Source of the DNA: a virus
Lineage: Duplodnaviria; Caudoviricetes
DNA length: 54,122 bases
Reading direction: 5' to 3' (one strand)
Virus record (IMG/VR): IMGVR_UViG_3300025674_000055
Coordinates: 1-54,122 of that record
In this document: positions 1 to 54,122 of the stretch, piece after piece
How the letters are laid out: each line of letters starts with the position of its first letter
How positions within the stretch are numbered: the first letter of the stretch is position 1
Translations under genes and position numbers: made by a program
Notes under the pieces: model-generated
Database searches by the model: none
The model's input: the letters and a program-made list of their open reading frames with translations, nothing else
Told to the model about the DNA's origin: nothing

Positions 1-1
1 T

Positions 2-1972
2 ATTGCAGACAGTACTGGTGTTGTTACTCTTGCTTCGTCTGTATTGACTACGACTGACATCAATGGTGGGTCAATTGATGGTGTGACCATTGGCGGCGCA
101 TCTGCTGGCGCTGGCACTTTCACCACTCTGACGGCTACAGGCAATGTCACGCTGGGCGATGCCGCAACGGACACTGTGACAATCACTGCTGATGTTTCAT
201 CTAACATTATCCCCTCTGCTGACAACACCTATGACTTGGGTGCTGTAGGTTCTGAGTGGCGTAATTTGTACATTGATGGTACAGCAAACATTGATGTTCT
301 TGCTGCAGATGCTGCAACTATTTCAGGAAATTTGACAGTCAACGGCAACACCACACTCGGCAATGCCGCCACGGACACTGTGACAATTACCGCCGATGTG
401 GCCTCTAACATTATTCCTTCTGCGGACAACACCTATGACTTGGGTGCTTCTGGCTCCGAGTGGAAAGACTTGTATATTGATGGCACTGCCAACATAGACA
501 GCCTTGTTGCTGACACTGCTGACATCAACGGCGGCACCATCGACGGCACTGTGATAGGCGGCAGCACCCCTGCGGCTGTTACTGGCACGACTATCACTGG
601 CACCAGCTTTGTGACCACTGGGGATATGACCTTCGGCGACAACGACAAGGCCATCTTCGGCGCAGGGTCTGACCTACAGATTTATCATGACGGGTCGCAC
701 AGTTATGTCACAGATGAAGGCGCAGGAAATCTTTATCTAAGAAGCAATGGCAATGGTATTGTCATACAGGCTACAACTAGTGAAGATAGCATTGTTGCTT
801 TGGCAAACGGAGCCGTAACCCTTTATTACGACAACGCAGCCAAATTCGCCACCACCGCCACAGGCGTAGATGTCACTGGCGACATTGGTGCAGACACTGC
901 CACCATCTCTGGCAACCTGACTGTGGACACCAACACGCTGTTTGTGGATGCGGCGAATAATCGGGTTGGGATTGGGACAGTAAACCCTAACTATGCGTTA
1001 GAGCTAAATGCTTCTGGCAGCGGCGACGTTATTCTTTCTCGGCAGACGGGCGTTGATGGCGCAGATCTTCACTGGCTGGAAACTAGCGTTTCACCTACCA
1101 ATAACTTGGTGACCTTCAAAAGCACTGGCTCATCCAATGGCGGCTTTACTTTCAATCACGCCTCGACGGAATTTATGCGCATCGACAGCAGCGGGAACGT
1201 CGGGATTGGCGTTACCGACATGTCAGCGAGTGGGGCAAACGCAAAACTTGCAGTGGCGGGCGGTGTTTTAAATCTTGATGATACCCAAGCTATCGCATGG
1301 GGTGGCGGCACTAGTAGACCCAGTGTCAACGGTGTAAAAAGCACTGGGTTTTTGAACCTTTTAAGCCCTTCAAACATAGCTTTCAGTACTAACAGCACAG
1401 AACGCATGCGCATTGACTCGTCGGGCAATTTGCTTGTGGGGACGACGACTGGTGTTGGTGCTAGACTTCAAGCGTATGCCGCCGCAACACAACACGCTGT
1501 TTATGGGCAGGCACAGTCTTATGACTGGTTTCCTCTACTCGCCCACAATACGGCCACAAGCAATAATAATAGCTTTGTTTCCTTTGGCACCGAAGCGTCT
1601 TATACGCAACGTGGTAGTATTAGTTACAACCGTGCTGGCGGTCTTGTAGCCTACAATACCACATCGGATTACAGAGCAAAAAACATTGCAGGGCCGATTG
1701 AGGATGCGTCTAGCACCGTTCTAAGCCTCAAGCCATATATGGGGACGATGAAGGACGCCACGACAGAGCGTCCGATGTTCGTGGCCCACGAAACGCAAGA
1801 GGTCGCACCCTATGCTGTGACCGGCGAAAAGGATGCTGTCGATCAGGATGGCAACCCGAAGTATCAGCAGATGGACCACTCAACGCTGGTGCCGCTGCTC
1901 ACTGCCGCACTACAGGAAGCCCTGACCCGCATCGAAGTACTTGAGGCCCGTGTGGCCGCACTTGAAGCCTAA
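2..1972 (+). CDS. Tail fiber, C-terminal part (continues from 53672 across the window junction); C-terminal intramolecular chaperone (peptidase S74-like)
   Basis: Frame open from nt 2 (IADSTGVV...). G/T/D-rich repeats, RVGIGT and ERMRIDSSGN motifs; SDYRAK followed by coiled-coil tail LEARVAALEA. Confidence 0.9.
   Translation: MADSTGVVTLASSVLTTTDINGGSIDGVTIGGASAGAGTFTTLTATGNVTLGDAATDTVTITADVSSNIIPSADNTYDLGAVGSEWRNLYIDGTANIDVLAADAATISGNLTVNGNTTLGNAATDTVTITADVASNIIPSADNTYDLGASGSEWKDLYIDGTANIDSLVADTADINGGTIDGTVIGGSTPAAVTGTTITGTSFVTTGDMTFGDNDKAIFGAGSDLQIYHDGSHSYVTDEGAGNLYLRSNGNGIVIQATTSEDSIVALANGAVTLYYDNAAKFATTATGVDVTGDIGADTATISGNLTVDTNTLFVDAANNRVGIGTVNPNYALELNASGSGDVILSRQTGVDGADLHWLETSVSPTNNLVTFKSTGSSNGGFTFNHASTEFMRIDSSGNVGIGVTDMSASGANAKLAVAGGVLNLDDTQAIAWGGGTSRPSVNGVKSTGFLNLLSPSNIAFSTNSTERMRIDSSGNLLVGTTTGVGARLQAYAAATQHAVYGQAQSYDWFPLLAHNTATSNNNSFVSFGTEASYTQRGSISYNRAGGLVAYNTTSDYRAKNIAGPIEDASSTVLSLKPYMGTMKDATTERPMFVAHETQEVAPYAVTGEKDAVDQDGNPKYQQMDHSTLVPLLTAALQEALTRIEVLEARVAALEA
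140..515 (+). repeat. Tandem ~204-bp (68-aa) internal repeat in tail fiber
   Basis: GNxTLGxAATDTVTITADVxSNIIPSADNTYDLGAxGSEWxxLYIDGTANID occurs twice; a related partial copy lies at ~53880-53970. Confidence 0.9.
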
Positions 1973-1983
1973 AGGAGACACCA

Positions 1984-2289
1984 ATGGCTATCAGCTACAA
2001 CTGGACTATCGCCAACCTTGAACACAACGTCGCTGACGGCGGTGTCATCGTGGCACACTGGCGTGTATCGGCAGAAGATGGCGAATACACCGCATCCGCA
2101 TACGGCACCGCAGGCTTTACGCCTGATCCGACTGCCGCAGGGTTCGTCCCCTATGCTGACCTGACCGAAGCTGACGTATTGGCTTGGGTATGGGGCGGTG
2201 TGGACAAGGACGAAATGGAAGCAAATCTTGCAGCGCAGATTGCTGATCAGAAGGCTCCGAAGACTGAGAGTGGCCTGCCTTGGGCTTGA
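1984..2289 (+). CDS. Tail-fiber-associated protein / chaperone
   Basis: AAGGAG RBS; FVPYADLTEADVLAWV and C-terminal GLPW, typical of proteins following marine phage fibers. Confidence 0.75.
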   Translation: MAISYNWTIANLEHNVADGGVIVAHWRVSAEDGEYTASAYGTAGFTPDPTAAGFVPYADLTEADVLAWVWGGVDKDEMEANLAAQIADQKAPKTESGLPWA

Positions 2290-2318
2290 CATAACATATA
2301 AAAAGAAAGGAGATTATA

Positions 2319-2531
2319 ATGACCGAGAAACAAACACAAGTCATTACGATCAATGATAAAGACTACACTGAAGACCAACTGAATGACCAACAGAAAGCAA
2401 TGATCAATCACATTGCTGACCTTGATCGCAAGATTCGTTCTGCTCAGTTTAATCTTGATCAACTTACTGTTGGCCGTGATGCTTTCATGCAGATGCTGAA
2501 TGCTTCGCTACAAGAGTCTGATACTGAATAA
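2319..2531 (+). CDS. Hypothetical coiled-coil protein
   Basis: AAGGAG RBS, 70-aa ORF. Confidence 0.8.
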   Translation: MTEKQTQVITINDKDYTEDQLNDQQKAMINHIADLDRKIRSAQFNLDQLTVGRDAFMQMLNASLQESDTE

Positions 2532-2549
2532 TACACTACATAAAGACAC

Positions 2550-4574
2550 ATGGAGTATACAATGGACACAACGCCAAATACTGACGGTACGTTTGTAGAA
2601 CAGGCAAATGGTGGCGTTGTGGCTGTTCAAAATAGAATGGTAAATGCACCAATCATGAGAGAGTTTACTGGCTTTAAACCTGAAGCAATGCAACGTATTG
2701 CAAATACTATGGGCTATCAGGGTGATATGAATAACTTTAATTCTTTCTTGCAGCAAAATCCTGAAGCTAATAAAAAGATGAATTACTATACGGATGCTGC
2801 ACGTAAGATGGCAAAAGGTGGATTGCTTAAAGCTCAAGAAGGTACATATGTTTCTCCAACTCCGCTTGGTCAACAGTATATTCCCCAACAAGATTTTTCA
2901 GAAGATCAAAATATAGTAGAAGTAATGGCTACTAGGGCTAAAACACCCGGTTTGCCTACTGGGGCAACTGTAGTTCCTGTTGGTACTACCTATGAAGCTG
3001 GACAGTTTATATCTCCAACGTCTGGTCAAGTAACTGGCAATATTGCTATTCCTACAGCAATGGCTACTACAGCCACTGCAACTATGCCGAAAACTACTTC
3101 TGCTGCTCAGTATACTGCGGCTGAAACTGGCACGGCTGCAGACATGGCAATGCGCACTGTAGAGGCTGCTCAAGGTACTGTTGATCCTCGTGCTAATATT
3201 CTTGCTGCAGAACAAACTGCAAGCAGTGTAGGTAATTTGAATGCCGCTCAGGGTAATGCTATCCTAATGGATAACCCTATACAAAGACAAATTCAAGATG
3301 GTGAACTTGTATCTGGCGTAGCTAACGCACAAACTGCTGCTACTTTTACAGAACAGATCCAAGCTGCTGAAGCAACACCCTCAAAGCAGGCTACTGTTCA
3401 AGGCCAGCTAGAAGGTCTTATGACTCAGTTTGAGGGTGGTGCTACACCTGAATGGGCTGCAGGGGCTATGCGGGCAGCTACAGCCACAATGGCTGCAAGA
3501 GGGCTTGGTGCATCTAGTCTTGCTGGTCAAGCCGTTGTACAGGCTGCTATGGAGTCTGCCCTGCCTATTGCTGCAGCAGATGCTCAGACTATTGCTCAGT
3601 TTGAAGCTCAAAACTTGTCAAACAGACAACAACGTGCTATGCTTGCTGCACAGCAACGTGCTGCTTTCATTGGCCAAGAGTTTGATCAGGCTTTCCAAGC
3701 TCGTGTTATCAACGCTTCTAAGATTAGTGACGTTGCTAACATGAACTTTACGGCAGAGCAACAGGTTGCACTTGAGAACAGCCGAATTGCCAATACAATG
3801 AATCTGCAGAATCTGAATAATTCTCAAGCATTGGTACTGGCGGAAGCAGGAGCACTTGCTAATCTGGATATGCAAAATCTAAGCACTCGTCAGCAAGCTG
3901 CTGTACAAAATGCTCAAAATTTCTTGGCTATGGATATGCAAAATTTGAGCAATCGTCAACAGACGGATTTGTTCAAGGCGCAACAAAGAGTACAAGCTTT
4001 GTTTACAGATCAGGCTGCACGTAATGCTGCAAAACAATTTAATGCCTCTTCTCAAAACCAAGTAGATCAGTTTTTTGCAAGCTTGTCTGCGCAGACTTCT
4101 CAATTTAATGCTACACAGACAAATGCACAGTCTCAGTTTAATGCGGGTCAAAGAAATACTATTGAACGTTTTAATGCTGAAATTAGAAATCAACGTGATC
4201 AATTCAATGCGCAGAATAGATTGGTGATTGACCAGTCGAATGCACAATGGCGTAGAGAAGTTGCAACTGCTAACACTGCCGCCGTAAACCGTGCGAATGA
4301 ATTAAATGCTACTGCACTTCTTGATGTATCTCAGTCTTCATATAATAACTTGTGGCAGTACTATAGAGATAACATGGAATGGGCATGGACATCTGCTGAA
4401 AATGAAAGAGAGCGTACTGTCAATCTTGCAATTGAACAGTTGCGGGCAGATTCTAATGCAGACATTCAATCTATGAAAGAAGATTATACCTCTTCATCTA
4501 ACTTTGGTTCTGCTGTATTTAAACTGTTAACATCAGATCTTAGTGGTTCTTTCCTTGGCAGTCTATTTGGATAA
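2550..4574 (+). CDS. Putative internal virion / ejection protein (Q/A/N-rich)
   Basis: 674 aa, repeated QFNA motifs, helical composition, position after tail genes. Confidence 0.75.
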   Translation: MEYTMDTTPNTDGTFVEQANGGVVAVQNRMVNAPIMREFTGFKPEAMQRIANTMGYQGDMNNFNSFLQQNPEANKKMNYYTDAARKMAKGGLLKAQEGTYVSPTPLGQQYIPQQDFSEDQNIVEVMATRAKTPGLPTGATVVPVGTTYEAGQFISPTSGQVTGNIAIPTAMATTATATMPKTTSAAQYTAAETGTAADMAMRTVEAAQGTVDPRANILAAEQTASSVGNLNAAQGNAILMDNPIQRQIQDGELVSGVANAQTAATFTEQIQAAEATPSKQATVQGQLEGLMTQFEGGATPEWAAGAMRAATATMAARGLGASSLAGQAVVQAAMESALPIAAADAQTIAQFEAQNLSNRQQRAMLAAQQRAAFIGQEFDQAFQARVINASKISDVANMNFTAEQQVALENSRIANTMNLQNLNNSQALVLAEAGALANLDMQNLSTRQQAAVQNAQNFLAMDMQNLSNRQQTDLFKAQQRVQALFTDQAARNAAKQFNASSQNQVDQFFASLSAQTSQFNATQTNAQSQFNAGQRNTIERFNAEIRNQRDQFNAQNRLVIDQSNAQWRREVATANTAAVNRANELNATALLDVSQSSYNNLWQYYRDNMEWAWTSAENERERTVNLAIEQLRADSNADIQSMKEDYTSSSNFGSAVFKLLTSDLSGSFLGSLFG

Positions 4575-4586
4575 AGGTAAATAATA

Positions 4587-4787
4587 ATGTATAACGTTGC
4601 ATCTATGGCGTATAGAAATCTTCCTATTTCAAATCAAGAATCTACAAAAAGTAGAGAAACATCTGGTTTGCTTTCACGCAAGATTGAACCAAAAAAAGTT
4701 GAAGCTAAAGAAAAAACACCTAGAGAACGTGTGGCGGAATACGTGATGGAAATCCGTAAAGAAAGAGAGAAACTAAGAAATGGCTGA
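4587..4787 (+). CDS. Hypothetical protein
   Basis: AAGG RBS, overlaps next start. Confidence 0.75.
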   Translation: MYNVASMAYRNLPISNQESTKSRETSGLLSRKIEPKKVEAKEKTPRERVAEYVMEIRKEREKLRNG

Positions 4788-5316
4788 ACTACCGCAACTA
4801 TCAATTGATGCTCCTATTCCCGGCCAATCTCTTACTTCTGAATTGGGCAATCGTCCTTGGGAAAATCCGCCTCAATATACCACAGTGGAAGAGGCGCTGG
4901 AATATTACATTCCCAGAATCTTGAATCCTGCACTTCGTAACGATATGCTAAATGTTTTAGAGATGGGTGTTCCTGTTACGACATTTGCAAATGCCCTTCA
5001 AATAAGCGCAGTCATGGAGGGCAAACATACAATTGATGTTGGTGTTTTGGTTCTTCCTGTTCTTATTGAAGCTATTTCTTACGTGGCTGACATGGAAGGT
5101 ATTGAGTACAATACTGGTACGGAGATGGAAACGAAAGACAACACATTCAGTGAGTCTAACATTGCTCTGGCGAAGAAACGTATTCAAGACCGTATGGAAA
5201 AAGAAAAGAATAAACCCGCCACGAAAAAAGAAATGCCTGTCGAAGAAGACATGGGCGAAGAAGATATGATGGAAGCACCTGCACCTATGGGTGGTCTTAT
5301 GGCTAGGAGAGCATAA
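4780..5316 (+). CDS. Conserved hypothetical virion-module protein
   Basis: APIPGQSLT..PWENPPQY motif; translationally coupled. Confidence 0.8.
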   Translation: MAELPQLSIDAPIPGQSLTSELGNRPWENPPQYTTVEEALEYYIPRILNPALRNDMLNVLEMGVPVTTFANALQISAVMEGKHTIDVGVLVLPVLIEAISYVADMEGIEYNTGTEMETKDNTFSESNIALAKKRIQDRMEKEKNKPATKKEMPVEEDMGEEDMMEAPAPMGGLMARRA

Positions 5317-6470
5317 TGGCTTTTAACTTTGGCGCATTTGTAGGTGGTTTTTCTGAACAGCTTGTCAAAGATCTGGAAGCTGAACAAGAACGCAAGTTTG
5401 AAATGGAAAAGATTGCCGAGACAGAGGCAATGAGACAACGTGCTGCAGCATCTAGCCGTAGACGTAGTGAGCAGATTGCTACAGAAAAGATGATGAACGC
5501 ACTGTCTATGTTTTATACACCTGAAAATGCCGCAAGAATTGCATTGGGTGGTGAGGCTGTAGTAGATCAATACCTTTCTTGGGGTGCAACAGCAACAGAA
5601 AAAGGACAAGACGCAAATATCCTTCTTCGACATAGCGGTGGAAGTAACGACGTAACTGATCAGCAGACACAAAATGACATGGCTACTTTTGCTGCTCCTA
5701 GTGCACCTGAAGCTACCATTAGTACTTCAGCAAGAACGGAAGCACCCATTCAAACTATTATGGGTGCAGGTGTTAGGGTAAACACTGAAGCAGTTGCTAC
5801 TTTATTCGGTGAGCCAGAAGACTTTGCTAGCAACTATGCCGCTCTTCTTGTTGAAATTACGCAAAGAAAAGAACGTCTTTTTGAGAAAAATCCAAATGAC
5901 CCTCAAATTGCTGAGCTTGATGCGCAGTTTGATAGAGTAAACGCAGATTACGCAAGAGTGAAAGAAAACGAAAGAGAGCCAAATGAAGAGGTAAGGTTTT
6001 ATACTGGGACACAGATTGAAACTATTGCTAATAGTCAGCTAAGACGAGCCTATACTCTTAATGGTTTTCAAACAAACGTTGATGCTGAAATTTTAAATAA
6101 CATGGAGGGTAGAGAACATATTGCGTATCTATCTATGATTCAAGCTGCACAATCTATACAAAATATTCATGGTGATAAGAATGATCCGTTGGTTGCTAAT
6201 ACAGTTAATGATATGCAAACTGCTGCAACAAGGGGATTTATAGATTACGGAAATGGTATTCGCTATGCTGGACCTTCTGCTAGACTTAAAGAACAAGTTG
6301 ATCCTGTCACGTTTAATACACTGGTAGGAGAAGGACGCTATAGAGTTGGGGATGTTATACCCGTTCAAACAGCAGATGGCACGACTAGATTTGTTGTTTA
6401 TACTGGCTTTCCAATGCCAACAAATACAGATGCAGATGGACGCTCTTATGATTTTCTGTTTCTAAATTAA
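5316..6470 (+). CDS. Putative internal virion protein
   Basis: 384-aa ORF with MAFNFGAFVGGF N-terminus, TAATG coupling. Confidence 0.7.
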   Translation: MAFNFGAFVGGFSEQLVKDLEAEQERKFEMEKIAETEAMRQRAAASSRRRSEQIATEKMMNALSMFYTPENAARIALGGEAVVDQYLSWGATATEKGQDANILLRHSGGSNDVTDQQTQNDMATFAAPSAPEATISTSARTEAPIQTIMGAGVRVNTEAVATLFGEPEDFASNYAALLVEITQRKERLFEKNPNDPQIAELDAQFDRVNADYARVKENEREPNEEVRFYTGTQIETIANSQLRRAYTLNGFQTNVDAEILNNMEGREHIAYLSMIQAAQSIQNIHGDKNDPLVANTVNDMQTAATRGFIDYGNGIRYAGPSARLKEQVDPVTFNTLVGEGRYRVGDVIPVQTADGTTRFVVYTGFPMPTNTDADGRSYDFLFLN

Positions 6471-6482
6471 GGCACTTTTAAT

Positions 6483-9400
6483 ATGGCAGATGAAAGAGAA
6501 AAGCCAGATATTCTTAGTGCGTTTGGCGTAACAAATAATAATGTGCCTACTACAGAAGATGAGGATACACCACCAGCACAACCCGGAAATAAAAGTGGTG
6601 CGGATATTCTTGGTGCATTTGGTGTAGATTCAACAAAGGTTCCTGCTACGCCTTCACCAACTCTTCCGTCTAATGAGGTTAGAGGTAATGCTGGTGGTGC
6701 AGATATTCTTAGTGCGTTTGGTGCAACAAGCACTCAACAAGACCAAGTAGAACCTCTAGAAGTTGAAGAAACTATAAGTGAAGCTGACGTAACAGAACCC
6801 GGACTCACACAGGGTGTTGATGTAGCTATGCTTCCTCCTAGAATTGACGATGATCTTGAAGCTACTGCAGAAGTTGAACCTACTCCACAGCGCAGAGTAA
6901 CTGTTGATAGTGAGCAAGAGTTTTATGAACGCATCGACATGCTTGAATACGAGTATGGTGATGGCTTCTACGAGATTCCAGAAGATTGGGGTCTTGATGC
7001 CCGTATTGGTGCTCAGTTTGGTGTCGATCTTCGGAAAGCTCTAACTAATGAAGTGCAACGTGCTGAATCTGAGTCAGGTGTACAGAACCTTGAGTATGCA
7101 GGTTTATTGGAAGAGCAGGGTGTAGACACAACTGTTCAAGTTCCTATTCGTGATCCAGAAGAAATTCAAAGGCGACTGGAAGAACAAGCTGATACTGTTC
7201 AAGCATTGCTAGATGACCCTAACGCTTCTCGTAGTGCAATCACACAGGAACTGCTAGACAGGGGAATGTCTCTAAAAGAAATTATTACTAGTGTAACTTT
7301 ACTAGAAATAGCTCCTGTATCTGGCACAATTCTTGGTGTACAAGACATTCCTATTATGTATGAAGAAGCACGTCAGCAGTACGATGAAGGTGATATCTCA
7401 GGTGCTGCCACTACTCTTGGCTTTATAGGGTTAGAAACTCTTGCTAGTATAGCTGGTACAGCGGCAGGTGTTAAAGCTATTGCTGATGTAACACGTAGTT
7501 CACGTGCTACTCGTACTCTTAGAAATGCCTACAGAAATAACGTTGCTATTGCGGAAGCTGCTACGTCTGATGTTGCAAGAGAAGCTGCTGAACGTGCAGC
7601 ACAGGTAGCTGCAGACAATCAAGGTGTTGCTGAAGAACTCATTCGTGCGTTTGAAGCACGTACTGGTAAAACAATTTCTACTACTACGGATGATGGAAGA
7701 CTTGTTATTGACCCTGATCTAGCAAGGCAGGCTGGTCAAGAGACAATGCTAGATGTAGCAGGTACAGATTTAGCAGCTGGTGCTGATGAACTTCTACAGC
7801 CTATTCTTAGGCCAGAAAAATTTGATGCCGTAGTAGCCATTGCTTCAGACTACAAGCAAAGATATCCTGAAGCATTTAATAATAACCGCACTATTATAGA
7901 TAGTCTCTTTGACCTTACGGTAAACAAAGAACTTATTGGTGGGCAGGAACTTATTGACGATCTTAACAAGTATGGTCTGTCCTTTGAAGACTACATTCTT
8001 ACTGTAGTAGGTTCTGGTTCTGAGGCAGGTAAAATCCTCAATAAATTGTCTCAGATTAGACGTGCTAGACCTTCTGGTGTTGCAGAAGAAGAGGCAGCTA
8101 AAGCTACACTTGAAGCGCAGAATACCCTAAGACGTACATTTATGCGTCTTGAAAATATTCGTAGAGGGGGACTTGTCTCACAACTTGCTACGGCTGCACG
8201 TAACCTAACGTCTGCTTCTATTCGTGTGCCTATGGAGGCGCTTGCAAACGCTGCGGACACAGCAATATATCGTGCCACAAATGAAGGCACTGTTGCTGGT
8301 GTAATGGAAATGTTTAGTAAGCAAAACTGGAAAGATAGCTTTGCCCAATTTCGTTTGATCTACAGCAGACCTGATGTAGCACGTGCGTATACTGATTTTC
8401 TTTTACAGAGACCAGAACTAGCAAAGCAATACGACAGAATGTTTAATAATATTAATGAAATTCAAAAGCTAACAGGGCGTGGTTCCGGCACTGTTTCTGA
8501 TAAATTTTTATCTACAATGGAAGATGCTGTTGACTTTCTTAATATTCCTAACAGATGGCAAGAACATCTTATTAGGCGTGGTGTGTTCTTTAGTGAGTTA
8601 CAAAGGCTGACACGTAATGAGTATGGCATTGATCTAATAGACGAACTACAGGCTGGGAAACTACAAGATTTGTTAAACGATTCTTCTCTTGTAAAGCCAC
8701 CTAGTAGAAGATCATTCTTGGCACTAGTAGATGACGCTGTGACTAAATCGCTTGATGTGACTTACGCAAAGCAGCCTGACATTCCTATGTTTCGCAGTTG
8801 GTCACAGTTTATTGTACGTAATGGTCTTACAACTGTCGTACCATTCCCTCGCTTTATGTTCAATAGCATGGAGCTTATGGGGCAGTATGCGGCTGGTGCA
8901 TCCATTCCTCTGACACGTAAGGTGGCAAGCCTTGTAATGCCATCTCATCGTGGTCCTCTTACAGCTAAGGACAGACAACGTATTACACGAAACTTGCTTG
9001 GATTGACTGCTATTGCTGCGGCCTACCAGTATCGTATAAGTGAAGATGCTCCTGCTGATTATAAGCAAATGAATACGTCTGAAGGAGTTGTTATGGATAC
9101 TTCTCCGCAGTTTCCAATGAGGCAATATCTGTACATTGCTGAAGCTGCCAGACGTTACAGAGATGGAACCCTTGATAACTGGTTTAATGCACGTGAGTTT
9201 GCTGAAACATTTACAGGAAGCAATCTTCGTGCAGGTGTGAGCAATGCTATTCTAGAGGAATTAGCAGCAATTGCAGATGGCACTGATCTTACAAAAGAGG
9301 AATCTTTTGGTAGAAGAACTGGTGCTCTTTTTGGTCAATACCTGTCTACTTGGCTTGTACCATTTGCGCAGTTAATTGAAGCACAAAGAGCCACAGGTGA

Positions 9401-10091
9401 GCGTGGTCTTGAGTATCGTGATGTACGGGAAGACCCAACACTTGATGGATGGACTACCTTCTTCAATGAACTTGAAAGACCTACAGCACAACGTGGAATT
9501 AGTCTTACTGCAGAAGAAGAAGCAGCACTTCCACTGAGAGAGTATGTATTCTCTGAAAGTAGAAGACGTGTGAACCAACCAGCACGAGTTCTTCTTGGTC
9601 TTAGCCAAAGTTCTGCTACTTCAGAATATGGGGAATACTTCCTTAACAAAGGGTTTAACGAGTACGATCTTAGCAGCACATCTGAAGTGCCCACTGTAGT
9701 GCGATGGGAGAATCAACAGATTAGAAAAGTGCTGCCTATCATCGCTGAAGCAGCACAACGTAGAGAAGAAAAACTGCGCCTTGATTACGCAAACATGTCT
9801 GACACATACAAAAATAGTTTTACTGAATCTCAGCATGTAAACAATAATGTAATCCCACTCATCAACGGATTGGTACGTGACCTTCGTTCTAACCTACGTG
9901 AAATGAATGTTGGCGCAGAAAACCCATATACAAATGCTGTTGTACAGTACCGCAGAATACCTCCCGATATTAGAAAGTTGGCTACTAATTACTTTGTTGA
10001 GCGATATGATAGAGAGCCAGACGTAACAAGTACGGAAGACTTGCAACGTCTGATAGGTCTTGGCGATGCGCTACGAAAAGTATATCAATAA
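6483..10091 (+). CDS. Large internal virion / DNA-ejection protein
   Basis: 1202 aa, last gene of late arm as in other podoviruses; N-terminal DIL(S/G)AFG repeats. Confidence 0.75.
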   Translation: MADEREKPDILSAFGVTNNNVPTTEDEDTPPAQPGNKSGADILGAFGVDSTKVPATPSPTLPSNEVRGNAGGADILSAFGATSTQQDQVEPLEVEETISEADVTEPGLTQGVDVAMLPPRIDDDLEATAEVEPTPQRRVTVDSEQEFYERIDMLEYEYGDGFYEIPEDWGLDARIGAQFGVDLRKALTNEVQRAESESGVQNLEYAGLLEEQGVDTTVQVPIRDPEEIQRRLEEQADTVQALLDDPNASRSAITQELLDRGMSLKEIITSVTLLEIAPVSGTILGVQDIPIMYEEARQQYDEGDISGAATTLGFIGLETLASIAGTAAGVKAIADVTRSSRATRTLRNAYRNNVAIAEAATSDVAREAAERAAQVAADNQGVAEELIRAFEARTGKTISTTTDDGRLVIDPDLARQAGQETMLDVAGTDLAAGADELLQPILRPEKFDAVVAIASDYKQRYPEAFNNNRTIIDSLFDLTVNKELIGGQELIDDLNKYGLSFEDYILTVVGSGSEAGKILNKLSQIRRARPSGVAEEEAAKATLEAQNTLRRTFMRLENIRRGGLVSQLATAARNLTSASIRVPMEALANAADTAIYRATNEGTVAGVMEMFSKQNWKDSFAQFRLIYSRPDVARAYTDFLLQRPELAKQYDRMFNNINEIQKLTGRGSGTVSDKFLSTMEDAVDFLNIPNRWQEHLIRRGVFFSELQRLTRNEYGIDLIDELQAGKLQDLLNDSSLVKPPSRRSFLALVDDAVTKSLDVTYAKQPDIPMFRSWSQFIVRNGLTTVVPFPRFMFNSMELMGQYAAGASIPLTRKVASLVMPSHRGPLTAKDRQRITRNLLGLTAIAAAYQYRISEDAPADYKQMNTSEGVVMDTSPQFPMRQYLYIAEAARRYRDGTLDNWFNAREFAETFTGSNLRAGVSNAILEELAAIADGTDLTKEESFGRRTGALFGQYLSTWLVPFAQLIEAQRATGERGLEYRDVREDPTLDGWTTFFNELERPTAQRGISLTAEEEAALPLREYVFSESRRRVNQPARVLLGLSQSSATSEYGEYFLNKGFNEYDLSSTSEVPTVVRWENQQIRKVLPIIAEAAQRREEKLRLDYANMSDTYKNSFTESQHVNNNVIPLINGLVRDLRSNLREMNVGAENPYTNAVVQYRRIPPDIRKLATNYFVERYDREPDVTSTEDLQRLIGLGDALRKVYQ

Positions 10092-10101
10092 TACACATAA
10101 G

Positions 10102-10130
10102 AATGGGGGCACTTTGGCCCCCATTTTTTA
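10102..10130. terminator. Rho-independent terminator between converging arms, probably bidirectional
   Basis: AATGGGGGC-ACTTTG-GCCCCCATT stem followed by a T-run on +; A-rich flank upstream. Confidence 0.85.
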
Positions 10131-10133
10131 TGC

Positions 10134-10514
10134 TTAACGTTTGTCTCCACTACCACCTAGTGTGCCAGATTCCTGTCTACTTCGAAGCTTTGCTTCGTTC
10201 TGTCCAGCAATCATGCCTAGTGTAAGGTTAAGATCAGTAGCAAGTGCAGCACAGTACCAGAGTACATCACCAATCTCACTTGCGATCTGTTCACGCCAAT
10301 CCTTTGGTGCATTCTCTACGCCATCACGAATAAGCTTCTTCACCTTGTTTGCCACTTCACCTGCTTCACCTGCTAGGCCAAGGGCGGGGTACAGAATCTT
10401 GTGCTCTACAGGATAGATTGCTGTCCTAGACGCTGACCGTTGATACGAATTGAAGTCAGACATTTTGTACTTCTCCTTTAGAAACTCTTGTGCCTCTTGC
10501 TCTAGCTTGTTCAT
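10134..10514 (-). CDS. mazG: MazG-like nucleotide pyrophosphohydrolase
   Basis: LGLAGEAGEVANKVKK...EIGDVLWY motif; AGGAG RBS. Confidence 0.92.
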   Translation of the reverse strand: MNKLEQEAQEFLKEKYKMSDFNSYQRSASRTAIYPVEHKILYPALGLAGEAGEVANKVKKLIRDGVENAPKDWREQIASEIGDVLWYCAALATDLNLTLGMIAGQNEAKLRSRQESGTLGGSGDKR

Positions 10515-10713
10515 TCTCCTGCACTCTACTTAGCTGCTCGGCATAAGCTTTGTCAAAGCCCCGTTGCCACTCCCTATGCTGCATTGTATCTGAATGAAAA
10601 GGATTAGTAACTCTACCACGTTGAAAGTCTTTGTAGCCTTTCTCGTATTGCATACGCAATGGTGCGTCATACTTGCCAAGACCACGTTGCTCTCGTGAAA
10701 GTTTCTGTTTCAT
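10456..10713 (-). CDS. Ribosome modulation factor (Rmf)-like small protein
   Basis: YEKGY..FQRG...NPF......EWQRGF matches the Rmf-fold pattern GY-x4-G..(C/N)PY..W-x2-GW. Confidence 0.55.
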   Translation of the reverse strand: MKQKLSREQRGLGKYDAPLRMQYEKGYKDFQRGRVTNPFHSDTMQHREWQRGFDKAYAEQLSRVQENEQARARGTRVSKGEVQNV

Positions 10714-11421
10714 TCAGTGCCCTTTCTTTTCTTCTTGCATAAATGCAGCTATCCATTGTTTACACAGATCAGATCGTACAATGTCTTCCATTCTAAATTC
10801 AATCACTGGAACTGGAAGCATGTACTTCTTGACCATGTGAATGGCTTTACTCAGCCCACTTGTCTCTTGCAAGTCGGACTGAAAGATATCGCCATTGAGA
10901 ATAACCTTACAGTTTTCTCCAACACGTGTCAAGAACATCTTAATCTCATGTGGTGTTACGTTCTGTGCTTCATCAAGAATTACAAACGCATCTGTGAAAG
11001 ATCTTCCTCGCATAGTTTCAAAGGGTGCAATTTCAATGTTACCATTCTTTATGCCAGTTTCAACTGCACCTTTGCCTAAGTGCCAATGCAGTACCTCAAG
11101 AACAGGCATGACCCACGGCATCATCTTCTCTTCAAGTGTACCCGGAAAGTAGCCAATAGATTTACCTGCTGCTACATTCGGACGAGTGATGATGATCTTG
11201 TCAATCTGCTTAGTGATATACAGATTGGCTGCATACGTAGCCGCAATGTATGTCTTACCTGTTCCTGCAGGACCAAGGACAATGATTTGTTTGTAATTCT
11301 CAATCGCATCAATGTATTCCTTCTGTCTCTCATTCTGAGGCAGTAGGTCTGCTGTGTCTTTTCTTTCTGCGTTTTTGTATGTAGTCTTCCTGCGAGTACG
11401 TTTGGCTTCTTGTTGTACCAT
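10714..11421 (-). CDS. phoH: PhoH family ATPase
   Basis: GPAGTGKT, RGRSF, ILDEAQN, GD..QSD motifs. Confidence 0.95.
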   Translation of the reverse strand: MVQQEAKRTRRKTTYKNAERKDTADLLPQNERQKEYIDAIENYKQIIVLGPAGTGKTYIAATYAANLYITKQIDKIIITRPNVAAGKSIGYFPGTLEEKMMPWVMPVLEVLHWHLGKGAVETGIKNGNIEIAPFETMRGRSFTDAFVILDEAQNVTPHEIKMFLTRVGENCKVILNGDIFQSDLQETSGLSKAIHMVKKYMLPVPVIEFRMEDIVRSDLCKQWIAAFMQEEKKGH

Positions 11422-11557
11422 TGTTTATTGATTCCATTATCTCCAGTTGTTTTTTCTCAGTGAGTATAGACCAGTTTCGTATCTCTATGATCGTCCTTTT
11501 ACATGAGGTGCACACACCATCTGAAAGCAGACAGCCACGTACACACGGACTAGGCAT
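11330..11557 (-). CDS. DUF1289-like small Cys-rich protein
   Basis: SPCVRGC.....CTSCKRT..EI.NW pattern. Confidence 0.75.
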   Translation of the reverse strand: MPSPCVRGCLLSDGVCTSCKRTIIEIRNWSILTEKKQLEIMESINNGTTRSQTYSQEDYIQKRRKKRHSRPTASE

Positions 11558-11700
11558 TACCCCTGCCCTCTGTTTGGTTTGTAGCTACGCTTCTTGTGCT
11601 TATTCATAGAGCTAAGCTTGATCTGAGACTTAGTGTTACCTTGTGATGTTTTCTTTTTAAGTGGTTCTGGTTTCCATGTAACGTTTGGAACTTTAGCCAT
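11557..11700 (-). CDS. Small basic protein (47 aa; not in ORF track)
   Basis: Hand translation MAKVPNVTWKPEPLKKKTSQG...SSMNKHKKRSYKPNRGQG; AAGG RBS; TAATG coupling. Confidence 0.7.
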   Translation of the reverse strand: MAKVPNVTWKPEPLKKKTSQGNTKSQIKLSSMNKHKKRSYKPNRGQG

Positions 11701-11721
11701 AGATATAATCCTTATATATAA

Positions 11722-11797
11722 TGGTGCCTCAGATCTGAATCCAACAGACTATCTTCGGGTTACAAATCCGCTGCATCGCCAGCAATGCTTCTGAGGC
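11722..11797 (-). tRNA. tRNA-Thr(TGT), atypical
   Basis: Acceptor GCCTCAG/CTGAGGC + A + CCA; anticodon loop TT-TGT-AA; several non-canonical positions. Confidence 0.75.
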
Positions 11798-11805
11798 ACT
11801 ATCCT

Positions 11806-12168
11806 TTATCCAGCAGAACGAGTGACGAAGTTGACTCTGATCTTCTTAGGCTCAAAGAATTTCTGGATCATGTCCTGTGCAATGCCAATATCCACAGGCT
11901 TACAAGAAAAGATGTCGATGTAGGCATCACCATTCAGGTCAACCATGTGACCAGAGATGTTGCTAGTCTCAATCATCTGACAGAAACTGATACCAGCTTT
12001 GTCAGGTGCATGAGTAGCGAAGTGTTCGATCATGGGTTCACCAAATGCAACCATGTCGATAGCAGGAACAAGTTCCTTAATGAAGTTGTACACATTCTGC
12101 TTGTCACTGATCAAGTCAATGTCACAAGCAGCACAGTCAAACATTGCGTGATAACCCCAGTATGCCAT
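11806..12168 (-). CDS. speD: S-adenosylmethionine decarboxylase proenzyme-like (pyruvoyl-dependent)
   Basis: WGYH..FD, IETSNISGH (self-cleavage Ser), YIDIFSCK motifs; AGGAG RBS. Confidence 0.85.
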   Translation of the reverse strand: MAYWGYHAMFDCAACDIDLISDKQNVYNFIKELVPAIDMVAFGEPMIEHFATHAPDKAGISFCQMIETSNISGHMVDLNGDAYIDIFSCKPVDIGIAQDMIQKFFEPKKIRVNFVTRSAG

Positions 12169-12197
12169 ATAAATCTCCTATGTGATGACATGTAAGT

Positions 12198-12274
12198 TGG
12201 CCTTCCCTGAGAGATTCGAACTCCCGACCTAGTGATTAGAAGTCACTTGCTCTATCCAGCTGAGCTAAGGGAAG
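12198..12274 (-). tRNA. tRNA-Arg(TCT)
   Basis: CTTCCCT/AGGGAAG acceptor, TAGCTCAGCTGGATAGAGC D-arm, CT-TCT-AA loop, GTTCGAATC T-arm, CCA end. Confidence 0.95.
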
Positions 12275-12289
12275 ATTATCTTCTACAGT

Positions 12290-12324
12290 AAAAATGCGGA
12301 GAATACAAGCCATAATCTCCGCAT
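12290..12324 (-). terminator. Possible terminator hairpin upstream of the tRNA cluster
   Basis: ATGCGGAGA/TCTCCGCAT 9-bp stem, followed by a T-run on the minus strand. Confidence 0.5.
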
Positions 12325-12346
12325 GTTATTGTTTTAGGTAACAGGA

Positions 12347-12784
12347 TTACGCTACAACAAGTAGCTCTGCATCCTTATATGGGTAGTGATAGAATGTCTC
12401 GCCACTACGAATGTTTCGACCAAAGGCAGGCTTCACCATGTCTGCCGTAAGCTTGCGACCTTCGATACGCCAGCACTGTTCAATGCTATTGTCGAAGATG
12501 TAGAAGTCTACACAGCCATTGTACTTGTTGATCAAGCGTGACTTACGTTCAGGAATACGAATCTCATCCCAATCTGTAGGCCACTCACCTGTCCAAGCAG
12601 TCTTGACTTCCGCTTCGCTGTGAAACGTGTAGCCTTTGTACTCACTAACTACGTCAGCATAATAGTTTTCAGACACAGAAATAATCTTATGCCCACGATC
12701 TTCAAGTAGTTTTATGAGAGCATCCTTAGCTTTGTTATCATACTTGTCATAAAGATGTTTCTCAAAAGGCTTACGTACAGACAT
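12347..12784 (-). CDS. Hypothetical protein, possible PD-(D/E)XK nuclease fold
   Basis: YAD...EAEVK motif; AAGGAG RBS. Confidence 0.6.
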   Translation of the reverse strand: MSVRKPFEKHLYDKYDNKAKDALIKLLEDRGHKIISVSENYYADVVSEYKGYTFHSEAEVKTAWTGEWPTDWDEIRIPERKSRLINKYNGCVDFYIFDNSIEQCWRIEGRKLTADMVKPAFGRNIRSGETFYHYPYKDAELLVVA

Positions 12785-12856
12785 GGTGTCTCCTTATATT
12801 ATTATGTGTTTTATAAACAGGACACAAGACGCCCTCATGCCCTGTCTATGATACAT

Positions 12857-14929
12857 TTACGTTAAGTCTACAACCTCGCAGACCTCACCAGTACACGCAT
12901 AGGTCTGGCTTGACTTAGTTGTGTCTTCCTTTTCATACTCCGATAGACGAGACCAGTCAATCTTTTCTGGCATCAATGATAGAAGATTTTCATAGTCAGT
13001 CTTGCCAACTTCCTGATAGGGTGCCTGCTGATATGTGTGTTCGTTGTAGGGCAAGAAGCTGACACCCGACATCTCATCAAAGTGCTTATAGACAAATGCA
13101 CCAACATCAAACCACTCGTCAGTCCTCACGTTGATTGTGACAGATGGTTTGTGTTCACACCAGTTGCGCTGATAAGCCAACCACAACTCAAGCTGTTCAA
13201 TGGCTGTCATATCAGCAGTGACTACAGCATTCTTAGGTGCCTTCTGCGGGAAGCTGAATACAGTAGTTGTCTCAGGCTTCATCACACAAGGCTCAGAGGG
13301 TACACCCATATCCTTCATGAACTGTGTCAGTGGATCTTTATTGTCGCCACGTACAGTACGAATGTAGTAATAGGAATGACGAGCGTGGATGCCAGAAGCA
13401 CTATCCACAAGTTGTGAGACGGTTCCAGAGGGCTTAACGCAAGTAATAGCAGCAGAAACAGGGATGCCAAGACGTTCAGCCCACTCACGATTAGTGTCAA
13501 CAGCGATAGCTTTGAGATGTTCAAGTGTTTTCTCCAATCCTGCATTATTTAGGGTTAGTAGCGGGTTGTCCATGATGCCTGTCAAGCTAACACCCAGCAA
13601 CCTCTCTTCGTCTGTGTTGTCCTTCCACTTCTTACGAAGATATGGGAAGTGTGTGTAGGTAGACTGAATCGTACCAAGGATGGTAGCCAGTCTTACTTTT
13701 TGCTCAAGCGTTTCAATGCTGTCTGTCGCACGGACGACAACTTCTGTAAGATTGCAGAACTGATAGGGTCGCAGGATGATTTCACTACAGGGGTTTGTTC
13801 CGAACTCTTGGTCTGCGTCTCGTCTGCTATTCTTTGATGCCTGCTTCTTTGATGCTTGACGGTTAAAGATACCACGCTCACCGCTACCACTCTCGACCAG
13901 TGACATCCACTCACTCATAAAACCAACTGCATCCGGCTTCTCAGCGTAACTGACAGAATTGTTAGCCAGTGCCCTTTGAGGTTCAATGGTCCACCAACCT
14001 ACTTTCTTTTCATACTCAAGTCTTTGTTGATTGTAGTCGTCTTTATCCTTCCCTTTGTATAGGGTTACCTTGTAAGTAGGACGTACAGCAGGATTCTTTT
14101 TCATAGTTAGTGCATATGCCCAACTGGTTTCGTCCTCAGAGACAAGTACATATTCATCAACATCGTATGAAGAGAATTTTGCCTGAGACATAGCAATGCT
14201 GTTAAGATCAGAAAGAGAAATCATGGCTGAGCGGCGTACACCTCCAACAACAACAACCTCACCAATCTTACACATAATGTCGTGGCACTCAATGTCAGTA
14301 AGTTTACGACCTTCTGCTGCCTTGAACTTGGCTACAACAAAGTTGAACAAGTCGATCAGGGGAGCAGGTCCACTAGCACGGCCACCGAAGGTCTTGAGGC
14401 GGGAACCTGCAGGTCGCACCCTAGAAACATCCCATCTTGGAATCTCACCACTGTAGAGTAGTGCGATGACCTGACGAAGCGCCTTAGCCCAACCTTCTTT
14501 GCTGTCCTTCACAACGACAGTGGTATCGCTGTTGAACAACTCAGGAACCTCAGGCAGCTTTGTGACAAACTGACGTTCAACTGAGAAGCCAACACCAGTG
14601 CCACATAGCAGAATAAACATAGCCTCATCGAAGGACTTCGGGTCATCGATAGGCAAGTAACTACAGTTGTATGCACAGGTGTTGTCACGCTGCAGTGCAG
14701 GACCAGCAGTCATCATAGCCCGCATGGATGGCATGATTTCCAGACCAAGGATAGCATCACGAATTTGGTTAATATAAGAGTCGTTTCCCGCTTTAGGATA
14801 TACAACATTATCCATGTATCTCTGTACTGTCTCAGGCCAGCTTTCACGCCGACCTTCATTGTCCAGCCAACGAGCATACCTAGATGTATGAATAAAAGAC
14901 TGGTAATCCGTAGGTAGGTAGTTGTTCAT
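12857..14929 (-). CDS. nrdJ: Class II (adenosylcobalamin-dependent) ribonucleotide reductase
   Basis: YNCSY, VGGVRRSAMI, TNPCSEI, VKPSGT, C-terminal CTGEVC; no R2 subunit gene nearby. Confidence 0.93.
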   Translation of the reverse strand: MNNYLPTDYQSFIHTSRYARWLDNEGRRESWPETVQRYMDNVVYPKAGNDSYINQIRDAILGLEIMPSMRAMMTAGPALQRDNTCAYNCSYLPIDDPKSFDEAMFILLCGTGVGFSVERQFVTKLPEVPELFNSDTTVVVKDSKEGWAKALRQVIALLYSGEIPRWDVSRVRPAGSRLKTFGGRASGPAPLIDLFNFVVAKFKAAEGRKLTDIECHDIMCKIGEVVVVGGVRRSAMISLSDLNSIAMSQAKFSSYDVDEYVLVSEDETSWAYALTMKKNPAVRPTYKVTLYKGKDKDDYNQQRLEYEKKVGWWTIEPQRALANNSVSYAEKPDAVGFMSEWMSLVESGSGERGIFNRQASKKQASKNSRRDADQEFGTNPCSEIILRPYQFCNLTEVVVRATDSIETLEQKVRLATILGTIQSTYTHFPYLRKKWKDNTDEERLLGVSLTGIMDNPLLTLNNAGLEKTLEHLKAIAVDTNREWAERLGIPVSAAITCVKPSGTVSQLVDSASGIHARHSYYYIRTVRGDNKDPLTQFMKDMGVPSEPCVMKPETTTVFSFPQKAPKNAVVTADMTAIEQLELWLAYQRNWCEHKPSVTINVRTDEWFDVGAFVYKHFDEMSGVSFLPYNEHTYQQAPYQEVGKTDYENLLSLMPEKIDWSRLSEYEKEDTTKSSQTYACTGEVCEVVDLT

Positions 14930-14933
14930 TCAA

Positions 14934-15092
14934 TTACTCCGATACGATTTTGATATGCTTAATATCTATGCCATCAATGTCATAGATAAATTCATGTAGT
15001 GCCTCGTGAATTTCATCATCAACGAATCCATCAACAGGCATGTGATATTCTTCTTCGTCTATTTCAAGAGTGAGTAGTACTTTTACTAGCAT
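14934..15092 (-). CDS. Small acidic hypothetical protein (52 aa; not in ORF track)
   Basis: Hand translation MLVKVLLTLEIDEEEYHMPVDG...IVSE; GAGG RBS. Confidence 0.7.
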   Translation of the reverse strand: MLVKVLLTLEIDEEEYHMPVDGFVDDEIHEALHEFIYDIDGIDIKHIKIVSE

Positions 15093-15312
15093 TTAATTCC
15101 TCAATAGCTTCTGTGGCTTTGTTGCTATACCAGTTATGCTTACGCATATCCTCTAGAAACTTGCCTTTATATTCTGCTCTGTGCTGGTACTTCATTGCAT
15201 TACCACGGCAGTACGCAATAAAACCTTCCAATCCTAGAACCTGTTTGATGTAATCGATGCACTCAATGTCACCCATGTTATAATGTTTCGGTTTATCTAC
15301 GGGATCAAACAT
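15064..15312 (-). CDS. DUF3310 protein (T7 gp1.7-like nucleotide kinase domain)
   Basis: DPVDKPKHY...IECIDYI...GNAMKY..R...K....D..K..WY. Confidence 0.85.
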   Translation of the reverse strand: MFDPVDKPKHYNMGDIECIDYIKQVLGLEGFIAYCRGNAMKYQHRAEYKGKFLEDMRKHNWYSNKATEAIEELNASKSTTHS

Positions 15313-15320
15313 GTTGCCTC

Positions 15321-15650
15321 CTAGAATTTTAATTTGATTACGTTGTCAGCGATTTTTTCTGTCTTAGGCTTTGGCGATTCTTCATCTGAATCATTGTGAA
15401 GTTTCTTAGCGTATTTGTTTAGTGCCTTTCTAAACTCTACACTGTCTTCCATCAAGGGCAAGGATGCAGTGACTAGCATAGTAAGATACATCATCTGATC
15501 GAAGTCTTCTTCGTCCAGATTGTTTTCTGGTGTTGTGACAATACCGACTGAAATATCACCAGACCAATATCCATCTTCATCTAGCATTGGGTTAAGCCTA
15601 ATGAGGAAGTCGTTAGGATCAAAGTCGATTAAAATACTTTCTTCGTTCAC
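15321..15650 (-). CDS. Hypothetical protein
   Basis: AGGAG RBS, GTG start, NVIKLKF C-terminus. Confidence 0.75.
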   Translation of the reverse strand: MNEESILIDFDPNDFLIRLNPMLDEDGYWSGDISVGIVTTPENNLDEEDFDQMMYLTMLVTASLPLMEDSVEFRKALNKYAKKLHNDSDEESPKPKTEKIADNVIKLKF

Positions 15651-15651
15651 A

Positions 15652-16104
15652 TTAGCTCCTTTTAATCTTTGAGAATGGAAACTTAATCAGATCAGGGTGT
15701 GTGTCTTTACCCTTTTCTTTTAGCCACTCTTGTGGAATGATCCTATCGTAGTATTGAAAGCCATGCTTCTCACACCACAGACCATATGTAGTCTTAGCAC
15801 CCTTGCTAAGCTTGCGTCTACTGCTTTCGAACACAAACCGAATGTCTAGGTTTGGGTGTTGCTTCTTTACTGCAAGATGTTTCCTGCGATCCTCTGATGT
15901 GAACCTACCCTTTACTTCAATAATAATCCCGTTGGGTAGAATGAAGTCGGGGGTATAGGTGCGGTACATCAGGTCTTCCCATTCGATCTTGACCTTCTCA
16001 TACTTAAAGGGAACGTTGTTCTCTTTCAAGTAATCCTTGATCTTAATCTCTAGCCCGCTCCTATACCCATGTTTCAGGGCAGCTTTAAACTGCCTTCCGT
16101 CCAT
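15652..16104 (-). CDS. Endonuclease I (T7 gp3-like Holliday junction resolvase)
   Basis: YRSGLE, YTPDF, IIEVKGRF, HPNLDIRFVF. Confidence 0.93.
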   Translation of the reverse strand: MDGRQFKAALKHGYRSGLEIKIKDYLKENNVPFKYEKVKIEWEDLMYRTYTPDFILPNGIIIEVKGRFTSEDRRKHLAVKKQHPNLDIRFVFESSRRKLSKGAKTTYGLWCEKHGFQYYDRIIPQEWLKEKGKDTHPDLIKFPFSKIKRS

Positions 16105-16310
16105 CAGAACATCCAGTTCTTTCTAGTCACTGCATAGCCAAGACTACGTAGCTCTTCAAGAATAGCTTTGTCTGCAGATTGCCGTGCTTCAACTGCGGCA
16201 CGTAGACCACTATAACGTCGATCACTTAGTTCTTTCTTACGCTTAGCTACCTCTTTCTCAAGCATGTCAATCTCTTCTTGCATCTCTTTAATTTCATCAT
16301 CTCCTAGCAT
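16104..16310 (-). CDS. Hypothetical coiled-coil protein
   Basis: AAGGAG RBS, coupled to next gene. Confidence 0.75.
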   Translation of the reverse strand: MLGDDEIKEMQEEIDMLEKEVAKRKKELSDRRYSGLRAAVEARQSADKAILEELRSLGYAVTRKNWMF

Positions 16311-16313
16311 GTA

Positions 16314-17162
16314 TCACTCCTTTACTTTAATGTATGCCACTGTCTTAGGATCACGTGCTTGTGATGCCTTAGATGGTAGCTCTTGCAACGTAGGCCAACA
16401 TTCAAATCTGTAGTCACAGAACGCACAGTTCTTGTTGAGCACAATGTTTCCTGTCGGCTTTCCTCTGTATGTCTCTGGCTCTGGTTCGAAGCAACGCTGA
16501 AACTCGTTAGCATTTACAGTATCAACTGTATTCTGTAACTTGTCCAACTCTGCATTCATGTCGATGCCATCAGCAGGTACATACTTGAACTGCCCGTTGG
16601 CTTTATTGATTACCCACCAGCCACCAGCCTTCTTGTCTGAGGCTTTAGCGTAACCAGCTAGCTGTCCAACGTAACCAAACGAATCGCCAGATGCCAGTGT
16701 ATCAAATGACTCAAACTTATTTCGATATGACCAGTCAGAGGCTGACTTAACATCGTCTACTGCATCATTCAGGGTTAGGTCATACGTGCCACTAATCTCT
16801 GTGTCATTCAGCTTCAGCGTTACGTGTTCCGATTCACCAAAGGGAATGCCAGCTTCCACTAGCACCCCCTTGAATACTGCTTCAACGATATCACCCAACA
16901 TCATGTTCATCACAAATGAGTTGGGCTTGGGGAGTGATGTCTCTGGTTTGTTTTTCTCAAACCAAAGTTGGCAAGCTGGTCTGCCTATATTAGACATACG
17001 CAGTCTAAACCCATCACTCCCCCGTCCTCCCCCGAACTGGCGGCGAACAGCATCTGCAACGTCTTTTGCAATACGTTCAATCGTATCCTCAGAGATAGAT
17101 GACTTACCGTTTGCAGCGTCTTCTAGATACTGGTGCAACGTCAGTTCAGCGGGATGATACAT
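16314..17162 (-). CDS. PD-(D/E)XK (Cas4-like) exonuclease
   Basis: LRMSNIG..C, GTYD...DDVKS, Q..GY, CAFC.....CW cluster motif. Confidence 0.85.
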   Translation of the reverse strand: MYHPAELTLHQYLEDAANGKSSISEDTIERIAKDVADAVRRQFGGGRGSDGFRLRMSNIGRPACQLWFEKNKPETSLPKPNSFVMNMMLGDIVEAVFKGVLVEAGIPFGESEHVTLKLNDTEISGTYDLTLNDAVDDVKSASDWSYRNKFESFDTLASGDSFGYVGQLAGYAKASDKKAGGWWVINKANGQFKYVPADGIDMNAELDKLQNTVDTVNANEFQRCFEPEPETYRGKPTGNIVLNKNCAFCDYRFECWPTLQELPSKASQARDPKTVAYIKVKE

Positions 17163-18052
17163 TATGCAAAGTCCTCCATGTCTACGTCAATGAAGTCTTC
17201 AACCATTTCAGTATCAACAACTTCAGACTTGTGTGCATTTTCATCCCAAGCACTAAGGATGTATTCGTTATAATTATTCACCCAAGCCTTAAAGTTTTCG
17301 AGTGTTTCACGTGTTTCATTATCTATACCGAAAGTCTCTGACAAATCTAACTGCGTGACAGGTAGATAAAACGAGTTACCATTTGGTAGCTTGCGTTCTT
17401 CTGTAGTTCCAATAAGTTTATGTTGAACAAGAAGTCGGCGCATCTTTTCATACTTATTTAAAACCTCACTTACAGTCTTAAATGCGTCACGGTTTTCAAT
17501 TTCCCAGATGAATGGTGTTGCTGGTACATCTACAGAATTACCACTTTCATCTACCGCATTTGTAAGTTCAACTGTACCGAACATAACAAGTACACGTTTA
17601 ATCTGTCGGATCAGCTCTTGTGTTTTTTCTGGCAGTGCCTTGAAGTCTTGAATATACCCTGCAGGTTTGCCGCAGTTAAAGCCACCATCGTTATCTTTCA
17701 AATCAATGGTAAGGCTATCTGCCATCACAGTTTTGATGTAGCGGTTAGGTGTCTTGTCACTTCCCATTACAAAACGCTTGTACATAAAACGTTTAGCATA
17801 TGGTTTAATAACCGCAGATTCTGCGTAATAAGTTGGACCATCTGGAATATCCAATTTGTAAGTGCCTGCACCTACAATTTCCATCTTAACTTTCTTGCCG
17901 TTAACTTCTGACTCACCCATAATAGGATTATGGTTAAGTCTAAGACGTGCTAGGCTACTAGTTTTCTCACGAGTACCTGTGCTGAGCGACATGCCCATAA
18001 CCTTTGCCATTTCTGCATAGGTCTTTGCATCAACTGTTGTTAGTTCATTCAT
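17162..18052 (-). CDS. Putative single-stranded DNA-binding protein
   Basis: Between Pol and exonuclease; acidic C-terminus ending EDFA; AAGGAG RBS before ATG at 18052. Confidence 0.6.
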   Translation of the reverse strand: MNELTTVDAKTYAEMAKVMGMSLSTGTREKTSSLARLRLNHNPIMGESEVNGKKVKMEIVGAGTYKLDIPDGPTYYAESAVIKPYAKRFMYKRFVMGSDKTPNRYIKTVMADSLTIDLKDNDGGFNCGKPAGYIQDFKALPEKTQELIRQIKRVLVMFGTVELTNAVDESGNSVDVPATPFIWEIENRDAFKTVSEVLNKYEKMRRLLVQHKLIGTTEERKLPNGNSFYLPVTQLDLSETFGIDNETRETLENFKAWVNNYNEYILSAWDENAHKSEVVDTEMVEDFIDVDMEDFA

Positions 18053-18078
18053 GTAAGTATCTCCTTTCAAGTGGATGG

Positions 18079-18109
18079 TAGTTATATCACGCTACATCTT
18101 TTGTGTCAA
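18079..18109 (-). promoter_or_regulatory. Sigma70-type promoter for the SSB/nuclease genes
   Basis: TTGACA-N17-TATAACTA. Confidence 0.75.
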
Positions 18110-20135
18110 GCCAGTTAGGCCCGATCTTAGCTTCAAGAAGTAGCGGTACGTTAAAGTCTAGTTGCCATTTACTGTTCACAATCTTTAGCAGATTTCTGTT
18201 AGCTGTGTCAATAACCTTGAGCACCATTTTTACTTCATCAGGATGCACATCAATCACGATACTGTCATGCACTGTGTTGACGATGCAGCTTTGAAGTTTG
18301 TTAGCCTCAAGAAGTTTGTCGATGTAGATCAACGACACAGGAACGATATCCGCTGTAGCAAATGATTGCACAGGGAAGTTCTTGATCTGTGTGAAGTATG
18401 TAACTCCACCATACCTACGCCGCTGTACATCTGGAAAAGCAAACTCTCTGCCAGATGGTGTCGTAATCTTTCCTGTACTCAGTGCCTCCTTTGCTAGTGC
18501 TTCGTGCCATTTACCAATACCAGAATACTTTTCAGTGAACTGCTTGTAGTATGCAGCCTCTGCTGGTGTACGACCAAATCCACTAGCACCATACAAAGGA
18601 GCAAAGGTATGTGCCTTCGCTTCCTGACGTGACATCTTCTGACCTGCATCGGAAATAACCTTTGCAGTGTAGCTGTGCACATCGAAACCTGTGGTCACTT
18701 CCTCAATCGCAGTATCGTCTTGGCTAAGATATGCAGCCACACGAAACTCCAACTGTGCGAAGTCAGCTTCCATAATCTGTCCACCTTCCCAGCGTGACAC
18801 AAACACTTTCTTCACAGGAAATGTACCGCCACGTGGCATGTTCTGCATGTTAGGATCAGCACCAGACAGACGACCTGTTGCTGTCCTGTGCTGCAACAAT
18901 CTCACGTGCAGCTTACCATCCTGCTTTGTGTGAGTGGCAATGCCATCTACGAAGCTTGAGAGATAAGTATCAACAGCAGAAAGCCTACGTACTCGCTGTA
19001 GAAAGAGTGCTGCATCATCCATGCTGCGAGACTTTGCAATTCCCTCAAGGAAGGTGAGGTTGTCTTTACTTGTGCTGAATCCATTTGCGCTTATCCAATT
19101 ATGATCTGGTGCATTAAACTTTAATCCTGCGATTGTACGCTTATCGTCCACAAACAAATAACCAGAGCCATCACACTCTGAACACTTGGTTGCTTTGGCG
19201 AATGGCGTACCATCCTTCTTAGTCTTATGCACCTTGCCTACGCCCTTACATGGCTGACACTGGTGTGCCTTCTGCCGATATAGAACATCTGTGTGTCGCT
19301 TCACTGTGCTGTTGAACTCACGTGCATCCATACGATTATCAAACAGAGAAGGCCATGTCTTTTTATCCTGAGGTGCACGGCTGTAGATAACCCAAGACAA
19401 CTGCTCTGGTGAATTGAGATTGATAGGACGATCACCCATCAACTCACGTGCCTGTGCCTCAAGCTGGTGCAACAGTTCCTGCTTCTCCTGCTCAAACTCT
19501 TTACGCACATCTTCCAATGCGTCTAAGTTAACGGCAAATCCTCTCTGATAAATCTTAGCCAAGTGCTTAGCAATACGATTGGTGAACAGCATTGTGTTAT
19601 TCAATGGAGCATCAGTGGTTGTGTATCGATCACGAAGCCTACGAAACAACTGCTGTGTTGCATGTAGATCGTGAGACAGATACTCAGATAGCTCTGCGTG
19701 TGGAATATCACGAACAGAATAGCCTTGTTTGAAATACTCCTTCAGCGTGTCCTGCTTCTGCACAGCCAACTGATAACGTTCAGCACATGCCTCAAGTGAC
19801 AGTGGCTCTTTCTGTCCACGCTGTAGGACATACTCCATCAACATCGTGTCGGCTATGTCACCATCATATGTGAAGCCTGATTCCCACAGCCACAGAAGAT
19901 CGTGTGCTGCGTTGTGACAAATGAGAAGGGAGGTGCCATCCAGTTTGTCTTGGACAATGCGCCTCCCTTCTTGTGTGGGTTTATGCTCTGCATGATCGAA
20001 TGTTACAATGTCTTCGTTCCCATCATCATCTAGCATACCCACCATAACAAGTGTGTTCTCTGGTTCGAATGGATCAAGATGCATCTTTCCATTGCGTTCC
20101 ACAACAGTGTTCTCTACGTCGAGTGTTAGTATCAT
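18087..20135 (-). CDS. polA: Family A DNA polymerase with DnaJ-like Zn-finger insert (HMO-2011 type)
   Basis: Exonuclease LDVE/HNAAHD, TGRLS, DFAQLEFR, HDSIV; CQPCKGVG...CSECDGSG insert. Confidence 0.97.
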   Translation of the reverse strand: MILTLDVENTVVERNGKMHLDPFEPENTLVMVGMLDDDGNEDIVTFDHAEHKPTQEGRRIVQDKLDGTSLLICHNAAHDLLWLWESGFTYDGDIADTMLMEYVLQRGQKEPLSLEACAERYQLAVQKQDTLKEYFKQGYSVRDIPHAELSEYLSHDLHATQQLFRRLRDRYTTTDAPLNNTMLFTNRIAKHLAKIYQRGFAVNLDALEDVRKEFEQEKQELLHQLEAQARELMGDRPINLNSPEQLSWVIYSRAPQDKKTWPSLFDNRMDAREFNSTVKRHTDVLYRQKAHQCQPCKGVGKVHKTKKDGTPFAKATKCSECDGSGYLFVDDKRTIAGLKFNAPDHNWISANGFSTSKDNLTFLEGIAKSRSMDDAALFLQRVRRLSAVDTYLSSFVDGIATHTKQDGKLHVRLLQHRTATGRLSGADPNMQNMPRGGTFPVKKVFVSRWEGGQIMEADFAQLEFRVAAYLSQDDTAIEEVTTGFDVHSYTAKVISDAGQKMSRQEAKAHTFAPLYGASGFGRTPAEAAYYKQFTEKYSGIGKWHEALAKEALSTGKITTPSGREFAFPDVQRRRYGGVTYFTQIKNFPVQSFATADIVPVSLIYIDKLLEANKLQSCIVNTVHDSIVIDVHPDEVKMVLKVIDTANRNLLKIVNSKWQLDFNVPLLLEAKIGPNWLDTKDVA

Positions 20136-20150
20136 GTCGGCTCCTTCCAG

Positions 20151-20342
20151 TCATGGCGACCAGTATTCCATAGTAGGGTCTATCAAATTATTGTAGTGCT
20201 CGTCAAGTGCCCTCTGAAAGTCACGATCATCTGCATACATTTTAATAGCACTCAACACTTCAGTGAGTGTCATGTCATACTTCTTCATAGCTTCGCTAAC
20301 TTTAACTAGCTCAGTCTCGTCTGGTAGAACCCATTTTGCCAT
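20151..20342 (-). CDS. Hypothetical protein
   Basis: GGAGG RBS before MAKW. Confidence 0.65.
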   Translation of the reverse strand: MAKWVLPDETELVKVSEAMKKYDMTLTEVLSAIKMYADDRDFQRALDEHYNNLIDPTMEYWSP

Positions 20343-20580
20343 AGCAACCTCCATTAATTAATCGTGTATAGAATGCCCCTTCAGGGCTACGTAATGCAGC
20401 CATCAAGTCTAGTAGCTGCTGATATGAAATAGCAATCACACTGTCACCCAACAACTCATCATCTTGTGTGATGTAAACAGTGTTGTCATCACCTATTACT
20501 AATCTGATGTCTGCGAACTCTGCTGCTTCGTCAAGCGAGACGATGATTGCTGAGTCTGGTTCGAACTCGACTGTGTACAT
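20311..20580 (-). CDS. Hypothetical protein
   Basis: ORF in operon context, AAGG RBS. Confidence 0.7.
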   Translation of the reverse strand: MYTVEFEPDSAIIVSLDEAAEFADIRLVIGDDNTVYITQDDELLGDSVIAISYQQLLDLMAALRSPEGAFYTRLINGGCYGKMGSTRRD

Positions 20581-20667
20581 TCTTTATCGTCCTTCAAAAA
20601 CTGATTGGCTCTATCGACAAACCACTCATTTGGTAACGGCTTACGCCCTTCAGGTAACTTACCCATC

Positions 20668-20847
20668 TTATACTGTCTCCATGTTATACTCTACAACCCA
20701 GCCCGTGTTCCAGTTTTTAGCAGCGTCATCTGCTTCCTGCTTAGTGTCAAATACACATGGCTTGCTGTAATATGTGAAAGGATTATCATGTGATAGATAC
20801 ATCCATTCACCCTCATCCACCTCTATCATCACTGCATACTTAGTCAT
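20668..20847 (-). CDS. Hypothetical protein (59 aa; not in ORF track)
   Basis: Hand translation MTKYAVMIEVDEGEWMY...WNTGWVVEYNMETV; GGAGG RBS. Confidence 0.65.
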   Translation of the reverse strand: MTKYAVMIEVDEGEWMYLSHDNPFTYYSKPCVFDTKQEADDAAKNWNTGWVVEYNMETV

Positions 20848-21466
20848 TCATCAATGCCTCCCATGATACAGGGAATAGATCCCCCATCACCTTGCTGATC
20901 TGGTCAGCCACAATGCGTGTCTCGTACTGTGTGTCAGGTGCACAGCGTAGTACACACATAGCAGCGAAGGCATCAAGGCTACCGCTCCACCACCATTCTG
21001 TCATGGTGGATTGTGGAAGAACCATACGGGCTTGCTCAGGTGCTACACCCTCGTCAAGCAGTTGGTTGTACATGGCAAGGCACTTGTCATTATAGTATAA
21101 CATGTTTGCATTAGAATGTACCTCACCCTCGCTGCCCTGTTTCTTGTCAGCACTACGCCCACGCCAAACGTCAGGTACATAGAACTCTACGTTGTCATCT
21201 ACGTATCGCCTACTGATTTCGTTGACACGCAAGAACTTGTGCTTAACAAGTTGTGCCCTGATAAAGATAGGAGCCTTGACATGGAAGGATGCGAAGGCAT
21301 GGCCGAAGGGTGACAGGTGCTTGTGCTTTGCAAGGTAGCGGATCAGTTTGATGTCTTTGTCTTGGAATGCATCGTGCTTCTTACCAAAGCTGACCCGTGC
21401 TGCGTTCACAACAGACAGGTCAGAACCCATGTGGTCCTTAAGTGTTGCTTTGATACCAGCCATCAT
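20840..21466 (-). CDS. thyX: Flavin-dependent thymidylate synthase
   Basis: VVNAARVSF, HLSPF, QLVKHK-x7-SRRY, PEQARMVLP. Confidence 0.95.
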   Translation of the reverse strand: MMAGIKATLKDHMGSDLSVVNAARVSFGKKHDAFQDKDIKLIRYLAKHKHLSPFGHAFASFHVKAPIFIRAQLVKHKFLRVNEISRRYVDDNVEFYVPDVWRGRSADKKQGSEGEVHSNANMLYYNDKCLAMYNQLLDEGVAPEQARMVLPQSTMTEWWWSGSLDAFAAMCVLRCAPDTQYETRIVADQISKVMGDLFPVSWEALMND

Positions 21467-21756
21467 AATACATCCCCCAATACTCTATCCCAAGCCTTAT
21501 TCATTAGCCGACCCTGATCGTAATAGTAATTGGTAGTGTAATACTGTAACACTCGGATAGTAGATTTCCCATCGTGATACAACTCAATCAGGTCTGTCTG
21601 TTGGATAGGTGACAGGTTCTTGATGTTAAGCAGGCGCTCCACTTCAGCGCAGATACTCTCAAGGCTGTCCTCTAGTCCGACGACTACAAAGTCAGTGAAG
21701 ATATCATCACCACCATCAAGCAGTCGTGCTACCAGTTTCTCTTTAGCTGTTGTCAT
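21463..21756 (-). CDS. Hypothetical protein
   Basis: AAGGAGG RBS before MTTAK. Confidence 0.7.
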   Translation of the reverse strand: MTTAKEKLVARLLDGGDDIFTDFVVVGLEDSLESICAEVERLLNIKNLSPIQQTDLIELYHDGKSTIRVLQYYTTNYYYDQGRLMNKAWDRVLGDVL

Positions 21757-21967
21757 CTTCCGCCTCCTTGCTCTTTCCGTATTCAATCAGATGGGTCAGT
21801 GCATCATGAATGTCCAGCCCATATGCAGCACAGGTTATGACTAGCTCCAGCCCCAACTCAGTGATCTTCTTGCTGGACGCATCGTCAAGGTCGAAAGTGT
21901 AGGTGTCTGAACCATCCTCATGTTCTACTGTGTCAGTGATTAAAATCCTTGCCAGATCGTCACTCAT
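21743..21967 (-). CDS. Hypothetical protein
   Basis: EHEDGS motif; operon context. Confidence 0.7.
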   Translation of the reverse strand: MSDDLARILITDTVEHEDGSDTYTFDLDDASSKKITELGLELVITCAAYGLDIHDALTHLIEYGKSKEAEDDNS

Positions 21968-21991
21968 CCCCGATCCTCTCCGTTTGGTTGG

Positions 21992-23215
21992 TCATGCTAC
22001 GTATCTCGCAATCTTGTATTCCAAATCACAATGCACAATGCCGTGCCAGCCAGATAGTTTGTTCTTCACCACATTCAAGTGCCGCTGCAAGTCTTCCTCG
22101 TCCTGTCCCTCTACTGGTGGGTTCTTAGAAATCATAATCATAAGGTCTGCCTCTGCTGCCTTACCAGTTCGACTGCCTTCCATCATAGCTTGGTTCAACA
22201 CCACCTTACCCTCTGCCTCTGCACTAAGCTGAGACATGTAGAATATAGCACACTCATACTGTTTTGCAATCTGCCGTGCATGAATGGCATTTGCTTTCAG
22301 TGCCTCATCAGGACGTGCATAGCCCGCTGTCTTGGCAAACTTGTCACCCATATCAAGGATCACAATGTCAGGCTTGTATGACTTGCACACGCTCTCTACC
22401 CATGCCATGTCACGACCAGTTGCATCCTTGAATTTGATGTTGTCACGAATGCGATTGTATTGTGCCATAGCTGCGTCTTTGTTCTTGGCAATCTCATACT
22501 TGTCCATGCCACATGCTGCCGTGATGTAACGCTGTGCCACACGATGGTAGCCTTCTTCGTTACACAGGATTACACACTTGGCACCCTGCCATGCAAATCC
22601 ATCTGGACCTGCAATCAGTGACGCATGGAACGAAGTCTTACCCGTATTAGGACGGGCACCTACCTCGACCAAGTGACCAGCGTTGATGCCTTCCACCTTG
22701 CGTGTCAGCGTAGGAATGTTGAAGTGCCAACGTGCTTCCATATCATTCATAGCCATGATGGTATCAAGTGAGATGTCTTCCCACTCGACATTCAGGTTTG
22801 GAGTGAAGTCATCACCATACTGCTCAAGCAGAATACGCAAAGGCTCAAGGCTACCTTTGCTGCCATTCACATAATCAAACCCAAGGTTGGCAATGTCTTC
22901 GCCAACAACTTGCTGAAACAGCTTGGATAATACCTCTTGTGCAATGTCACTGCCCATAGGCTGTTCTTTTTTAATCTGATTAAACAGGGAACTGTAGGCT
23001 TGCTTCTGTGCTGTAGTCATTGTCGGATTGTTCGACATGAACAATGCTTCAATCTCGTCAGGTGTAACAGTGCGACTGTAGCGATCCATCGCTGCGTCAA
23101 TAGTCTGCTTGATCTTGCGAACATCCTTGCTGAACAGACGATCAGGGCAACGTGCACCCCGGTGATCGTCATAGAATGTTTTGTCCATCAAGCTACGGAC
23201 CAATGATAATTCCAT
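21992..23215 (-). CDS. DnaB-like (SF4) replicative helicase
   Basis: GARPNTGKT Walker A, ILD, SQLS, KNK motifs. Confidence 0.92.
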   Translation of the reverse strand: MELSLVRSLMDKTFYDDHRGARCPDRLFSKDVRKIKQTIDAAMDRYSRTVTPDEIEALFMSNNPTMTTAQKQAYSSLFNQIKKEQPMGSDIAQEVLSKLFQQVVGEDIANLGFDYVNGSKGSLEPLRILLEQYGDDFTPNLNVEWEDISLDTIMAMNDMEARWHFNIPTLTRKVEGINAGHLVEVGARPNTGKTSFHASLIAGPDGFAWQGAKCVILCNEEGYHRVAQRYITAACGMDKYEIAKNKDAAMAQYNRIRDNIKFKDATGRDMAWVESVCKSYKPDIVILDMGDKFAKTAGYARPDEALKANAIHARQIAKQYECAIFYMSQLSAEAEGKVVLNQAMMEGSRTGKAAEADLMIMISKNPPVEGQDEEDLQRHLNVVKNKLSGWHGIVHCDLEYKIARYVA

Positions 23216-23216
23216 G

Positions 23217-23978
23217 TCAGGCTCCTAGTGTTGTAAGGTTTTCAATGTCGGTAGGGTTACGATACTTCAGGTCATCGTGTAGTCGCAGCACTTTCACTGT
23301 GTCTACATAACCTCTTAACTCTTTCGCAAATTGCAGTGTCTTCGGGAGTGCGTCAGGGTCAAGCGCAATCACTGCTGTTGAGAACTGTGCAAGATGCCTC
23401 TTGTGATAATCAGATAGTGATGTGCCCAACACTGCTATCCCGACATACACATCACCACCTACAATAGCGGCACTCACACAGTCCTCAACAACAACCGCAG
23501 TTGTACCATGCCCCCACGAGTATGGCAAGCTGCTTTTTCCATAGCGTTTCCACTTAGGTAAGCGGTGTGACAATGATCTACCAGTAGCATCCACCATCAC
23601 ACTGCCTTGCATGACAGGGAACACAACTCTGTTCTCCTTCACATCATACAACAAGCCCAGTTCGTCAGCATCCAACTCCCACTGATCGCAGAAGGATGCG
23701 ATGCTGTCGTTATCTTTCACAAGCCACTCAGGCTTATCGAATGACCCAGAGTGTGTCTCTTCTGCAACACTACCAAGAGACTTACGAATATCCTCACTGG
23801 TAAGACGCACTCTCGTGCCACCACTAAGAGTGCAGCTAGCTTTGTAGCAGTTCCATACAAGAGAACCCATGTTGTTCGTCACAGTAAAGGTCTTGTATCC
23901 TCCACATGAAGGACAGTTAAGACGCTTAGTCTCACCATTACTTAGTGATAGATCATTTATATATTCTCTTATATTCAT
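23217..23978 (-). CDS. DNA primase (Zn finger + TOPRIM)
   Basis: CPSC...CYKASC; VVED, ALDPDA. Confidence 0.88.
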   Translation of the reverse strand: MNIREYINDLSLSNGETKRLNCPSCGGYKTFTVTNNMGSLVWNCYKASCTLSGGTRVRLTSEDIRKSLGSVAEETHSGSFDKPEWLVKDNDSIASFCDQWELDADELGLLYDVKENRVVFPVMQGSVMVDATGRSLSHRLPKWKRYGKSSLPYSWGHGTTAVVVEDCVSAAIVGGDVYVGIAVLGTSLSDYHKRHLAQFSTAVIALDPDALPKTLQFAKELRGYVDTVKVLRLHDDLKYRNPTDIENLTTLGA

Positions 23979-23996
23979 TGTATATCACTTTCAATG

Positions 23997-25100
23997 TTAC
24001 TCACATACGCTCGATTTTACCGATACGTTTCTGCGTGTCAAGGCATTATTCGCACTGTCGAAGGTATGCTTCATGTATGGTCGCACAGATGCAACATGAT
24101 TGTGTCCAGTCACCGACATGATCTGTGGCAATGGCACACCCTTGTCAACCATCTGTGTCACTCCTGTTCTACGTAAGTCCATGAGACGTAGCTCTTCAGG
24201 TAGGTCAGCCTCTCGCATGATACGTCTACCTACTTTCGACAGACGTTCCATACGATAGGGTGTGAACACTCCACGTTCAGGCTTAGGATATGGTGCAACA
24301 TACTTCTGAAAACCAAAGTCAGCTTTCTGCTGTGACAGCATGTAGTGCAGGTCATCTGAGATAGGCAGAAAAACTTCTGCTCTACGCTTGCTTTGTTCCA
24401 GATGTAGTTGCCTCTCGTCCAAGTCTATGTTATCCCATGTTAGCATCCTCATGTCACCCAAACGTTGGCACCACTCGTATGCCATGTGTATTATGATTCC
24501 CACGTTACGATAGTCAAAACTAGAATAAGCAACATCAAGGAAAGAGATAACATGTTCATGCTCCCACACTACTTTGCGCTGCTTAGGCTGCTTGCGCTTT
24601 ATGTTTCCAAATGGATTCACGAAAGCTTCTTCCATCGTGATCGCATAGTTATACACTCGACTAGCAGAGGTAGCCACGTGATTCGCAAAGCTGACACCCC
24701 GCTTCACCCATTCCTCATACACCTGCTTTGCAACCTTAGATGTAACAGACTGATACTTTCTGGTGCCAAGCTTGTCACATAATTCAGTGAGACAATACCT
24801 GTAATCTGCTTTAGTTGTCTCACGTAACATGTTGAAATCATTAGACTGATAATAGAACTCGACAAGATCAGACACAGTGCTGCTGTTGTTTAGCTTCACA
24901 ATCTGTGATTGAACATCACGATACTGATCGATGGCATCGTTATACTGTCGTGCAAGCTTACGCATCTCACGCACATCACTTGGCATCTCGCCACGAGTCA
25001 CAAGCCCTGCGTCTACCCACTTCTGTGGTGGGTTGTAACGGAAAGAGATGTCACCCGAAGGTGACACCCGTCGTTGCACATAGCGTGGCAGCTTTACCAT
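23997..25100 (-). CDS. Tyrosine recombinase / integrase
   Basis: QRLGD (R), QSK, MDLRRT, TGH, PY catalytic set. Confidence 0.9.
   Translation of the reverse strand: MVKLPRYVQRRVSPSGDISFRYNPPQKWVDAGLVTRGEMPSDVREMRKLARQYNDAIDQYRDVQSQIVKLNNSSTVSDLVEFYYQSNDFNMLRETTKADYRYCLTELCDKLGTRKYQSVTSKVAKQVYEEWVKRGVSFANHVATSASRVYNYAITMEEAFVNPFGNIKRKQPKQRKVVWEHEHVISFLDVAYSSFDYRNVGIIIHMAYEWCQRLGDMRMLTWDNIDLDERQLHLEQSKRRAEVFLPISDDLHYMLSQQKADFGFQKYVAPYPKPERGVFTPYRMERLSKVGRRIMREADLPEELRLMDLRRTGVTQMVDKGVPLPQIMSVTGHNHVASVRPYMKHTFDSANNALTRRNVSVKSSVCE
24014..24041 (-). promoter_or_regulatory. Sigma70-type promoter for primase-helicase, inside the integrase 3' end
   Basis: TTGACA-N16-TAAAAT. Confidence 0.6.
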
Positions 25101-25933
25101 TACGCTGCTTCCAGCATCTTGAAGCGATCATCACTGATCCACTTGCTTACCTCTTGCTCACGTGACCACATGCTGATTGCCTGTGTGTCGTTGCCAGTGT
25201 TACGCAGATTGAAACCATTACGTTCATCTGCATACGATGCGTAGTTTGTAAAGGCACTATACAATGCCCACTTGTTGTGACCACGCACTGATGCCTCTTG
25301 CATATACAAGCTATACATACGCTCTGCCTTGCGCTCAGAGCCAAGCATCTCTTCAAGCAGTGACGATACGTTCACATACTTGAGGCTTGTCTGTGCCCAC
25401 ACCTGCAACTCCTGTGACTGCTTCTTGAAGTCAGTCTGCGCACGATTCAGTTCATAGATGAAACTGTCCATCGTGAAGTTGGCAGTGTTCTTACGGCGCA
25501 CCTTGTCATAGTCTCCACGAATCATGCCATTGGTGCAGAAGAAATCGATCTGTCCAAAGAACACTTGATTGCTGCACGTGCCATCAATGCCATGCAGTGA
25601 GATGATTCGCTGTGCCACCTCAGTCTCGTGCTTGTCAGTCGCAATGACAGACTTAGTGTTAGGGAATGTAACATCCATCATAGTCCATGCACCATTACGT
25701 GCAGTGCGCCACTTGAACTTCGCAGTGCTGATCGCATCATCACCTAGTTCTTCCGTGAGTGTATCCACAACACCACTATAAAAGTCACGATGATTAGCGC
25801 AGTTAAACTTGTGTCCGACAATTCCAAGGTATTCTCCAGTCTTGCTGTTGATGACATACTTCTTGTCACTCACTTTGGTTTCTTCGAAAGCCACATCGAA
25901 GTCGAGGTATTCGGGAATCATGTCAAAAGCCAT
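25100..25933 (-). CDS. DUF932 family protein
   Basis: LGIVG, HGIDG.CS, FFCTNGM, WALYSAFT; AAGGAG RBS before MAFD. Confidence 0.8.
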   Translation of the reverse strand: MAFDMIPEYLDFDVAFEETKVSDKKYVINSKTGEYLGIVGHKFNCANHRDFYSGVVDTLTEELGDDAISTAKFKWRTARNGAWTMMDVTFPNTKSVIATDKHETEVAQRIISLHGIDGTCSNQVFFGQIDFFCTNGMIRGDYDKVRRKNTANFTMDSFIYELNRAQTDFKKQSQELQVWAQTSLKYVNVSSLLEEMLGSERKAERMYSLYMQEASVRGHNKWALYSAFTNYASYADERNGFNLRNTGNDTQAISMWSREQEVSKWISDDRFKMLEAA

Positions 25934-25998
25934 ATCGGTTCTCCTTTGGTTTACGTTTGGCAACTGTGCCATAGTTATGTAGATAGTTCAACACTAAA

Positions 25999-26397
25999 CT
26001 AATACGAATAGAACTTGTGTGTCCCATATGTAACAGTGTGGTTGAACTCTTCTGCCCAGTATGGGCTGACATAGTTAGCATGATAGAACAGTGCACCATC
26101 CGTAATGTCATCCACTATTCCATCAAGCACATCACGAGCGATTAGCTGGGCTTCTTCCCATGCTCGTGCGTTAGCGGGTCGTTCAGGTTTACCATCACAA
26201 TACCAACTGAACTGACACTGATGTAGTTCAGTGCTATGTCTCTGCTTTACTACAGCACACACAGTGTCTGGGAATCTGTCATGCGCAACACGATTCATCA
26301 CAACATGTGCAACGGCATACTTGCCCATCATGCCCTCACCACGTGCTTCGTAATACACATTCATGGCTAAGCATATAAGTGCTGTGTTAAGTAGCAT
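25999..26397 (-). CDS. Cell wall hydrolase (SleB / Hydrolase_2)
   Basis: CLAMNVYYEARGE, NRV...FP.TVC, CQFSW, HKFY. Confidence 0.92.
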   Translation of the reverse strand: MLLNTALICLAMNVYYEARGEGMMGKYAVAHVVMNRVAHDRFPDTVCAVVKQRHSTELHQCQFSWYCDGKPERPANARAWEEAQLIARDVLDGIVDDITDGALFYHANYVSPYWAEEFNHTVTYGTHKFYSY

Positions 26398-26896
26398 GAT
26401 CCTTGTCCTCAAACCATTCTGGCACAGGTCTGCTAGACCATACCATGTGGAAGCGTTGTTGCTTAGTCTTGTAGAACTTGCGGTAACTTTCAACAGGCCA
26501 CGGCTCATGTGATCTAAGATGCACATGATCCCCGAAACACTCAGGGTGATCTGTCATGCCTACATCATCAAGCATCCATGTTGCATCAGACAGTGCTGGT
26601 AGCAGCCGCTCTGACGCATGGTATTTGCCATAGCGATGTGTGTATTCATGTAGCATAGCACGAAACAGATGCAGGGAATACATGTAGTTTGAACGAGACA
26701 TGCCAGCCCACAGTGTGCAGGGATGGTTCTTATGTGCTACACGATACAGGCCATACTTGTCTGCATAGTCAGGGTCAAGCTGACGCACTACAGTAGACAG
26801 CATCTGTGCCTCTTCTAGCGGCATCTTAACTACGTGCTTGTCACACAGTGACTGTGCGATAGCTTCTGGTGTGTGGTCAATAATAAATCGGTTCAT
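26387..26896 (-). CDS. Pyrimidine dimer DNA glycosylase (DenV-like)
   Basis: DKHVVKMPLE.AQMLS, HKNHPCTLW, EYTHRYGK.H. Confidence 0.85.
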   Translation of the reverse strand: MNRFIIDHTPEAIAQSLCDKHVVKMPLEEAQMLSTVVRQLDPDYADKYGLYRVAHKNHPCTLWAGMSRSNYMYSLHLFRAMLHEYTHRYGKYHASERLLPALSDATWMLDDVGMTDHPECFGDHVHLRSHEPWPVESYRKFYKTKQQRFHMVWSSRPVPEWFEDKDHAT

Positions 26897-27197
26897 CTGC
26901 ATTTCTCCGGTTAGGTCCAACGTTGGACTTAGTTTGCTTCTCGAACACAACATCCTTACGCACTCGCCAATATACCCAGCTTAGCTGGCAGTGATGGCGT
27001 TCACGAAACACATAACGTGCAACAAAGTCTATGATGGGAACAAAGTTAAACTTACCCTCACGTTTCCACCCATAGTTACGGGCACTGAATGTCTGATTGC
27101 TAGGACCAAATGTGATCACATTGAATAGCACAGACAGAGCTATGCCTATTCGCTTTAGGTAATCGATCAAGGTTCTTCCATTCATCGCAGGGATCAT
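26877..27197 (-). CDS. Hypothetical membrane-associated protein
   Basis: ALSVLFNV..G.SNQTFSAR motif; C-terminus encoded by a palindrome copy. Confidence 0.7.
   Translation of the reverse strand: MIPAMNGRTLIDYLKRIGIALSVLFNVITFGPSNQTFSARNYGWKREGKFNFVPIIDFVARYVFRERHHCQLSWVYWRVRKDVVFEKQTKSNVGPNRRNADEPIYY
26911..26932. repeat. Early-region palindrome, copy 1
   Basis: TTAG-GTCCAACGTTGGAC-TTAG. Confidence 0.95.
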
Positions 27198-27199
27198 CC

Positions 27200-27439
27200 T
27201 CAGTTAATTGCCATTGGTGCTTCATAGATGTAGTCATACTCTTCATATTCCTCTGCTTCATACTCAGCCACAGACACAAGATCAATGTGCACAGCTTCAG
27301 GATAGTTGTGCCTAGCCAGCATGAAGGCAAAGTGAGTGGCAGTTTTCCAATCCTCAATCGATGGGTAAGTGTCATCCAGTTGAATGACACTCTCCACACC
27401 ATCGACTTCAAGTGTAATTTCGTAAGCATTAACTATCAT
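27200..27439 (-). CDS. Hypothetical acidic protein
   Basis: GGAG RBS before MIVN. Confidence 0.65.
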   Translation of the reverse strand: MIVNAYEITLEVDGVESVIQLDDTYPSIEDWKTATHFAFMLARHNYPEAVHIDLVSVAEYEAEEYEEYDYIYEAPMAIN

Positions 27440-27608
27440 TGTTTGCACTCCATCCTTTCATGCGATCAGGGTAGACAAGAAACAGATCATACTTGATGTA
27501 GTCTTTTTCTTTTTCAATGAAAGCCATTGCTCTTTCAGTTGTGCTGAACAACGTATCATCCCAAAAGAACCAGCCCATTGGTGTGTGACAAGCTACTTTA
27601 CATGGCAT
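27429..27608 (-). CDS. Hypothetical protein (59 aa; not in ORF track)
   Basis: Hand translation MPCKVACHTPMGWFFWDD...; AGGAG RBS. Confidence 0.55.
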   Translation of the reverse strand: MPCKVACHTPMGWFFWDDTLFSTTERAMAFIEKEKDYIKYDLFLVYPDRMKGWSANNDS

Positions 27609-27626
27609 CAGTTCATCTCCTGCTGT

Positions 27627-27875
27627 TCAAATGTTCACGTATTTATCCAGAAACTTTATCTCTAAAGTTATGTGAACATGATTAAAACTAGCGTAGATAC
27701 CGCTTAGCACATCGAATGCTTGAAAAACACTCTTGCGAAAAGCCTCAGTGTTTACATCATCACCCTGACTGAAAGGTATCTCAGTCAGAATCTCTTTTGT
27801 TTCGTTCTGTTCAAATGCATCTTCTACAGTGTAGACTGTGATGACAGCATCCGCAGTTTCGAACCAGATATTCAT
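27627..27875 (-). CDS. Hypothetical protein
   Basis: Starts just after the upstream stop. Confidence 0.65.
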   Translation of the reverse strand: MNIWFETADAVITVYTVEDAFEQNETKEILTEIPFSQGDDVNTEAFRKSVFQAFDVLSGIYASFNHVHITLEIKFLDKYVNI

Positions 27876-27876
27876 A

Positions 27877-28353
27877 TCATTCATCCTCATCTTCACTGAT
27901 GTATTCCAGATGATTAAAGTATTCATCTTCCAGATTACAAGTGTCAATAACGTCCTGTGGAATATCCTCTCGCCATGACGTATCGTTGAAGTCAATTTCA
28001 TAGAAGCAATCTTCACTGTCTGCATACACACCAGCAAAGCACATGCCGGGTTCGTAGTAGTATGCAGTCACAGAGATGCCAAGCCGTTCTTCACCTTTCA
28101 TGTAGGCACCGATAGGTGGAGACCATGCAGAGTCAAAGCTAAGTGTTAGTTCCTGTGTCTCAGGATTAAGTTCCCAATCCACAGCGGACACATCCCACTT
28201 GGTTCCCCATGTTTCCACGGCAGTGTCATACTCCCACTCACCAATAGGTGCTAGGTATTCCAGTAGGCGGTTCTCCTTCACCGCCTCTGCAATGGCTTCC
28301 AGTGTGGCGTAATCGCCAGTGATTGTGGCAGTGTTCATGCACCAGTTAGGCAT
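27877..28353 (-). CDS. DUF1281 / YubB ferredoxin-like protein
   Basis: MPNWC.N, WGTKWD, FDSAWSPP, YYEPG..FAG. Confidence 0.85.
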   Translation of the reverse strand: MPNWCMNTATITGDYATLEAIAEAVKENRLLEYLAPIGEWEYDTAVETWGTKWDVSAVDWELNPETQELTLSFDSAWSPPIGAYMKGEERLGISVTAYYYEPGMCFAGVYADSEDCFYEIDFNDTSWREDIPQDVIDTCNLEDEYFNHLEYISEDEDE

Positions 28354-28364
28354 AGTGTCTCTCC

Positions 28365-28589
28365 TTATCCAGCAAAGTGAAACAGCTTACGCTGAGACTT
28401 GGGGTTACGTTCAACATACAAGCTGAACTTGCCAACGTGATGTGCAGTCATACACTCGTCACGCTTGAACAGCTTGAAGCCACGAGACTTGTGCTTACGC
28501 TTACGCACCAGACCCTTGAGGCCAAGCACATTGAAGCGGAAACCTTTGGTGGTGTCGTTGAGAGGCTTAGTTGCGACGATGATAAACAT
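28365..28589 (-). CDS. Hypothetical basic protein
   Basis: AAGGAG RBS. Confidence 0.75.
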   Translation of the reverse strand: MFIIVATKPLNDTTKGFRFNVLGLKGLVRKRKHKSRGFKLFKRDECMTAHHVGKFSLYVERNPKSQRKLFHFAG

Positions 28590-28601
28590 GTGTAGTTCTC
28601 C

Positions 28602-28967
28602 TTATGCTGCGTAGGTAGTAGGGGTGAAGTCAATTTGTTGCCAGCCATATGAACAGCAGGCATATGCTTTCTCAGCCTCTATGTCAACGAGCACATCGCC
28701 AACAGACATAGAGTAGGCATGACGAAACTTTTCAATGCGAGACTTGCTATTGCTAGGGTAGCCATTGCCAACATTAAAGGCTTCTTCAATGTCATGGGCA
28801 GCAATCAGTGCCACCAACTTGTATAGGTTGAACACACAGGCTGCATCGACAGGCTTCTGTGCCTCTCCATCACGCAGCAGCATGGTGTCAAACTTGATGT
28901 CACGAAACACTTGCGTCTGAATTTGCTGAGTGTTCAGTTTGATCTGATACAGAAGATAGCTAGGCAT
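28602..28967 (-). CDS. Hypothetical protein
   Basis: SMSVGDV motif; AAGG RBS before MPSY. Confidence 0.7.
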   Translation of the reverse strand: MPSYLLYQIKLNTQQIQTQVFRDIKFDTMLLRDGEAQKPVDAACVFNLYKLVALIAAHDIEEAFNVGNGYPSNSKSRIEKFRHAYSMSVGDVLVDIEAEKAYACCSYGWQQIDFTPTTYAA

Positions 28968-29148
28968 TGGATAGTTCCTTTTCAATAAGTCTGGTTTCAC
29001 ATTCACAATCAACGCAATGACTTACGTCATAGGTGGCAGCAAGTGTCCATTTCTGTTCTTCAACAGACCACATGGCATAGGCATCAAGCATAACATTGTC
29101 ACTGCCACAGTGCTTACAAACTATCGTGACTTTACTATCAGACATCAT
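28960..29148 (-). CDS. Small Zn-finger protein
   Basis: CKHCGS...CVDC. Confidence 0.7.
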   Translation of the reverse strand: MMSDSKVTIVCKHCGSDNVMLDAYAMWSVEEQKWTLAATYDVSHCVDCECETRLIEKELSNA

Positions 29149-29279
29149 GCAACCTTTCGTGCTTGTTGTTTCTGTTTACGTGCAATCTTGCGATCACGTT
29201 TCCAGTCATCACGTTTCTCAGTTTTAGGTCCAACATTGGACTTAGCAAACTTAATAAAGTTTTTCATCTCGTAACGCAT
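29145..29279 (-). CDS. Small basic protein (44 aa; not in ORF track)
   Basis: Hand translation MRYEMKNFIKFAKSNVGPKTEKRDDWKRDRKIARKQKQQARKVA; AAGG RBS. Confidence 0.7.
   Translation of the reverse strand: MRYEMKNFIKFAKSNVGPKTEKRDDWKRDRKIARKQKQQARKVA
29224..29245. repeat. Early-region palindrome, copy 2
   Basis: TTAG-GTCCAACATTGGAC-TTAG. Confidence 0.95.
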
Positions 29280-29403
29280 TTTGCTTTTCCTTCTTCGTCA
29301 ACTTGCGTTTGTTACCCTTCTTGGGCGGTATGACCTGTGGGGCTTTGCGCTCTTGCAGCATAGCCTTTGCCACAGGATTTACAATCCCCACTTTGATCTT
29401 CAT
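29251..29403 (-). CDS. Small basic hypothetical protein
   Basis: NPVAKAM...QVIPPKKG; GAGG RBS. Confidence 0.65.
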   Translation of the reverse strand: MKIKVGIVNPVAKAMLQERKAPQVIPPKKGNKRKLTKKEKQNALRDEKLY

Positions 29404-29404
29404 A

Positions 29405-29647
29405 TCACATACACCTCTCTGCTGCGATAAACTTGCGTAGCCAATCTGTGGCATTAGACTTTGAGTAAACCTCTATCTTAGGAGGAGCGCCTACAAACTT
29501 ACTAGAACGAGGGTTATACTTTTCTTCTAGGCTGCGGCATCTCCAATGCAGTCCATCAAGGGAATAGGCGTATGCTAGCATAGTTCCGTTATCCCAAACT
29601 GACATCTCCCACTTAGGAAAAAGGTCGAGTAATCCGTGATGTTTCAT
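29405..29647 (-). CDS. Hypothetical protein
   Basis: GGAG RBS, tight packing. Confidence 0.6.
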   Translation of the reverse strand: MKHHGLLDLFPKWEMSVWDNGTMLAYAYSLDGLHWRCRSLEEKYNPRSSKFVGAPPKIEVYSKSNATDWLRKFIAAERCM

Positions 29648-29648
29648 A

Positions 29649-30347
29649 TCAGTGCTCCGACAAATGCACTACCACAGTGCGGTTGATAGTTTTCTGTGAG
29701 AAACAGCCAGCCTTGCAGACAGCACAGTGTCCAGCCATTTTCTTCCATGTCTTAGGACACTTGAACATGTCCTTGCCTTTGGGGTCAACAGTGCGAGTGT
29801 CATCCCCATAGAACATGATGTTCCAGCCAGCATCCTGCATCATCTGCCACTCATCATCCGTGTTGGATGGATCGAATGACGCATTGATTGCACAATTGGG
29901 TAGGGTCATCAATTCGATTTCAATCAAGCTGCGAAGCATGACATTGCGCCACGCTCTCGTGGGTATCCACCACAGTGTGTCAGGTGTAGCCTCACACATA
30001 GCCTTGATGCGATACACATCTTCGATGGAACTGATAGCCTCACCACGTGTCATGTGACGCACTCGTTTGGTCTGCTTACGCTTCTTGTCCAGCCAAGCTT
30101 TGACACTCTGCATGGACTGCACAGACAGTTTCTGCCAGATCGTCTCACAACGATCATCACGCTTAGCCATGTTCTTATACATACGATACAGCTTGACGTT
30201 GTAGCAAGTTGCATCGCAGTAGTCAGTGCGGTGCACACAAGTGCCTTTGTGGTTCTCCGTGTCATTGATGGGGCGGTCACTGGCATACATACCAATGTCA
30301 TCGCAGAAACGAAATAGGTCATTCAGTTCGGCAGTAGAGACAGTCAT
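29649..30347 (-). CDS. GP88-like (radical-SAM-related) Fe-S protein
   Basis: TC-x6-C-x3-CY motif, VRHMTRGE, WIPTR, C-terminal CP...C..C...C. Confidence 0.7.
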   Translation of the reverse strand: MTVSTAELNDLFRFCDDIGMYASDRPINDTENHKGTCVHRTDYCDATCYNVKLYRMYKNMAKRDDRCETIWQKLSVQSMQSVKAWLDKKRKQTKRVRHMTRGEAISSIEDVYRIKAMCEATPDTLWWIPTRAWRNVMLRSLIEIELMTLPNCAINASFDPSNTDDEWQMMQDAGWNIMFYGDDTRTVDPKGKDMFKCPKTWKKMAGHCAVCKAGCFSQKTINRTVVVHLSEH

Positions 30348-30363
30348 GGTGTCACCTTTGGTG

Positions 30364-30385
30364 TTAGGTCCAACGTTGGACTTAA
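30364..30385. repeat. Early-region palindrome, copy 3 (intergenic, just upstream of the GP88-like RBS)
   Basis: TTAG-GTCCAACGTTGGAC-TTAA. Confidence 0.95.
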
Positions 30386-30410
30386 GGTTTCAGTGTTAAT
30401 GTATATACAT

Positions 30411-30448
30411 GTTATATAACACTTTCATAAATTCAAGTGTTATATAAC
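30411..30448. repeat. 14-bp AT-rich inverted repeat
   Basis: GTTATATAACACTT-N10-AAGTGTTATATAAC. Confidence 0.9.
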
Positions 30449-30468
30449 TGTAATACTATTAAATGTCA

Positions 30469-30630
30469 TCAATGGGGAAAATACCACTGAACATGGTATC
30501 CCCCAATGCCGGGGAAGAAAAAGCCAAAGCCATCGAACTCAACATACGTGTAGGGCCACAATGCCGTGATCACAATGGCAAGGCACAGGAACAGGACAAA
30601 CGTAAGTTTGAAGTATAGACGATAGAGCAT
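30469..30630 (-). CDS. Small membrane protein (53 aa; not in ORF track)
   Basis: Hand translation MLYRLYFKLTFVLFLCLAIVITALWPY...; AAGG RBS. Confidence 0.6.
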   Translation of the reverse strand: MLYRLYFKLTFVLFLCLAIVITALWPYTYVEFDGFGFFFPGIGGYHVQWYFPH

Positions 30631-30631
30631 G

Positions 30632-30799
30632 TTACACCTTTTTCAGTTTGGGTTTTCCATTAGGTCCAATGTTGGACTTAGCTTCGATTGCTTGCAATCT
30701 GTTACGCAACTGCGCTGCACGATCCTCAGCAGACACAGGTTTACGTAGCCTAGCACTGCTAGACTTCCAGTTAAATTGCTTATGCAATTTATAGGTCAT
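30632..30799 (-). CDS. Hypothetical basic protein
   Basis: AAGGAG RBS before MTYK. Confidence 0.7.
   Translation of the reverse strand: MTYKLHKQFNWKSSSARLRKPVSAEDRAAQLRNRLQAIEAKSNIGPNGKPKLKKV
30660..30681. repeat. Early-region palindrome, copy 4
   Basis: TTAG-GTCCAATGTTGGAC-TTAG. Confidence 0.95.
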
Positions 30800-30876
30800 C
30801 GGTCGAACACTCCTTCGAACCACATGGCTATAGCCAAAGGTATGCCAAAGCATAGGACAAGCACAAGCACAGTCAT
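30796..30876 (-). CDS. 26-aa hydrophobic peptide (not in ORF track)
   Basis: MTVLVLVLCFGIPLAIAMWFEGVFDR; GAGG RBS; ATGA coupling. Confidence 0.5.
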   Translation of the reverse strand: MTVLVLVLCFGIPLAIAMWFEGVFDR

Positions 30877-30877
30877 G

Positions 30878-31078
30878 TCACACTTCCTCATGAAATTCTG
30901 CATCCCATTCCTCTGGAATGATGCCAGTCATCAGAAACTCACGTTGCTCTGGTGACAAATGTGGCATGGCATCCTGTATAAGCATACCCTCTCGCCATGA
31001 CAGGTATTGGTGCATTGTGATAGGCAGGTCCATCACATGTGTTTTGCCAGTCAGCACAGATTGACGTTCTATACGCAT
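30878..31078 (-). CDS. Conserved phage hypothetical protein
   Basis: LIQDAMPHLS...REFLMTG....EW motif; AAGG RBS. Confidence 0.75.
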   Translation of the reverse strand: MRIERQSVLTGKTHVMDLPITMHQYLSWREGMLIQDAMPHLSPEQREFLMTGIIPEEWDAEFHEEV

Positions 31079-31148
31079 AGTAAAACCTTTCAGGTTTGGG
31101 TTGAACCACCAATACTGCCCCATAAAGGGGCAGCATGAATGGCTGAAC

Positions 31149-31736
31149 TCAGGCAGCTTTGCTGACAGCCTTAGCATTGTCAGCATATTCTGCAAGAATA
31201 TCATCGATGACATCCAGCACATTGATGCCACTTGCTTCGCAAACAGCCTTGAGTTGCTTGACGATATCACCTTTGGTGATGACAGGCTTGGCAGCTTCCT
31301 TAGCTTCGCTATTAGGTCCAACATTGGACTTAGCTTCACCTTTGGTGGAAGCAGCTTCAGCCTTCCCAGTGCCTTCGGCACTTTTACGCATTGCTGCTTG
31401 AAGAGCAGTCAGAGAGGTGAAACCTTTCTTGCTTTCAGCAAGGAATTGGCGGCACTCCTTTTCGTTTTCAACGAACCACAGAGCCTCAGAACGGCGACGT
31501 TTATCCACTATGTGGATTCCACAATCCTTCAGCCTTTGGCTGGAAATACGCTCACCACCCTCAGCCTTCAACTGCTGAAGCAGTTTGCCCAACCGAGTGT
31601 CAAAGCCATCGGCTTTGGTGAAGGCATTGAAACGACGAACATCAGCTTTGCTGATCTGTTTCCATTCTGCTGCCAGAATGAAGCCTTCAGCTTCAAGAGT
31701 GTTGATTTCCGGCTTGTTGATGGTCGAAGTGGTCAT
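31149..31736 (-). CDS. First early gene, hypothetical protein
   Basis: 195 aa, host-like codon use, purine-rich RBS. Confidence 0.8.
   Translation of the reverse strand: MTTSTINKPEINTLEAEGFILAAEWKQISKADVRRFNAFTKADGFDTRLGKLLQQLKAEGGERISSQRLKDCGIHIVDKRRRSEALWFVENEKECRQFLAESKKGFTSLTALQAAMRKSAEGTGKAEAASTKGEAKSNVGPNSEAKEAAKPVITKGDIVKQLKAVCEASGINVLDVIDDILAEYADNAKAVSKAA
31312..31333. repeat. Early-region palindrome, copy 5
   Basis: TTAG-GTCCAACATTGGAC-TTAG. Confidence 0.95.
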
Positions 31737-32039
31737 GGCTTTCTCTTTCTCTATCTGTTGTTACATATAAGAGATATTTTTATCTCTCACAAAAAGTGAG
31801 ATAAAAATAGCTCTATGTAACTTAAACAGATAGAGAGTTAGGGTGGATCGGTCAAGGGGGTCAATCAAATTTGTTTTACAAATTACCTGCAACGTGATCC
31901 TCCGCACGGGTCGTTTCGCATGTGACTGCAAAAAATATATTTCATATATATTTTTGAAGTTCGTGCGTGAAACTCGTGAGACAGCTTGGCTAAGACGACA
32001 GGATGAGTGTGGCATTATTACAACAGTATAACTGTTGGC

Positions 32040-32057
32040 AGGTCCAACGTTGGACTA
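32040..32057. repeat. Early-region palindrome, copy 6 (intergenic)
   Basis: AG-GTCCAACGTTGGAC-TA. Confidence 0.9.
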
Positions 32058-32631
32058 GTCAGTGACCAAAGCCTTCGGCTTAACATGTGATGTGATGTGA
32101 TGACATGTGACCATCGAAGATGGGAGGGTGGTAGTTTATGCATCGACATCGCAACAGTGACCCACCTCACCCCATTGGGGGTGGTGACACAGAAAATACC
32201 ACGGCAACTGATTCTATATCAGTTGTTCACCTTGGCTAAGTCACTGAATCTGTTACAGCTTTGCTGTAGTTGGTGGAAGTGAGGCATTGGTTTTGTTTCA
32301 CCACAGGTCATGACATTGCATTATGCAGGCAATTGTGCAGTGAACAGGGGGTGGGCAGGGGCCAGTGCCGGGTGTGGCGTAGTTGTATATGGCTCTCTAC
32401 ACAGATCAGGAAAAATGTACTGTTAACCACATTACATATATAGTGGTTTACACACAGGCTGGGTTGCTAAATGTGATCACAAATATGGGTGTGTTTGGGT
32501 GCATCTGCGGATATGGTCACTTAAGTGTACACTACTTGTGATCACAAAAGTATGGCAGGTGATGTGCCTGCACAAGTAGCTGTACTGTGGCAACAGTGTC
32601 ACACTAAATTTGTTTCTCACGAAGATATTGC

Positions 32632-32662
32632 TTGACATGGGGTATGAATATGTGTAAAACTA
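32632..32662 (+). promoter_or_regulatory. Sigma70-type promoter
   Basis: TTGACA-N17-TAAAACTA. Confidence 0.65.
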
Positions 32663-32668
32663 TATATA

Positions 32669-32813
32669 ACACTTAAACTAAGATTACACTTAAAGTGCTT
32701 ACATGTACAGTGTACACTTAGATGTTTCTATATACTAACTTAGATATACACTTATCTGTATATAATACTTAGAATGAATAAACACTTAGGTAACACGTAC
32801 AGTGTTACACTTA
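32669..32813 (+). repeat. Array of ACACTTA heptamers
   Basis: Exact copies at 32669, 32686, 32714, 32748, 32782, 32807, plus AACTTAG/TACTTAG variants. Confidence 0.85.
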
Positions 32814-32848
32814 AGTGTACTATCCCTGAAAGGAAGAATACGTATATG

Positions 32849-32882
32849 CCTCGCAGTTTACTGCGGGGAGCTTTGTATTTTT
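32849..32882 (+). terminator. Terminator-like hairpin
   Basis: CCTCGCAG-TTTA-CTGCGGGG followed by AGCTTTGTATTTTT. Confidence 0.55.
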
Positions 32883-32886
32883 ATAG

Positions 32887-33108
32887 TTGACTTCTATGAA
32901 AAAATCAGTAAAACTATATACAGACAATGTTCTTGAAGAATTTTACAAGCATCTAATGGATGGTAATCTTGAGGACTTACATATTCCGCACAGTGATGTA
33001 TTCTACGTGAGAGAAGCAGTAAGTGCGCACTATGGCCGTATCTTTACGTTAGAAGAAGTTGAACGTGCCATGAGACTAGAAGGATGGACAGATGGACATG
33101 AAGAATGA
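32887..33108 (+). CDS. Hypothetical protein (start uncertain)
   Basis: First late-arm ORF; LHIPHSDVFYVR motif. Confidence 0.7.
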   Translation: MTSMKKSVKLYTDNVLEEFYKHLMDGNLEDLHIPHSDVFYVREAVSAHYGRIFTLEEVERAMRLEGWTDGHEE

Positions 33109-33502
33109 CAAGAAGGGTTTGATGGCATCCTTTGTGGTGGGCATGGATATTGCTCCTGACATTGTAGATGCTAAGACCAATGCAAAGAATGCTGAGATGG
33201 TTGTACGTGAGTGGAACCTTGGCCCTGAGACTCCCTCTGAAGTACCCGGTGAGAATGCTGAGTACTGGCGTGATATGGCAGACAGATGGCAGATTGAAGA
33301 GGCAGAGGCACGTAGACGTATGTGTGCTAACTGTGAATACTTCTGCAATACTCCCGGCATGATGATGGCTATGGAAGATATTCCCTTCAACGAAATGGAT
33401 GAAGGTGCAGGTGGCAGAGGTTACTGCAAGAAGTTCTCCTTCATTTGTCATAACCTTCGTACATGTCAGGCATGGGACAAAGGTGACGACTACTATGGCT
33501 AA
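33092..33502 (+). CDS. Cys-rich protein with HiPIP-like spacing
   Basis: CANCEYF...GYC......C....TCQAW. Confidence 0.65.
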   Translation: MDMKNDKKGLMASFVVGMDIAPDIVDAKTNAKNAEMVVREWNLGPETPSEVPGENAEYWRDMADRWQIEEAEARRRMCANCEYFCNTPGMMMAMEDIPFNEMDEGAGGRGYCKKFSFICHNLRTCQAWDKGDDYYG

Positions 33503-33776
33503 AGATCCTAGACTGGAACGTGCAGGTGTCACTGGCTATAACAAGCCTAAGCGTACACCTAATCATCCTACGAAGTCTCATGTGGTTGTAGCCAAAGAAG
33601 GTGATACGATTAAGACCATTCGTTTTGGTCAGCAAGGTGTGACTGGTGCAGGTAAGAATCCACAGTCAGCTAAGGACAAAGCCCGTAAGCGTAGCTACTA
33701 TGCACGGCATAATGCACAAGACCCTAATCCTAGCAAACTATCTGCTCGGTATTGGAGTCACAAGGTCAAATGGTGA
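33495..33776 (+). CDS. Conserved basic phage protein
   Basis: IRFGQQG..ARKRSYYARH..SARYWS..VKW; AAGG RBS. Confidence 0.8.
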   Translation: MAKDPRLERAGVTGYNKPKRTPNHPTKSHVVVAKEGDTIKTIRFGQQGVTGAGKNPQSAKDKARKRSYYARHNAQDPNPSKLSARYWSHKVKW

Positions 33777-33786
33777 GGATACTATA

Positions 33787-34338
33787 ATGGCAGGAATTGG
33801 TAGACTAGCTAGGGGTATTGCAGGCGGAAGCTCACGTACTCCCCGTAGAACACGTCCCGGTAGTGGTGAAAGTGGTAACAGAGGTGATACACCAGAGTTT
33901 GCTGAGCGTGATAGACGTGCCGCTGCAGAGCGTAGTAGAACACGTGCTAACCAAGAGCAGGCTAGAGCGACTGAAAAGCGTGGTGCTATCTCTAATGTTC
34001 CAGTTTCTGCAACATCAGTTAGACGTGCAACGACTATTCAAGAAGTTAATATGCGTAGACGGCAAGTAGAAGACATGCCCGATGGTCGTGGTAAGTCTAT
34101 GCTTCTTGATCTTCTTGATCAAAGAGAGAGACAAATTCGTGCTATGGACACGGCAGATGCTGATCGTGCTTCTCGTCGTAGTGCACAAGCTAACCGTGAT
34201 CGCACAGTCAATACTAAAGAGAACGTGACTCTTCCTTCCATGCCTTTTGCTAAAGGTGGCATGGCTAAGAAGTACAACAAAGGTGGGTACGCTAACTGTG
34301 GTGCCTCTATGAAGCCTGACGGTAAAAGAAGGAAGTAA
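33787..34338 (+). CDS. Arg-rich hypothetical protein with C-terminal KGG motifs
   Basis: GAGG RBS before MAGIG. Confidence 0.75.
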   Translation: MAGIGRLARGIAGGSSRTPRRTRPGSGESGNRGDTPEFAERDRRAAAERSRTRANQEQARATEKRGAISNVPVSATSVRRATTIQEVNMRRRQVEDMPDGRGKSMLLDLLDQRERQIRAMDTADADRASRRSAQANRDRTVNTKENVTLPSMPFAKGGMAKKYNKGGYANCGASMKPDGKRRK

Positions 34339-34341
34339 GAT

Positions 34342-34530
34342 ATGTGGCTAGCTGTCGTAATGTACTGCACCACTCCAGATGTTACGACATGCCAAGTCAT
34401 AGCAAATACTGAGAAACTGTATTACTCTGGGGAAGCATGTATGGCAGATGCCACAGATGTAGAAACTGCAATCCTTCTGCAAATGATGTATGCCAAAGCT
34501 GGATGTTTTAAACTGGGTGAGTCTGTATAA
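34342..34530 (+). CDS. Small Cys-containing hypothetical protein
   Basis: RBS, TAATG coupling. Confidence 0.65.
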   Translation: MWLAVVMYCTTPDVTTCQVIANTEKLYYSGEACMADATDVETAILLQMMYAKAGCFKLGESV

Positions 34531-34673
34531 TGCCTCTTACGAAAAAAGGTGAAAAGGTTAAAGCTGCCATGAAGAAGCAGTATGGTGCCAAGAAAGGTGA
34601 GCAAGTTTTCTATGCCACCGAAAACAAAGGCAAGGTCAAAGGTCTAGTTAAAAAGAAGGCTACTAAAAAGTGA
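34530..34673 (+). CDS. Small basic protein (47 aa; not in ORF track)
   Basis: MPLTKKGEKVKAAMKKQYGAKKGEQVFYATENKG... Confidence 0.75.
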   Translation: MPLTKKGEKVKAAMKKQYGAKKGEQVFYATENKGKVKGLVKKKATKK

Positions 34674-35908
34674 GTCTTACTTCTTATCCTAAGTATACCT
34701 ATATTGCAGAGGGTGACGGTAACGTAAATCTTTACGGTACTGCTCTCGACTCTTTTGGTAGAATTAGGGTAAGTGAACCCTACACACTCTTTGACAGTCA
34801 GAACCGCTATGTAAAAGATCCTCAGTTTGATGAATCGCTGACTGGAAGTGCTACAACTACCTTTGTTGCTAATGAAGGTGTTGTTGATATGGATGTTACC
34901 ATAGCCAGTGGCGACAAAGTTATACGACAGTCTAAACGCAGGTTTCCGTATCAACCCGGTAAATCTTTGTTAGTACTAGCCACATTTGTAATGGATGAGG
35001 CACAGACAGAGCTTCGCCAGCGTGTTGGTTACTTTGACGACAACAATGGTGTTTTCCTGCAGCTTGATGACGATGAACTTAGTTTTGTGCTTAGATCATA
35101 TGTTACAGGTTCAGTTGTAGATACCCGCAAGGTAGCAAAGTCAAACTGGAACATAGATAAGTTTGATGGAACTGGCCCTAGTGGTTTGACCCTTGATATT
35201 ACAAAAGCTCAGATATTGTTCTTTGACTTTGAGTGGCTGGGTGTTGGTTCTGTTCGTTGTGGCTTTGTGATTAACGGTAAGTTCTATCTTGCTCATGTTT
35301 ATCACAATGCCAACTTGATTTCTACCACCTACATGACCACTGCAATCCTGCCAGTGCGCTATGAGATTGAAGCTAAGGCTGCTTTAACCTCTGCAGCAAA
35401 ATTAAAGCAGATTTGTTCTACTGTAGTCTCTGAGGGGGGCTACCAACAGAAGTCAAAACTTCACTGGGCTAGAATGACTACAGATACTACGCTCAGCACT
35501 TCCTTTGAACCCCTTGTGAGCATACGGTTAAACGCAAGTAGACTAGGCGCTGTTGTTCTTCCTGCAAGGTTTATTGTCCTTCCTCAGACTTCTCCTGCAG
35601 ATTATGAAGTTGCTCTAATTAAAAATGCAACACTTACTTCTGCATCTTACACTACAGGCTCCTTTACCAACGTAGACTTTGATGTGGCCGCAACTGCACT
35701 GTCTGGTGGTACAATCGTAGACGTTGTATATGTATCTTCATCTAATCAATCAGGTGGAAGTCTTGAGCAAGCTGTTGATTATAACTTTGACTTACAGTTA
35801 GGTGTTACGATTGGTGGCACTAGTGATGTGTATACTCTAGCTGCTCGTGGTCTTAGTGGTACTCCAGACATGATTGGCGCATTGGCATTCTGGGATTTGA
35901 CAGACTAA
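34670..35908 (+). CDS. Putative virion structural protein (beta-rich)
   Basis: DSFGRIRVSEP.TLFD, YQPGKS, EWLGVG.VR.G motifs. Confidence 0.7.
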   Translation: MSLTSYPKYTYIAEGDGNVNLYGTALDSFGRIRVSEPYTLFDSQNRYVKDPQFDESLTGSATTTFVANEGVVDMDVTIASGDKVIRQSKRRFPYQPGKSLLVLATFVMDEAQTELRQRVGYFDDNNGVFLQLDDDELSFVLRSYVTGSVVDTRKVAKSNWNIDKFDGTGPSGLTLDITKAQILFFDFEWLGVGSVRCGFVINGKFYLAHVYHNANLISTTYMTTAILPVRYEIEAKAALTSAAKLKQICSTVVSEGGYQQKSKLHWARMTTDTTLSTSFEPLVSIRLNASRLGAVVLPARFIVLPQTSPADYEVALIKNATLTSASYTTGSFTNVDFDVAATALSGGTIVDVVYVSSSNQSGGSLEQAVDYNFDLQLGVTIGGTSDVYTLAARGLSGTPDMIGALAFWDLTD

Positions 35909-36249
35909 TGGAACCTCGCAAAAAAAGAACTGTTAGCAAAGAGTTGACCACAGGGGATTCTGATATCTACACCTGTCCAGATCTTTTTGATGGGGATGTT
36001 CACAGTATCATTGTAACGAATGCTTCTGCAAATGTAGTTACTGTTAGTCTTGATTGGTATGACAGTGATACAACAACATACTATACCATTATGGAGCAAG
36101 TGCAACTTAAGCCCTATTCTTTGGTGCAGTTAACTGAATACCCTCTTTACTTGCGCAGACAAAATAAGATTCGTGGTTTGGCTAGTGCTGGATCAGCAGT
36201 TACAGTTACTGTTGCGGTTGAAGAATCTTTTAATGGCGTGGCGAGATAA
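35908..36249 (+). CDS. Putative small structural protein
   Basis: IYTCP...IIVTN beta-sandwich pattern. Confidence 0.65.
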   Translation: MEPRKKRTVSKELTTGDSDIYTCPDLFDGDVHSIIVTNASANVVTVSLDWYDSDTTTYYTIMEQVQLKPYSLVQLTEYPLYLRRQNKIRGLASAGSAVTVTVAVEESFNGVAR

Positions 36250-36265
36250 TTAAAGTATGACAGAG

Positions 36266-36296
36266 TTGCAATAATTGCAATAGTATGGTATAACTA
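36266..36296 (+). promoter_or_regulatory. Promoter upstream of DUF1127 gene
   Basis: TTGCAA-N17-TATAACTA with TG extension. Confidence 0.65.
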
Positions 36297-36359
36297 AGTA
36301 TGTTATAACTACTCCTGTTGGACCATCTGGTCCTTATGTATACACAACAGGAGTTAAAA

Positions 36360-36563
36360 ATGCTGAAGCGCATTTACAATTATTTAATTAGCTATCAAGA
36401 AAAAAAGGTTGCACTCTGGCAAATTGACAACCTCAGTGATGCACAGCTTAAAGACATTGGCTATACACGCAGCCAGCTATACGAGGCAGTATATGGCAAG
36501 CCCATCCAAAACAAAGTCAAGAGTAAACGAAGCTGGCAACTATACAAAACCAGCAATGCGTAA
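36360..36563 (+). CDS. DUF1127 small protein
   Basis: LSDAQLKDIGYTR signature; AGGAG RBS. Confidence 0.85.
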   Translation: MLKRIYNYLISYQEKKVALWQIDNLSDAQLKDIGYTRSQLYEAVYGKPIQNKVKSKRSWQLYKTSNA

Positions 36564-36684
36564 GCGTTTGTTTGAGAAGATTAAGGCTGGCACCAAGGGT
36601 GGTAAGGCTGGGCAGTGGTCGGCTAGGAAGGCACAGCTTCTTGCAAGTGAGTACAAAAAAGCAGGAGGCGGCTACCGTGACTAA
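36493..36684 (+). CDS. DUF5872-like protein, N-terminal half
   Basis: YTKP..R...KGGKAGQWSARKAQLLA.EYKKAGGGY. Confidence 0.75.
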   Translation: MASPSKTKSRVNEAGNYTKPAMRKRLFEKIKAGTKGGKAGQWSARKAQLLASEYKKAGGGYRD

Positions 36685-36805
36685 GAAGCTTACAGTAGCT
36701 GAGAAGTACAGGCAGCTTAAGGCTCAGACTGAATCTGCTGGCATGAAAGTAGAAGAAGTTGATGGCAAGATTGTTGTCAGAAGAAAACCTAAGAATAAAA
36801 AGTAA
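36677..36805 (+). CDS. Small hypothetical protein
   Basis: AGGAGG RBS + GTG. Confidence 0.6.
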   Translation: MTKKLTVAEKYRQLKAQTESAGMKVEEVDGKIVVRRKPKNKK

Positions 36806-37344
36806 TGCCTACAAGTATTGAACTTGACATTAGATCTTGGTCTGAGCAAGTACTAGAAGTACCCAATGCACACCTTAAGGGCTTACCTGCATGTCCATAT
36901 GCTAGGAAAGCTTGGAGAGATAACAAGGTACTCGTAACTGAAACTCAGAACATGAGTAGCTGGGCTGACCACTATTGCCATCACTTTAATAAGTACAACA
37001 AAGATTTGATTATTGTAGCTTCTTATAACCTACCTGACATAGATGACTTTAATAGTTTTATTGAAGATCATCTAAACGCCAACTATCCTAAGTTACACTG
37101 TATGGGTTTTCACCCTGAGTATGGAGCAGAAGATGCTGAGCTAGACTTCTTGCTAGAGAATGACTGGCACAGTGAGATAGAAGAAGACTACTGCATGATT
37201 TTTATACAAAATCTAAAGCTTGTAGTAGAAGCAAGTGATAAACTAGAGCCGCTTGGTTATTATCAAGCATATCCCAAGGAAGAGTACGAAGCCTTGGTAG
37301 TACAGCGAAAAAGGAAATACCTCAATGGCAATGAAACCCCGTAA
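36805..37344 (+). CDS. DUF1415-like protein
   Basis: CPYA and FHP motifs. Confidence 0.6.
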   Translation: MPTSIELDIRSWSEQVLEVPNAHLKGLPACPYARKAWRDNKVLVTETQNMSSWADHYCHHFNKYNKDLIIVASYNLPDIDDFNSFIEDHLNANYPKLHCMGFHPEYGAEDAELDFLLENDWHSEIEEDYCMIFIQNLKLVVEASDKLEPLGYYQAYPKEEYEALVVQRKRKYLNGNETP

Positions 37345-37465
37345 GATGAAGCGTGGTGGCACAGCTACCACAGAAGATAAGAAAAAAACAGGCATGATGC
37401 GTGGTGGTATGGTCAAGAAACCTACCGCCATGAAACGTGGCGGCATGGTTAAAAATAAAAAGTAA
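37325..37465 (+). CDS. 46-aa basic peptide with three M(K/M)RGG repeats (not in ORF track)
   Basis: MAMKPRKMKRGG...MMRGGMVKK..MKRGGMVKNKK; AAGG RBS. Confidence 0.7.
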   Translation: MAMKPRKMKRGGTATTEDKKKTGMMRGGMVKKPTAMKRGGMVKNKK

Positions 37466-37466
37466 A

Positions 37467-37712
37467 ATGACTAAGAAGGCACCACAAAAATCTTTGGATA
37501 AATGGACACGTCAAAAATGGCGTACCAAAAGTGGTAAGCCTTCTGGTGAAACAAATGAACGTTATTTACCAGAAAAAGCCATTGAGTCGCTTAGTAGTTC
37601 TGAGTATGCTGCAACAACTAAAGCTAAGCGAGAAGGTACAGCTAAAGGTAAGCAGTTTGTGCCGCAGCCTAAGAAGATTGCAGAAAAAACCAAACGATTT
37701 AGAAGAACTTGA
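37467..37712 (+). CDS. DUF5872-like protein, C-terminal half
   Basis: QKSL.KWT.QKW.T..ERYLP.KA...KR...GKQFV. Confidence 0.7.
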   Translation: MTKKAPQKSLDKWTRQKWRTKSGKPSGETNERYLPEKAIESLSSSEYAATTKAKREGTAKGKQFVPQPKKIAEKTKRFRRT

Positions 37713-37723
37713 TTGAGGGTGCT

Positions 37724-38191
37724 ATGGCATTTAAACTTTCCAAAAGAAGTCTAGATAAACTAAAGGGTGTACACCCCAAACTAGTCACTGTTGTAAAAAA
37801 AGCTATTACATATACTACAGTTGACTTTGGCGTTACATGTGGTATGAGACTTCTGGAAGAGCAAGAGCGTCTTGTTGCTGCTGGTAGATCACAGACAATG
37901 GCATCCAAGCATCTCCTTCAAGCAGATGGTTACTCTCATGCTGTAGACCTTGTTGCTTATGTCGATGGTGAAGTAACTTGGGAACTCAATGTTTATGACA
38001 ATATCTGTGATGCTATGGCTAAGGCTGCAGATGAAGAGGGTGTAGCTATCAAGTGGGGTGCCGCTTGGTCTGAGGGAGACATTCGTTTTTACAAAGGTAC
38101 GGCAGAAGATGCTATGAACGAATACATTGATCTTCGTAGATCGCAAGGGCGTAGGCCATTTATCGATTCGCCTCACTACGAATTGATGTAA
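37724..38191 (+). CDS. Endolysin, peptidase M15 (L-Ala-D-Glu peptidase)
   Basis: GVHP.L, R..EQ, SKH, AVD, D.PH.EL. Confidence 0.92.
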   Translation: MAFKLSKRSLDKLKGVHPKLVTVVKKAITYTTVDFGVTCGMRLLEEQERLVAAGRSQTMASKHLLQADGYSHAVDLVAYVDGEVTWELNVYDNICDAMAKAADEEGVAIKWGAAWSEGDIRFYKGTAEDAMNEYIDLRRSQGRRPFIDSPHYELM

Positions 38192-38218
38192 TTATACTAG
38201 TTGCAGGGAAGTTTAAAT

Positions 38219-38491
38219 ATGACCACTGAACAATGGCCCCTTACAAAATCTGTACCTTTAACTTTTATTTTTGCTATACTTTTGCAAACAATGACTCTTG
38301 TTTGGTTTATTGCAAATCTGAATAGTAACGTTGAAGATAATGCCAGAGAGATTGTGCGACATGAAACACGCATTCAATCTCTTGAAACAGCAGTTCAAAG
38401 CCAAGCCGTTGCAGTGGCTCGTATGGATGAAAACATTCAAGCTATCCGCAGTATGATTGAGAATCTTGTCAGAGAACAGACAAGTAGATGA
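38219..38491 (+). CDS. Membrane coiled-coil protein (lysis cassette)
   Basis: N-terminal TM segment + coiled coil. Confidence 0.65.
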   Translation: MTTEQWPLTKSVPLTFIFAILLQTMTLVWFIANLNSNVEDNAREIVRHETRIQSLETAVQSQAVAVARMDENIQAIRSMIENLVREQTSR

Positions 38492-38661
38492 CGCTGTGTG
38501 TTCTTGTCTTCGTAAGCTATGGACATCTTTTTATAAACAATCAGGGAAGTTGGTTTTACAAATCTTGTTACTATGATTGTGGCACACGGGTACACAGGTG
38601 GTACGACAAAATATACCGTGTAGATTCTCAACACCTTTGCCCGAAGAGCTACTATGATTGA
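38488..38661 (+). CDS. Small Cys-containing protein (57 aa; not in ORF track)
   Basis: MTLCVLVFVSYG...CYYDC...CPKSYYD; ATGA coupling. Confidence 0.6.
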   Translation: MTLCVLVFVSYGHLFINNQGSWFYKSCYYDCGTRVHRWYDKIYRVDSQHLCPKSYYD

Positions 38662-39121
38662 TCCGTTTACAGCCCTGTCCGTAGCGAGTACTGCGGTATC
38701 CCAGATACAACAGCTACTGTCTGCAGGCAGAGATGCTTCGGCTGCTATGTCTAAGTTTGCTGGCGCTGTAAGTGATATTAACTACGCTGCTGAGAGAGCT
38801 AAGAATCCTAGTATATGGAAGACGCTAACTGGAAGTGCTGAATCTGAAGCCATAGAATTATTTACTGCACAGAAAAAAGTGCAGGATATGCGCCAACAGA
38901 TAGAGACCATGATTGGTTATACTTATGGTGAAAAGGGTTTGGCTGAGTACAAAGAAACCCTACGTAGAGTTAAGAAGCAACGAGAGGATACTGTCTACAG
39001 AAAGCAGAAGATAAAGGAAGCTTTGTTATTGTGGACAGTTGGAGTCCTTGCTACGCTTGCTGGTACTGCTGGATTAGTGGCTGTAGTATATTTTCTTGGC
39101 ATTCAGCAAGGAAAGTGGTAA
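38654..39121 (+). CDS. Membrane protein
   Basis: MIDPFTA start, coiled coil, C-terminal TM segment. Confidence 0.75.
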   Translation: MIDPFTALSVASTAVSQIQQLLSAGRDASAAMSKFAGAVSDINYAAERAKNPSIWKTLTGSAESEAIELFTAQKKVQDMRQQIETMIGYTYGEKGLAEYKETLRRVKKQREDTVYRKQKIKEALLLWTVGVLATLAGTAGLVAVVYFLGIQQGKW

Positions 39122-39122
39122 G

Positions 39123-39395
39123 ATGAAGATAACACCTGAATGGCTAGACAAGTGGCGCATCTGGCCTCGTATGATTATCACTCTGTATGGTCTTGCGTTT
39201 TATCAGACAACAAACTGGTTTATGAACCTATCTGATCCTACGAATGCTCAAGCTGGTTTTGTGTCTGTTGTAGTTGGAGCAGGTGCAGGTTTCTTTGGAA
39301 TATATGTGAATGGCAGAAATACTCACACGATTAATCACACGTCTAACTCCACTGAGACTTCTACTCGTTCTAGTTCTAGTGAGTATGACCGCTAG
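39123..39395 (+). CDS. Putative holin (2 TM)
   Basis: WRIWPR + two hydrophobic segments, in lysis cassette. Confidence 0.6.
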   Translation: MKITPEWLDKWRIWPRMIITLYGLAFYQTTNWFMNLSDPTNAQAGFVSVVVGAGAGFFGIYVNGRNTHTINHTSNSTETSTRSSSSEYDR

Positions 39396-39711
39396 TTGTT
39401 CTGCCATTAACCCATTGGGTTTTTTATCTGGTGGTACTAATGTAGCGGCAAATACACAACTAGGTAAAACAAATACACAAACACTTGGTACAACTAATAA
39501 TACAGACGCAGGAATTAAAGCTACGGGTGATGTAGAAAATATCAACCAAGACTTCGACTCTGGTAACAAAGTAGCAACAGACAGAGTTGACAACCTTACC
39601 ATTAATGAAATACCTGTTTGGGTTATTTTGCTTTTAATCTTAGGGTGGCTGCTACCAACTCCAACACAAATTGGGCAAGGAATTTTAAACTTGTTCCGTA
39701 GAAAAAAATAG
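39310..39711 (+). CDS. Putative unimolecular spanin
   Basis: Hydrophobic signal + lipobox-like TASC, beta-rich middle, C-terminal TM segment and basic tail. Confidence 0.7.
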   Translation: MAEILTRLITRLTPLRLLLVLVLVSMTASCSAINPLGFLSGGTNVAANTQLGKTNTQTLGTTNNTDAGIKATGDVENINQDFDSGNKVATDRVDNLTINEIPVWVILLLILGWLLPTPTQIGQGILNLFRRKK

Positions 39712-39719
39712 GATACACT

Positions 39720-40097
39720 ATGTCTAGACAACTTACAGATAAACAGAAAAAGTTCTTGGACGTTCTGTTTGAAGAGGCAGGAGGCGATGTTCCTACTGCT
39801 AAACGTCTTGCTGGTTATTCTGATGCCACGTCTAGTACAGAAGTAGTAGCCTCTTTGAAAGAAGAAATCATTGACGCTACCCATATGTACATGGCACGTA
39901 ATGCGCCGAAAGCTGCTATGTCTATGGTTGGTGCGCTTTATGATCCTACTGAACTTGGTATTCGGGATAAGATGGCAGCAGCCAAAGAGCTTCTGGATCG
40001 CACAGGTCTTGTAAAGACTGAGAAGGTTCAGGTCGAAGCAAAGGGTGGCGTTATGTTGATGCCAGCCAAAAACCCAACAGAAGAAGATGATGACTAA
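39720..40097 (+). CDS. terS: Terminase small subunit (putative)
   Basis: LTDKQKKFL...A..LAGYS HTH pattern; AAKELLDR. Confidence 0.75.
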   Translation: MSRQLTDKQKKFLDVLFEEAGGDVPTAKRLAGYSDATSSTEVVASLKEEIIDATHMYMARNAPKAAMSMVGALYDPTELGIRDKMAAAKELLDRTGLVKTEKVQVEAKGGVMLMPAKNPTEEDDD

Positions 40098-40524
40098 GAA
40101 AACAGGAACATGGAAGCTTCCTCAACCCACCGACATTAAAGAGGATAATGAATGGGTTCCTATTCCTCGTATATCTAGGACAGTACCATTTGGTTACTCA
40201 GTTGATCCAGATGATGAGTATGTGCTGCTACCAATTCAAAGTGAATTAGATCTGCTTGAGAAGGCTAAAGAGTATCTTAAGCAATATTCATATAGAGAAG
40301 TGGCACATTGGCTTACTAGAAATACAGGGCGATATATTTCGCATGTAGGTTTAAAGAAGCGATTGGATAATGAGCGAAGAAGAAAAAACAAAGCTGGAAG
40401 CCTTCGCAGATGGGCAAACTATGCGGAAAAGGCAATCGCCAAGGCGCATGAAATTGAACAGAAGAGACTCGACGCAAAAGCCCAGCAACTCAGTTCCAGC
40501 GAAACCGAAAGCAGAGCCAGCTAA
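40087..40524 (+). CDS. Hypothetical HTH-containing protein
   Basis: PFGY...SYREVA.WL...GR.ISH.GL. Confidence 0.7.
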   Translation: MMTKKTGTWKLPQPTDIKEDNEWVPIPRISRTVPFGYSVDPDDEYVLLPIQSELDLLEKAKEYLKQYSYREVAHWLTRNTGRYISHVGLKKRLDNERRRKNKAGSLRRWANYAEKAIAKAHEIEQKRLDAKAQQLSSSETESRAS

Positions 40525-41962
40525 AATTGTTGAATCAACTCCAGATGAATTGGCGGTTGAAGAAGCACACAACGTAATCTTTAAGCCTAACCCCGGTCCT
40601 CAGACTGAGTTCTTGGCTGCAAGTGAAAGAGAAGTGTTATATGGCGGAAGTGCTGGTGGCGGTAAGTCTTATGCTATGTTGGCTGACCCTCTTCGTTACA
40701 TGGGGCACCCAGCGTTTAGCGGCCTACTCCTACGTCACACGACAGAAGAATTAAGGGAACTTATCTTCAAGTCGCAAGAGATGTATCCCAAAATCTGGCC
40801 CGGTATTAAGTGGTCAGAAAGAAAAATGCAGTGGACTGCGCCATCTGGTGCAAGGTTGTGGATGTCCTACCTTGACAGGGATGAGGATGTCTTGCGTTAT
40901 CAGGGTCTGGCATTTAGCTGGATAGGCTTTGACGAATTAACTCAATGGGCCACACCATATGCATGGAATTACATGCGGTCTCGTCTACGGTCCACTGCAC
41001 CTGATCTTCCTATCTTTATGAGGGCTACGACTAACCCCGGAGGTAGAGGGCATCACTGGGTTAAAAAAATGTTTATTGATCCTGCGCCTGCAGGTAGTAC
41101 ATTTGATGCTACGGATATTGAAACTGGTGAAGTTCTTAAGTACCCTATAGGTCATAGTAAAGCAGGTAAGTCTCTTTTTAAACGTAGGTTTATTCCTGCT
41201 AGACTTTCTGACAACCCATACCTTGCTGCTCAGGGTGACTATGAAGCAATGCTTCTGTCTCTTCCTGAACAACAAAGACGCCAGCTTCTTGAAGGTGATT
41301 GGGATATTAAAGAAGGTGCAGCGTTTACTGAGTTTGACAGAACTATACATGTAATAGAACCATTCAAGATTCCGTCCAACTGGGTTAAGTTTAGAGCAGC
41401 AGACTATGGTTACGGTTCTCATAGTGGAGTACTTTGGTTTGCTGTATCCCCAAGTGAACAATTGATTGTTTACAGAGAATTGTATGTTAGTAGAGTCCTT
41501 GCTACCGATCTTGCAGATAGGGTATTGCAGCTTGAGGCAGAAGACGGTAATATTAAGTATGGAGTTCTAGACAGTTCTTTGTGGCACAAACGAGGCGATA
41601 CAGGACCGAGTCTAGCAGAACAAATGATTAGTCGTGGCTGCAGATGGAGACCTTCTGACAGATCAAAAGGTTCTCGTGTTGCTGGTAAAAATGAAATACA
41701 TCGTAGGCTGCAGGTAGATGAGTTTACAGAAGAGCCACGTCTAGTGTTCTTCAATAACTGCGTAAACATAATTGCACAGCTTCCAGCTTTGCCGATTGAC
41801 AAAAAGAATCTAGAGGATATTGATACTTCATCAGAAGACCATTTGTATGACGCTCTTAGATATGGCATAATGTCTAGACCAAGGTTTAGTATTTTTGACT
41901 ACGACTCAAGAGGAACTCCGTCAAATGGTATGCGAATGGCAGATCCAGTATTCGGCTATTAA
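40370..41962 (+). CDS. terL: Terminase large subunit (start uncertain)
   Basis: YGGSAGGGKS, FDELT, TTNPGG, ADYG, DHLYDALRY. Confidence 0.95.
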   Translation: MSEEEKTKLEAFADGQTMRKRQSPRRMKLNRRDSTQKPSNSVPAKPKAEPAKIVESTPDELAVEEAHNVIFKPNPGPQTEFLAASEREVLYGGSAGGGKSYAMLADPLRYMGHPAFSGLLLRHTTEELRELIFKSQEMYPKIWPGIKWSERKMQWTAPSGARLWMSYLDRDEDVLRYQGLAFSWIGFDELTQWATPYAWNYMRSRLRSTAPDLPIFMRATTNPGGRGHHWVKKMFIDPAPAGSTFDATDIETGEVLKYPIGHSKAGKSLFKRRFIPARLSDNPYLAAQGDYEAMLLSLPEQQRRQLLEGDWDIKEGAAFTEFDRTIHVIEPFKIPSNWVKFRAADYGYGSHSGVLWFAVSPSEQLIVYRELYVSRVLATDLADRVLQLEAEDGNIKYGVLDSSLWHKRGDTGPSLAEQMISRGCRWRPSDRSKGSRVAGKNEIHRRLQVDEFTEEPRLVFFNNCVNIIAQLPALPIDKKNLEDIDTSSEDHLYDALRYGIMSRPRFSIFDYDSRGTPSNGMRMADPVFGY

Positions 41963-41973
41963 AGGTAAATTAG

Positions 41974-44109
41974 ATGGCAGAAGATAACGAAGTCTTTATC
42001 GAAGATGATGCAATCATTCTTGAAGACACAAAAAATTCTATGGAAGACGACGCAGGTACGAATAATATTATTTCGTATGTAATGGAACGTTATCGTAGAT
42101 CTGAAGATATTCGCAGACAAGATGAGACACGTTGGCTTCGGGCATATAGAAACTATCGTGGTTTGTATGGTCCTGATGTTCAATTTACTGAAGCAGAAAA
42201 GTCTCGTGTTTTTATTAAAGTAACTAAGACAAAAACACTTGCTGCCTATGGTCAGATTGTTGATGTGCTATTTGCAAACAACAAATTTCCGCTTACTGTT
42301 GATCCCACTGAACTTCCAGATGGTGTGGTAGATAGTGTTCACTTTGACCCTCAAGAACCTGAGCAGCTTCGTCAAAGCAACATGGATGAGTTGATAAGCC
42401 CCTATGGTTATCGTAATGATGGTAGAGAAATTCCCAAAGGGGCAACTGCTAAAACGCTACGTGAAAGCATTGGAGCTTTAGCAGAAAAGCTTAGAGATAT
42501 TTCTGGTGTTAAAGAAGGTCCGGGTACTACACCTTCCTCTATTACCTTTGAGCCTGCTATGATTGCAGCCAAAAAGATGCAGAAAAAAATTCAAGATCAA
42601 CTTGAAGAATCTAATGCATCTAAGCACCTTCGTAGCACAGCATTCGAAATGGCACTGTTTGGTACAGGCGTCATGAAGGGTCCGTTTGCGGTAGACAAAG
42701 AATACCCTAGCTGGAATGATGATGGTGAATACGAACCTACCTTTAAAACAGTTCCTCAAGTATCTCATGTTTCTGTGTGGAACTTCTATCCTGATCCTGA
42801 TGCAAGCAATATGGATGAAGCACAGTATGTGATTGAACGACACAAGATGTCTCGCTCACAACTTCGTGCTTTGAAAAAGCGTCCATACTTCCGCTCTTCA
42901 GTTATTGATGATGCTATTTCTTTTGGTGAAAACTATATTAAAAAATACTGGGAAGAAGATCTTGCAGACTACGCACCCGATCAGGGCATTGATCGTTTCG
43001 AAGTTTTGGAATATTGGGGCATGGTTGATGTCCAGATGCTCATTGATTATGGCGTAGATATTCCAAGAGAACTGGAAGAAGTTGATGAATTGCAAGCAAA
43101 CGTTTGGATTTGTAATAACAAAGTCCTTCGTATGGTACTCAATCCTTTTAAGCCCGCACGTATTCCGTTTATGGCCGCTCCCTATGAGCTTAATCCGTAT
43201 TCGTTCTTTGGTGTTGGTATCGCAGAAAATATGGATGACACACAAACTCTAATGAACGGCTTTATGCGTATGGCGGTTGATAATGCTGTTCTATCTGGCA
43301 ACCTGCTTATCGAAGTAGATGAAACTAACTTGGTGCCCGGTCAAGATTTGTCTGTGTATCCCGGTAAAGTATTCCGAAGACAGGGTGGTGCACCGGGTCA
43401 GGCTATCTTTGGTACAAAGTTTCCTAATGTTGCACAAGAAAACTTGCAGCTTTTTGACAAAGCCCGTGTGTTGGCCGATGAGAGCACAGGCTTTCCCAGC
43501 TTTGCACATGGACAGACAGGTGTTATGGGTGTCGGCAGAACTGCCAGCGGTATTAGTATGCTAATGGGTGCAGCAAGTGGTACAATTAAAACTGTCATTA
43601 AAAACGTAGACGACTATCTTCTTCGTCCTTTGGGTGAAGGTCTGTTCCGTTTCAATATGCAGTTTGACTTTGATCATACCATTAAGGGTGATCTTGAAGT
43701 CAAAGCTCGTGGTACAGAAAGCTTGATGGCAAATGAAGTACGCAGCCAGCGTCTCATGCAGTTTTTGCAAGTTGCAAGCAATCCTGCTCTTGCGCCCTTT
43801 GCAAAATTCCAGTATATTATTAGAGAGATTGCTAAGTCTCTTGAACTTGATCCCGATAAAGTTACCAACGACATTAATGAGGCAGCAATTCAAGCTGAGC
43901 TTATGAAAGGTTTCCAACAAGAGCAAGCTCAGCAACAGGGTGGAGCACCAGCAGGTGCTAATCCGATGGATATGACAGGAGCAGGCGGTGGTACTATTGG
44001 TACTGGCGCTGTTCCAATGCCGCAAGAAGAAGGGTTCAGTGGTAATGCAGGACAAGAACAGCCTCAACCAACTCAAGGGGTTGGTCAGCAACCAAGCCCA
44101 ATGGGCTAA
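41974..44109 (+). CDS. Portal protein
   Basis: 711 aa after TerL; FYPDP, RTASG.SML, Q-rich tail. Confidence 0.9.
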   Translation: MAEDNEVFIEDDAIILEDTKNSMEDDAGTNNIISYVMERYRRSEDIRRQDETRWLRAYRNYRGLYGPDVQFTEAEKSRVFIKVTKTKTLAAYGQIVDVLFANNKFPLTVDPTELPDGVVDSVHFDPQEPEQLRQSNMDELISPYGYRNDGREIPKGATAKTLRESIGALAEKLRDISGVKEGPGTTPSSITFEPAMIAAKKMQKKIQDQLEESNASKHLRSTAFEMALFGTGVMKGPFAVDKEYPSWNDDGEYEPTFKTVPQVSHVSVWNFYPDPDASNMDEAQYVIERHKMSRSQLRALKKRPYFRSSVIDDAISFGENYIKKYWEEDLADYAPDQGIDRFEVLEYWGMVDVQMLIDYGVDIPRELEEVDELQANVWICNNKVLRMVLNPFKPARIPFMAAPYELNPYSFFGVGIAENMDDTQTLMNGFMRMAVDNAVLSGNLLIEVDETNLVPGQDLSVYPGKVFRRQGGAPGQAIFGTKFPNVAQENLQLFDKARVLADESTGFPSFAHGQTGVMGVGRTASGISMLMGAASGTIKTVIKNVDDYLLRPLGEGLFRFNMQFDFDHTIKGDLEVKARGTESLMANEVRSQRLMQFLQVASNPALAPFAKFQYIIREIAKSLELDPDKVTNDINEAAIQAELMKGFQQEQAQQQGGAPAGANPMDMTGAGGGTIGTGAVPMPQEEGFSGNAGQEQPQPTQGVGQQPSPMG

Positions 44110-44260
44110 GTTTGTTGATTACTTAGAATTTGTTATTAGACAACAACATAGAACTATGGAACAATCAGATAGTGTAGATGCTATTAGACGTGCTCAAGGT
44201 GCTATCTATCAACTTCGTAGACTGCAAATGCTTAGAGACGAAGTTCTTAAATCCAGTTAA
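44045..44260 (+). CDS. Conserved small protein after portal
   Basis: RAQG.I..LRRL..LRDEV. Confidence 0.75.
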   Translation: MQDKNSLNQLKGLVSNQAQWAKFVDYLEFVIRQQHRTMEQSDSVDAIRRAQGAIYQLRRLQMLRDEVLKSS

Positions 44261-44271
44261 AGGACAATACA

Positions 44272-46020
44272 ATGTACGAAAAGCAAATGGAACTCTTTGA
44301 GGATGGTGGCCTTATGGAAGAGGGCGGCATGGTAGACGAAGTTTCTGGAAACGATGTACCTCCGGGCAGCAACCGTAAAGAAGTTCGTGATGACATTCCA
44401 GCCATGCTCAGTGAAGGTGAGTTTGTTTTTCCTGCAGATGTAGTTCGTTATTTTGGTCTTGAGCGGTTGATGGAAATGCGGCAACAAGCCAAAATGGGCC
44501 TTAAAAGAATGGAAGAAATGGGTCAGATGGGTAATAGCGAAGAGGCTATTATTCCTGACGATCTGCCATTTACACTTGAAGATTTAGAGTTTGCAGAGCC
44601 ACAAGAGTATAATCAAGGTGGTGTTATCAAAGCACAAGAAGGTGTTTTTGTTGTGCCCTCTAGCTTCAATAATACACAATCATATACATCTACGACTGTT
44701 CCTGCTAGCTCTGTGGTTCCAACTAATACACAAGGCTTTACCACCGGTTACACACCAACTTTTGTAAATCAACCTGACATAACAACAGGCACTACTACAG
44801 ACGATTCAGAAGATACAGACGAACCTTTTGTTCCTGAAGTTAGCGATGTGTATGAGTATAGAAAATATAAGAATACTAGTACTGGTGAAATTAGAGATAT
44901 TGCATTTTATAAGGGTGAGCCTGTTATTCCAATTCCTGACGGTTTTGTTCCATACTCAGAAGATGAAACAACTGAACCTGAAGACGTAACAGATACTAGT
45001 GTTCAAACGGCTCAAGTTTTAGACACAGAAGATAGTAACGATAATTTTGATCCTTCTACGGGCACTCCAACTGGGCAAGAAACTATACCCGTTGGCTCTT
45101 TGTCGAATGAAGATTTGATGAGAAAATTGAATCAATCTCGTATGCTTGCAAGAGCATCTAGTGCAATGGGTGCCGTAATTAATCCTGCCATTGGTGCTGT
45201 TGTTGGCGTTGCAGCAAAAGCAAGATACAATGATCTACTGGAAGAAGCTCAACGAAGAGGTCTTGATACTGGAGACGCTGAACGTATGGGCAGTGTCTTT
45301 GGCGGTGAGTCTAGCTTGTATGAAGGTCTACAGGACTTTAGCGGAGATAAAAAAGTTACATTTGCAGACACGTGGCTTGGAGACTTGCTTGGCTTAGATG
45401 GACAAGCAGGTGTGCAAGGTCCGGGTCTGCAAGCATCTAGACAAGGCGCAAGACGTGGTTCAACTACTACCGCTAGAGCCGTAACATCTACTCCTGCAGT
45501 GGCAGTAGCAGAAACACGTCAACCGTCACAGGCTGCGGCTGCACAAACAGAAGCAAATAGACAGGCTCAAGAAGCTAGTGCAGAGGCAGAAAGACAACGC
45601 CAAGCTGAAGCACAGGCTGAAGCAAATAGACAAGCACAAGAAGCTAGGGCAGAGGCAGAACGTCAACGTCAAGCCGCAGCGCAAGCAGAAGCAAATAGAC
45701 AAGCGCAGGCAGCTAGAGCAGAAGCTGAACGTCAACGTCAGGCTGAGGCACAAGCGGAAGCAAATAGACAAGCACAAGAATCACGTGGCGATGATCGTCC
45801 TGCAAGTTGGGATGGTGGCCGTGTTGCAGAGACACAAAGCAAAACTAGCTACAGTTCTTCGTCCGAAGCAAGAGCAGCAGCAAGTCGTGCAGCAGAACGT
45901 AGTGGTACAGGCATGGCAACAAGAGGTAGAGCCGCAGGTGGTTTTATTACAAAACTTGAAGAACAACCTACAGCTACACCTAAAAAGAAACGTGGTATAG
46001 CAGCACGTAATAAAAAATAA
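44272..46020 (+). CDS. Head-associated protein with DIPAMLSEGEFV domain and a coiled-coil repeat
   Basis: AAGGA RBS; between portal and scaffold. Confidence 0.75.
   Translation: MYEKQMELFEDGGLMEEGGMVDEVSGNDVPPGSNRKEVRDDIPAMLSEGEFVFPADVVRYFGLERLMEMRQQAKMGLKRMEEMGQMGNSEEAIIPDDLPFTLEDLEFAEPQEYNQGGVIKAQEGVFVVPSSFNNTQSYTSTTVPASSVVPTNTQGFTTGYTPTFVNQPDITTGTTTDDSEDTDEPFVPEVSDVYEYRKYKNTSTGEIRDIAFYKGEPVIPIPDGFVPYSEDETTEPEDVTDTSVQTAQVLDTEDSNDNFDPSTGTPTGQETIPVGSLSNEDLMRKLNQSRMLARASSAMGAVINPAIGAVVGVAAKARYNDLLEEAQRRGLDTGDAERMGSVFGGESSLYEGLQDFSGDKKVTFADTWLGDLLGLDGQAGVQGPGLQASRQGARRGSTTTARAVTSTPAVAVAETRQPSQAAAAQTEANRQAQEASAEAERQRQAEAQAEANRQAQEARAEAERQRQAAAQAEANRQAQAARAEAERQRQAEAQAEANRQAQESRGDDRPASWDGGRVAETQSKTSYSSSSEARAAASRAAERSGTGMATRGRAAGGFITKLEEQPTATPKKKRGIAARNKK
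45541..45780 (+). repeat. 69-bp (23-aa) tandem repeat, ~3.5 copies
   Basis: AQxEANRQAQxAxAEAERQRQAx; GAAGCAAATAGACA recurs every 69 nt. Confidence 0.92.
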
Positions 46021-46093
46021 TCTGCTATATTAGACTGGCCTACCCATCCCCCATACCGACATGGCTACGGTGGCCCCAGTAAGGATTTAAAAT

Positions 46094-46957
46094 ATGTCTG
46101 AGAACATGACTATTATGGCTTCTGAAGTAGAAGCACCTAGAAAAGTTGCATTTGCTAATCGCAAGTACACTAATGAAGAACGAATTAAACAAGAAGAAGA
46201 AGAGCTTCAACAATTGATTCAGGAACAACAAGAACCTAAAGAGCAAGTTCAAGAGGAAGCTGAACCCGAATCTGCAGAAGAACGTTCTTTTAAAAAACGT
46301 TATGGTGATCTTCGTAGACATCAGCAGCAAAAAGAAAAAGAATATGAAGATCGTATTGCTCGATTAGAAGAACAGCTTAACAAAGCCACACAACAAGAAA
46401 TTAAACTGCCTAAGTCAGATGATGACATTGAAGCTTGGGCAAAGAAGTATCCTGACGTTGCAGCAATCGTAGAAACAATCGCAATTAAAAAAGCACGTGA
46501 GCAAGCAGAGGGTCTGGAAGCTCGTGTGCGTGAGATTGACGAAATGAAAGCAACTGCCGCACGTGAGAAAGCTGAAGCAGAACTTATGCGTCTGCACCCA
46601 GACTTTGATGAGATTCGTGACAGCGATGACTTCCATCAGTGGGTGGATGATCAACCTAAGTGGGTACAAGATGCGCTGTACGAAAATGATTCGGATGCTA
46701 AGTCTGCAGCTAGAGCCATTGACTTGTACAAAGCTGATAGAAATATCAAAGTTAAAACTACGAGTTCAAAAGATGCTGCATCTTCCGTGAATCCACGGGG
46801 TCGTAGCAAACCTGCTGAAAAAGAAACTTCCAACTACTACAGAGAATCTGCTGTAGCAAAGATGTCTGCTACTCAATATGAAAAAGTTGCAGACGAAATC
46901 ATGGAAGCCATTCGTACTGGTAAATTTATTTACGATTTATCGGGTAGTGCACGTTAA
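46094..46957 (+). CDS. Capsid scaffolding protein
   Basis: Charged coiled coil, FKKRYGDLRRH, HPDF; precedes major capsid gene. Confidence 0.85.
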   Translation: MSENMTIMASEVEAPRKVAFANRKYTNEERIKQEEEELQQLIQEQQEPKEQVQEEAEPESAEERSFKKRYGDLRRHQQQKEKEYEDRIARLEEQLNKATQQEIKLPKSDDDIEAWAKKYPDVAAIVETIAIKKAREQAEGLEARVREIDEMKATAAREKAEAELMRLHPDFDEIRDSDDFHQWVDDQPKWVQDALYENDSDAKSAARAIDLYKADRNIKVKTTSSKDAASSVNPRGRSKPAEKETSNYYRESAVAKMSATQYEKVADEIMEAIRTGKFIYDLSGSAR

Positions 46958-46963
46958 AAAGTA

Positions 46964-46994
46964 TTGACAATACAGTTTACTCACTGTATAACTA
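46964..46994 (+). promoter_or_regulatory. Sigma70-type promoter of the capsid operon
   Basis: TTGACA-N17-TATAACTA. Confidence 0.8.
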
Positions 46995-46999
46995 TATCT

Positions 47000-47219
47000 A
47001 TAGATTTGAGGTTAGACTCCGGTTGGCTACTCTAACCTCTATCACTTTCCCACAAACACATGTCTTTACGGATTACCTAATCCGACTAGGCCCGTATCAC
47101 CTGCAAGCTATAACTGATCATTATATGCTGTAGGCTATACGCACCCTAACACGATTAGCCTCTGAAATAAACCATGTAAGTTTGTATCTGTAAATCCAAG
47201 CTATTATAGGAGAATAACA
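47000..47219 (+). ncRNA. Candidate structured cis-regulatory leader of the major capsid gene
   Basis: Several complementary segments (see findings). Confidence 0.45.
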
Positions 47220-48293
47220 ATGGCATTTGGAGCAGCTTCGGGCTATGGCAACTTGCCGAATGGCAATTTCTCGCCCGTCATTTACAGCAAACAGGTGCAA
47301 CTTGCTTTCCGCAAAGCATCTGTTGTTGACGCAATCACAAACAACGACTACTTTGGCGAAATCGCAAACATGGGCGATACCGTCAAGATCATCAAAGAAC
47401 CTGAAATCACTGTGTCGTCGTACCTGCGTGGTACACAGATCACTGCACAGGATCTGGATGATGAAGACTTCTCGCTGGTTATCGACAAAGCAAACTACTT
47501 TGCATTCAAAGTTGATGACATCGAAGAAGCTCACTCGCACGTGAACTTCCAGTCTCTGGCTTCGGATCGTGCTGCCTATCGTTTGGCTGATCAGTACGAC
47601 CAAGAAGTTCTTGGTTACTTGTCGGGCTATGCTCAGTCGGCTCTTCATGTTAATGCTGACGCAGTGAACACAACTGTGAATGGCACAAAGGCAATCGCAA
47701 CTGCTGGTTCGGACGAACTGCTTGCTTCAATGAAGCTCAATAAGGGTGACTTCGGCAACATCTCGACCTCTTCGGCTGGCGATCATTCGATCCCTGTCGC
47801 TGCTCGTCTGCCGGGTGCAACCACTCTGCCCACAACTCACGTTTCGCCTGTCATGCTGATCAACCGTATGGCTCGTCTGCTGGACCAGCAAAACGTGGAC
47901 AAAGCAGGTCGTTGGCTGGTTGTTGATCCGATCATGATGGAAGTCCTGATGGACGAAGACAGCCGTTTCCTGAACGCTGACTACGGCGATTCGGGTGCTC
48001 TTCGCAATGGTCTGACCCTGAATAACTGGAACGGTTTCCGTGTGTACGTGTCGAACAACCTGCCGAAAGTGGGTGGCGGTGCTGGCACCACGGGTACTGC
48101 AAACCAGAACACCGACTATGGTGTGATTGTTGCAGGTCATGATTCTGCTATTGCAACTGCAGAGCAGATCAACAAAACCGAAACCTACCGTGACCCCGAC
48201 TCGTTTGCTGACGTTGTTCGTGGTATGCATCTGTATGGTCGCAAGATTCTTCGTCCCGAAGCTATTGCGACAGCAAAATACAACCTTGCCTGA
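47220..48293 (+). CDS. Major capsid protein
   Basis: NFSPVIYSK, GDTVKI, FAFKVDDIE, YRDPDSFAD.VRG...YGRK; strongly biased codons. Confidence 0.95.
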   Translation: MAFGAASGYGNLPNGNFSPVIYSKQVQLAFRKASVVDAITNNDYFGEIANMGDTVKIIKEPEITVSSYLRGTQITAQDLDDEDFSLVIDKANYFAFKVDDIEEAHSHVNFQSLASDRAAYRLADQYDQEVLGYLSGYAQSALHVNADAVNTTVNGTKAIATAGSDELLASMKLNKGDFGNISTSSAGDHSIPVAARLPGATTLPTTHVSPVMLINRMARLLDQQNVDKAGRWLVVDPIMMEVLMDEDSRFLNADYGDSGALRNGLTLNNWNGFRVYVSNNLPKVGGGAGTTGTANQNTDYGVIVAGHDSAIATAEQINKTETYRDPDSFADVVRGMHLYGRKILRPEAIATAKYNLA

Positions 48294-48308
48294 TAGGAGG
48301 ACTTAGTT

Positions 48309-48800
48309 ATGGCTACCGTTACTACTCTCGCAGGCGCTGGTGGTGCTTTCTCGACTGCAGGTCGTACCCCCTACGTCATCGACAACATCGTTGACTTCGC
48401 TGCTGCTGTCACCGCTAAGGGTGGCGCACTGGCTCAGGCCGACATCATCGAAGCTCTGGAACTGCCCGCTCAGTGCCAGATTCTTTCGTGTGGTGCAGAG
48501 GTCATTGAAGCCCATGCGGGTACTTCGACTGACCTGACGCTTGACATTGGTATCACTGGCGGTAACACCGACTTTGTTGCTGATGGCTTCGACTACGATG
48601 CTGCTGCTGTTGGCGCTGTGACTTCGCCTGTTGTTGCAGAACTTCCGCTGTACAATGCTTCGGCAGACACGATTGACATTCTGTTGGCTACCATGACTGG
48701 TACGACCACAGGTGGCAAGATGCGTGTTTGGGCTTGCATTGTTCCCGTTGACGGTCGTCAGCAGGAAGCTGCAGAAGTTGTTCGTGATCAACTCGCATAA
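48309..48800 (+). CDS. Putative capsid decoration / minor capsid protein
   Basis: AGGAGG RBS; same codon bias as the major capsid gene; beta-rich. Confidence 0.7.
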   Translation: MATVTTLAGAGGAFSTAGRTPYVIDNIVDFAAAVTAKGGALAQADIIEALELPAQCQILSCGAEVIEAHAGTSTDLTLDIGITGGNTDFVADGFDYDAAAVGAVTSPVVAELPLYNASADTIDILLATMTGTTTGGKMRVWACIVPVDGRQQEAAEVVRDQLA

Positions 48801-48807
48801 TAACGGA

Positions 48808-48831
48808 GGGGGGCTGCTTCGGTGGCCCCCC
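48808..48831 (+). terminator. GC-rich cUUCGg hairpin after capsid genes (no U-tract; leaky terminator or stabiliser)
   Basis: GGGGGGCTGC-TTCG-GTGGCCCCCC. Confidence 0.65.
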
Positions 48832-48839
48832 ACTACTCC

Positions 48840-49235
48840 ATGAGAATACTTCACTCTGAGAAAAAAGTAGAAGGCTTTGAGCACAGAGTTTTTTCTTTGA
48901 ATGAAGTATACTGGAAACTTGATGAGTCTGCAGAGTTAGACTGGAAGTTTCGAGAAGCTTTAGCTAAGTCTCTAGATAAACGTGGGATGCTGTGGCCTCC
49001 TATAGTTTGGAAGCAAGAAACTTTCCTTGTTTATCTAGAAGAGGGTAAACGTAGACACGACCCTTACAAGGCTATAGAAATTGATCTATACTATAGGGTT
49101 GCCATAGGAAACAACAGATTTCACTATGCACAAGAAAAGGGTTACACCCACATAGAGTGTGTTGTAGCCGAAGTTTGGAAAGACAGAGATACCATCCTAA
49201 CTCAGACTGTGATGGAATATAGGAAGGACTACTAG
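48840..49235 (+). CDS. ParB/Sulfiredoxin-like domain protein
   Basis: SL...GMLWPPIV...VAIGNNRF..A...G...IECVV. Confidence 0.55.
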   Translation: MRILHSEKKVEGFEHRVFSLNEVYWKLDESAELDWKFREALAKSLDKRGMLWPPIVWKQETFLVYLEEGKRRHDPYKAIEIDLYYRVAIGNNRFHYAQEKGYTHIECVVAEVWKDRDTILTQTVMEYRKDY

Positions 49236-49237
49236 AC

Positions 49238-49675
49238 ATGGCTATCACAACGGCAATGTGTACAAGCTTCAAGCAGGAGTTGCTTGGTGGTGTTCATGAT
49301 CTGGATACCGACAGCATCAAGCTTGCATTGATTAAAGCTACACCGAGTGGTACTTATGGTGCTGCTACTACGAATTACTCTGATGTAACTGGAAACTCTG
49401 ATGAAGCCAGCGGTACTAACTATTCTGCGGGTGGTCAGGTTCTTGATGGAGCTACCATCTCTGTTTCTGGTACAACTGCTATCGTTGACTTTACTGATGA
49501 AGTCTTTGCTGATGTGACTGTCTCTACGGATGGCTGTATCATCTACAATGCTTCTCAGGGCAACAAGGCTATTGCTGTAATTGACTTTGGTGGCACTGTC
49601 AGTGCTACTGCTGGTGACTTGACTGTTGAGTTCCCTACTGCGGATGCTTCTAACGCTGTGATCCGCATCGCCTAA
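49238..49675 (+). CDS. Virion structural protein
   Basis: MAITTAMCTSFKQELL..H, Y.AGG..L, IDFGG. Confidence 0.75.
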   Translation: MAITTAMCTSFKQELLGGVHDLDTDSIKLALIKATPSGTYGAATTNYSDVTGNSDEASGTNYSAGGQVLDGATISVSGTTAIVDFTDEVFADVTVSTDGCIIYNASQGNKAIAVIDFGGTVSATAGDLTVEFPTADASNAVIRIA

Positions 49676-49690
49676 TAGAAGGTAGCGGCT

Positions 49691-50461
49691 ATGGCTGTCA
49701 CTGTCAATGCAGCGGTCTATGGTGTAGCAGTATATGGTGTTGCCAGATACGGCAAGATCATTGTCAGCAACCTAGACCAAGCAACAGCCACTGGTCAAGT
49801 AAATGCAGTACAGGTTAATCTTTCTGTAACGCTTGCAAGTGTAGTAGCAACTGGTTCTGTAGAAAGTCTGACTGCTGGTGGCTTTGAAGTAGACATCACT
49901 GAAAAAATTCCCACTGGTATTTTTGCTACAGGTCAAGTTTCTGCGGTACAAGTTAATCCAACGGAAAAGGTAACTGGTGTTGCTGGTTCTGGTCAGACAG
50001 GTGATCCTGTTGTAACAGCCTCCAGTAATATAGTTTCTGCCAGTGTCTTTTCTACAGGCTCTGTTGAAGCTGTACAAGAAAATGTCAGCGAAAAACTTGG
50101 GTCTGTAACTGCTACAGTAAATATCAACGCAGTACAAGTAAACGTCACTGAGATACTTGCTTTTGTTGCATCTACTGGCAGTATTGGTACGCTGACATTT
50201 AGTAACACTGTTACCCCCACAGGTGTTCAGGCACAGGGTGTTATTAACAGTGTTGAGCCTAAGCCTACTGAAGCTCTTGGCAGTGTCAGTGCAACAGGTT
50301 TTGTTGGCAACCTAAAACTTAATACGACGGCAGGTATTACCTCAGTTGGCATGACAGGTTCTGTGACAGCGACGACTCAGACTGCCGTAGTGTTTAACTT
50401 TGAGGCTGTTAAAGAGACCTACAGCAGACAGAGAACTATCTACCTTTCGAGGGCTGCATAA
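49691..50461 (+). CDS. Virion structural protein with V/T/G/A repeats
   Basis: Repeated ATG.V.AVQ.N units; YG...YG N-terminus. Confidence 0.7.
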   Translation: MAVTVNAAVYGVAVYGVARYGKIIVSNLDQATATGQVNAVQVNLSVTLASVVATGSVESLTAGGFEVDITEKIPTGIFATGQVSAVQVNPTEKVTGVAGSGQTGDPVVTASSNIVSASVFSTGSVEAVQENVSEKLGSVTATVNINAVQVNVTEILAFVASTGSIGTLTFSNTVTPTGVQAQGVINSVEPKPTEALGSVSATGFVGNLKLNTTAGITSVGMTGSVTATTQTAVVFNFEAVKETYSRQRTIYLSRAA

Positions 50462-50631
50462 TGGCTACAACCAGTGCAGAAAGAACTGTCAGAATTACTG
50501 ATGAGAATAGAGTGGTTTTAATAGTTGACTTCTCTCAGAATCGCAGGGTCTACATCCCTAAAGAAAACAGGACAGTTATTGTCGTTGATCGCAAGACAAC
50601 ATCTGCAGATCGCACAGTAAACGCAGTATAG
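50461..50631 (+). CDS. 56-aa repeat peptide (not in ORF track)
   Basis: MATTSAERTVRI..ENRVV...NRRVYI..ENRTV...TTSADRTV; GAGGG RBS. Confidence 0.65.
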   Translation: MATTSAERTVRITDENRVVLIVDFSQNRRVYIPKENRTVIVVDRKTTSADRTVNAV

Positions 50632-50640
50632 GACACTTAG

Positions 50641-50961
50641 ATGAGCTACCGCTGGCCGAATAAAGATCCTGATGAAACACTTGACTACAGCATTGACTGG
50701 TCAAGATTCTTGGGTACTGGTGTAACTGTCACATCTGCTCAGTGGTACGTTGATGACGCTTCTGGTGTTAAGACTGCCATCAATGCAGGACAGACTGTCA
50801 ACAGCATTCAGAATGTGTCTCAGACCAATAACTCTACTGTTACTACTATCAACATTGGTAGTGGGACAAACAACGTAGAATACAAGTTCTACTGCAGAAT
50901 TACAGACAGTTCTGGCAGTCAGGCAGAGAGAGTTGTCAAACTTCGGATCAAGGAGAGATAA
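50641..50961 (+). CDS. Fiber-tail adaptor-like protein
   Basis: WPNKDPDE.LDYSIDW. Confidence 0.7.
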   Translation: MSYRWPNKDPDETLDYSIDWSRFLGTGVTVTSAQWYVDDASGVKTAINAGQTVNSIQNVSQTNNSTVTTINIGSGTNNVEYKFYCRITDSSGSQAERVVKLRIKER

Positions 50962-51684
50962 ATGGCGTATGATTTCCTTGGCCTTGTAAATGATATCAAC
51001 AAGAGACTTAACGAAGTTGAGTTGACCTCTGCTAACTTTGCTACTGTTACTGGTTTTTACAGTGCAGCAAAAGACTCTGTGAATGCCTCACTGCGTTATA
51101 TCAACCGGTCTGCATTTGAGTGGCCGTTCAATCATGTTGAACAGGAAGACGTTCTGACTGCAGGTGAGATTCGCTACGGCTATCCTGCTGATACAAAGAC
51201 AGTTGACTTTGACTCTTTCAGAATTAAACGGTCTTCTACATTTGGTAATGAAACTCAGAAGCTGAAGATCATTTCCTACGAAGAATATTTGGGAAGATAT
51301 GTAGACGATGAGTACAACACTAGTAACACTGGCATTCGTACTATTCCTCGCCTAGTCTTTCGTACTCCAAATCAAGGCTATGGTGTATATCCTGCACCTG
51401 ACAATGCCTATGAGTTAGTCTACGAATACTACAGACTTCCTGTTGACCTGATCGGTGCTACAGACGTTCCCAGCATTCCTGAGCAGTTCCGTTATGTGAT
51501 CATCGACGGTGCAATGTATCATGCCTATTTGTTCCGTGGTAATACTCAGGATGCTAGTATTCAGTTTCAAAGATTTGAAGAGGGTATCAAAGACATGAGA
51601 ACCCTTTATATCAACAGGTACGACTACGTGAGAGATACCCGTATCTTGGGTGGTGGTTATATCTCTAATCCTAGAGTTGCTTAA
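50962..51684 (+). CDS. Head-tail adaptor (tail tubular protein A-like)
   Basis: FLGLVN....RLNEV, EWPF, P.PD..Y...YEY. Confidence 0.8.
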   Translation: MAYDFLGLVNDINKRLNEVELTSANFATVTGFYSAAKDSVNASLRYINRSAFEWPFNHVEQEDVLTAGEIRYGYPADTKTVDFDSFRIKRSSTFGNETQKLKIISYEEYLGRYVDDEYNTSNTGIRTIPRLVFRTPNQGYGVYPAPDNAYELVYEYYRLPVDLIGATDVPSIPEQFRYVIIDGAMYHAYLFRGNTQDASIQFQRFEEGIKDMRTLYINRYDYVRDTRILGGGYISNPRVA

Positions 51685-53660
51685 TGCCTACACAGTGGCA
51701 GACATTTCCTGTTGAGATGCGGGGTGGGTTGATTACCAATGTCAGCCCCCTTCAGCAAGGTATAAACTTTCCGGGTTCTGCACGATCCTTGACAAACTTT
51801 GAGCCTTCTATTGAGGGTGGCTATCGTCGCATTGAAGGCTACAACAAGTTTGATGAAGATCCTGTTCCTCTGTATGGTGAACCTGTTGTTCAGGGTAGTG
51901 GTCAAACAGGTACATCTCTTGTTCTTGCCAATATCTTTGTTACTCCTGTAAATGGTGATACTCTCACGATTACTGGTGTAACAGGTACATACACAGTATC
52001 TTCAGTAACCTTTGATTCTAACGCAAAGACTGCAACACTTACTCTGTCTACGTCCTTGGATAGCTCTCCTGCAGACAAAGCAGCAGTCACTTTTACGAAC
52101 AACACAGTAGACTTGATTGAATGCATTATCTACTTCAAGCAGAAGGCTGTTGCATATCGTAATGCAGACTTGTGGGAATCGTCTGGCACTGGCTGGACTA
52201 GGATCAACACACCTGACTATGGCACTGTTCTTGTTGATGGTGGTAGTCAGACTGGTACAACTCTCAATGTTGATGGACTGACAGCTACACCTCAGATTGG
52301 TGACACATTTACTGTCGCTGGCATTGAGAAGGTTTATACGATCACCAATGCAGTTACTGTGACTAATGGTGATGCAGCACTGACAATCAGCCCAGCACTG
52401 GCTACATCACCTGCAGACAATGCTGCTGTGACATTCTTAAGTACAGACCGCAGTGCTGGTGGCAAGCATCGCTTTGTGCGATACAACTTTACTGGCACTT
52501 CTCGCATCATGGTTGTTGACGGTACGAATGCACCCTGCAAGTATGATGGTACAACTTTTACAGTTTTGGATGCAGCACCCTCAGATGTTGTTGGGGCTGA
52601 TCACGTAAAAGAATTTAAAAGCCACTTGTTCTTTGCTAAGGGCAATCAGCTTACCTTTACTGCACCCTATACAGACTCCGACTTTAGTGCTGCTAATGGT
52701 GCTGGTGTAATCACTATCCCTCACACGATCACTGGTTTGATTGTTTTCCGTGAGCAGTTGATTATCTTCAGCACCAGCAAGATTCACAGACTGGTTGGAA
52801 ATACGATATCTGACTTTACGCTTCAACCGATTTCACTTGACATTGGTTGCGTAAGAGAGGATACTATACAGGAAGTTGGTGGTGACATTGCATTCCTTGG
52901 GCCTGACGGTGTTAGGCTTCTGAGTGCAACTGATCGCATTGGTGACTTTGGTTTGGCTGTGGCATCAAGACCTATTCAGTCTGAAGCTAACAGACTTGTC
53001 AGTGCCAACACCAGCTTCGCATCCTGTGTTATTAGATCCAAGAACCAGTATCGTATGTTTGGTTACTCTGCCAGTGTAACAGAGGATTCTGCTGCAGGCA
53101 TTCTAGCCACACAGTTTGCAGACCAGACTGCTCAGGGTATGGCATGGGCAGAGACTCGTGGCATACTGGTGTATGTTGCAGACAGTGTATACTCCAGTGA
53201 GGCTCAGGGTGAGGTCATCATCTTTGCCAACAGGGATGGTTACGTATACAGAATGGAATCAGGCAATAGCTTTGATGGTGACATGATTAGAGCATTTTAC
53301 TCCACTCCATTCGTTGCAGTATCTGATCCAAGGCTTAGAAAGACTTTCTATAAGCTGACAACCTATCTGGACCCTGAAGGGTCTATTACAGGTACAGTGA
53401 CACCCAAGTTAGACTTTGATGAACCTAACCTTGCTCAACCCCAGCCTATCGCACTGACGAATACAACAGGGGTTGCATCGTTCTACGGGGTTAGCACATA
53501 CGGTACAGGGATATTCGGGGGCAAACTAAGATATGCTTTCACAAGTCAACTCGTAGGCTCTGGTTTTACATTTAGTCTTCAGTATGTCTTTGAAAGCACT
53601 GATCCTCCATTTTCACTAGACGCAATCACCATTGAATTTGCGACAAACGACAGACAGTAA
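51684..53660 (+). CDS. Tail nozzle / DNA stabilization protein
   Basis: GGL, NFEP..GGYRRI.G, beta-propeller-like repeats, two copies of an inserted GSxQTGT..SPAD.AAVTF domain. Confidence 0.8.
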   Translation: MPTQWQTFPVEMRGGLITNVSPLQQGINFPGSARSLTNFEPSIEGGYRRIEGYNKFDEDPVPLYGEPVVQGSGQTGTSLVLANIFVTPVNGDTLTITGVTGTYTVSSVTFDSNAKTATLTLSTSLDSSPADKAAVTFTNNTVDLIECIIYFKQKAVAYRNADLWESSGTGWTRINTPDYGTVLVDGGSQTGTTLNVDGLTATPQIGDTFTVAGIEKVYTITNAVTVTNGDAALTISPALATSPADNAAVTFLSTDRSAGGKHRFVRYNFTGTSRIMVVDGTNAPCKYDGTTFTVLDAAPSDVVGADHVKEFKSHLFFAKGNQLTFTAPYTDSDFSAANGAGVITIPHTITGLIVFREQLIIFSTSKIHRLVGNTISDFTLQPISLDIGCVREDTIQEVGGDIAFLGPDGVRLLSATDRIGDFGLAVASRPIQSEANRLVSANTSFASCVIRSKNQYRMFGYSASVTEDSAAGILATQFADQTAQGMAWAETRGILVYVADSVYSSEAQGEVIIFANRDGYVYRMESGNSFDGDMIRAFYSTPFVAVSDPRLRKTFYKLTTYLDPEGSITGTVTPKLDFDEPNLAQPQPIALTNTTGVASFYGVSTYGTGIFGGKLRYAFTSQLVGSGFTFSLQYVFESTDPPFSLDAITIEFATNDRQ

Positions 53661-53671
53661 GGAACTCTCTA

Positions 53672-54122
53672 ATGGGCACAGGTTACACTCGTAACGATAC
53701 CGTCAACAACATTGCAGATGGTAACGTAATCAATGCTTCCGATCTGGACGGCGAGTTTGACGCAGTTCAGTCAGCATTTGATGCAGCTACTGGACACACA
53801 CATGATGGCACAACTGGTGAGGGCGCACCTATTGAGGTTACTGGCCCTGCACAGGAATATGTGTCAACTGCGACAGAGCTTCGTCCTAAGACGAATAACA
53901 CCTATGACCTTGGCAGTGTATCTCTGCAATGGAAAGACTTGTATGTAGACGGTACAGCCAATCTGGATACTGTAGACATTGACGCTGGTAATATTGATGG
54001 TACGACCATTGGTGGCACTACACCTGCTGCTGGCACATTCACCACTGTGAATGCTACCACAGTAGACACGACCAATATCGAAGTGACAAACATCAAAGCC
54101 AAGGATGGCACTGCTGCAGGTT
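53672..54122 (+). CDS. Tail fiber, N-terminal part (runs off window end, continues at nt 1)
   Basis: MGTGYTRND..NIADG.VI.A...EF, GHTHDG; open to the end of the window. Confidence 0.9.
   Translation, partial: MGTGYTRNDTVNNIADGNVINASDLDGEFDAVQSAFDAATGHTHDGTTGEGAPIEVTGPAQEYVSTATELRPKTNNTYDLGSVSLQWKDLYVDGTANLDTVDIDAGNIDGTTIGGTTPAAGTFTTVNATTVDTTNIEVTNIKAKDGTAAG

Follow-up and report, generated by a model that had tools for sequence, protein, structure and literature searches.

What does a short palindrome do that recurs six times in the early region of a marine phage, in some places between genes and in others inside them? The window analyzed, 54,122 bases, is the entire virus record and represents a complete HMO-2011-type podophage. 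An exact scan of it for GTCCAAYRTTGGAC returned six matches, with cores at 26915, 29228, 30368, 30664, 31316 and 32042, whereas 100 dinucleotide-preserving shuffles returned none (mean 0, maximum 0); at ≤2 mismatches no further site was found in the 54,122 bases. All six cores fall within 26.9 to 32.1 kb and have the same polarity, at the head of a leftward operon, with the integrase and replication genes lying downstream, in agreement with the early confinement and shared orientation reported in an earlier, sequence-only reading of this DNA. On the + strand the core centers on CG in three copies, CA in two and TG in one. The flanking direct TTAG repeat, described in that reading as nearly exact in five copies, holds on the 5′ side of the + strand (five of six, with GCAG at 32042) but on the 3′ side is present in four, with TTAA at 30368 and TAGT at 32042. 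Read on the gene (−) strand, the unit is CTAA-GTCCAAYRTTGGAC-CTAA. The sites and their surroundings, in the direction of the genes, are the following.

32038 to 32059 (core 32042 to 32055), minus strand: site 1, intergenic, at the head of the leftward early operon, with deviating flanks (ACTA...CTGC).
32021 to 32037, minus strand: second hairpin, directly 3′ of site 1 in gene sense, with a stem that covaries in 14 relatives.
31964 to 31975, minus strand: conserved box, GAGTTTCACGCA in the form found in the window, in the leader downstream of site 1.
31149 to 31736, minus strand: first early gene, gp01-like, 195 aa.
31312 to 31333 (core 31316 to 31329), minus strand: site 2, within the first early gene, read KSNVGP.
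30660 to 30681 (core 30664 to 30677), minus strand: site 3, in the C-terminal tail of ORF 30632–30853 and 33 nt ahead of the ATG (30630) of the next ORF, 30469–30630.
30386 to 30463, minus strand: AT-rich element directly 5′ of site 4, 82 to 92% conserved in many relatives, which may be a promoter or other signal.
30364 to 30385 (core 30368 to 30381), minus strand: site 4, intergenic, 20 nt ahead of the ATG (30347) of ORF 29649–30347, a Pfam GP88 family member with the ribosome-binding site AAGGTG.
29251 to 29454, minus strand: small basic ORF e8, overlapping the beginning of e9.
29145 to 29279, minus strand: e9, encoding a very basic protein of 44 aa and containing site 5.
29224 to 29245 (core 29228 to 29241), minus strand: site 5, within the small basic ORF e9.
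26911 to 26932 (core 26915 to 26928), minus strand: site 6, in the C-terminal tail of ORF 26877–27197 and 18 nt ahead of the next gene's ATG (26896), with GGAG as ribosome-binding site.
26387 to 26896, minus strand: pyrimidine-dimer DNA glycosylase gene (Pfam Pyr_excise), directly behind site 6, present or absent among relatives with the break at the motif edge.

The four copies inside ORFs (26877–27197, 29145–29279, 30632–30853 and 31149–31736) are all translated as K-S-N-(V/I)-G-P, as had been observed before, and the copies at 30368 and 32042 are intergenic. However, because the 22-mer of this lineage carries two TAA stops in one of its three sense frames, agreement of four copies out of four would be expected by chance about one time in eight when the window is taken by itself. 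We therefore turn to relatives, gathered as 80 related viral contigs fetched via their DUF932 protein and not by the motif. GTCC-N6-GGAC was present in 58 of the 80, with 212 copies in 722,580 bases compared to 0 for the reversed control. CRP-1 harbors four exact copies and CRP-345 five, and HMO-2011 carries a variant, GTCCG-N4-CGGAC, three times, each ahead of a Shine–Dalgarno (SD) sequence and ATG and with CTGT or ACAG as its loop. Genomes contain 4 to 8 copies, and sites within one genome have common flanks and evolve in concert. Among 81 genomes from the family of a Planktomarina MAG, exact cores were found in four (five sites compared to three for the reversed control), so that in these genomes it does not mark a host regulon. 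The element is restricted to the HMO-2011/CRP-1 branch of HMO-2011-type podophages. These are a very abundant marine phage group, and the hairpin marks many early genes of one branch; our literature search found no published description of it.

Analysis of site orientation revealed a close coupling to translation starts. Of 100 sites typed by their flanks, 90 had the polarity of the coding strand, and an SD with an ATG that starts an ORF of ≥40 aa lay 10 to 29 nt behind the core at 108 of 233 sites, compared to 134 of 2,159 random positions. An SD and start codon followed 101 of 171 unique sites, the SD at 7 to 12 nt in 82 of these 101 and the start at 18 to 25 nt in 84. In a set oriented by protein, SD and start lay behind 54 of 119 unique sites on the sense side and 2 of 119 on the antisense side, and 50 of the 119 had the start codon 18 to 25 nt behind the core. 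The remaining sites map to disordered linkers or tails of early proteins, where they are read S-N-V-G. For example, the model of the first early protein consists of a helical N-terminal domain, a disordered linker (residues 126 to 147, pLDDT <50) and a small C-terminal helical domain, and site 2 falls in the predicted linker. Upstream of most sites is coding sequence and not a promoter.

The sequences also covary as a stem. In the 119 unique sites the four outer pairs (4+4 bases) are invariant, while the fifth is A-U in 92, G-C in 20, G-U in 7 and unpaired in 0, such that 595 of 595 stem cells are paired. The synonymous core positions C4, T10 and A13 are fixed throughout, except for T10>C accompanying A5>G. 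When the site is read as S-N-V-G, T10>C leaves the amino acid unchanged (GTT>GTC) and A5>G replaces Asn with Asp, yet T10>C never occurs alone. This freezing of silent positions supports the earlier proposal that it is the nucleic acid and not the peptide that is under selection. In a larger set, the sense-strand G5·T10 combination was present in 14 unique contexts with at least five flank types, which, given the shared flanks and concerted evolution within genomes, represent about 5 lineages rather than 14 independent events. Its mirror, A5·C10, appeared in a single unique context, a mis-oriented copy that is the reverse complement of a G·T site at the edge of a divergent region. The loop, too, is biased between strands (TG 68 vs. 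CA 26 unique sites; ATGT 64 vs. ACAT 25 over 4 nt). Mutational strand bias could contribute to these asymmetries. In six of six window contexts, folding predicts the stem-loop as the minimum-free-energy feature, but the hairpin is weak, at about −6 kcal/mol, with a stability no greater than that of shuffled sequence (z −0.2 to −2.1).

Start-site coupling, covariation and the strand-specific G·T pair together argue for a sense-strand stem-loop, most likely in mRNA, that would serve as a post-transcriptional operator of early genes; we give this reading a probability of about 50%. The unit would be GUCCR-NNNN-YGGAC, in which GUCC and one R-Y pair make up the 5-bp stem and A-Y-R-U the 4-nt loop, and it would be repeated as a cis-acting operator in the early polycistronic mRNA of the HMO-2011/CRP-1 branch. 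At about half of the sites it stands 7 to 12 nt 5′ of the SD and 18 to 25 nt 5′ of the next start codon, the others being placed in tolerant coding sequence such as disordered linkers and tails. From a hairpin this weak whose four outer pairs never vary, we infer a sequence-specific reader, probably a small basic phage-encoded protein or an endoribonuclease, which would act in concert on the translation, processing or stability of early transcripts, for instance in early-gene shut-off. Transcription through the sites is assumed. Site 1, which lies upstream of a weak σ70-like match (CTGCCA-16-AATAAT) that it abuts, might escape transcription from that promoter.

Searches by Pfam, PHROGs, PDB sequence and fold identified no reader protein. 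Two candidates are proposed. The first is e9, whose family (44 to 57 aa, W-K-R-(D/E)-R-K-x-A-R-K) comprises 48 distinct sequences, gathered under the condition that each ORF contain a site; e9 itself has no detectable homolog among named proteins. The second candidate is e8, whose HMO-2011 homolog lies directly behind that phage's variant hairpin.

The main rival, which we consider less likely, is a double-stranded DNA operator, where a dimeric phage regulator would bind the 14-bp palindrome and block or activate early transcription. The sequence-only reading had favored a DNA site for a dimeric protein. The dyad is perfect, and four invariant stem pairs are unusual for an RNA helix and commoner in double-stranded DNA recognition. 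At the center, CG>TG and CG>CA are tolerated but TA was never seen (0 of 252, with ∼14 expected if both center positions varied independently), a pattern compatible with a pair of half-sites that may not both be altered. The HMO-2011 loop is found in both orientations, so it is not strictly read there. Site 1 abuts the σ70-like match, and the branch has several unknown early proteins in common; as no site regulon was evident in the host-family genomes, such an operator would need a phage-encoded binder. However, hybrid half-sites run one way (14 G·T vs. the one mis-oriented A·C), the tight spacing to SD and start, confined to the sense side, has no obvious operator meaning, and most sites follow coding sequence. 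The promoter scan gave 7 matches, below the shuffle mean of 14.2, and no helix-turn-helix or other DNA-binding family was detected among the 43 window ORFs scanned. Of the three partners proposed earlier, which include the integrase, two gained no support: the first early protein gave a confident helical model but no PDB fold match (best E 2), and the ParB-like protein, encoded among structural genes, had a sub-threshold Pfam match (17.7 bits vs. a cut-off of 26.3, E 0.0038). The DNA site thus fits the data less well than the sense hairpin.

That core, flanks and SD together mainly provide short homology or a specific site for exchange of early cassettes between phages, much as in the promoter/stem-loop cassettes of T4-type phages, appears improbable. 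Relative to one related contig, L033, the single-gene indels 26387–26896 and 30469–30630 have a breakpoint at a site's 3′ edge. Metagenome contigs have loose ends at 26910, 30384, 30387 and 30682 (6 of 24 among the matches listed, with 250 further) and, again among the matches listed, joints 26932>29344 and 30384>31389, although short-sided joints (23 letters) are unreliable. Contig L249 combines five group-B sites with one of foreign type (G-C, group-A flank), accompanied by an upstream gene of another lineage. The suggestion that sites mark gene-content breakpoints thus holds for some population variants, but a crude and saturating test was neutral, with HSP ends near 59 of 70 motif-preceded and 565 of 708 other gene starts. 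Other indels relative to L033 have no site at their ends, any conserved island resembles an alignment boundary, and exchange leaves both the covariation and the sites inside conserved genes unexplained.

We regard as still less probable a signal in single-stranded DNA, either an N4-like hairpin promoter for an unrecognized phage RNA polymerase or a priming signal, from which transcription or priming would begin a few bases behind the hairpin. A 5-bp hairpin with a short loop, polarity matching the genes, restriction to the early region and a short fixed SD distance, which would give short leaders, are all compatible with it, and DNA hairpins tolerate G·T wobble too. N4-type promoters, however, fold in the template strand, where the observed variant would be an A·C mismatch. 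No RNA polymerase was evident either: Pfam and PHROGs were silent for the 1202-, 674-, 642- and 582-aa proteins except for tail-fiber matches of one, searching PDB sequences found no relevant match for the 1202-, 582- or 674-aa protein, and published descriptions of HMO-2011-type phages searched by term do not mention one. Finally, a K-S-N-V-G-P peptide motif common to early proteins, with DNA conservation secondary, is very improbable: S-N-V-G is the only long open frame at 53 sites, compared to 11 and 10 for the other frames, but this bias stems from a few conserved families (gp01 and e9), no long open frame crosses 74 of 171 unique sites, stop codons precede many sites, intergenic copies contradict it, and amino acids do change (Asn>Asp, Val>Ile) where silent positions do not.

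The sense-strand stem-loop can be compared with several known systems. Integron attC sites are imperfect hairpins of 57 to 141 nt with extra boxes and bulged bases. The canonical core halves fit their inverse-core/core consensus (RYYYAAC/GTTRRRY). Also shared are a polarity matching that of the genes, an ORF start a short distance behind the site and, downstream, a gene for a tyrosine integrase. The present element, however, is 14 nt and its G-C and HMO-2011 variants misfit the consensus, and we treat the fit as coincidence. In mycobacteriophages L5 and Bxb1, the immunity repressor binds stoperators, which are asymmetric sites in double-stranded DNA. These also occur in many copies, in one orientation relative to transcription and partly within or between genes, but are spread genome-wide, whereas the core here is palindromic, hairpin-forming, covarying and limited to the early region. 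The promoter-early stem-loop (PeSL) cassettes of T4-type phages, reportedly described by Arbiol, Comeau and Krisch in 2010, similarly place a repeated stem-loop unit beside small variable early genes, with some coinciding gene-content breaks; our unit is much shorter, has no conserved promoter and was neutral in the hotspot test. In λ-type nut sites, present once per early operon, the boxB hairpin is bound by the arginine-rich N protein. Here, too, a 5-bp hairpin would be present in early transcripts and a very basic protein, e9, is encoded nearby by a message that itself carries a site, but there are 4 to 8 copies per genome, tied to gene starts, and e9 has no named homolog. T4 RegA targets and the MS2 coat-protein operator overlap the SD or AUG, and a single phage protein shuts off translation; the resemblance is that several early genes carry a small hairpin or sequence where translation is initiated, although ours ends 7 to 12 nt 5′ of the SD. 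In the early region of T7, host RNase III cuts at long, irregular duplexes. The 5-bp stem described here is too short for that enzyme, has four invariant pairs and sometimes lies within coding sequence. Like the T7 sites, however, it forms several conserved structured copies between co-directional early genes, just 5′ of the next ribosome-binding site, as in a polycistronic early message made by host polymerase.

An exact scan of the complete virus record (54,122 bp) located the core GTCCAAYRTTGGAC at six sites, starting at 26915, 29228, 30368, 30664, 31316 and 32042, compared to none in 100 shuffled sequences. No further site was found in the 54,122-bp window at up to two mismatches, and all six lie within 26911–32059, a density of six over 5.1 kb. 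The motif is thus real and confined to the early region, as the sequence-only reading had claimed by eye. The genes bearing the sites are encoded on the − strand, from a non-coding stretch at about 32060–32890 down to the integrase and replication genes. In gene orientation the unit is CTAA-core-CTAA, and the 14-bp palindrome shows perfect dyad symmetry in three of the six copies and one central change in the other three. Three sites are followed by a plausible ribosome-binding site and an ATG (26915 at 18 nt, 30368 at 20 nt and 30664 at 33 nt), while 32042 is followed 26 nt on by an ATG that lacks a clear ribosome-binding site and opens an ORF of non-coding appearance. An Rfam search of 26000–33500 returned nothing at gathering score. 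The same region and its surroundings contain the following features:

32060–32890, non-coding, about 830 nt between the divergent operons, with ACACTTA(A/G) repeats and AT-rich palindromes
32021–32037, − strand, second hairpin behind the first site, its stem covarying among 14 relatives
31964–31975, − strand, nearly invariant box after the second hairpin
31742–31844, long AT-rich inverted repeat just upstream of the first early gene, with sub-threshold Rfam miRNA-like matches only, that is, a long hairpin
30386–30463, − strand, AT-rich element directly 5′ of site 30368, 82–92% conserved in many relatives
27877–28353, − strand, protein weakly resembling DUF1281_C
25100–25972, − strand, DUF932 protein

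The stretch between the operons, in which blocks 32203–32452 and 32899–33092 are conserved in many relatives, could be a promoter, origin or attP region. The AT-rich element at 30386–30463, which has a similar counterpart ahead of the first variant hairpin in phage HMO-2011 (L190:20–58), is a possible promoter internal to the early region. The second hairpin and the box (31964–32037) point to a conserved leader with structure, or to a small RNA, in front of the first early gene. An 84-aa ORF at 31761–32015 (− strand) is probably not a gene, because its composition is odd and it overlaps both this non-coding leader and the AT-rich hairpin. Members of the DUF1281_C and DUF932 families are found in leading regions of conjugative plasmids, so the two proteins may serve anti-defence or takeover.

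The window DNA polymerase shares 78% identity with its counterparts in Roseobacter phages CRP-345 and CRP-1 and 67% with that of Puniceispirillum phage HMO-2011, and the window is therefore an HMO-2011-type podophage. That relatives should share the motif, as the sequence-only reading required, is borne out by the exact cores of CRP-1 (four) and CRP-345 (five), located in the first 2.2 kb, before gene 1, and in one later gene. HMO-2011 has no core at up to one mismatch and carries three copies of a variant, GTCCG-N4-CGGAC, each followed by a Shine-Dalgarno (SD) sequence and an ATG. Repeated GTCC-N6-GGAC was not found in the early 6–10.7 kb of four other isolates, CRP-207, CRP-2, HTVC033P and CRP-3, CRP-2 having one odd match. 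In IMG/VR, a flank-constrained pattern matched 82 stretches, and the bare CG core gave more than 119 matches, many of them single chance matches. Loci with at least two cores numbered 84 and totaled 302 cores, and related loci carry up to eight sites each. For an unbiased sample, 80 contigs were fetched via the neighboring DUF932 protein and not via the motif; GTCC-N6-GGAC was present in 58 of these, with 212 copies compared to 0 for the reversed control. Searches of published full text with the core sequences found no paper. The words promoter and palindrome are absent from the available text of the CRP-1 (PMC6918029) and HMO-2011-type (PMC9038755) genome papers, whose supplements might hold motif analyses, and a literature search on promoters in these phages turned up unrelated papers. 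This cis-element is real and conserved, has not been described before, and belongs to one branch of an abundant group of marine phages. The integrase genes of CRP-1, CRP-345 and relatives contain a near-core, GTCCAAGGTTGGAC (L088:6868–6881, L005:7079–7092 and 19 copies in L203–L282), translated in a different frame (V-Q-G-W-T); the window integrase lacks it.

Flanks are alike within one genome and differ between lineages (for example, YTAA-core-CTAA, GAAACC-core-ACTTT and ACG-core-CC), and 90 of 100 flank-typed sites obey coding-strand polarity. Conservation is limited to the 14-bp core and 4-nt flanks, with nothing conserved 5′ of position −4 across sites. An SD and the ATG of a real ORF were present 10–29 nt behind the core at 108 of 233 sites, compared to 134 of 2,159 control positions. 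Specifically, an SD and start codon follow 101 of 171 unique sites, the SD at 7–12 nt in 82 and the start at 18–25 nt in 84. In the protein-oriented set, an SD and start were found in the sense direction at 54 of 119 and in the antisense direction at 2 of 119, with the start at 18–25 nt in 50. In its constant orientation and placement with respect to gene starts, the element behaves as expected of a cis-acting RNA stem-loop.

The other sites are inside genes, chiefly two conserved ones: gp01, the first early gene (31149–31736), where the site falls in an AlphaFold-disordered linker flanked by two confident helical domains, and e9, a 44-aa basic ORF (29145–29279), where it falls in a spacer of variable length. 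The earlier observation that the four window copies inside ORFs share one frame holds, in that all four read K-S-N-(V/I)-G-P (the other two copies are intergenic); taken from the window by itself it is a weak argument, since two stop codons close one of the 22-mer's three sense frames. Among intragenic sites generally the S-N-V-G frame prevails, resting on few gene families.

The core can fold as a 5-bp stem with a 4-nt loop, and this fold is predicted in all six window contexts, at about −6 kcal/mol (−5.9 for the stem), no better than shuffled sequence. Across 119 unique protein-oriented sites, all 595 stem cells are paired. Only the fifth pair is informative here, because the search pattern itself dictated the outer four; it is A-U in 92, G-C in 20, G-U in 7 and unpaired in none, a covariation score reached in 0 of 500 shuffles. 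Three GTCC-N6-GGAC matches outside the early cluster (GTCCGTAACAGGAC, GTCCCTTTGAGGAC and GTCCGTGTAAGGAC) were removed as chance matches from the set of 122 unique contexts; with these included, the fifth pair is also G.A twice and C.A once. The sense strand therefore shows the compensatory and wobble changes of a cis-acting RNA stem-loop, though only one of five pairs varies.

Two further scans collected hybrid forms, which were counted in loci carrying three or more sites. For G5.T10 in sense orientation there were 14 unique contexts, spanning at least five flank types; one context is in L033, a close relative of the window. Its mirror, A5.C10, occurred in one context. That copy is a G.T site in reverse complement, located at the border of the divergent region, a place at which the strand assignment breaks down. 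In the S-N-V-G frame T10>C is synonymous and A5>G changes Asn to Asp, yet T10>C never occurs alone. A-U and G-C sites coexist in one genome (L249), and the loop is strand-biased (TG 68 versus CA 26). Together, this asymmetry, the missing lone T10>C, the mixed genome and the loop bias favor a hairpin on the sense strand. We give about even odds (roughly 0.5) to a sense-strand stem-loop tied to translation starts, its mode of action being inferred.

The leading rival is a palindromic operator in double-stranded DNA, bound by a dimeric regulator. The dyad symmetry of the 14-bp palindrome is as expected of an operator, and several properties speak against a hairpin: the four invariant pairs are atypical of an RNA helix, the center is TA in 0 of 252, and the HMO-2011 loop occurs in either orientation. 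In addition, sites evolve in concert within genomes, so that independent events come from about five lineages. These properties fit a DNA reader with two half-sites or are at least neutral between the readings. An operator would be expected to tolerate changes equally in both half-sites, however, and the 14 G5.T10 contexts against a single mis-oriented A5.C10, with the TG excess in the loop, do not show this. As for promoters next to the sites, coding sequence lies upstream of most sites, only the first site adjoins a weak sigma-70-like match, and the scan gave 7 such matches with 14.2 expected. We consider an operator unlikely, although it deserves serious weight.

A second rival has the unit acting mainly as a recombination linker. 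That copies mark gene-content breakpoints, as earlier suggested, is seen in individual comparisons. Two differences of one gene each from relative L033 have their break precisely at a site's 3′ edge: 26387–26896 (a pyrimidine-dimer glycosylase) and the ORF at 30469–30630. Four metagenome runs yielded contigs with loose ends at 26910, 30384, 30387 and 30682, which account for 6 of the 24 loose-end rows listed out of many more, and with two joints that start at a motif edge. A global excess was not seen: alignments end at 59 of 70 motif-preceded gene starts compared to 565 of 708 others, in a crude test that saturates. Linking as the main role is improbable, and cassette exchange at the unit is plausible as a side effect. 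The glycosylase gene (26387–26896, − strand; Pfam Pyr_excise, DenV-like) is found in CRP-1, CRP-345 and several contigs and is absent from L033, the closest contig.

A single-stranded DNA signal or hairpin promoter would also draw on the ability of the core to fold. We rate this reading a shade below the linker. A peptide motif, to which the prevailing S-N-V-G frame would point, can hardly be credited given the intergenic copies. A restriction site was rejected because a restriction-modification target should be depleted, and this one stands ahead of gene starts, and an integron attC site was rejected on anatomy.

A host transcription-factor regulon is unlikely. In the family of a Planktomarina MAG, 4 of 81 genomes contain the exact core (five sites versus three for the control), and the general pattern occurs 7 times in the MAG itself versus 14 for the control. 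The recurrence expected of a regulon was therefore not seen in the genomes searched. Within the MAG the exact core is confined to one odd contig end. A prophage search of genome contigs gave 0 matches for the group-B 22-mer and two loci for the group-A 20-mer, one probably chance and the other this contig end. At the start of that contig (L284:350–2512), 1.3 kb is enclosed by a 431-nt inverted repeat with 97% complementarity. Both arms contain an A-T core and a G-C core, oriented outwards; the interior is similar to window 32346–32481, and the remaining contig encodes host genes. The locus represents either a remnant of phage origin or an artefact of assembly.

We found no DNA- or RNA-binding family or RNA polymerase by Pfam (40 window ORFs) or PHROGs (10); a scan of 43 window ORFs likewise gave no DNA-binding family, many ORFs having no assigned family. 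The searches run also revealed no recognizable RNA polymerase, repressor or sigma factor in HMO-2011-type phages. PDB sequence searches with five proteins and a gp01 profile returned nothing relevant, and the gp01 model (mean pLDDT 82.6) matched no PDB fold (best E 2). The ParB-like ORF, once proposed as a partner, is a sub-threshold hit among structural genes. All motif-bearing isolates share e8 (a small basic ORF, 29251–29454), the ORF at 27200–27439 and the DUF932 protein, and all except HMO-2011 share e9; none of the four was found in the early parts of the four motif-less isolates. The e9 profile recovered CRP-1 and CRP-345, missed HMO-2011 ORF 1405–1557, which is similar by eye, and had no match in the early parts of CRP-2, CRP-207, HTVC033P and CRP-3; in Atlas, e9 falls only in unnamed viral clusters. 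The HMO-2011 homolog of e8 lies directly behind a hairpin. Both e8 and e9 are very basic and are therefore reasonable candidates for the hairpin reader. Their genes (29145–29454, − strand) overlap by about 30 nt in different frames, and HMO-2011 has the same arrangement in unannotated ORFs (L190:1287–1557). HMO-2011 also has an unannotated 53-aa ORF with a good SD directly behind its first variant hairpin (L190:95–256).

In its fullest form, which we regard as doubtful, the hairpin reading is that one HMO-2011-type branch possesses a dedicated post-transcriptional regulon. A sequence-specific RNA hairpin, GUCCR-NNNN-YGGAC, would precede most early genes or lie within them, and a small basic peptide made by the phage would recognize it; this would be e8 or e9, each with a site in or next to its own message. 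Early translation or message processing would thereby be switched on or off as a block, with the unit doubling as a joint for cassette swaps between phages. We know of nothing on the timing of gene expression in these phages, for which the element is the first candidate regulatory signal, sharply defined and easily scanned for. HMO-2011-type phages are described as a dominant, globally distributed marine virus group (PMC9038755, abstract). Cultures in which the signal could be tested exist for CRP-1 and CRP-345 (RCA roseobacter hosts) and for HMO-2011 (SAR116 host). The signal also marks true gene starts amid many unannotated small ORFs, flags the early region in metagenomic fragments and offers a handle on the organization and exchange of early-gene cassettes, which probably serve host takeover and anti-defence.

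Among known systems, attC sites are long imperfect hairpins with paired R and L boxes and bulged bases; the present element is far too short, its conservation stopping at the core and 4-nt flanks. Mycobacteriophage stoperators are spread over the whole genome, whereas this element is palindromic and local. The T4 PeSL unit includes an early promoter, while here nothing is conserved 5′ of −4 and there is no sigma-70-like excess; with respect to breakpoint marking by PeSL, individual cases agree and the crude global count (59/70 versus 565/708) does not add to them. A lambda-type nut occurs once per early operon, shortly behind the promoter, and six copies over 5.1 kb, or up to eight per related locus, are too many; with respect to an N-like arginine-rich antiterminator, e9 is very basic and matches nothing named. 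RNase III sites of the T7 early type have a duplex of about 20 bp or more, for which the 5-bp stem (−5.9 kcal/mol) is too short, and unlike T4 RegA targets and the MS2 operator, the element does not overlap the SD or AUG. With these differences, the element would by analogy resemble most closely either the hairpins between cistrons in phage early messages (T7 RNase III) or translational operators that a single phage protein recognizes (T4 RegA, MS2).

Follow-up and report, generated by a model that had tools for sequence, protein, structure and literature searches.

The stretch at positions 32632 to 32882 of an HMO-2011-type podophage genome appears, from its sequence and that of its relatives, to be a conserved control region that heads the structural-gene operon and most likely offers docking sites for a regulator. 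We tentatively predict that its repeats are an array of operators to which a DNA-binding regulator of the phage attaches, and the unit is most likely not a free-standing small RNA gene. An earlier note on this DNA had described a promoter, an ACACTTA array, a hairpin and a second promoter-like element, all of which are found where it had placed them. It had also named conservation in relatives as a test, which the unit, a real feature of the sequence, passes; both promoter-like elements are highly conserved. Its overall reading holds to this extent, whereas the case for a discrete RNA gene is weak, the proposed terminase array is unsupported and the link to an early palindrome fails.

Putative promoters bracketing the leader

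The window, i.e., the whole stretch of 54,122 nt that was analysed, is a circularly permuted genome whose relatives are CRP-1, CRP-345 and HMO-2011. The repeat unit lies in a 1.16-kb gap from which two arms run apart, with replication genes leftward and structural genes rightward; the rightward operon begins with the gene of a 70-aa protein, followed by several small genes and, further on, by those of the virion. According to its annotation, the window encodes its own primase, DnaB-like helicase and DNA polymerase A, while no phage RNA polymerase gene, no replication initiator of a known family, no ParA-like partner and no Q-like gene were recognised in it; nor was a CI-, Cro- or Cox-like protein. 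A tyrosine integrase is annotated in this phage type, and passages of PMC6918029 likewise describe integrases in phages of this type. HMO-2011-type phages infect SAR116, Roseobacter and SAR11 and are presented in the abstract of PMC9038755 as dominant, widely distributed marine viruses; PMC12753301 deals with other pelagiphages. For comparison, we used 80 of 469 metagenomic relatives found and a non-redundant set of 27 leaders, or representatives. A scan of a genome collection gave three contigs of metagenome-assembled genomes (L091-L093).

Table 1. Features of the repeat unit and its surroundings, in window coordinates
Feature	Position	Strand	Details
First gene of leftward arm	31149..31736	-	195 aa; weak candidate dyad binder
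Early palindrome (long hairpin)	31746-31838		
Further conserved block of the gap	32356-32463		TTAACCACA inverted repeat
Two further dyads upstream of P1	32517..32541	+	TCACTTAAGTGT, ACACTACTTGTGA
P1, sigma-70-type promoter-like	32632..32661	+	TTGACA 32632-32637, 17-nt spacer, TAAAAC(T) 32655-32661
ACACTTA copies	32669, 32686, 32714, 32748, 32782, 32807	+	
Extra ACACTTA, specific to the window's lineage	32669..32675	+	about +2 to +8
Promoter-proximal cluster, three abutting dyads	32686..32725	+	ACACTTAAAGTGC 32686-98, ACATGTACAGTGT 32701-13, ACACTTAGATGT 32714-25
GTACAGTGT copies	32705-32713, 32797-32805		
A+T-rich middle, lineage-specific extra copies	32726..32792	+	ACACTTATCTGT 32748-59, ACACTTA 32782-88
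ACTTAG variants in the A+T-rich middle	32739, 32768		
Distal cluster	32793..32818	+	ACACGTACAGTGT 32793-805, palindrome ACACTTAAGTGT 32807-18
GC hairpin	32849-32868	+	CCTCGCAG-TTTA-CTGCGGGG, 8 bp, then AGCTTTGTATTTTTAT
P2, second promoter copy	32887..32915	+	TTGACT-N16-TAAAAC(T), overlaps start of first gene
First gene of rightward arm	32896..33108	+	70-aa acidic orphan, pI 5.1
Large terminase gene (TerL)	40370-41962		about 7.5 kb from array; from annotation

Two copies of what would be one host-type promoter bracket the leader, P1 at its start and P2 at its end. Both have the sigma-70-type layout, with a TTGACA-like -35 and a -10 hexamer 16-18 bp apart. Their -10, TAAAAC, presumably fits the alphaproteobacterial consensus, and it leaves both promoters off a list drawn up under a stricter TATAAT rule. 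The -10 of P1 is preceded by TGTG (TGTG-TAAAAC(T), 32651-61), and transcription is estimated to start at about 32666-32668. P1 is the sole exact TTGACA-N15-19-TAAAAC in the window (0.04 expected) and occurs in all 69 relatives whose sequence reaches far enough upstream (69/69). As for the second promoter, which the note had described as following the unit, the element at 32887 is real but does not merely follow: it overlaps the start codon (32896) of a conserved gene, its -35 being just ahead of that codon and its -10 in codons 6-8. TTGACA stands directly 5' of the ATG in 54 of 56 distinct leaders, and the remaining two, from the window's lineage, carry TTGACTTCTATG there, so that TTGACA or TTGACT is present at the start codon in 56/56. 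Codons 6-8 (GTA AAA CTA) show zero synonymous change in 27/27 representatives, unlike other invariant residues of the gene, which use 2-5 codons. In CRP-9, the P2 element lies entirely upstream of the ATG. Both promoters are thus conserved beyond their neighbouring sequence and rank with the best-conserved parts of the region. Contig depth spikes at P1 and P2 in four metagenomes, and the spike at P1 indicates that co-occurring lineages share this sequence. By these coordinates, the 70-aa gene should be readable only from P1 transcripts.

The repeat array and what it may bind

Between the two promoters, ACACTTA occurs six times on the + strand, with start-to-start distances of 17, 28, 34, 34 and 25 nt rather than the 12-28 nt reported before. 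Genome-wide, the heptamer is ordinary in number, with 14 copies on both strands versus 11.1 +/- 3.5 in shuffles; six of its nine + strand copies, however, fall within 145 nt. For the 171-nt segment, which is 71% A+T, a first-order Markov model predicts 0.18 copies; at least six ACACTTA copies arose in 0/20,000 simulations, and any 7-mer reached six in 4/5,000. This clustering is not due to chance. The unit region also contains a repeat, D1, of 33 nt with 73% identity and a spacing of 96. A GTAAAACTA copy at 9815 on the - strand, inside a + strand ORF, was taken as chance. The early palindrome, said to match the array's ACTTAG variants, carries ACTTAA instead, and its relatives as a rule do not have the motif.

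ACACTTA corresponds to the left arm and spacer of dyads of the form ACAC-N4-5-GTGT (12-13 bp), and CACTTA is their left arm. Dyads of the type nCAY-N4-5-RTGn reach a density of 21.4 per kb across the 27 leaders (103 in 4,808 nt), compared with 1.9 per kb in the coding DNA downstream (128 in 66,475 nt). The 54-kb window has a single dyad cluster, which extends over 32517-32818 and holds 6 sites per 200 nt versus a genome mean of 1.3 per kb; it includes the two dyads upstream of P1, which are bordered by TGTGATCACA palindromes. Counted from P1, the beginning of the first dyad falls between +15 and +19 in 21/27 representatives, and dyads are spaced by 13-15 bp in most lineages. In CRP-1, they form two clusters of abutting sites that start at +16, +31, +44 and at +92, +105, +118. 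Such side-by-side dyads of about 12-17 bp at a promoter are typical of operator arrays. The distal cluster, whose palindrome ACACTTAAGTGT is part of GTACACTTAAGTGTAC, occupies a homologous position across the alignment of the 27 leaders, and at the position of the window's extra ACACTTA other lineages have TATATAACTAAACTAAGA. GTACA-type sites are separated by 92 nt in the window and by 75-79 or 61-63 nt in other lineages; helical phasing of the clusters was rejected and a fixed DNA loop is unlikely, as these spacings keep no helical phase. By eye and against their consensus sequences, no convincing match to CtrA (TTAA-N7-TTAA), a DnaA box or IHF was found inside the array.

CACTTA is the top 6-mer of the 27 leaders, where it occurs 65 times versus 1.3 expected and in 27/27. 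The leaders of relatives range in length from 183 to 264 nt. Upstream of P1, there are 6 CACTTA/TAAGTG copies in 5,154 nt, and only 5/26 representatives have either word within 200 nt of the promoter; the motif is nearly restricted to the transcribed stretch downstream of P1. The motif tracks phage lineage rather than host. HMO-2011, with a SAR116 host, has the CACTTAAGTG motif in common, and CRP-9 shows the same dyad build with A+T arms and three TACT-N3-AGTA sites. Distant relatives retain the twin promoters with different repeats, and CRP-2 and CRP-603 keep P1 and P2 and have no comparable array. In terms of RNA, the lineage-specific versions read ATACUU in CRP-9 and UAAUAC in a freshwater relative.

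Repeated sites by an A+T-rich stretch are also a hallmark of iteron origins, and the operator and origin readings both fit the array because A+T-rich repeats occurring once per genome suit either. At such a replication origin, a phage initiator would use the dyads as iterons and the A+T-rich middle would be an unwinding element, with transcription from P1 and P2 activating or priming replication. Models for such an arrangement are the lambda ori with PR and the primary origin of T7, in which two tandem promoters (1.1A and 1.1B) accompany an A+T-rich stretch. The window resembles them in its repeats with inner dyads, its A+T-rich segment and its tandem promoters reading through, and differs in that the promoters are of host type, that no initiator is recognised in the annotation and that the array position is tied to P1. 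An origin would agree with a single array of oriented repeats whose 71% A+T segment is flanked by two promoter copies, a resemblance that counts against the operator reading. It would also agree with the position of the array in the gap of arm divergence, at the cumulative GC skew minimum (~31-32 kb), with a phage that brings its own primase, helicase and polymerase, and with a motif specific to the phage lineage, as expected of an initiator-iteron pair. However, the skew switches exactly at the coding-strand switch, which makes the minimum uninformative on an origin by itself. The fixed distance between P1 and the first dyad fits promoter control better, the lack of a comparable array in CRP-2 and CRP-603 speaks against an origin, and other conserved blocks of the gap, such as 32356-32463, are equally good candidates. 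We therefore regard an origin as possible but unlikely.

A packaging or segregation site, in which the array would serve a small terminase (pac- or cos-like) or act as a ParB-like centromere, is very improbable. Besides the single array per genome, this idea draws on contig ends, which among the 80 metagenomic relatives fall within 1.2 kb upstream of the first gene in 26/80 and downstream of it in 2/80, and on a weak KorB/ParB-type structural match of the 195-aa first leftward protein. The upstream ends are nevertheless scattered from 3 to 1,193 nt without a pile-up, near-full-length contigs break elsewhere, and the excess is explained by assembly breaks at conserved islands that co-occurring lineages share (4 metagenomes). 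We rejected contig ends as genome termini, since branch points at such islands account for them; the window and public records are either permuted or, by convention, begin at gp01. The distance to TerL also speaks against packaging, and a comparison of TerL with PDB sequences, aimed at the packaging type, gave no match. With distant TerL and contig ends scattered through strain diversity, the terminase recognition array suggested previously finds no support. Segregation is further disfavoured because no ParA-like partner was recognised in the annotation, and both versions by the integrase that these phages carry.

The integrase raises the question of attP, where integrase and excisionase would bind the repeats as arm-type sites; sites of this kind are short, oriented repeats set in A+T-rich DNA. 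The phage type encodes a tyrosine integrase, and CRP-3 integrates at a tRNA-Met gene, as stated in PMC6918029. Against this, ARAGORN and Rfam detected no tRNA-like core in or near the array, although short fragments would escape both, and the only tRNA found in the window with these tools is a tRNA-Arg at 12198-12274. As 7.5 kb lie between the array and the integrase gene and integration at this site would separate the operon from P1, we consider an attP scarcely credible.

Hairpin and putative leader RNA

In the window, the leader ends in a hairpin of 8 pairs, 6 of them G-C, with a 4-nt loop and 5 T in 8 bases starting 2 bases past the stem. Together with this interrupted T-rich tail, the element spans 32849..32884. 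It combines the GC-rich stem and T-run of an intrinsic terminator, if with an interrupted run, and was the top terminator-like site in two scans (15-kb scan). Among the 27 representatives, the strong stem is present only in the window and in L017/L029; in most of the others, the place is taken by a GC stem of 3-5 bp or by another hairpin, its T-run lying several bases away, or there is no hairpin. The terminator-like stem is not kept among relatives. A small hairpin followed by TTTGTA does recur at the same place in many lineages. The T-rich tail could alternatively be A+T-rich DNA upstream of P2.

These features bear on a role at the RNA level, in which a P1 leader RNA of ~200 nt, or its read-through form, would bind a protein through ACACUUA and act as sponge or decoy or in attenuation or antitermination. 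The motifs are strand-biased across the 27 leaders (CACTTA, 65 on + vs 23 on -; CGTACA, 25 vs 0) and confined to the stretch downstream of P1, which suits an RNA and weighs against operators. A search for RNA sequencing runs that contain 31700-33700 listed none. The window's hairpin and the recurring small hairpin point the same way, as does the fold of the window leader (-59.7 kcal/mol, z -4.6, 0/200 shuffles as good). This low folding energy is, however, explained by the DNA palindromes. The 27 leaders have no shared RNA structure (RNAalifold -1.27 kcal/mol, 5 pairs, none covarying). On their alignment, the fourth "pair" of GTACA-type sites is C/A in 5/17, which implies that no hairpin is being maintained, and we judged the A+T-arm dyads of CRP-9 too weak for RNA hairpins. 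Rfam returned nothing close to a gathering score for 31600-33000, with a best local match of 16.9 bits vs a gathering score of 128, and only the tRNA over the whole window; weak microRNA-like matches merely reflect the long hairpin of the early palindrome. The hairpin is strong in two lineages only, and a terminator would be pointless for the downstream genes given P2. Taken together, an RNA-level role seems unlikely, slightly more so than an origin.

A known parallel is the lambda late leader, PR'-6S RNA-tR', with its antiterminator Q. In both systems, a promoter that looks strong and constitutive is followed by ~200 nt of leader and, ahead of the late genes, by a terminator-like hairpin; here, in contrast, hairpin strength is not conserved, a second promoter follows the hairpin and no Q-like gene is recognised. 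The array also resembles the sponge RNAs CsrB/RsmZ in that a short motif occurs many times within ~200 nt downstream of a promoter. Unlike in these RNAs, the motif, ACACTTA, has neither GGA in hairpin loops nor another known sponge signature, there is no conserved structure or curated family match, and the repeat is the arm of a DNA dyad. The CsrB-like sponge and the discrete ~210-nt RNA gene that had been put forward are accordingly not borne out. A different version, an unstructured A/U-rich P1 leader RNA of ~150-210 nt whose ACACUUA-type motifs, five to seven of them on one strand, would serve as a decoy or sponge retuned in each lineage, is improbable. Contrary to the previous description, two short ORFs do lie inside the unit (38 aa at 32774-32890 and 44 aa at 32802-32936); they are unlikely to be coding because the length of the region varies among relatives.

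Predicted mechanism, candidate binder and significance

We infer promoter firing, protein binding to the dyads, the identity of the binder and its effect from the arrangement described above. In the operator model, a phage-encoded dimeric DNA-binding regulator would use the dyads as operators and occupy adjacent sites over about +16 to +58 of P1, with a second group of sites 60-90 bp beyond. Bound regulator would block or modulate P1 transcription and thereby time the first gene, which depends on P1 transcripts only, and the virion genes. In the window's lineage, the 8-bp GC hairpin and T-rich tail may stop part of the P1 transcripts, and a leader RNA of ~200 nt would be a by-product of this partial termination.

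Comparable operator arrays are lambda OR/OL with CI and Cro, the Cox boxes of P2 and the Apl sites of 186. The array shares with these temperate-phage switches the adjacent short dyad or oriented sites at a promoter, the location in the gap between divergent operons and the integrase-bearing phage. It differs in that most sites lie downstream of the start over ~130 bp rather than over the -35 and -10, that no CI-, Cro- or Cox-like protein is recognised, that the adjacent small first gene product is acidic and that the controlled arm comprises the virion genes. Operators away from the promoter are known from KorB of plasmid RK2, which binds 13-bp palindromic OB sites and can act at a distance.

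The usual rule that a neighbouring gene binds the site is of no help, since the adjacent 70-aa protein is acidic. This protein has a mean column identity of 86% over 25 sequences and no match in Pfam, PHROGs or PDB sequences. Its AlphaFold model (pLDDT 67, three helices) gave no Foldseek match at E 0.001 or better and nothing above 0.75 in the ESM Atlas. A by-eye ribbon-helix-helix reading of its N-terminus was dropped as unsupported for an acidic protein. The first gene on the other side of the gap offers a weak lead. Its 195-aa product is modelled (mean pLDDT 75.8) as a helical domain at ~13-124, a disordered linker at 124-149 and a C-terminal helical hairpin. In a structural comparison with 48,161 chains, the top match and the sole one with Z of at least 5 was the DNA-binding domain of KorB (1r71_A; Z 5.2, rmsd 3.3 A, 87 residues), where Z below 8 may mean merely a common helical arrangement; Foldseek found nothing. 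The likeness to KorB/OB thus comprises palindromes of 12-13 bp and a candidate binder with a helical domain, linker and dimerisation-like hairpin, set against a weak structural match without sequence similarity, OB sites that are spread over the plasmid rather than in one cluster, and no ParA-/IncC-like partner. Homologues of the protein are present in CRP-1 and CRP-345, and a distant one in HMO-2011 (hhalign 93.6%), whereas none was detected among the first genes of CRP-2 or in gp02 of CRP-9, the latter a phage with dyads. This phyletic pattern rests on few, non-independent cases, and the protein is at best a weak candidate for the dyad binder.

In the two genome papers searched, the words "promoter" and "intergenic" are not used for the phage genomes, and how genes are timed by a phage of this type, lacking its own RNA polymerase, hence appears undescribed in them. 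The present map supplies parts that can be tested: a pair of nearly identical host-type promoters, of which one is embedded in the opening codons of an ultra-conserved orphan gene, one dyad array that lies between the pair and varies in sequence with phage lineage rather than host, and a candidate binder. The shared conserved islands account for the tendency of metagenomic assemblies of this phage type to break in the gap. If the sponge reading were true, the RNA would be the product of the strongest early promoter of one of the most abundant phage types of the ocean. More generally, the map shows where the lysis-lysogeny switch or the origin of these phages should be sought.

Twin predicted promoters and a dyad array in the divergent gap

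The earlier note had described a promoter, a set of ACACTTA repeats, a hairpin with a T-rich tail and a second promoter-like element, and our reading of the sequence found all of them in place. The unit lies in a 1.16-kb gap (31737-32895) between the two diverging gene arms, and it adjoins the first plus-strand gene. Both window ends fall within one tail-fibre-like gene, so the window is a permuted whole genome; no RNA polymerase gene was found in it by PHROG annotation. By blastn, 31700-33100 matched only Puniceispirillum phage HMO-2011 and two phages of Roseobacter, CRP-1 and CRP-345 (the latter two at 71-73% identity across roughly half of the query).

Features of the genome and its control region (gene content of the arms from PHROG annotation)
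Feature	Position	Strand	Description
Minus-strand arm	10134-31736	-	integrase, primase, DnaB-like helicase, DNA polymerase, ribonucleotide reductase, PhoH, MazG
Plus-strand arm	32896 across window ends to 10091	+	virion proteins, endolysin, large terminase, portal, major head, tail proteins
tRNA-Arg (TCT)	12198-12274	-	phage-borne; sole tRNA of the genome
First leftward gene	31149-31736	-	195 aa
Long hairpin	31746-31838		near-perfect, ~90 nt, directly ahead of the start codon of the first leftward gene
Conserved block	31894-31982		ATCCTCTGC...GTTTC...ACTGCA-hairpin-GAAGTTCGTGCG-AAACTCGTG
Most widely shared block of the gap	32356-32463		G-rich run, then CAGATCAGGAAAAATG and inverted repeat AACCAC-N12-GTGGTT
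TGTGATCACAAA palindromes	32472-32485 and 32533-32546		bracket an extra CACTTAAGTG dyad upstream of P1; several relatives alike
Dyad cluster	32517-32818		sole one of the whole window
Promoter-like element P1	32632-32661
Dyad starts, window	+19, +34, +47 / +126, +140		two clusters
Dyad starts, CRP-1	+16, +31, +44 / +92, +105, +118		two clusters
Promoter-like element P2	32887-32915		overlaps start of first rightward gene
First rightward gene	32896-33108	+	70 aa
Overlapping ORFs	33399-33776 and 33646-34338		very basic (pI 10.8 and 11.4); ~130-nt overlap in different frames; one start probably miscalled
Promoter-like TTGACA-N17-TATAAC	46964-46992		in gap ahead of major head gene (47220)

Genome-wide, ACACTTA is not enriched (14 copies vs 11.1 +/- 3.5 in shuffles); six of its nine plus-strand copies are packed into 145 nt. 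A first-order Markov model of the 171-nt segment predicts 0.18 copies, and at least six copies arose in none of 20,000 simulations (six of any 7-mer in 4 of 5,000). Six exact heptamers is the highest count and particular to the lineage of the window; locus L051 alone equals it, and the others carry one to four.

Relatives came from IMG/VR, which lists 469 for the 70-aa protein; the analysis used the best 80. A pattern search located the gene start in the window, in three GenBank phages and in 72 loci, 76 sequences in all; another eight loci in which the start was missed were left out. TTGAC(A/G)-N16-18-TA(A/T)AA(C/T) occurs within 400 nt upstream of the gene in 69 of the 76, and the other seven comprise only 13-173 nt of upstream sequence. 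The 56 distinct leaders, which run from P1 to the ATG, measure 183-264 nt from the P1 -35; the start-proximal string is TTGACAATG in 54 and TTGACTTCTATG in the remaining two, which form the lineage of the window. Alignment of relatives, a check that the earlier note had proposed, upheld the unit: among 27 representatives chosen at an 8-mer Jaccard of at most 0.5, with a mean column identity of 47%, P1 and P2 are invariant islands.

The top 6-mer of these 27 leaders is CACTTA, present in every one (65 copies vs 1.3 expected; 23 on the opposite strand), and CGTACA occurs 25 times vs 0 on the opposite strand. The heptamer corresponds to the left arm and spacer of dyads 12-13 bp long, such as ACAC-TTAAA-GTG(A/T), ACA(C/T)-GTACA-(A/G)TGT and ACAC-TTAA-GTGT, and two spacer types interchange at homologous alignment columns. 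Dyads matching nCAY-N4-5-RTGn occur 103 times in 4,808 nt of leader (21.4 per kb) and 128 times in 66,475 nt of downstream coding DNA of the same loci (1.9 per kb). They are grouped into two clusters of abutting sites at 13-15 bp intervals. In 21 of the 27 representatives the first dyad begins between +15 and +19; it begins at +11 in one, at +21 in two and at +33 in three, whose degenerate first site was missed by the dyad pattern. The two GTACA-type sites are 92 nt apart in the window, 75-79 nt apart in most lineages and 61-63 nt apart in three, so helical phase between the clusters is not kept. Few representatives (5 of 26) have motif copies upstream of P1.

Within the first rightward gene, codons 4, 6, 7 and 8 (AAA, GTA, AAA, CTA) show zero synonymous change across the 27 representatives, and the gene's remaining invariant residues are each encoded by two to five different codons (L29 five, A42 three). 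The string GTAAAACTA found here is identical to that in the P1 -10 region, with the 16-nt spacing to TTGAC(A/T) retained. On sequence grounds, P2 is a real nucleotide-level element. Its equivalent in CRP-9, TTGACT-N16-TACAAC, lies entirely upstream of the ATG that matches the homology start and would act there as an ordinary promoter. With its -10 at 32909-32914, P2 is predicted to start transcripts near 32921, past the start codon, so the first gene would be translatable from P1 transcripts only. At 77-90% identity, this gene is much better conserved than the sequence around it. Its product is acidic (8 K+R, 15 D+E, pI 5.1), with a mean column identity of 86%; no family or fold was recognised for it, and it is a possible immediate-early host-takeover protein.

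RNA structure and lineage specificity

Two observations, neither of which could be explained away, favour a role at the RNA level, as leader or sponge: the motif is strand-biased, and it is confined to the stretch that P1 would transcribe. Shared structure was not apparent in the 27 leaders, for which RNAalifold predicted five pairs at -1.27 kcal/mol, with compensatory change in none of them. The leader RNA of the window is stabler than shuffles (-59.7 kcal/mol, z -4.6), a low energy due to the palindromes. In the 27-leader alignment, the inner pair of GTACA-type sites is C/A in 5 of 17 first-cluster sites, so pairing is not maintained at these sites. A strong terminator-like hairpin is present in the window (8 bp) and in loci L017 and L029 (6 bp); the remaining lineages have a 3-5-bp GC stem, another hairpin formed from the last dyad, or none. 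The T-rich tract begins several bases past the stem and may just as well be A+T-rich DNA lying upstream of P2. We consider an RNA-level role distinctly unlikely.

Further relatives of the 70-aa protein (48-53% identity) occur in CRP-2, CRP-9, CRP-13, CRP-207, CRP-603 and a freshwater contig. CRP-2 and CRP-603 retain P1-like and P2-like elements, and CACTTA is absent from their leaders (L085 1040-1203, L088 1030-1193), in which the C/T-rich tract CTCCTCTCCTCCCTCTCT is enclosed by a long-range inverted repeat of 9 bp, ACGTGCTGC...GCAGCACGT; this looks like a different solution, possibly at the RNA level. In the CRP-9 leader ATACTT occurs six times, always on the same strand, and there are three TACT-N3-AGTA dyads; its array shares the build, with arms of A+T. 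In the freshwater relative TAATAC is found four times, all on one strand. As judged by these comparisons, the motif is tied to the phage and not to the host, so that its reader would be phage-specified.

Candidate reader, contig ends and origin

The first leftward protein has a basic conserved core (IDRRRRSEALWFVEN) and a mean column identity of 49%. Homologues were found in 55 loci, in CRP-1 and CRP-345 and, distantly, in HMO-2011 (hhalign 93.6%, E 2e-7), with no similarity in the first two genes of CRP-2 or in CRP-9 gp02. In the predicted model a disordered linker joins a confident helical domain to a helical hairpin at the C-terminus. Foldseek returned no match for this model; the top VIA-align match is the KorB operator-binding domain 1r71_A (Z 5.2, rmsd 3.3 A, 87 residues), the sole chain with Z of at least 5 among 48,161, at a score within the range of a possibly common arrangement. 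We take the protein as a lead to the dyad binder and not as its identification. Apart from this structure match, lambda, phage P2, KorB, P1 parS, T7 and CsrB provide general background for comparison.

The hairpin ahead of this gene is kept in relatives with other sequences, compensatory change being judged by eye, and weak microRNA-like Rfam matches there are due to its length. Its apex in the window, TCAC-AAAAA-GTGA, is of the same dyad type, with similar apices seen by eye in relatives; speculatively, such a dyad would suit autoregulation.

Contig ends bear on whether the unit is a packaging or partition site, which we regard as very improbable. Of 80 loci (L005-L084), 26 end no more than 1.2 kb upstream of the first rightward gene and 2 no more than 1.2 kb downstream of it, and the upstream ends are scattered from 3 to 1,193 nt from the gene. 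In four metagenomes, contigs break at raised-depth islands (31924-31977, 32356-32463, 32626-32679 at P1 and 32896-32949 at P2), where other lineages join and then part; strain diversity therefore explains the breaks, which likely fall at short ultra-conserved islands between highly diverged stretches. Among the variants listed for contigs of these metagenomes, none falls in 32575-32930.

A transcription-linked origin is also unlikely. The cumulative GC-skew minimum at 31-32 kb falls at the coding-strand switch and is therefore no guide to where an origin lies. The block at 32356-32463, the most widely shared of the gap, is a candidate for either an origin or a regulator site; contig depth there rises up to ~7-fold in metagenomes, and its TTAACCACA resembles a DnaA box. 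In the conserved block at 31894-31982, the central hairpin varies in sequence and length while its pairing stays (24 distinct relatives). The plus-strand reading gives six covarying pairs and the minus-strand reading 14 pairs with extra G-U, so the block may belong to the leftward 5' leader; it has no Rfam match.

The accessible text of PMC6918029 describes a tyrosine integrase and states that CRP-3 integrates at tRNA-Met; that the repeats are attP arms is scarcely plausible. 'Promoter' is absent from the accessible text of PMC6918029 and PMC9038755, and 'intergenic' is absent from that of PMC9038755 and refers only to the host rRNA spacer in PMC6918029. Transcriptomes of other pelagiphages are covered in PMC12753301, and no description of the control region was seen in the accessible main texts of these papers. 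The repeat unit is a conserved, family-wide control leader in which twin host-type promoters surround a single phage-lineage-specific dyad array, and this array may well be an operator array, a reading we hold tentatively and just short of an even chance.

Follow-up and report, generated by a model that had tools for sequence, protein, structure and literature searches.

The major capsid gene of the phage analysed here is preceded by a long RNA leader that is, almost certainly, a real, widespread and as yet uncatalogued cis-acting RNA. The stretch of DNA that was analysed (the window) covers all 54,122 bases of a complete virus record; in it the leader occupies the ~220 nt between the -10 hexamer of a promoter (TATAAC) and the AGGAGA and ATG at the start of the capsid gene. 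Its conservation, its position and its fold, with covariation, are established below. A conserved, structured, non-coding leader that stands between a conserved promoter and the Shine-Dalgarno (SD) sequence of the capsid gene makes a very good candidate for a cis-regulatory RNA. We take the region to be a promoter followed by the 5' untranslated leader of the capsid mRNA, acting in cis and most probably on the initiation of translation, and give that explanation, as a whole, an even chance of being right. Its central proposition, that capsid translation would be controlled through competition between a rod-like fold and the SD, comes from predicted structures and is poised at about the same point between likely and unlikely.

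Genomic setting and promoter

The genome in the window is that of a podophage of the HMO-2011/CRP-1 type. The scaffold-leader-capsid stretch has 74% DNA identity with that of Roseobacter phage CRP-1, the capsid protein shares 80.7% of its residues with the CRP-1 coat protein and 74% with the capsid protein of Puniceispirillum phage HMO-2011, and in the family A DNA polymerase there is a zinc-finger insert of the DnaJ type. The local gene order begins with the portal gene (41974-44109), followed by a 582-aa ORF and then by a 287-aa gene in the scaffold position (46094-46957, + strand, from the ORF list), which matches phrog_13678, a family of unknown function, and has homologues in all five phage genomes that were compared (CRP-3, phiM6, RHph_N3_13, HTVC115P and HTVC033P). 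The major capsid gene (357 aa, 47220-48293, + strand; phrog_267 major head protein, E 3.5e-68) comes next, after a gap of 262 nt (46958-47219), with its SD, AGGAGA, at 47208-13 and its start codon at 47220-22 on the + strand. An earlier note on this DNA had called the genome otherwise tightly packed, which overstates the case: gaps of 162 nt (44110-44271) and 179 nt (50462-50640) occur elsewhere in the window.

The promoter (46964-46994, + strand) is of the sigma70 type: TTGACA at 46964-69, a 17-nt spacer, TATAAC at 46987-92 and then a conserved TA. (A consensus scanner omitted it, only because it demands T at the last position of the -10 element.) Of 66 distinct spacers, the window's own and those of relatives drawn from the best 80 of more than 600 loci, 65 retain both hexamers; the exception, L003, has TATAAT as its -10 element. 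The spacer and flanks of the promoter vary freely among relatives while the hexamers stay, so that what is found is the mark of a sigma70-type promoter, hexamers set 17 ± 1 nt apart and conserved among homologues. The pattern occurs twice in the window, against an expectation of 0.03. Promoters of the same type lie at 18109-18081 (- strand), with a leader of ~30 nt, and, as TTGCAA-N17-TATAACTA, at 36267-36296 (+ strand). By its letters this is a promoter of the kind that host polymerase would use, apparently employed several times by the phage, and it is from the hexamers that the putative start site is placed. The earlier note had recognised no phage RNA polymerase or sigma factor, and none appears among the 27 ORFs (part of the set) that were scanned with Pfam. 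A consensus scan finds no terminator-like site between the 287-aa gene and the leader, so that longer transcripts probably run through the leader as well.

A conserved leader

Relatives were collected by searching IMG/VR with the capsid protein, and the best 80 of more than 600 loci, at 77-87% amino-acid identity, were retained. Where the upstream gene is complete, as it is in 73 of these loci, the spacer without exception measures 227-347 nt (L060, with a 196-nt spacer and a truncated upstream ORF, was left out of this count). A covariance model, R1, built on 20 main-family leaders (with alignment by MAFFT and covariance models), matches once in each of 82/82 sources, always ending at the capsid ATG. 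In the 54-kb window its single match is at 46997-47222 (48 bits, E 1e-6). R1 also matches HMO-2011, CRP-2, CRP-3 and MW202701, whose capsid proteins are 58-74% identical to the window's; the leader of CRP-738 has diverged past detection by R1. Relatives that infect SAR11 or gammaproteobacterial hosts have spacers of 16-58 nt and no leader. To judge by these matches, the RNA family is found in HMO-2011/CRP-type podophages of Alphaproteobacteria. The leaders contain no conserved ORF or leader peptide: the longest ORF in each has a median length of 19 codons and lies at varying places. In a metatranscriptome run, represented by its contigs, a tenth of the sampled words were found, and these came from contigs of relatives; one contig of 334 nt, with 5 differences, spans 47088-47343 and so joins leader and capsid start on one contig that is silent on transcription, ends or strand.

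The Rfam/Infernal search that the earlier note had suggested leaves the leader without a family. With Rfam 15, cmscan of the whole window at gathering scores finds no family at the leader and just a tRNA (12201-12274; ARAGORN, in its sole match, makes this a tRNA-Arg at 12198-12274). A permissive scan of 46800-47400 (E <= 10) yields four snoRNA/CRISPR matches at chance level (E 3.4-8.9; 10-17 bits, where the gathering scores are 35-45). The literature searched on phages of the HMO-2011 type contains no description of the leader, and the accessible part of the CRP phage paper (PMC6918029) does not mention it. HMO-2011/CRP-type phages are described as abundant marine viruses; on how they time their late genes no literature was found. 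The major capsid family PHA00201, referred to in what follows, is presumably the T7-type capsid. A survey by Fremin and Bhatt (2023, PMC10690425), which mined the intergenic regions of IMG/VR for structured RNA candidates, has five candidates upstream of PHA00201, its candidates being 29-151 nt long. It shares its data source and its kind of evidence with the present analysis; its candidates are shorter than the leader described here, and they may include pieces of it.

Fold and covariation

The leader in the window folds better than chance (MFE -60 kcal/mol, z = -3.0; 1 of 200 shuffles was equally stable). Its architecture, derived from anchored alignments read alongside single-sequence folds, has a hairpin, P1, at the 5' end and after it a single rod, long and irregular, P2-H2-P3-P4-P5. 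In order, the rod consists of P2, H2, an internal loop (NYAC/CC), P3, a larger internal loop, P4, another internal loop (CC/CAC) and the variable hairpin P5, making up an interrupted duplex of roughly 30 bp with asymmetric internal loops. In the window, partition-function calculation gives every P1-P5 and H2 element a pairing probability (P) of at least 0.92, and predicts the SD to be unpaired at 0.71-1.00.

P1 (47008-47039, + strand) has an outer stem, 47008-16/47031-39 (P = 0.99), an internal loop in which CU (CC in relatives) lies opposite CUAC (47027-30), and an inner stem CC-GGUU-GG; all 7 of its modelled pairs have compensatory changes. With filters off, a model of P1 alone (R3) has the P1 site as its sole match in the window (27.2 bits, E 1.8e-5; the next at E >= 1), and the idea of a regulon of P1-like hairpins was rejected because R3 places just one P1 there. 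The 5' strand of P2 (alpha, 47052-47062) pairs with its 3' strand (beta, 47173-47185) at P = 0.96-0.98, beta being placed by covariation as well as by pairing probability; model helices 2 and 3 have changes on both sides in 10/10 pairs. H2 follows (5' strand CGGA, 47069-72, P = 0.93), with the loop strand UUAC at 47073-76; its pairs, 47069-72/47161-64, are CGGA/UCUG in the window and AAGA/UCUU in most relatives. P3 pairs CUAAUC (47077-47082) with GAUUAG (47153-58) at P = 0.94, and among the leaders its pair 154/270 is GC in 56 and AU in 16, its pair 155/269 AU in 30 and UA in 21. On the 3' side P3 is followed by the loop nucleotides CC (47159-60) and the H2 3' strand UCUG (47161-64). P4 (47087-90/47145-48, P >= 0.92) is followed by a loop in which CC (47091-92) faces CAC (47142-44), near-invariant across leaders, and the rod is capped by P5 (47093-47141, P >= 0.92), which is highly variable in length and has compensatory changes in all 11 of its pairs. 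All of these elements are read on the + strand. A possible alternative hairpin, P6 (47179-47202), would pair AGUUUG (47179-84) with CAAGCU (47197-202) and exclude P2; in the window its strands are complementary by their letters, at P = 0.00, whereas 49 of 65 relatives are predicted to favour the homologous hairpin, for which covariation is modest.

In an alignment of 73 distinct sequences the paired cells make up 88.4%, where shuffles have 68.9%, compensatory changes occur in 36 of the 40 model pairs, and covariation scores 0.445, with shuffles at 0.144 (0/500 reach the observed value) and slid controls at 0.03-0.08, all on an R1-based alignment that is fitted to the structure being tested and hence favours it. 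On the unfitted MAFFT seed the same structure has 87.0% of cells paired against 76.3%, and a score of 0.305 against 0.127 in controls. P1, P3 and P5 are the strongest helices. P2 is less variable within the main family, and its complementarity is kept by different sequences between sub-groups (GAAC/GUUC, CCAAAC/GUUUGG and GCAAAC/GUUUGC, compared by eye). G-U cells (137) modestly exceed A-C cells (108), an excess small enough that pair counts alone do not fix the strand. For the main-family seed, RNAalifold preferred a local CCUG...YAGG hairpin to P3 and P4; this was rejected because it fails in the AUGG leaders, in which P4 compensates (AGG/CCU to UGG/CCA), and because P3 covaries.

The earlier note, all of whose coordinates and complementarities agree with the sequence, had described much of this. 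The consensus promoter and the ~220 nt from it to the ATG are both present and conserved among homologues. Its hairpin GAGGTTAGA/TCTAACCTC (47008-39) is P1, its irregular hairpin at 47093-47140 is P5, and its pairing of ACAAAC-ACATG (47052-62) with CATGT..GTTTGT (47173-85) is P2; all three have P >= 0.96 and lie in helices that show compensatory changes among 73 distinct homologues, and covariation in homologous leaders, which it had named as a check, is what the 36 of 40 pairs provide. Two of its proposals find no support beyond what chance would give. The proposed pseudoknot pairing TTTACGGAT/ATCTGTAAA (47065-73/47186-94) is complementary, yet has P = 0.00 in a model that cannot score pseudoknots; by eye, its 3' partner AUCUGU stays unchanged in the window's sub-family when the 5' side varies, and the pairing is absent from L018-type and L027-type leaders and competes with the family-wide H2. 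At most, it could be part of an alternative conformer. The local CGGATT/AATCCG hairpin (P = 0.04) competes with the covarying P3 (47077-82/47153-58).

A repeated loop module

An asymmetric internal loop, CC opposite NYAC or CAC, is present in three copies in the leader. CC is invariant at the two rod sites (73/73 distinct leaders) and nearly so at the P1 site (65 of the 67 leaders with letters there); CAC is found in 70/73 distinct leaders, and the strand of the H2-P3 loop is NYAC family-wide. The P1 and rod modules are the same motif, helix, CC, UCU...AGA helix, NYAC, helix, closed as a hairpin in P1 and circularly permuted in the rod. Rhizobiophages RHph_N3_13 and phiM6, whose capsid proteins are 55-57% identical to the window's, lack the rod and have two modules nested in one hairpin, and in CRP-738 AC replaces CC in both of its modules. 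We take the CC/NYAC module to be the probable functional core. Invariant loop nucleotides indicate a specific three-dimensional motif or a binder, and the repetition of the module, permuted and nested as it is, argues for a dedicated binding partner, of which it is the best hint.

The loop next to P4 brings another motif to mind. The sarcin-ricin/loop E (bulged-G) consensus has AGUA opposite GAA beside a helix. In most relatives P4 is flanked by 5' AGUA and 3' GAA in the same orientation (...AAGUA is found in at least 50 of 73 leaders), a likeness of sequence pattern only; unlike them, the window and its sub-family have CCGAC / ACACG in place of the motif.

An alternative fold that closes the Shine-Dalgarno sequence

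Among main-family leaders the rod's 3' strand, typically CC-UCUU...GGU-GUUUAG-CUUU, is also complementary to a downstream segment together with the SD. The downstream segment resembles the 5' strand of the rod, and the H2 5' strand, AAGA, resembles the SD. The relatives' counterpart of 47153-47164 is an anti-SD-like CCUCU(U), predicted to pair with GGAGG. This SD-closing fold is the MFE structure in single-sequence folds of the main family, and RNAalifold selects CCUCU/GGAGG. In partition-function calculations 49 of 65 leaders have beta paired downstream and the SD paired as well (the SD in nearly all at P >= 0.9); in the other 16, the window among them, beta pairs upstream, in the rod. When each state was forced, the closed form was favoured by a median of 6.6 kcal/mol and the two came within 5 kcal/mol of one another in 24 of 63 leaders, the forced pairs being taken from the model alignment and poor for divergent leaders. 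Beyond the main set, the MFE structure closes the SD in CRP-2 and in both rhizobiophages, and the rod forms in HMO-2011, CRP-3 and CRP-738. At the start site of CRP-3 lies AGGAGAAC, to which the rod 3' strand is complementary; the rod 5' strand is similar to that site.

The closed form covaries only modestly. On an alignment not fitted to it there is no advantage over shuffles: 78.7% of its cells are paired against 77.2%, and compensatory change is found in 6 pairs against 7.1 in shuffles (438/500 reach the observed value), most of its pairs being invariant and therefore uninformative. On its own alignment of 49 distinct main-family sequences, which is fitted to the structure being tested and favours it, the alternative hairpin has 16 compensatory cells against 4.2 in shuffles (0/500). 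Thermodynamic prediction and this limited covariation suggest the three-part logic of a translational switch. The switch that the earlier note had envisaged is accordingly graded by member: it is plausible in most relatives, through a second partner that sequesters the SD, but for the window no switch is predicted, the rod being favoured (P >= 0.92), the alternative hairpin having P = 0.00 and the SD lying open, so that the open rod form is predicted to dominate in this phage. Likewise, of the proposal that a cis-regulatory RNA times capsid translation, the conserved, structured, non-coding leader stands, and the timing is not borne out by a window SD that is predicted to be accessible.

How the leader might work

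Events might run as follows. Host RNA polymerase would start at the sigma70-type promoter just after the stop codon of the upstream gene, and the first ~220 nt of the transcript would fold into P1 and the rod. With its 3' strand on its 5' strand, the rod would leave the SD free; with the same 3' strand on the downstream copy-like segment and the SD, the ribosome site would be closed. A factor recognising the repeated loop module, a protein or (less likely) a metabolite, would shift the balance between the two. Where transcription starts, that there is a switch, which way it works and that a factor exists are all things that we infer. Since the capsid gene needs very high expression, an SD that is closed by default requires an activator, so far a hypothetical one.

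The mom gene of phage Mu shows how this can be done: the SD of this late gene is held in a hairpin, and a small phage protein, Com, binds adjacent RNA and opens the site. The leaders of the main family are like it in that the SD of a late phage gene is predicted to be held in a hairpin; unlike it, the leader RNA is much larger, and the two are unrelated in sequence. Among the 27 Pfam-scanned ORFs none was recognised as coding for a Com-like protein. Activation of the Mom/Com type is the mechanism that we think most likely for the main family. With translational riboswitches and protein-dependent leader switches more generally, the leader has in common a conserved, structured domain with covariation and a closing helix whose 3' strand is predicted, in most relatives, to pair alternatively with the SD region; it differs from them in its unbranched rod, its thrice-repeated loop and its lack of an Rfam family, and its closed form is absent from the prediction for the window.

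Other readings of the leader

The most durable alternative, unlikely but to be taken seriously, is that the leader is an element of mRNA processing or stability and not a switch: RNase III or RNase E would cut the duplex, or the 5' end would be shielded, and the half-life of capsid mRNA would be set in this way, separating it from upstream read-through transcripts. The RNase III sites of phage T7 generally take the form of an irregular duplex interrupted by asymmetric internal loops, and the T7 gene 10 leader, which lies before the capsid gene with a strong promoter upstream, is a close comparison. The rod has that form, an irregular duplex of about two turns that an internal loop interrupts (P >= 0.92), in front of a podophage capsid gene; longer transcripts probably traverse it, no terminator-like site lying before the leader; if the rod were cut, P6 could serve as a cap for the 5' end so created; and for the window no more is predicted than a stable rod and an open SD. 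Unlike its T7 counterpart, this element has a host-type promoter, greater length, invariant loop nucleotides, a repeated module and a possible alternative pairing with the SD. RNase III needs little sequence, yet the loop nucleotides are invariant (CC 73/73, CAC 70/73). P1 starts ~10-15 nt past the presumed start site, and so not at the 5' end, and processing would leave the complementarity of the SD/gamma-opposing strand in most members unexplained.

It is quite improbable that the leader is a small-molecule riboswitch, a P2-closed aptamer in which a host metabolite would hold P2/H2 and open the SD. Three things would fit: the helix that closes the conserved domain shares part of its 3' strand with the SD-sequestering alternative, there are invariant unpaired nucleotides, and the calculated difference between rod and alternative (the median and the 24 close leaders given above) is only a few kcal/mol. 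Against this, no Rfam riboswitch matches even at E <= 10, the unbranched rod with its repeated module is not a junction or a pseudoknot pocket, the apical P5 is highly variable in length, the rhizobiophage versions retain only two modules, and no metabolic logic ties a ligand to the capsid gene.

We regard as very unlikely a processive antitermination RNA of the HK022 put type, which would bind RNA polymerase and act through the long structural operon. The leader does lie directly after a conserved promoter heading late structural genes, in two structured units and in one copy per genome. A simple consensus scan of 36000-54122 nevertheless finds 13 terminator-like sites against 13.2 expected, and none that is convincing after the capsid gene. 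The leader is about three times as long as HK022 put; it also ends at the SD, to which its 3' part is complementary in most members, and both features point to translation rather than elongation.

That the leader is a released trans-acting or structural RNA, for example one that self-associates through the palindromic P5 loop, or else a hairpin or cruciform signal in DNA, is a reading with hardly any weight left: P5 apical loops are mostly self-complementary tetranucleotides (GGCC, GCGC or GAUC) and the excess of G-U over A-C cells is so small that pair counts alone leave room for a DNA palindrome, but the element keeps a fixed orientation between promoter and SD at every locus, wobble is the commonest state at some pairs (GU in 23 at 193/236, which is C-A on the other strand), at least 10 P5 loops are non-palindromic (for example, of the GGCA type), and Rfam matches neither phi29 pRNA nor another family here.

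A candidate factor

Control of capsid translation through competition between rod and SD, the reading preferred here, calls for something to operate it. Gene content was compared by profiling the ORFs of the window against phages with the leader or its modules (CRP-3, phiM6 and RHph_N3_13) and against leaderless ones (HTVC115P and HTVC033P), and this comparison of leader-bearing and leaderless relatives brought out no dedicated regulator or RNA-binding domain. ThyX is the sole gene present in all three of the former and absent from both of the latter, which are pelagiphages; RNR, MazG and a cell-wall hydrolase are each weak or missing in one of the three. The leader-linked genes thus have functions in nucleotide metabolism and lysis only.

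One further gene deserves mention. The first gene after the promoter at 36267 encodes a DUF1127 protein of 67 aa (36360-36563; 24.8 bits, against a Pfam cut-off of 23.3). Of 14 leader-bearing genomes 9 have it (HMO-2011, MW202701, phiM6, RHph_N3_13 and one IMG/VR genome do not), and of the leaderless ones 0 of 2, a distribution that makes it a lead and not a correlate. RNA binding has been reported for one DUF1127 protein, CcaF1 of Rhodobacter sphaeroides (PMC8034643); another paper reports protein-protein action instead (PMC12501420). A small arginine-rich DUF1127 protein, the phage's own or a host homologue, might recognise the CC/NYAC modules in P1 and the rod, lock the rod and so free the SD; as a specific identification this is improbable, and we offer it as such.

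Implications

Were the DUF1127 reading true, it would provide phages that have no RNA polymerase or sigma factor of their own with a translational late switch, the module would count as a motif of RNA recognition not seen before, and this would be the first use by a phage of a DUF1127 RNA-binding protein. If the leader serves merely in stability or processing, it is a useful but ordinary addition to the 5'-UTR elements of phages. For RNA biology, it is in either case a well-supported, uncatalogued structured RNA with an unusual design of repeated internal loops. HMO-2011/CRP-type phages infect hosts that are hard to grow; a leader placed before the protein that they need most, behind a host-type promoter and with a possible switch at the SD, offers a testable handle on the timing of their late genes.

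Other predicted promoters and intergenic sites in the window

The promoter type that precedes the capsid leader, with TTGACA and the -10-side element TATAACTA, is not tied to a long structured leader. A second exact copy, TTGACA-N17-TATAACTA, lies on the minus strand within 18109-18050, where the DNA polymerase gene ends. AAGGAG and an ATG (position 18052) follow it after a stretch of only ~30 nt, so this promoter type also occurs with a short, plain leader. The polymerase itself (family A; 18090-20135, minus strand) carries a DnaJ central (CXXCXGXG) domain insert, which is typical for HMO-2011/CRP-type phages.

A promoter-like site, TTGCAA-N17-TATAACTA, is found by sequence pattern on the plus strand at 36267, with an additional TATAACTA 15 nt further downstream. 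A hairpin, CCTGTTG...CAACAGG, comes next, and its 3' arm overlaps the Shine-Dalgarno sequence (SD) of the first gene downstream, a 67-aa DUF1127 ORF (36360-36563, plus strand; PF06568 match at 24.8 bits, cut-off 23.3). The segment 36267-36360 is a predicted second leader in the window, its ribosome site partly covered. Syntenic copies of the DUF1127 gene are present in CRP-1, CRP-2, CRP-3 and CRP-738, and in four of five long IMG/VR relatives; one Rhodobacter member of the family is reported to be an RNA-binding protein (PMC8034643).

Elsewhere, a GC-rich hairpin (GGGGGCC...CCCCC, 10099-10129) between a convergent 1202-aa ORF (plus strand) and MazG-like ORF (minus strand) is probably a two-way terminator. 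The structural module also holds intergenic gaps of 162 nt (44110-44271) and 179 nt (50462-50640).

Variation of the capsid leader among relatives

Most apical loops of P5, the variable hairpin that ends the rod of the capsid leader (apex at 47112-47122; columns 195-234 of A2, the alignment of 73 leaders), present a tetranucleotide that is complementary to itself and is closed by U-A pairs: GGCC in ~28 of the 73, GCGC in 13 and GAUC in ~12, the last count taking in the window's own CUGAUCA. Other loops have GGCA. The self-complementarity could reflect loop-loop self-association, a palindrome acting at the DNA level or chance inheritance.

The surroundings of the rod also vary. In the freshwater relative L091 (MW202701), an annotated HNH endonuclease gene (515-1084) separates the scaffold-position gene from the capsid leader; the covariance model still finds the rod (996-1203, E 1.3e-5), and the match shares sequence with the annotated end of the endonuclease gene. 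Six other leaders (L006, L008, L010, L032, L057 and L059), with spacers of 310-347 nt, have 40-75 additional nt, which include a hairpin of their own, inserted between the 3' strand of the rod and the AAGCC...SD segment; in some lineages, therefore, the putative switch segments are set apart.
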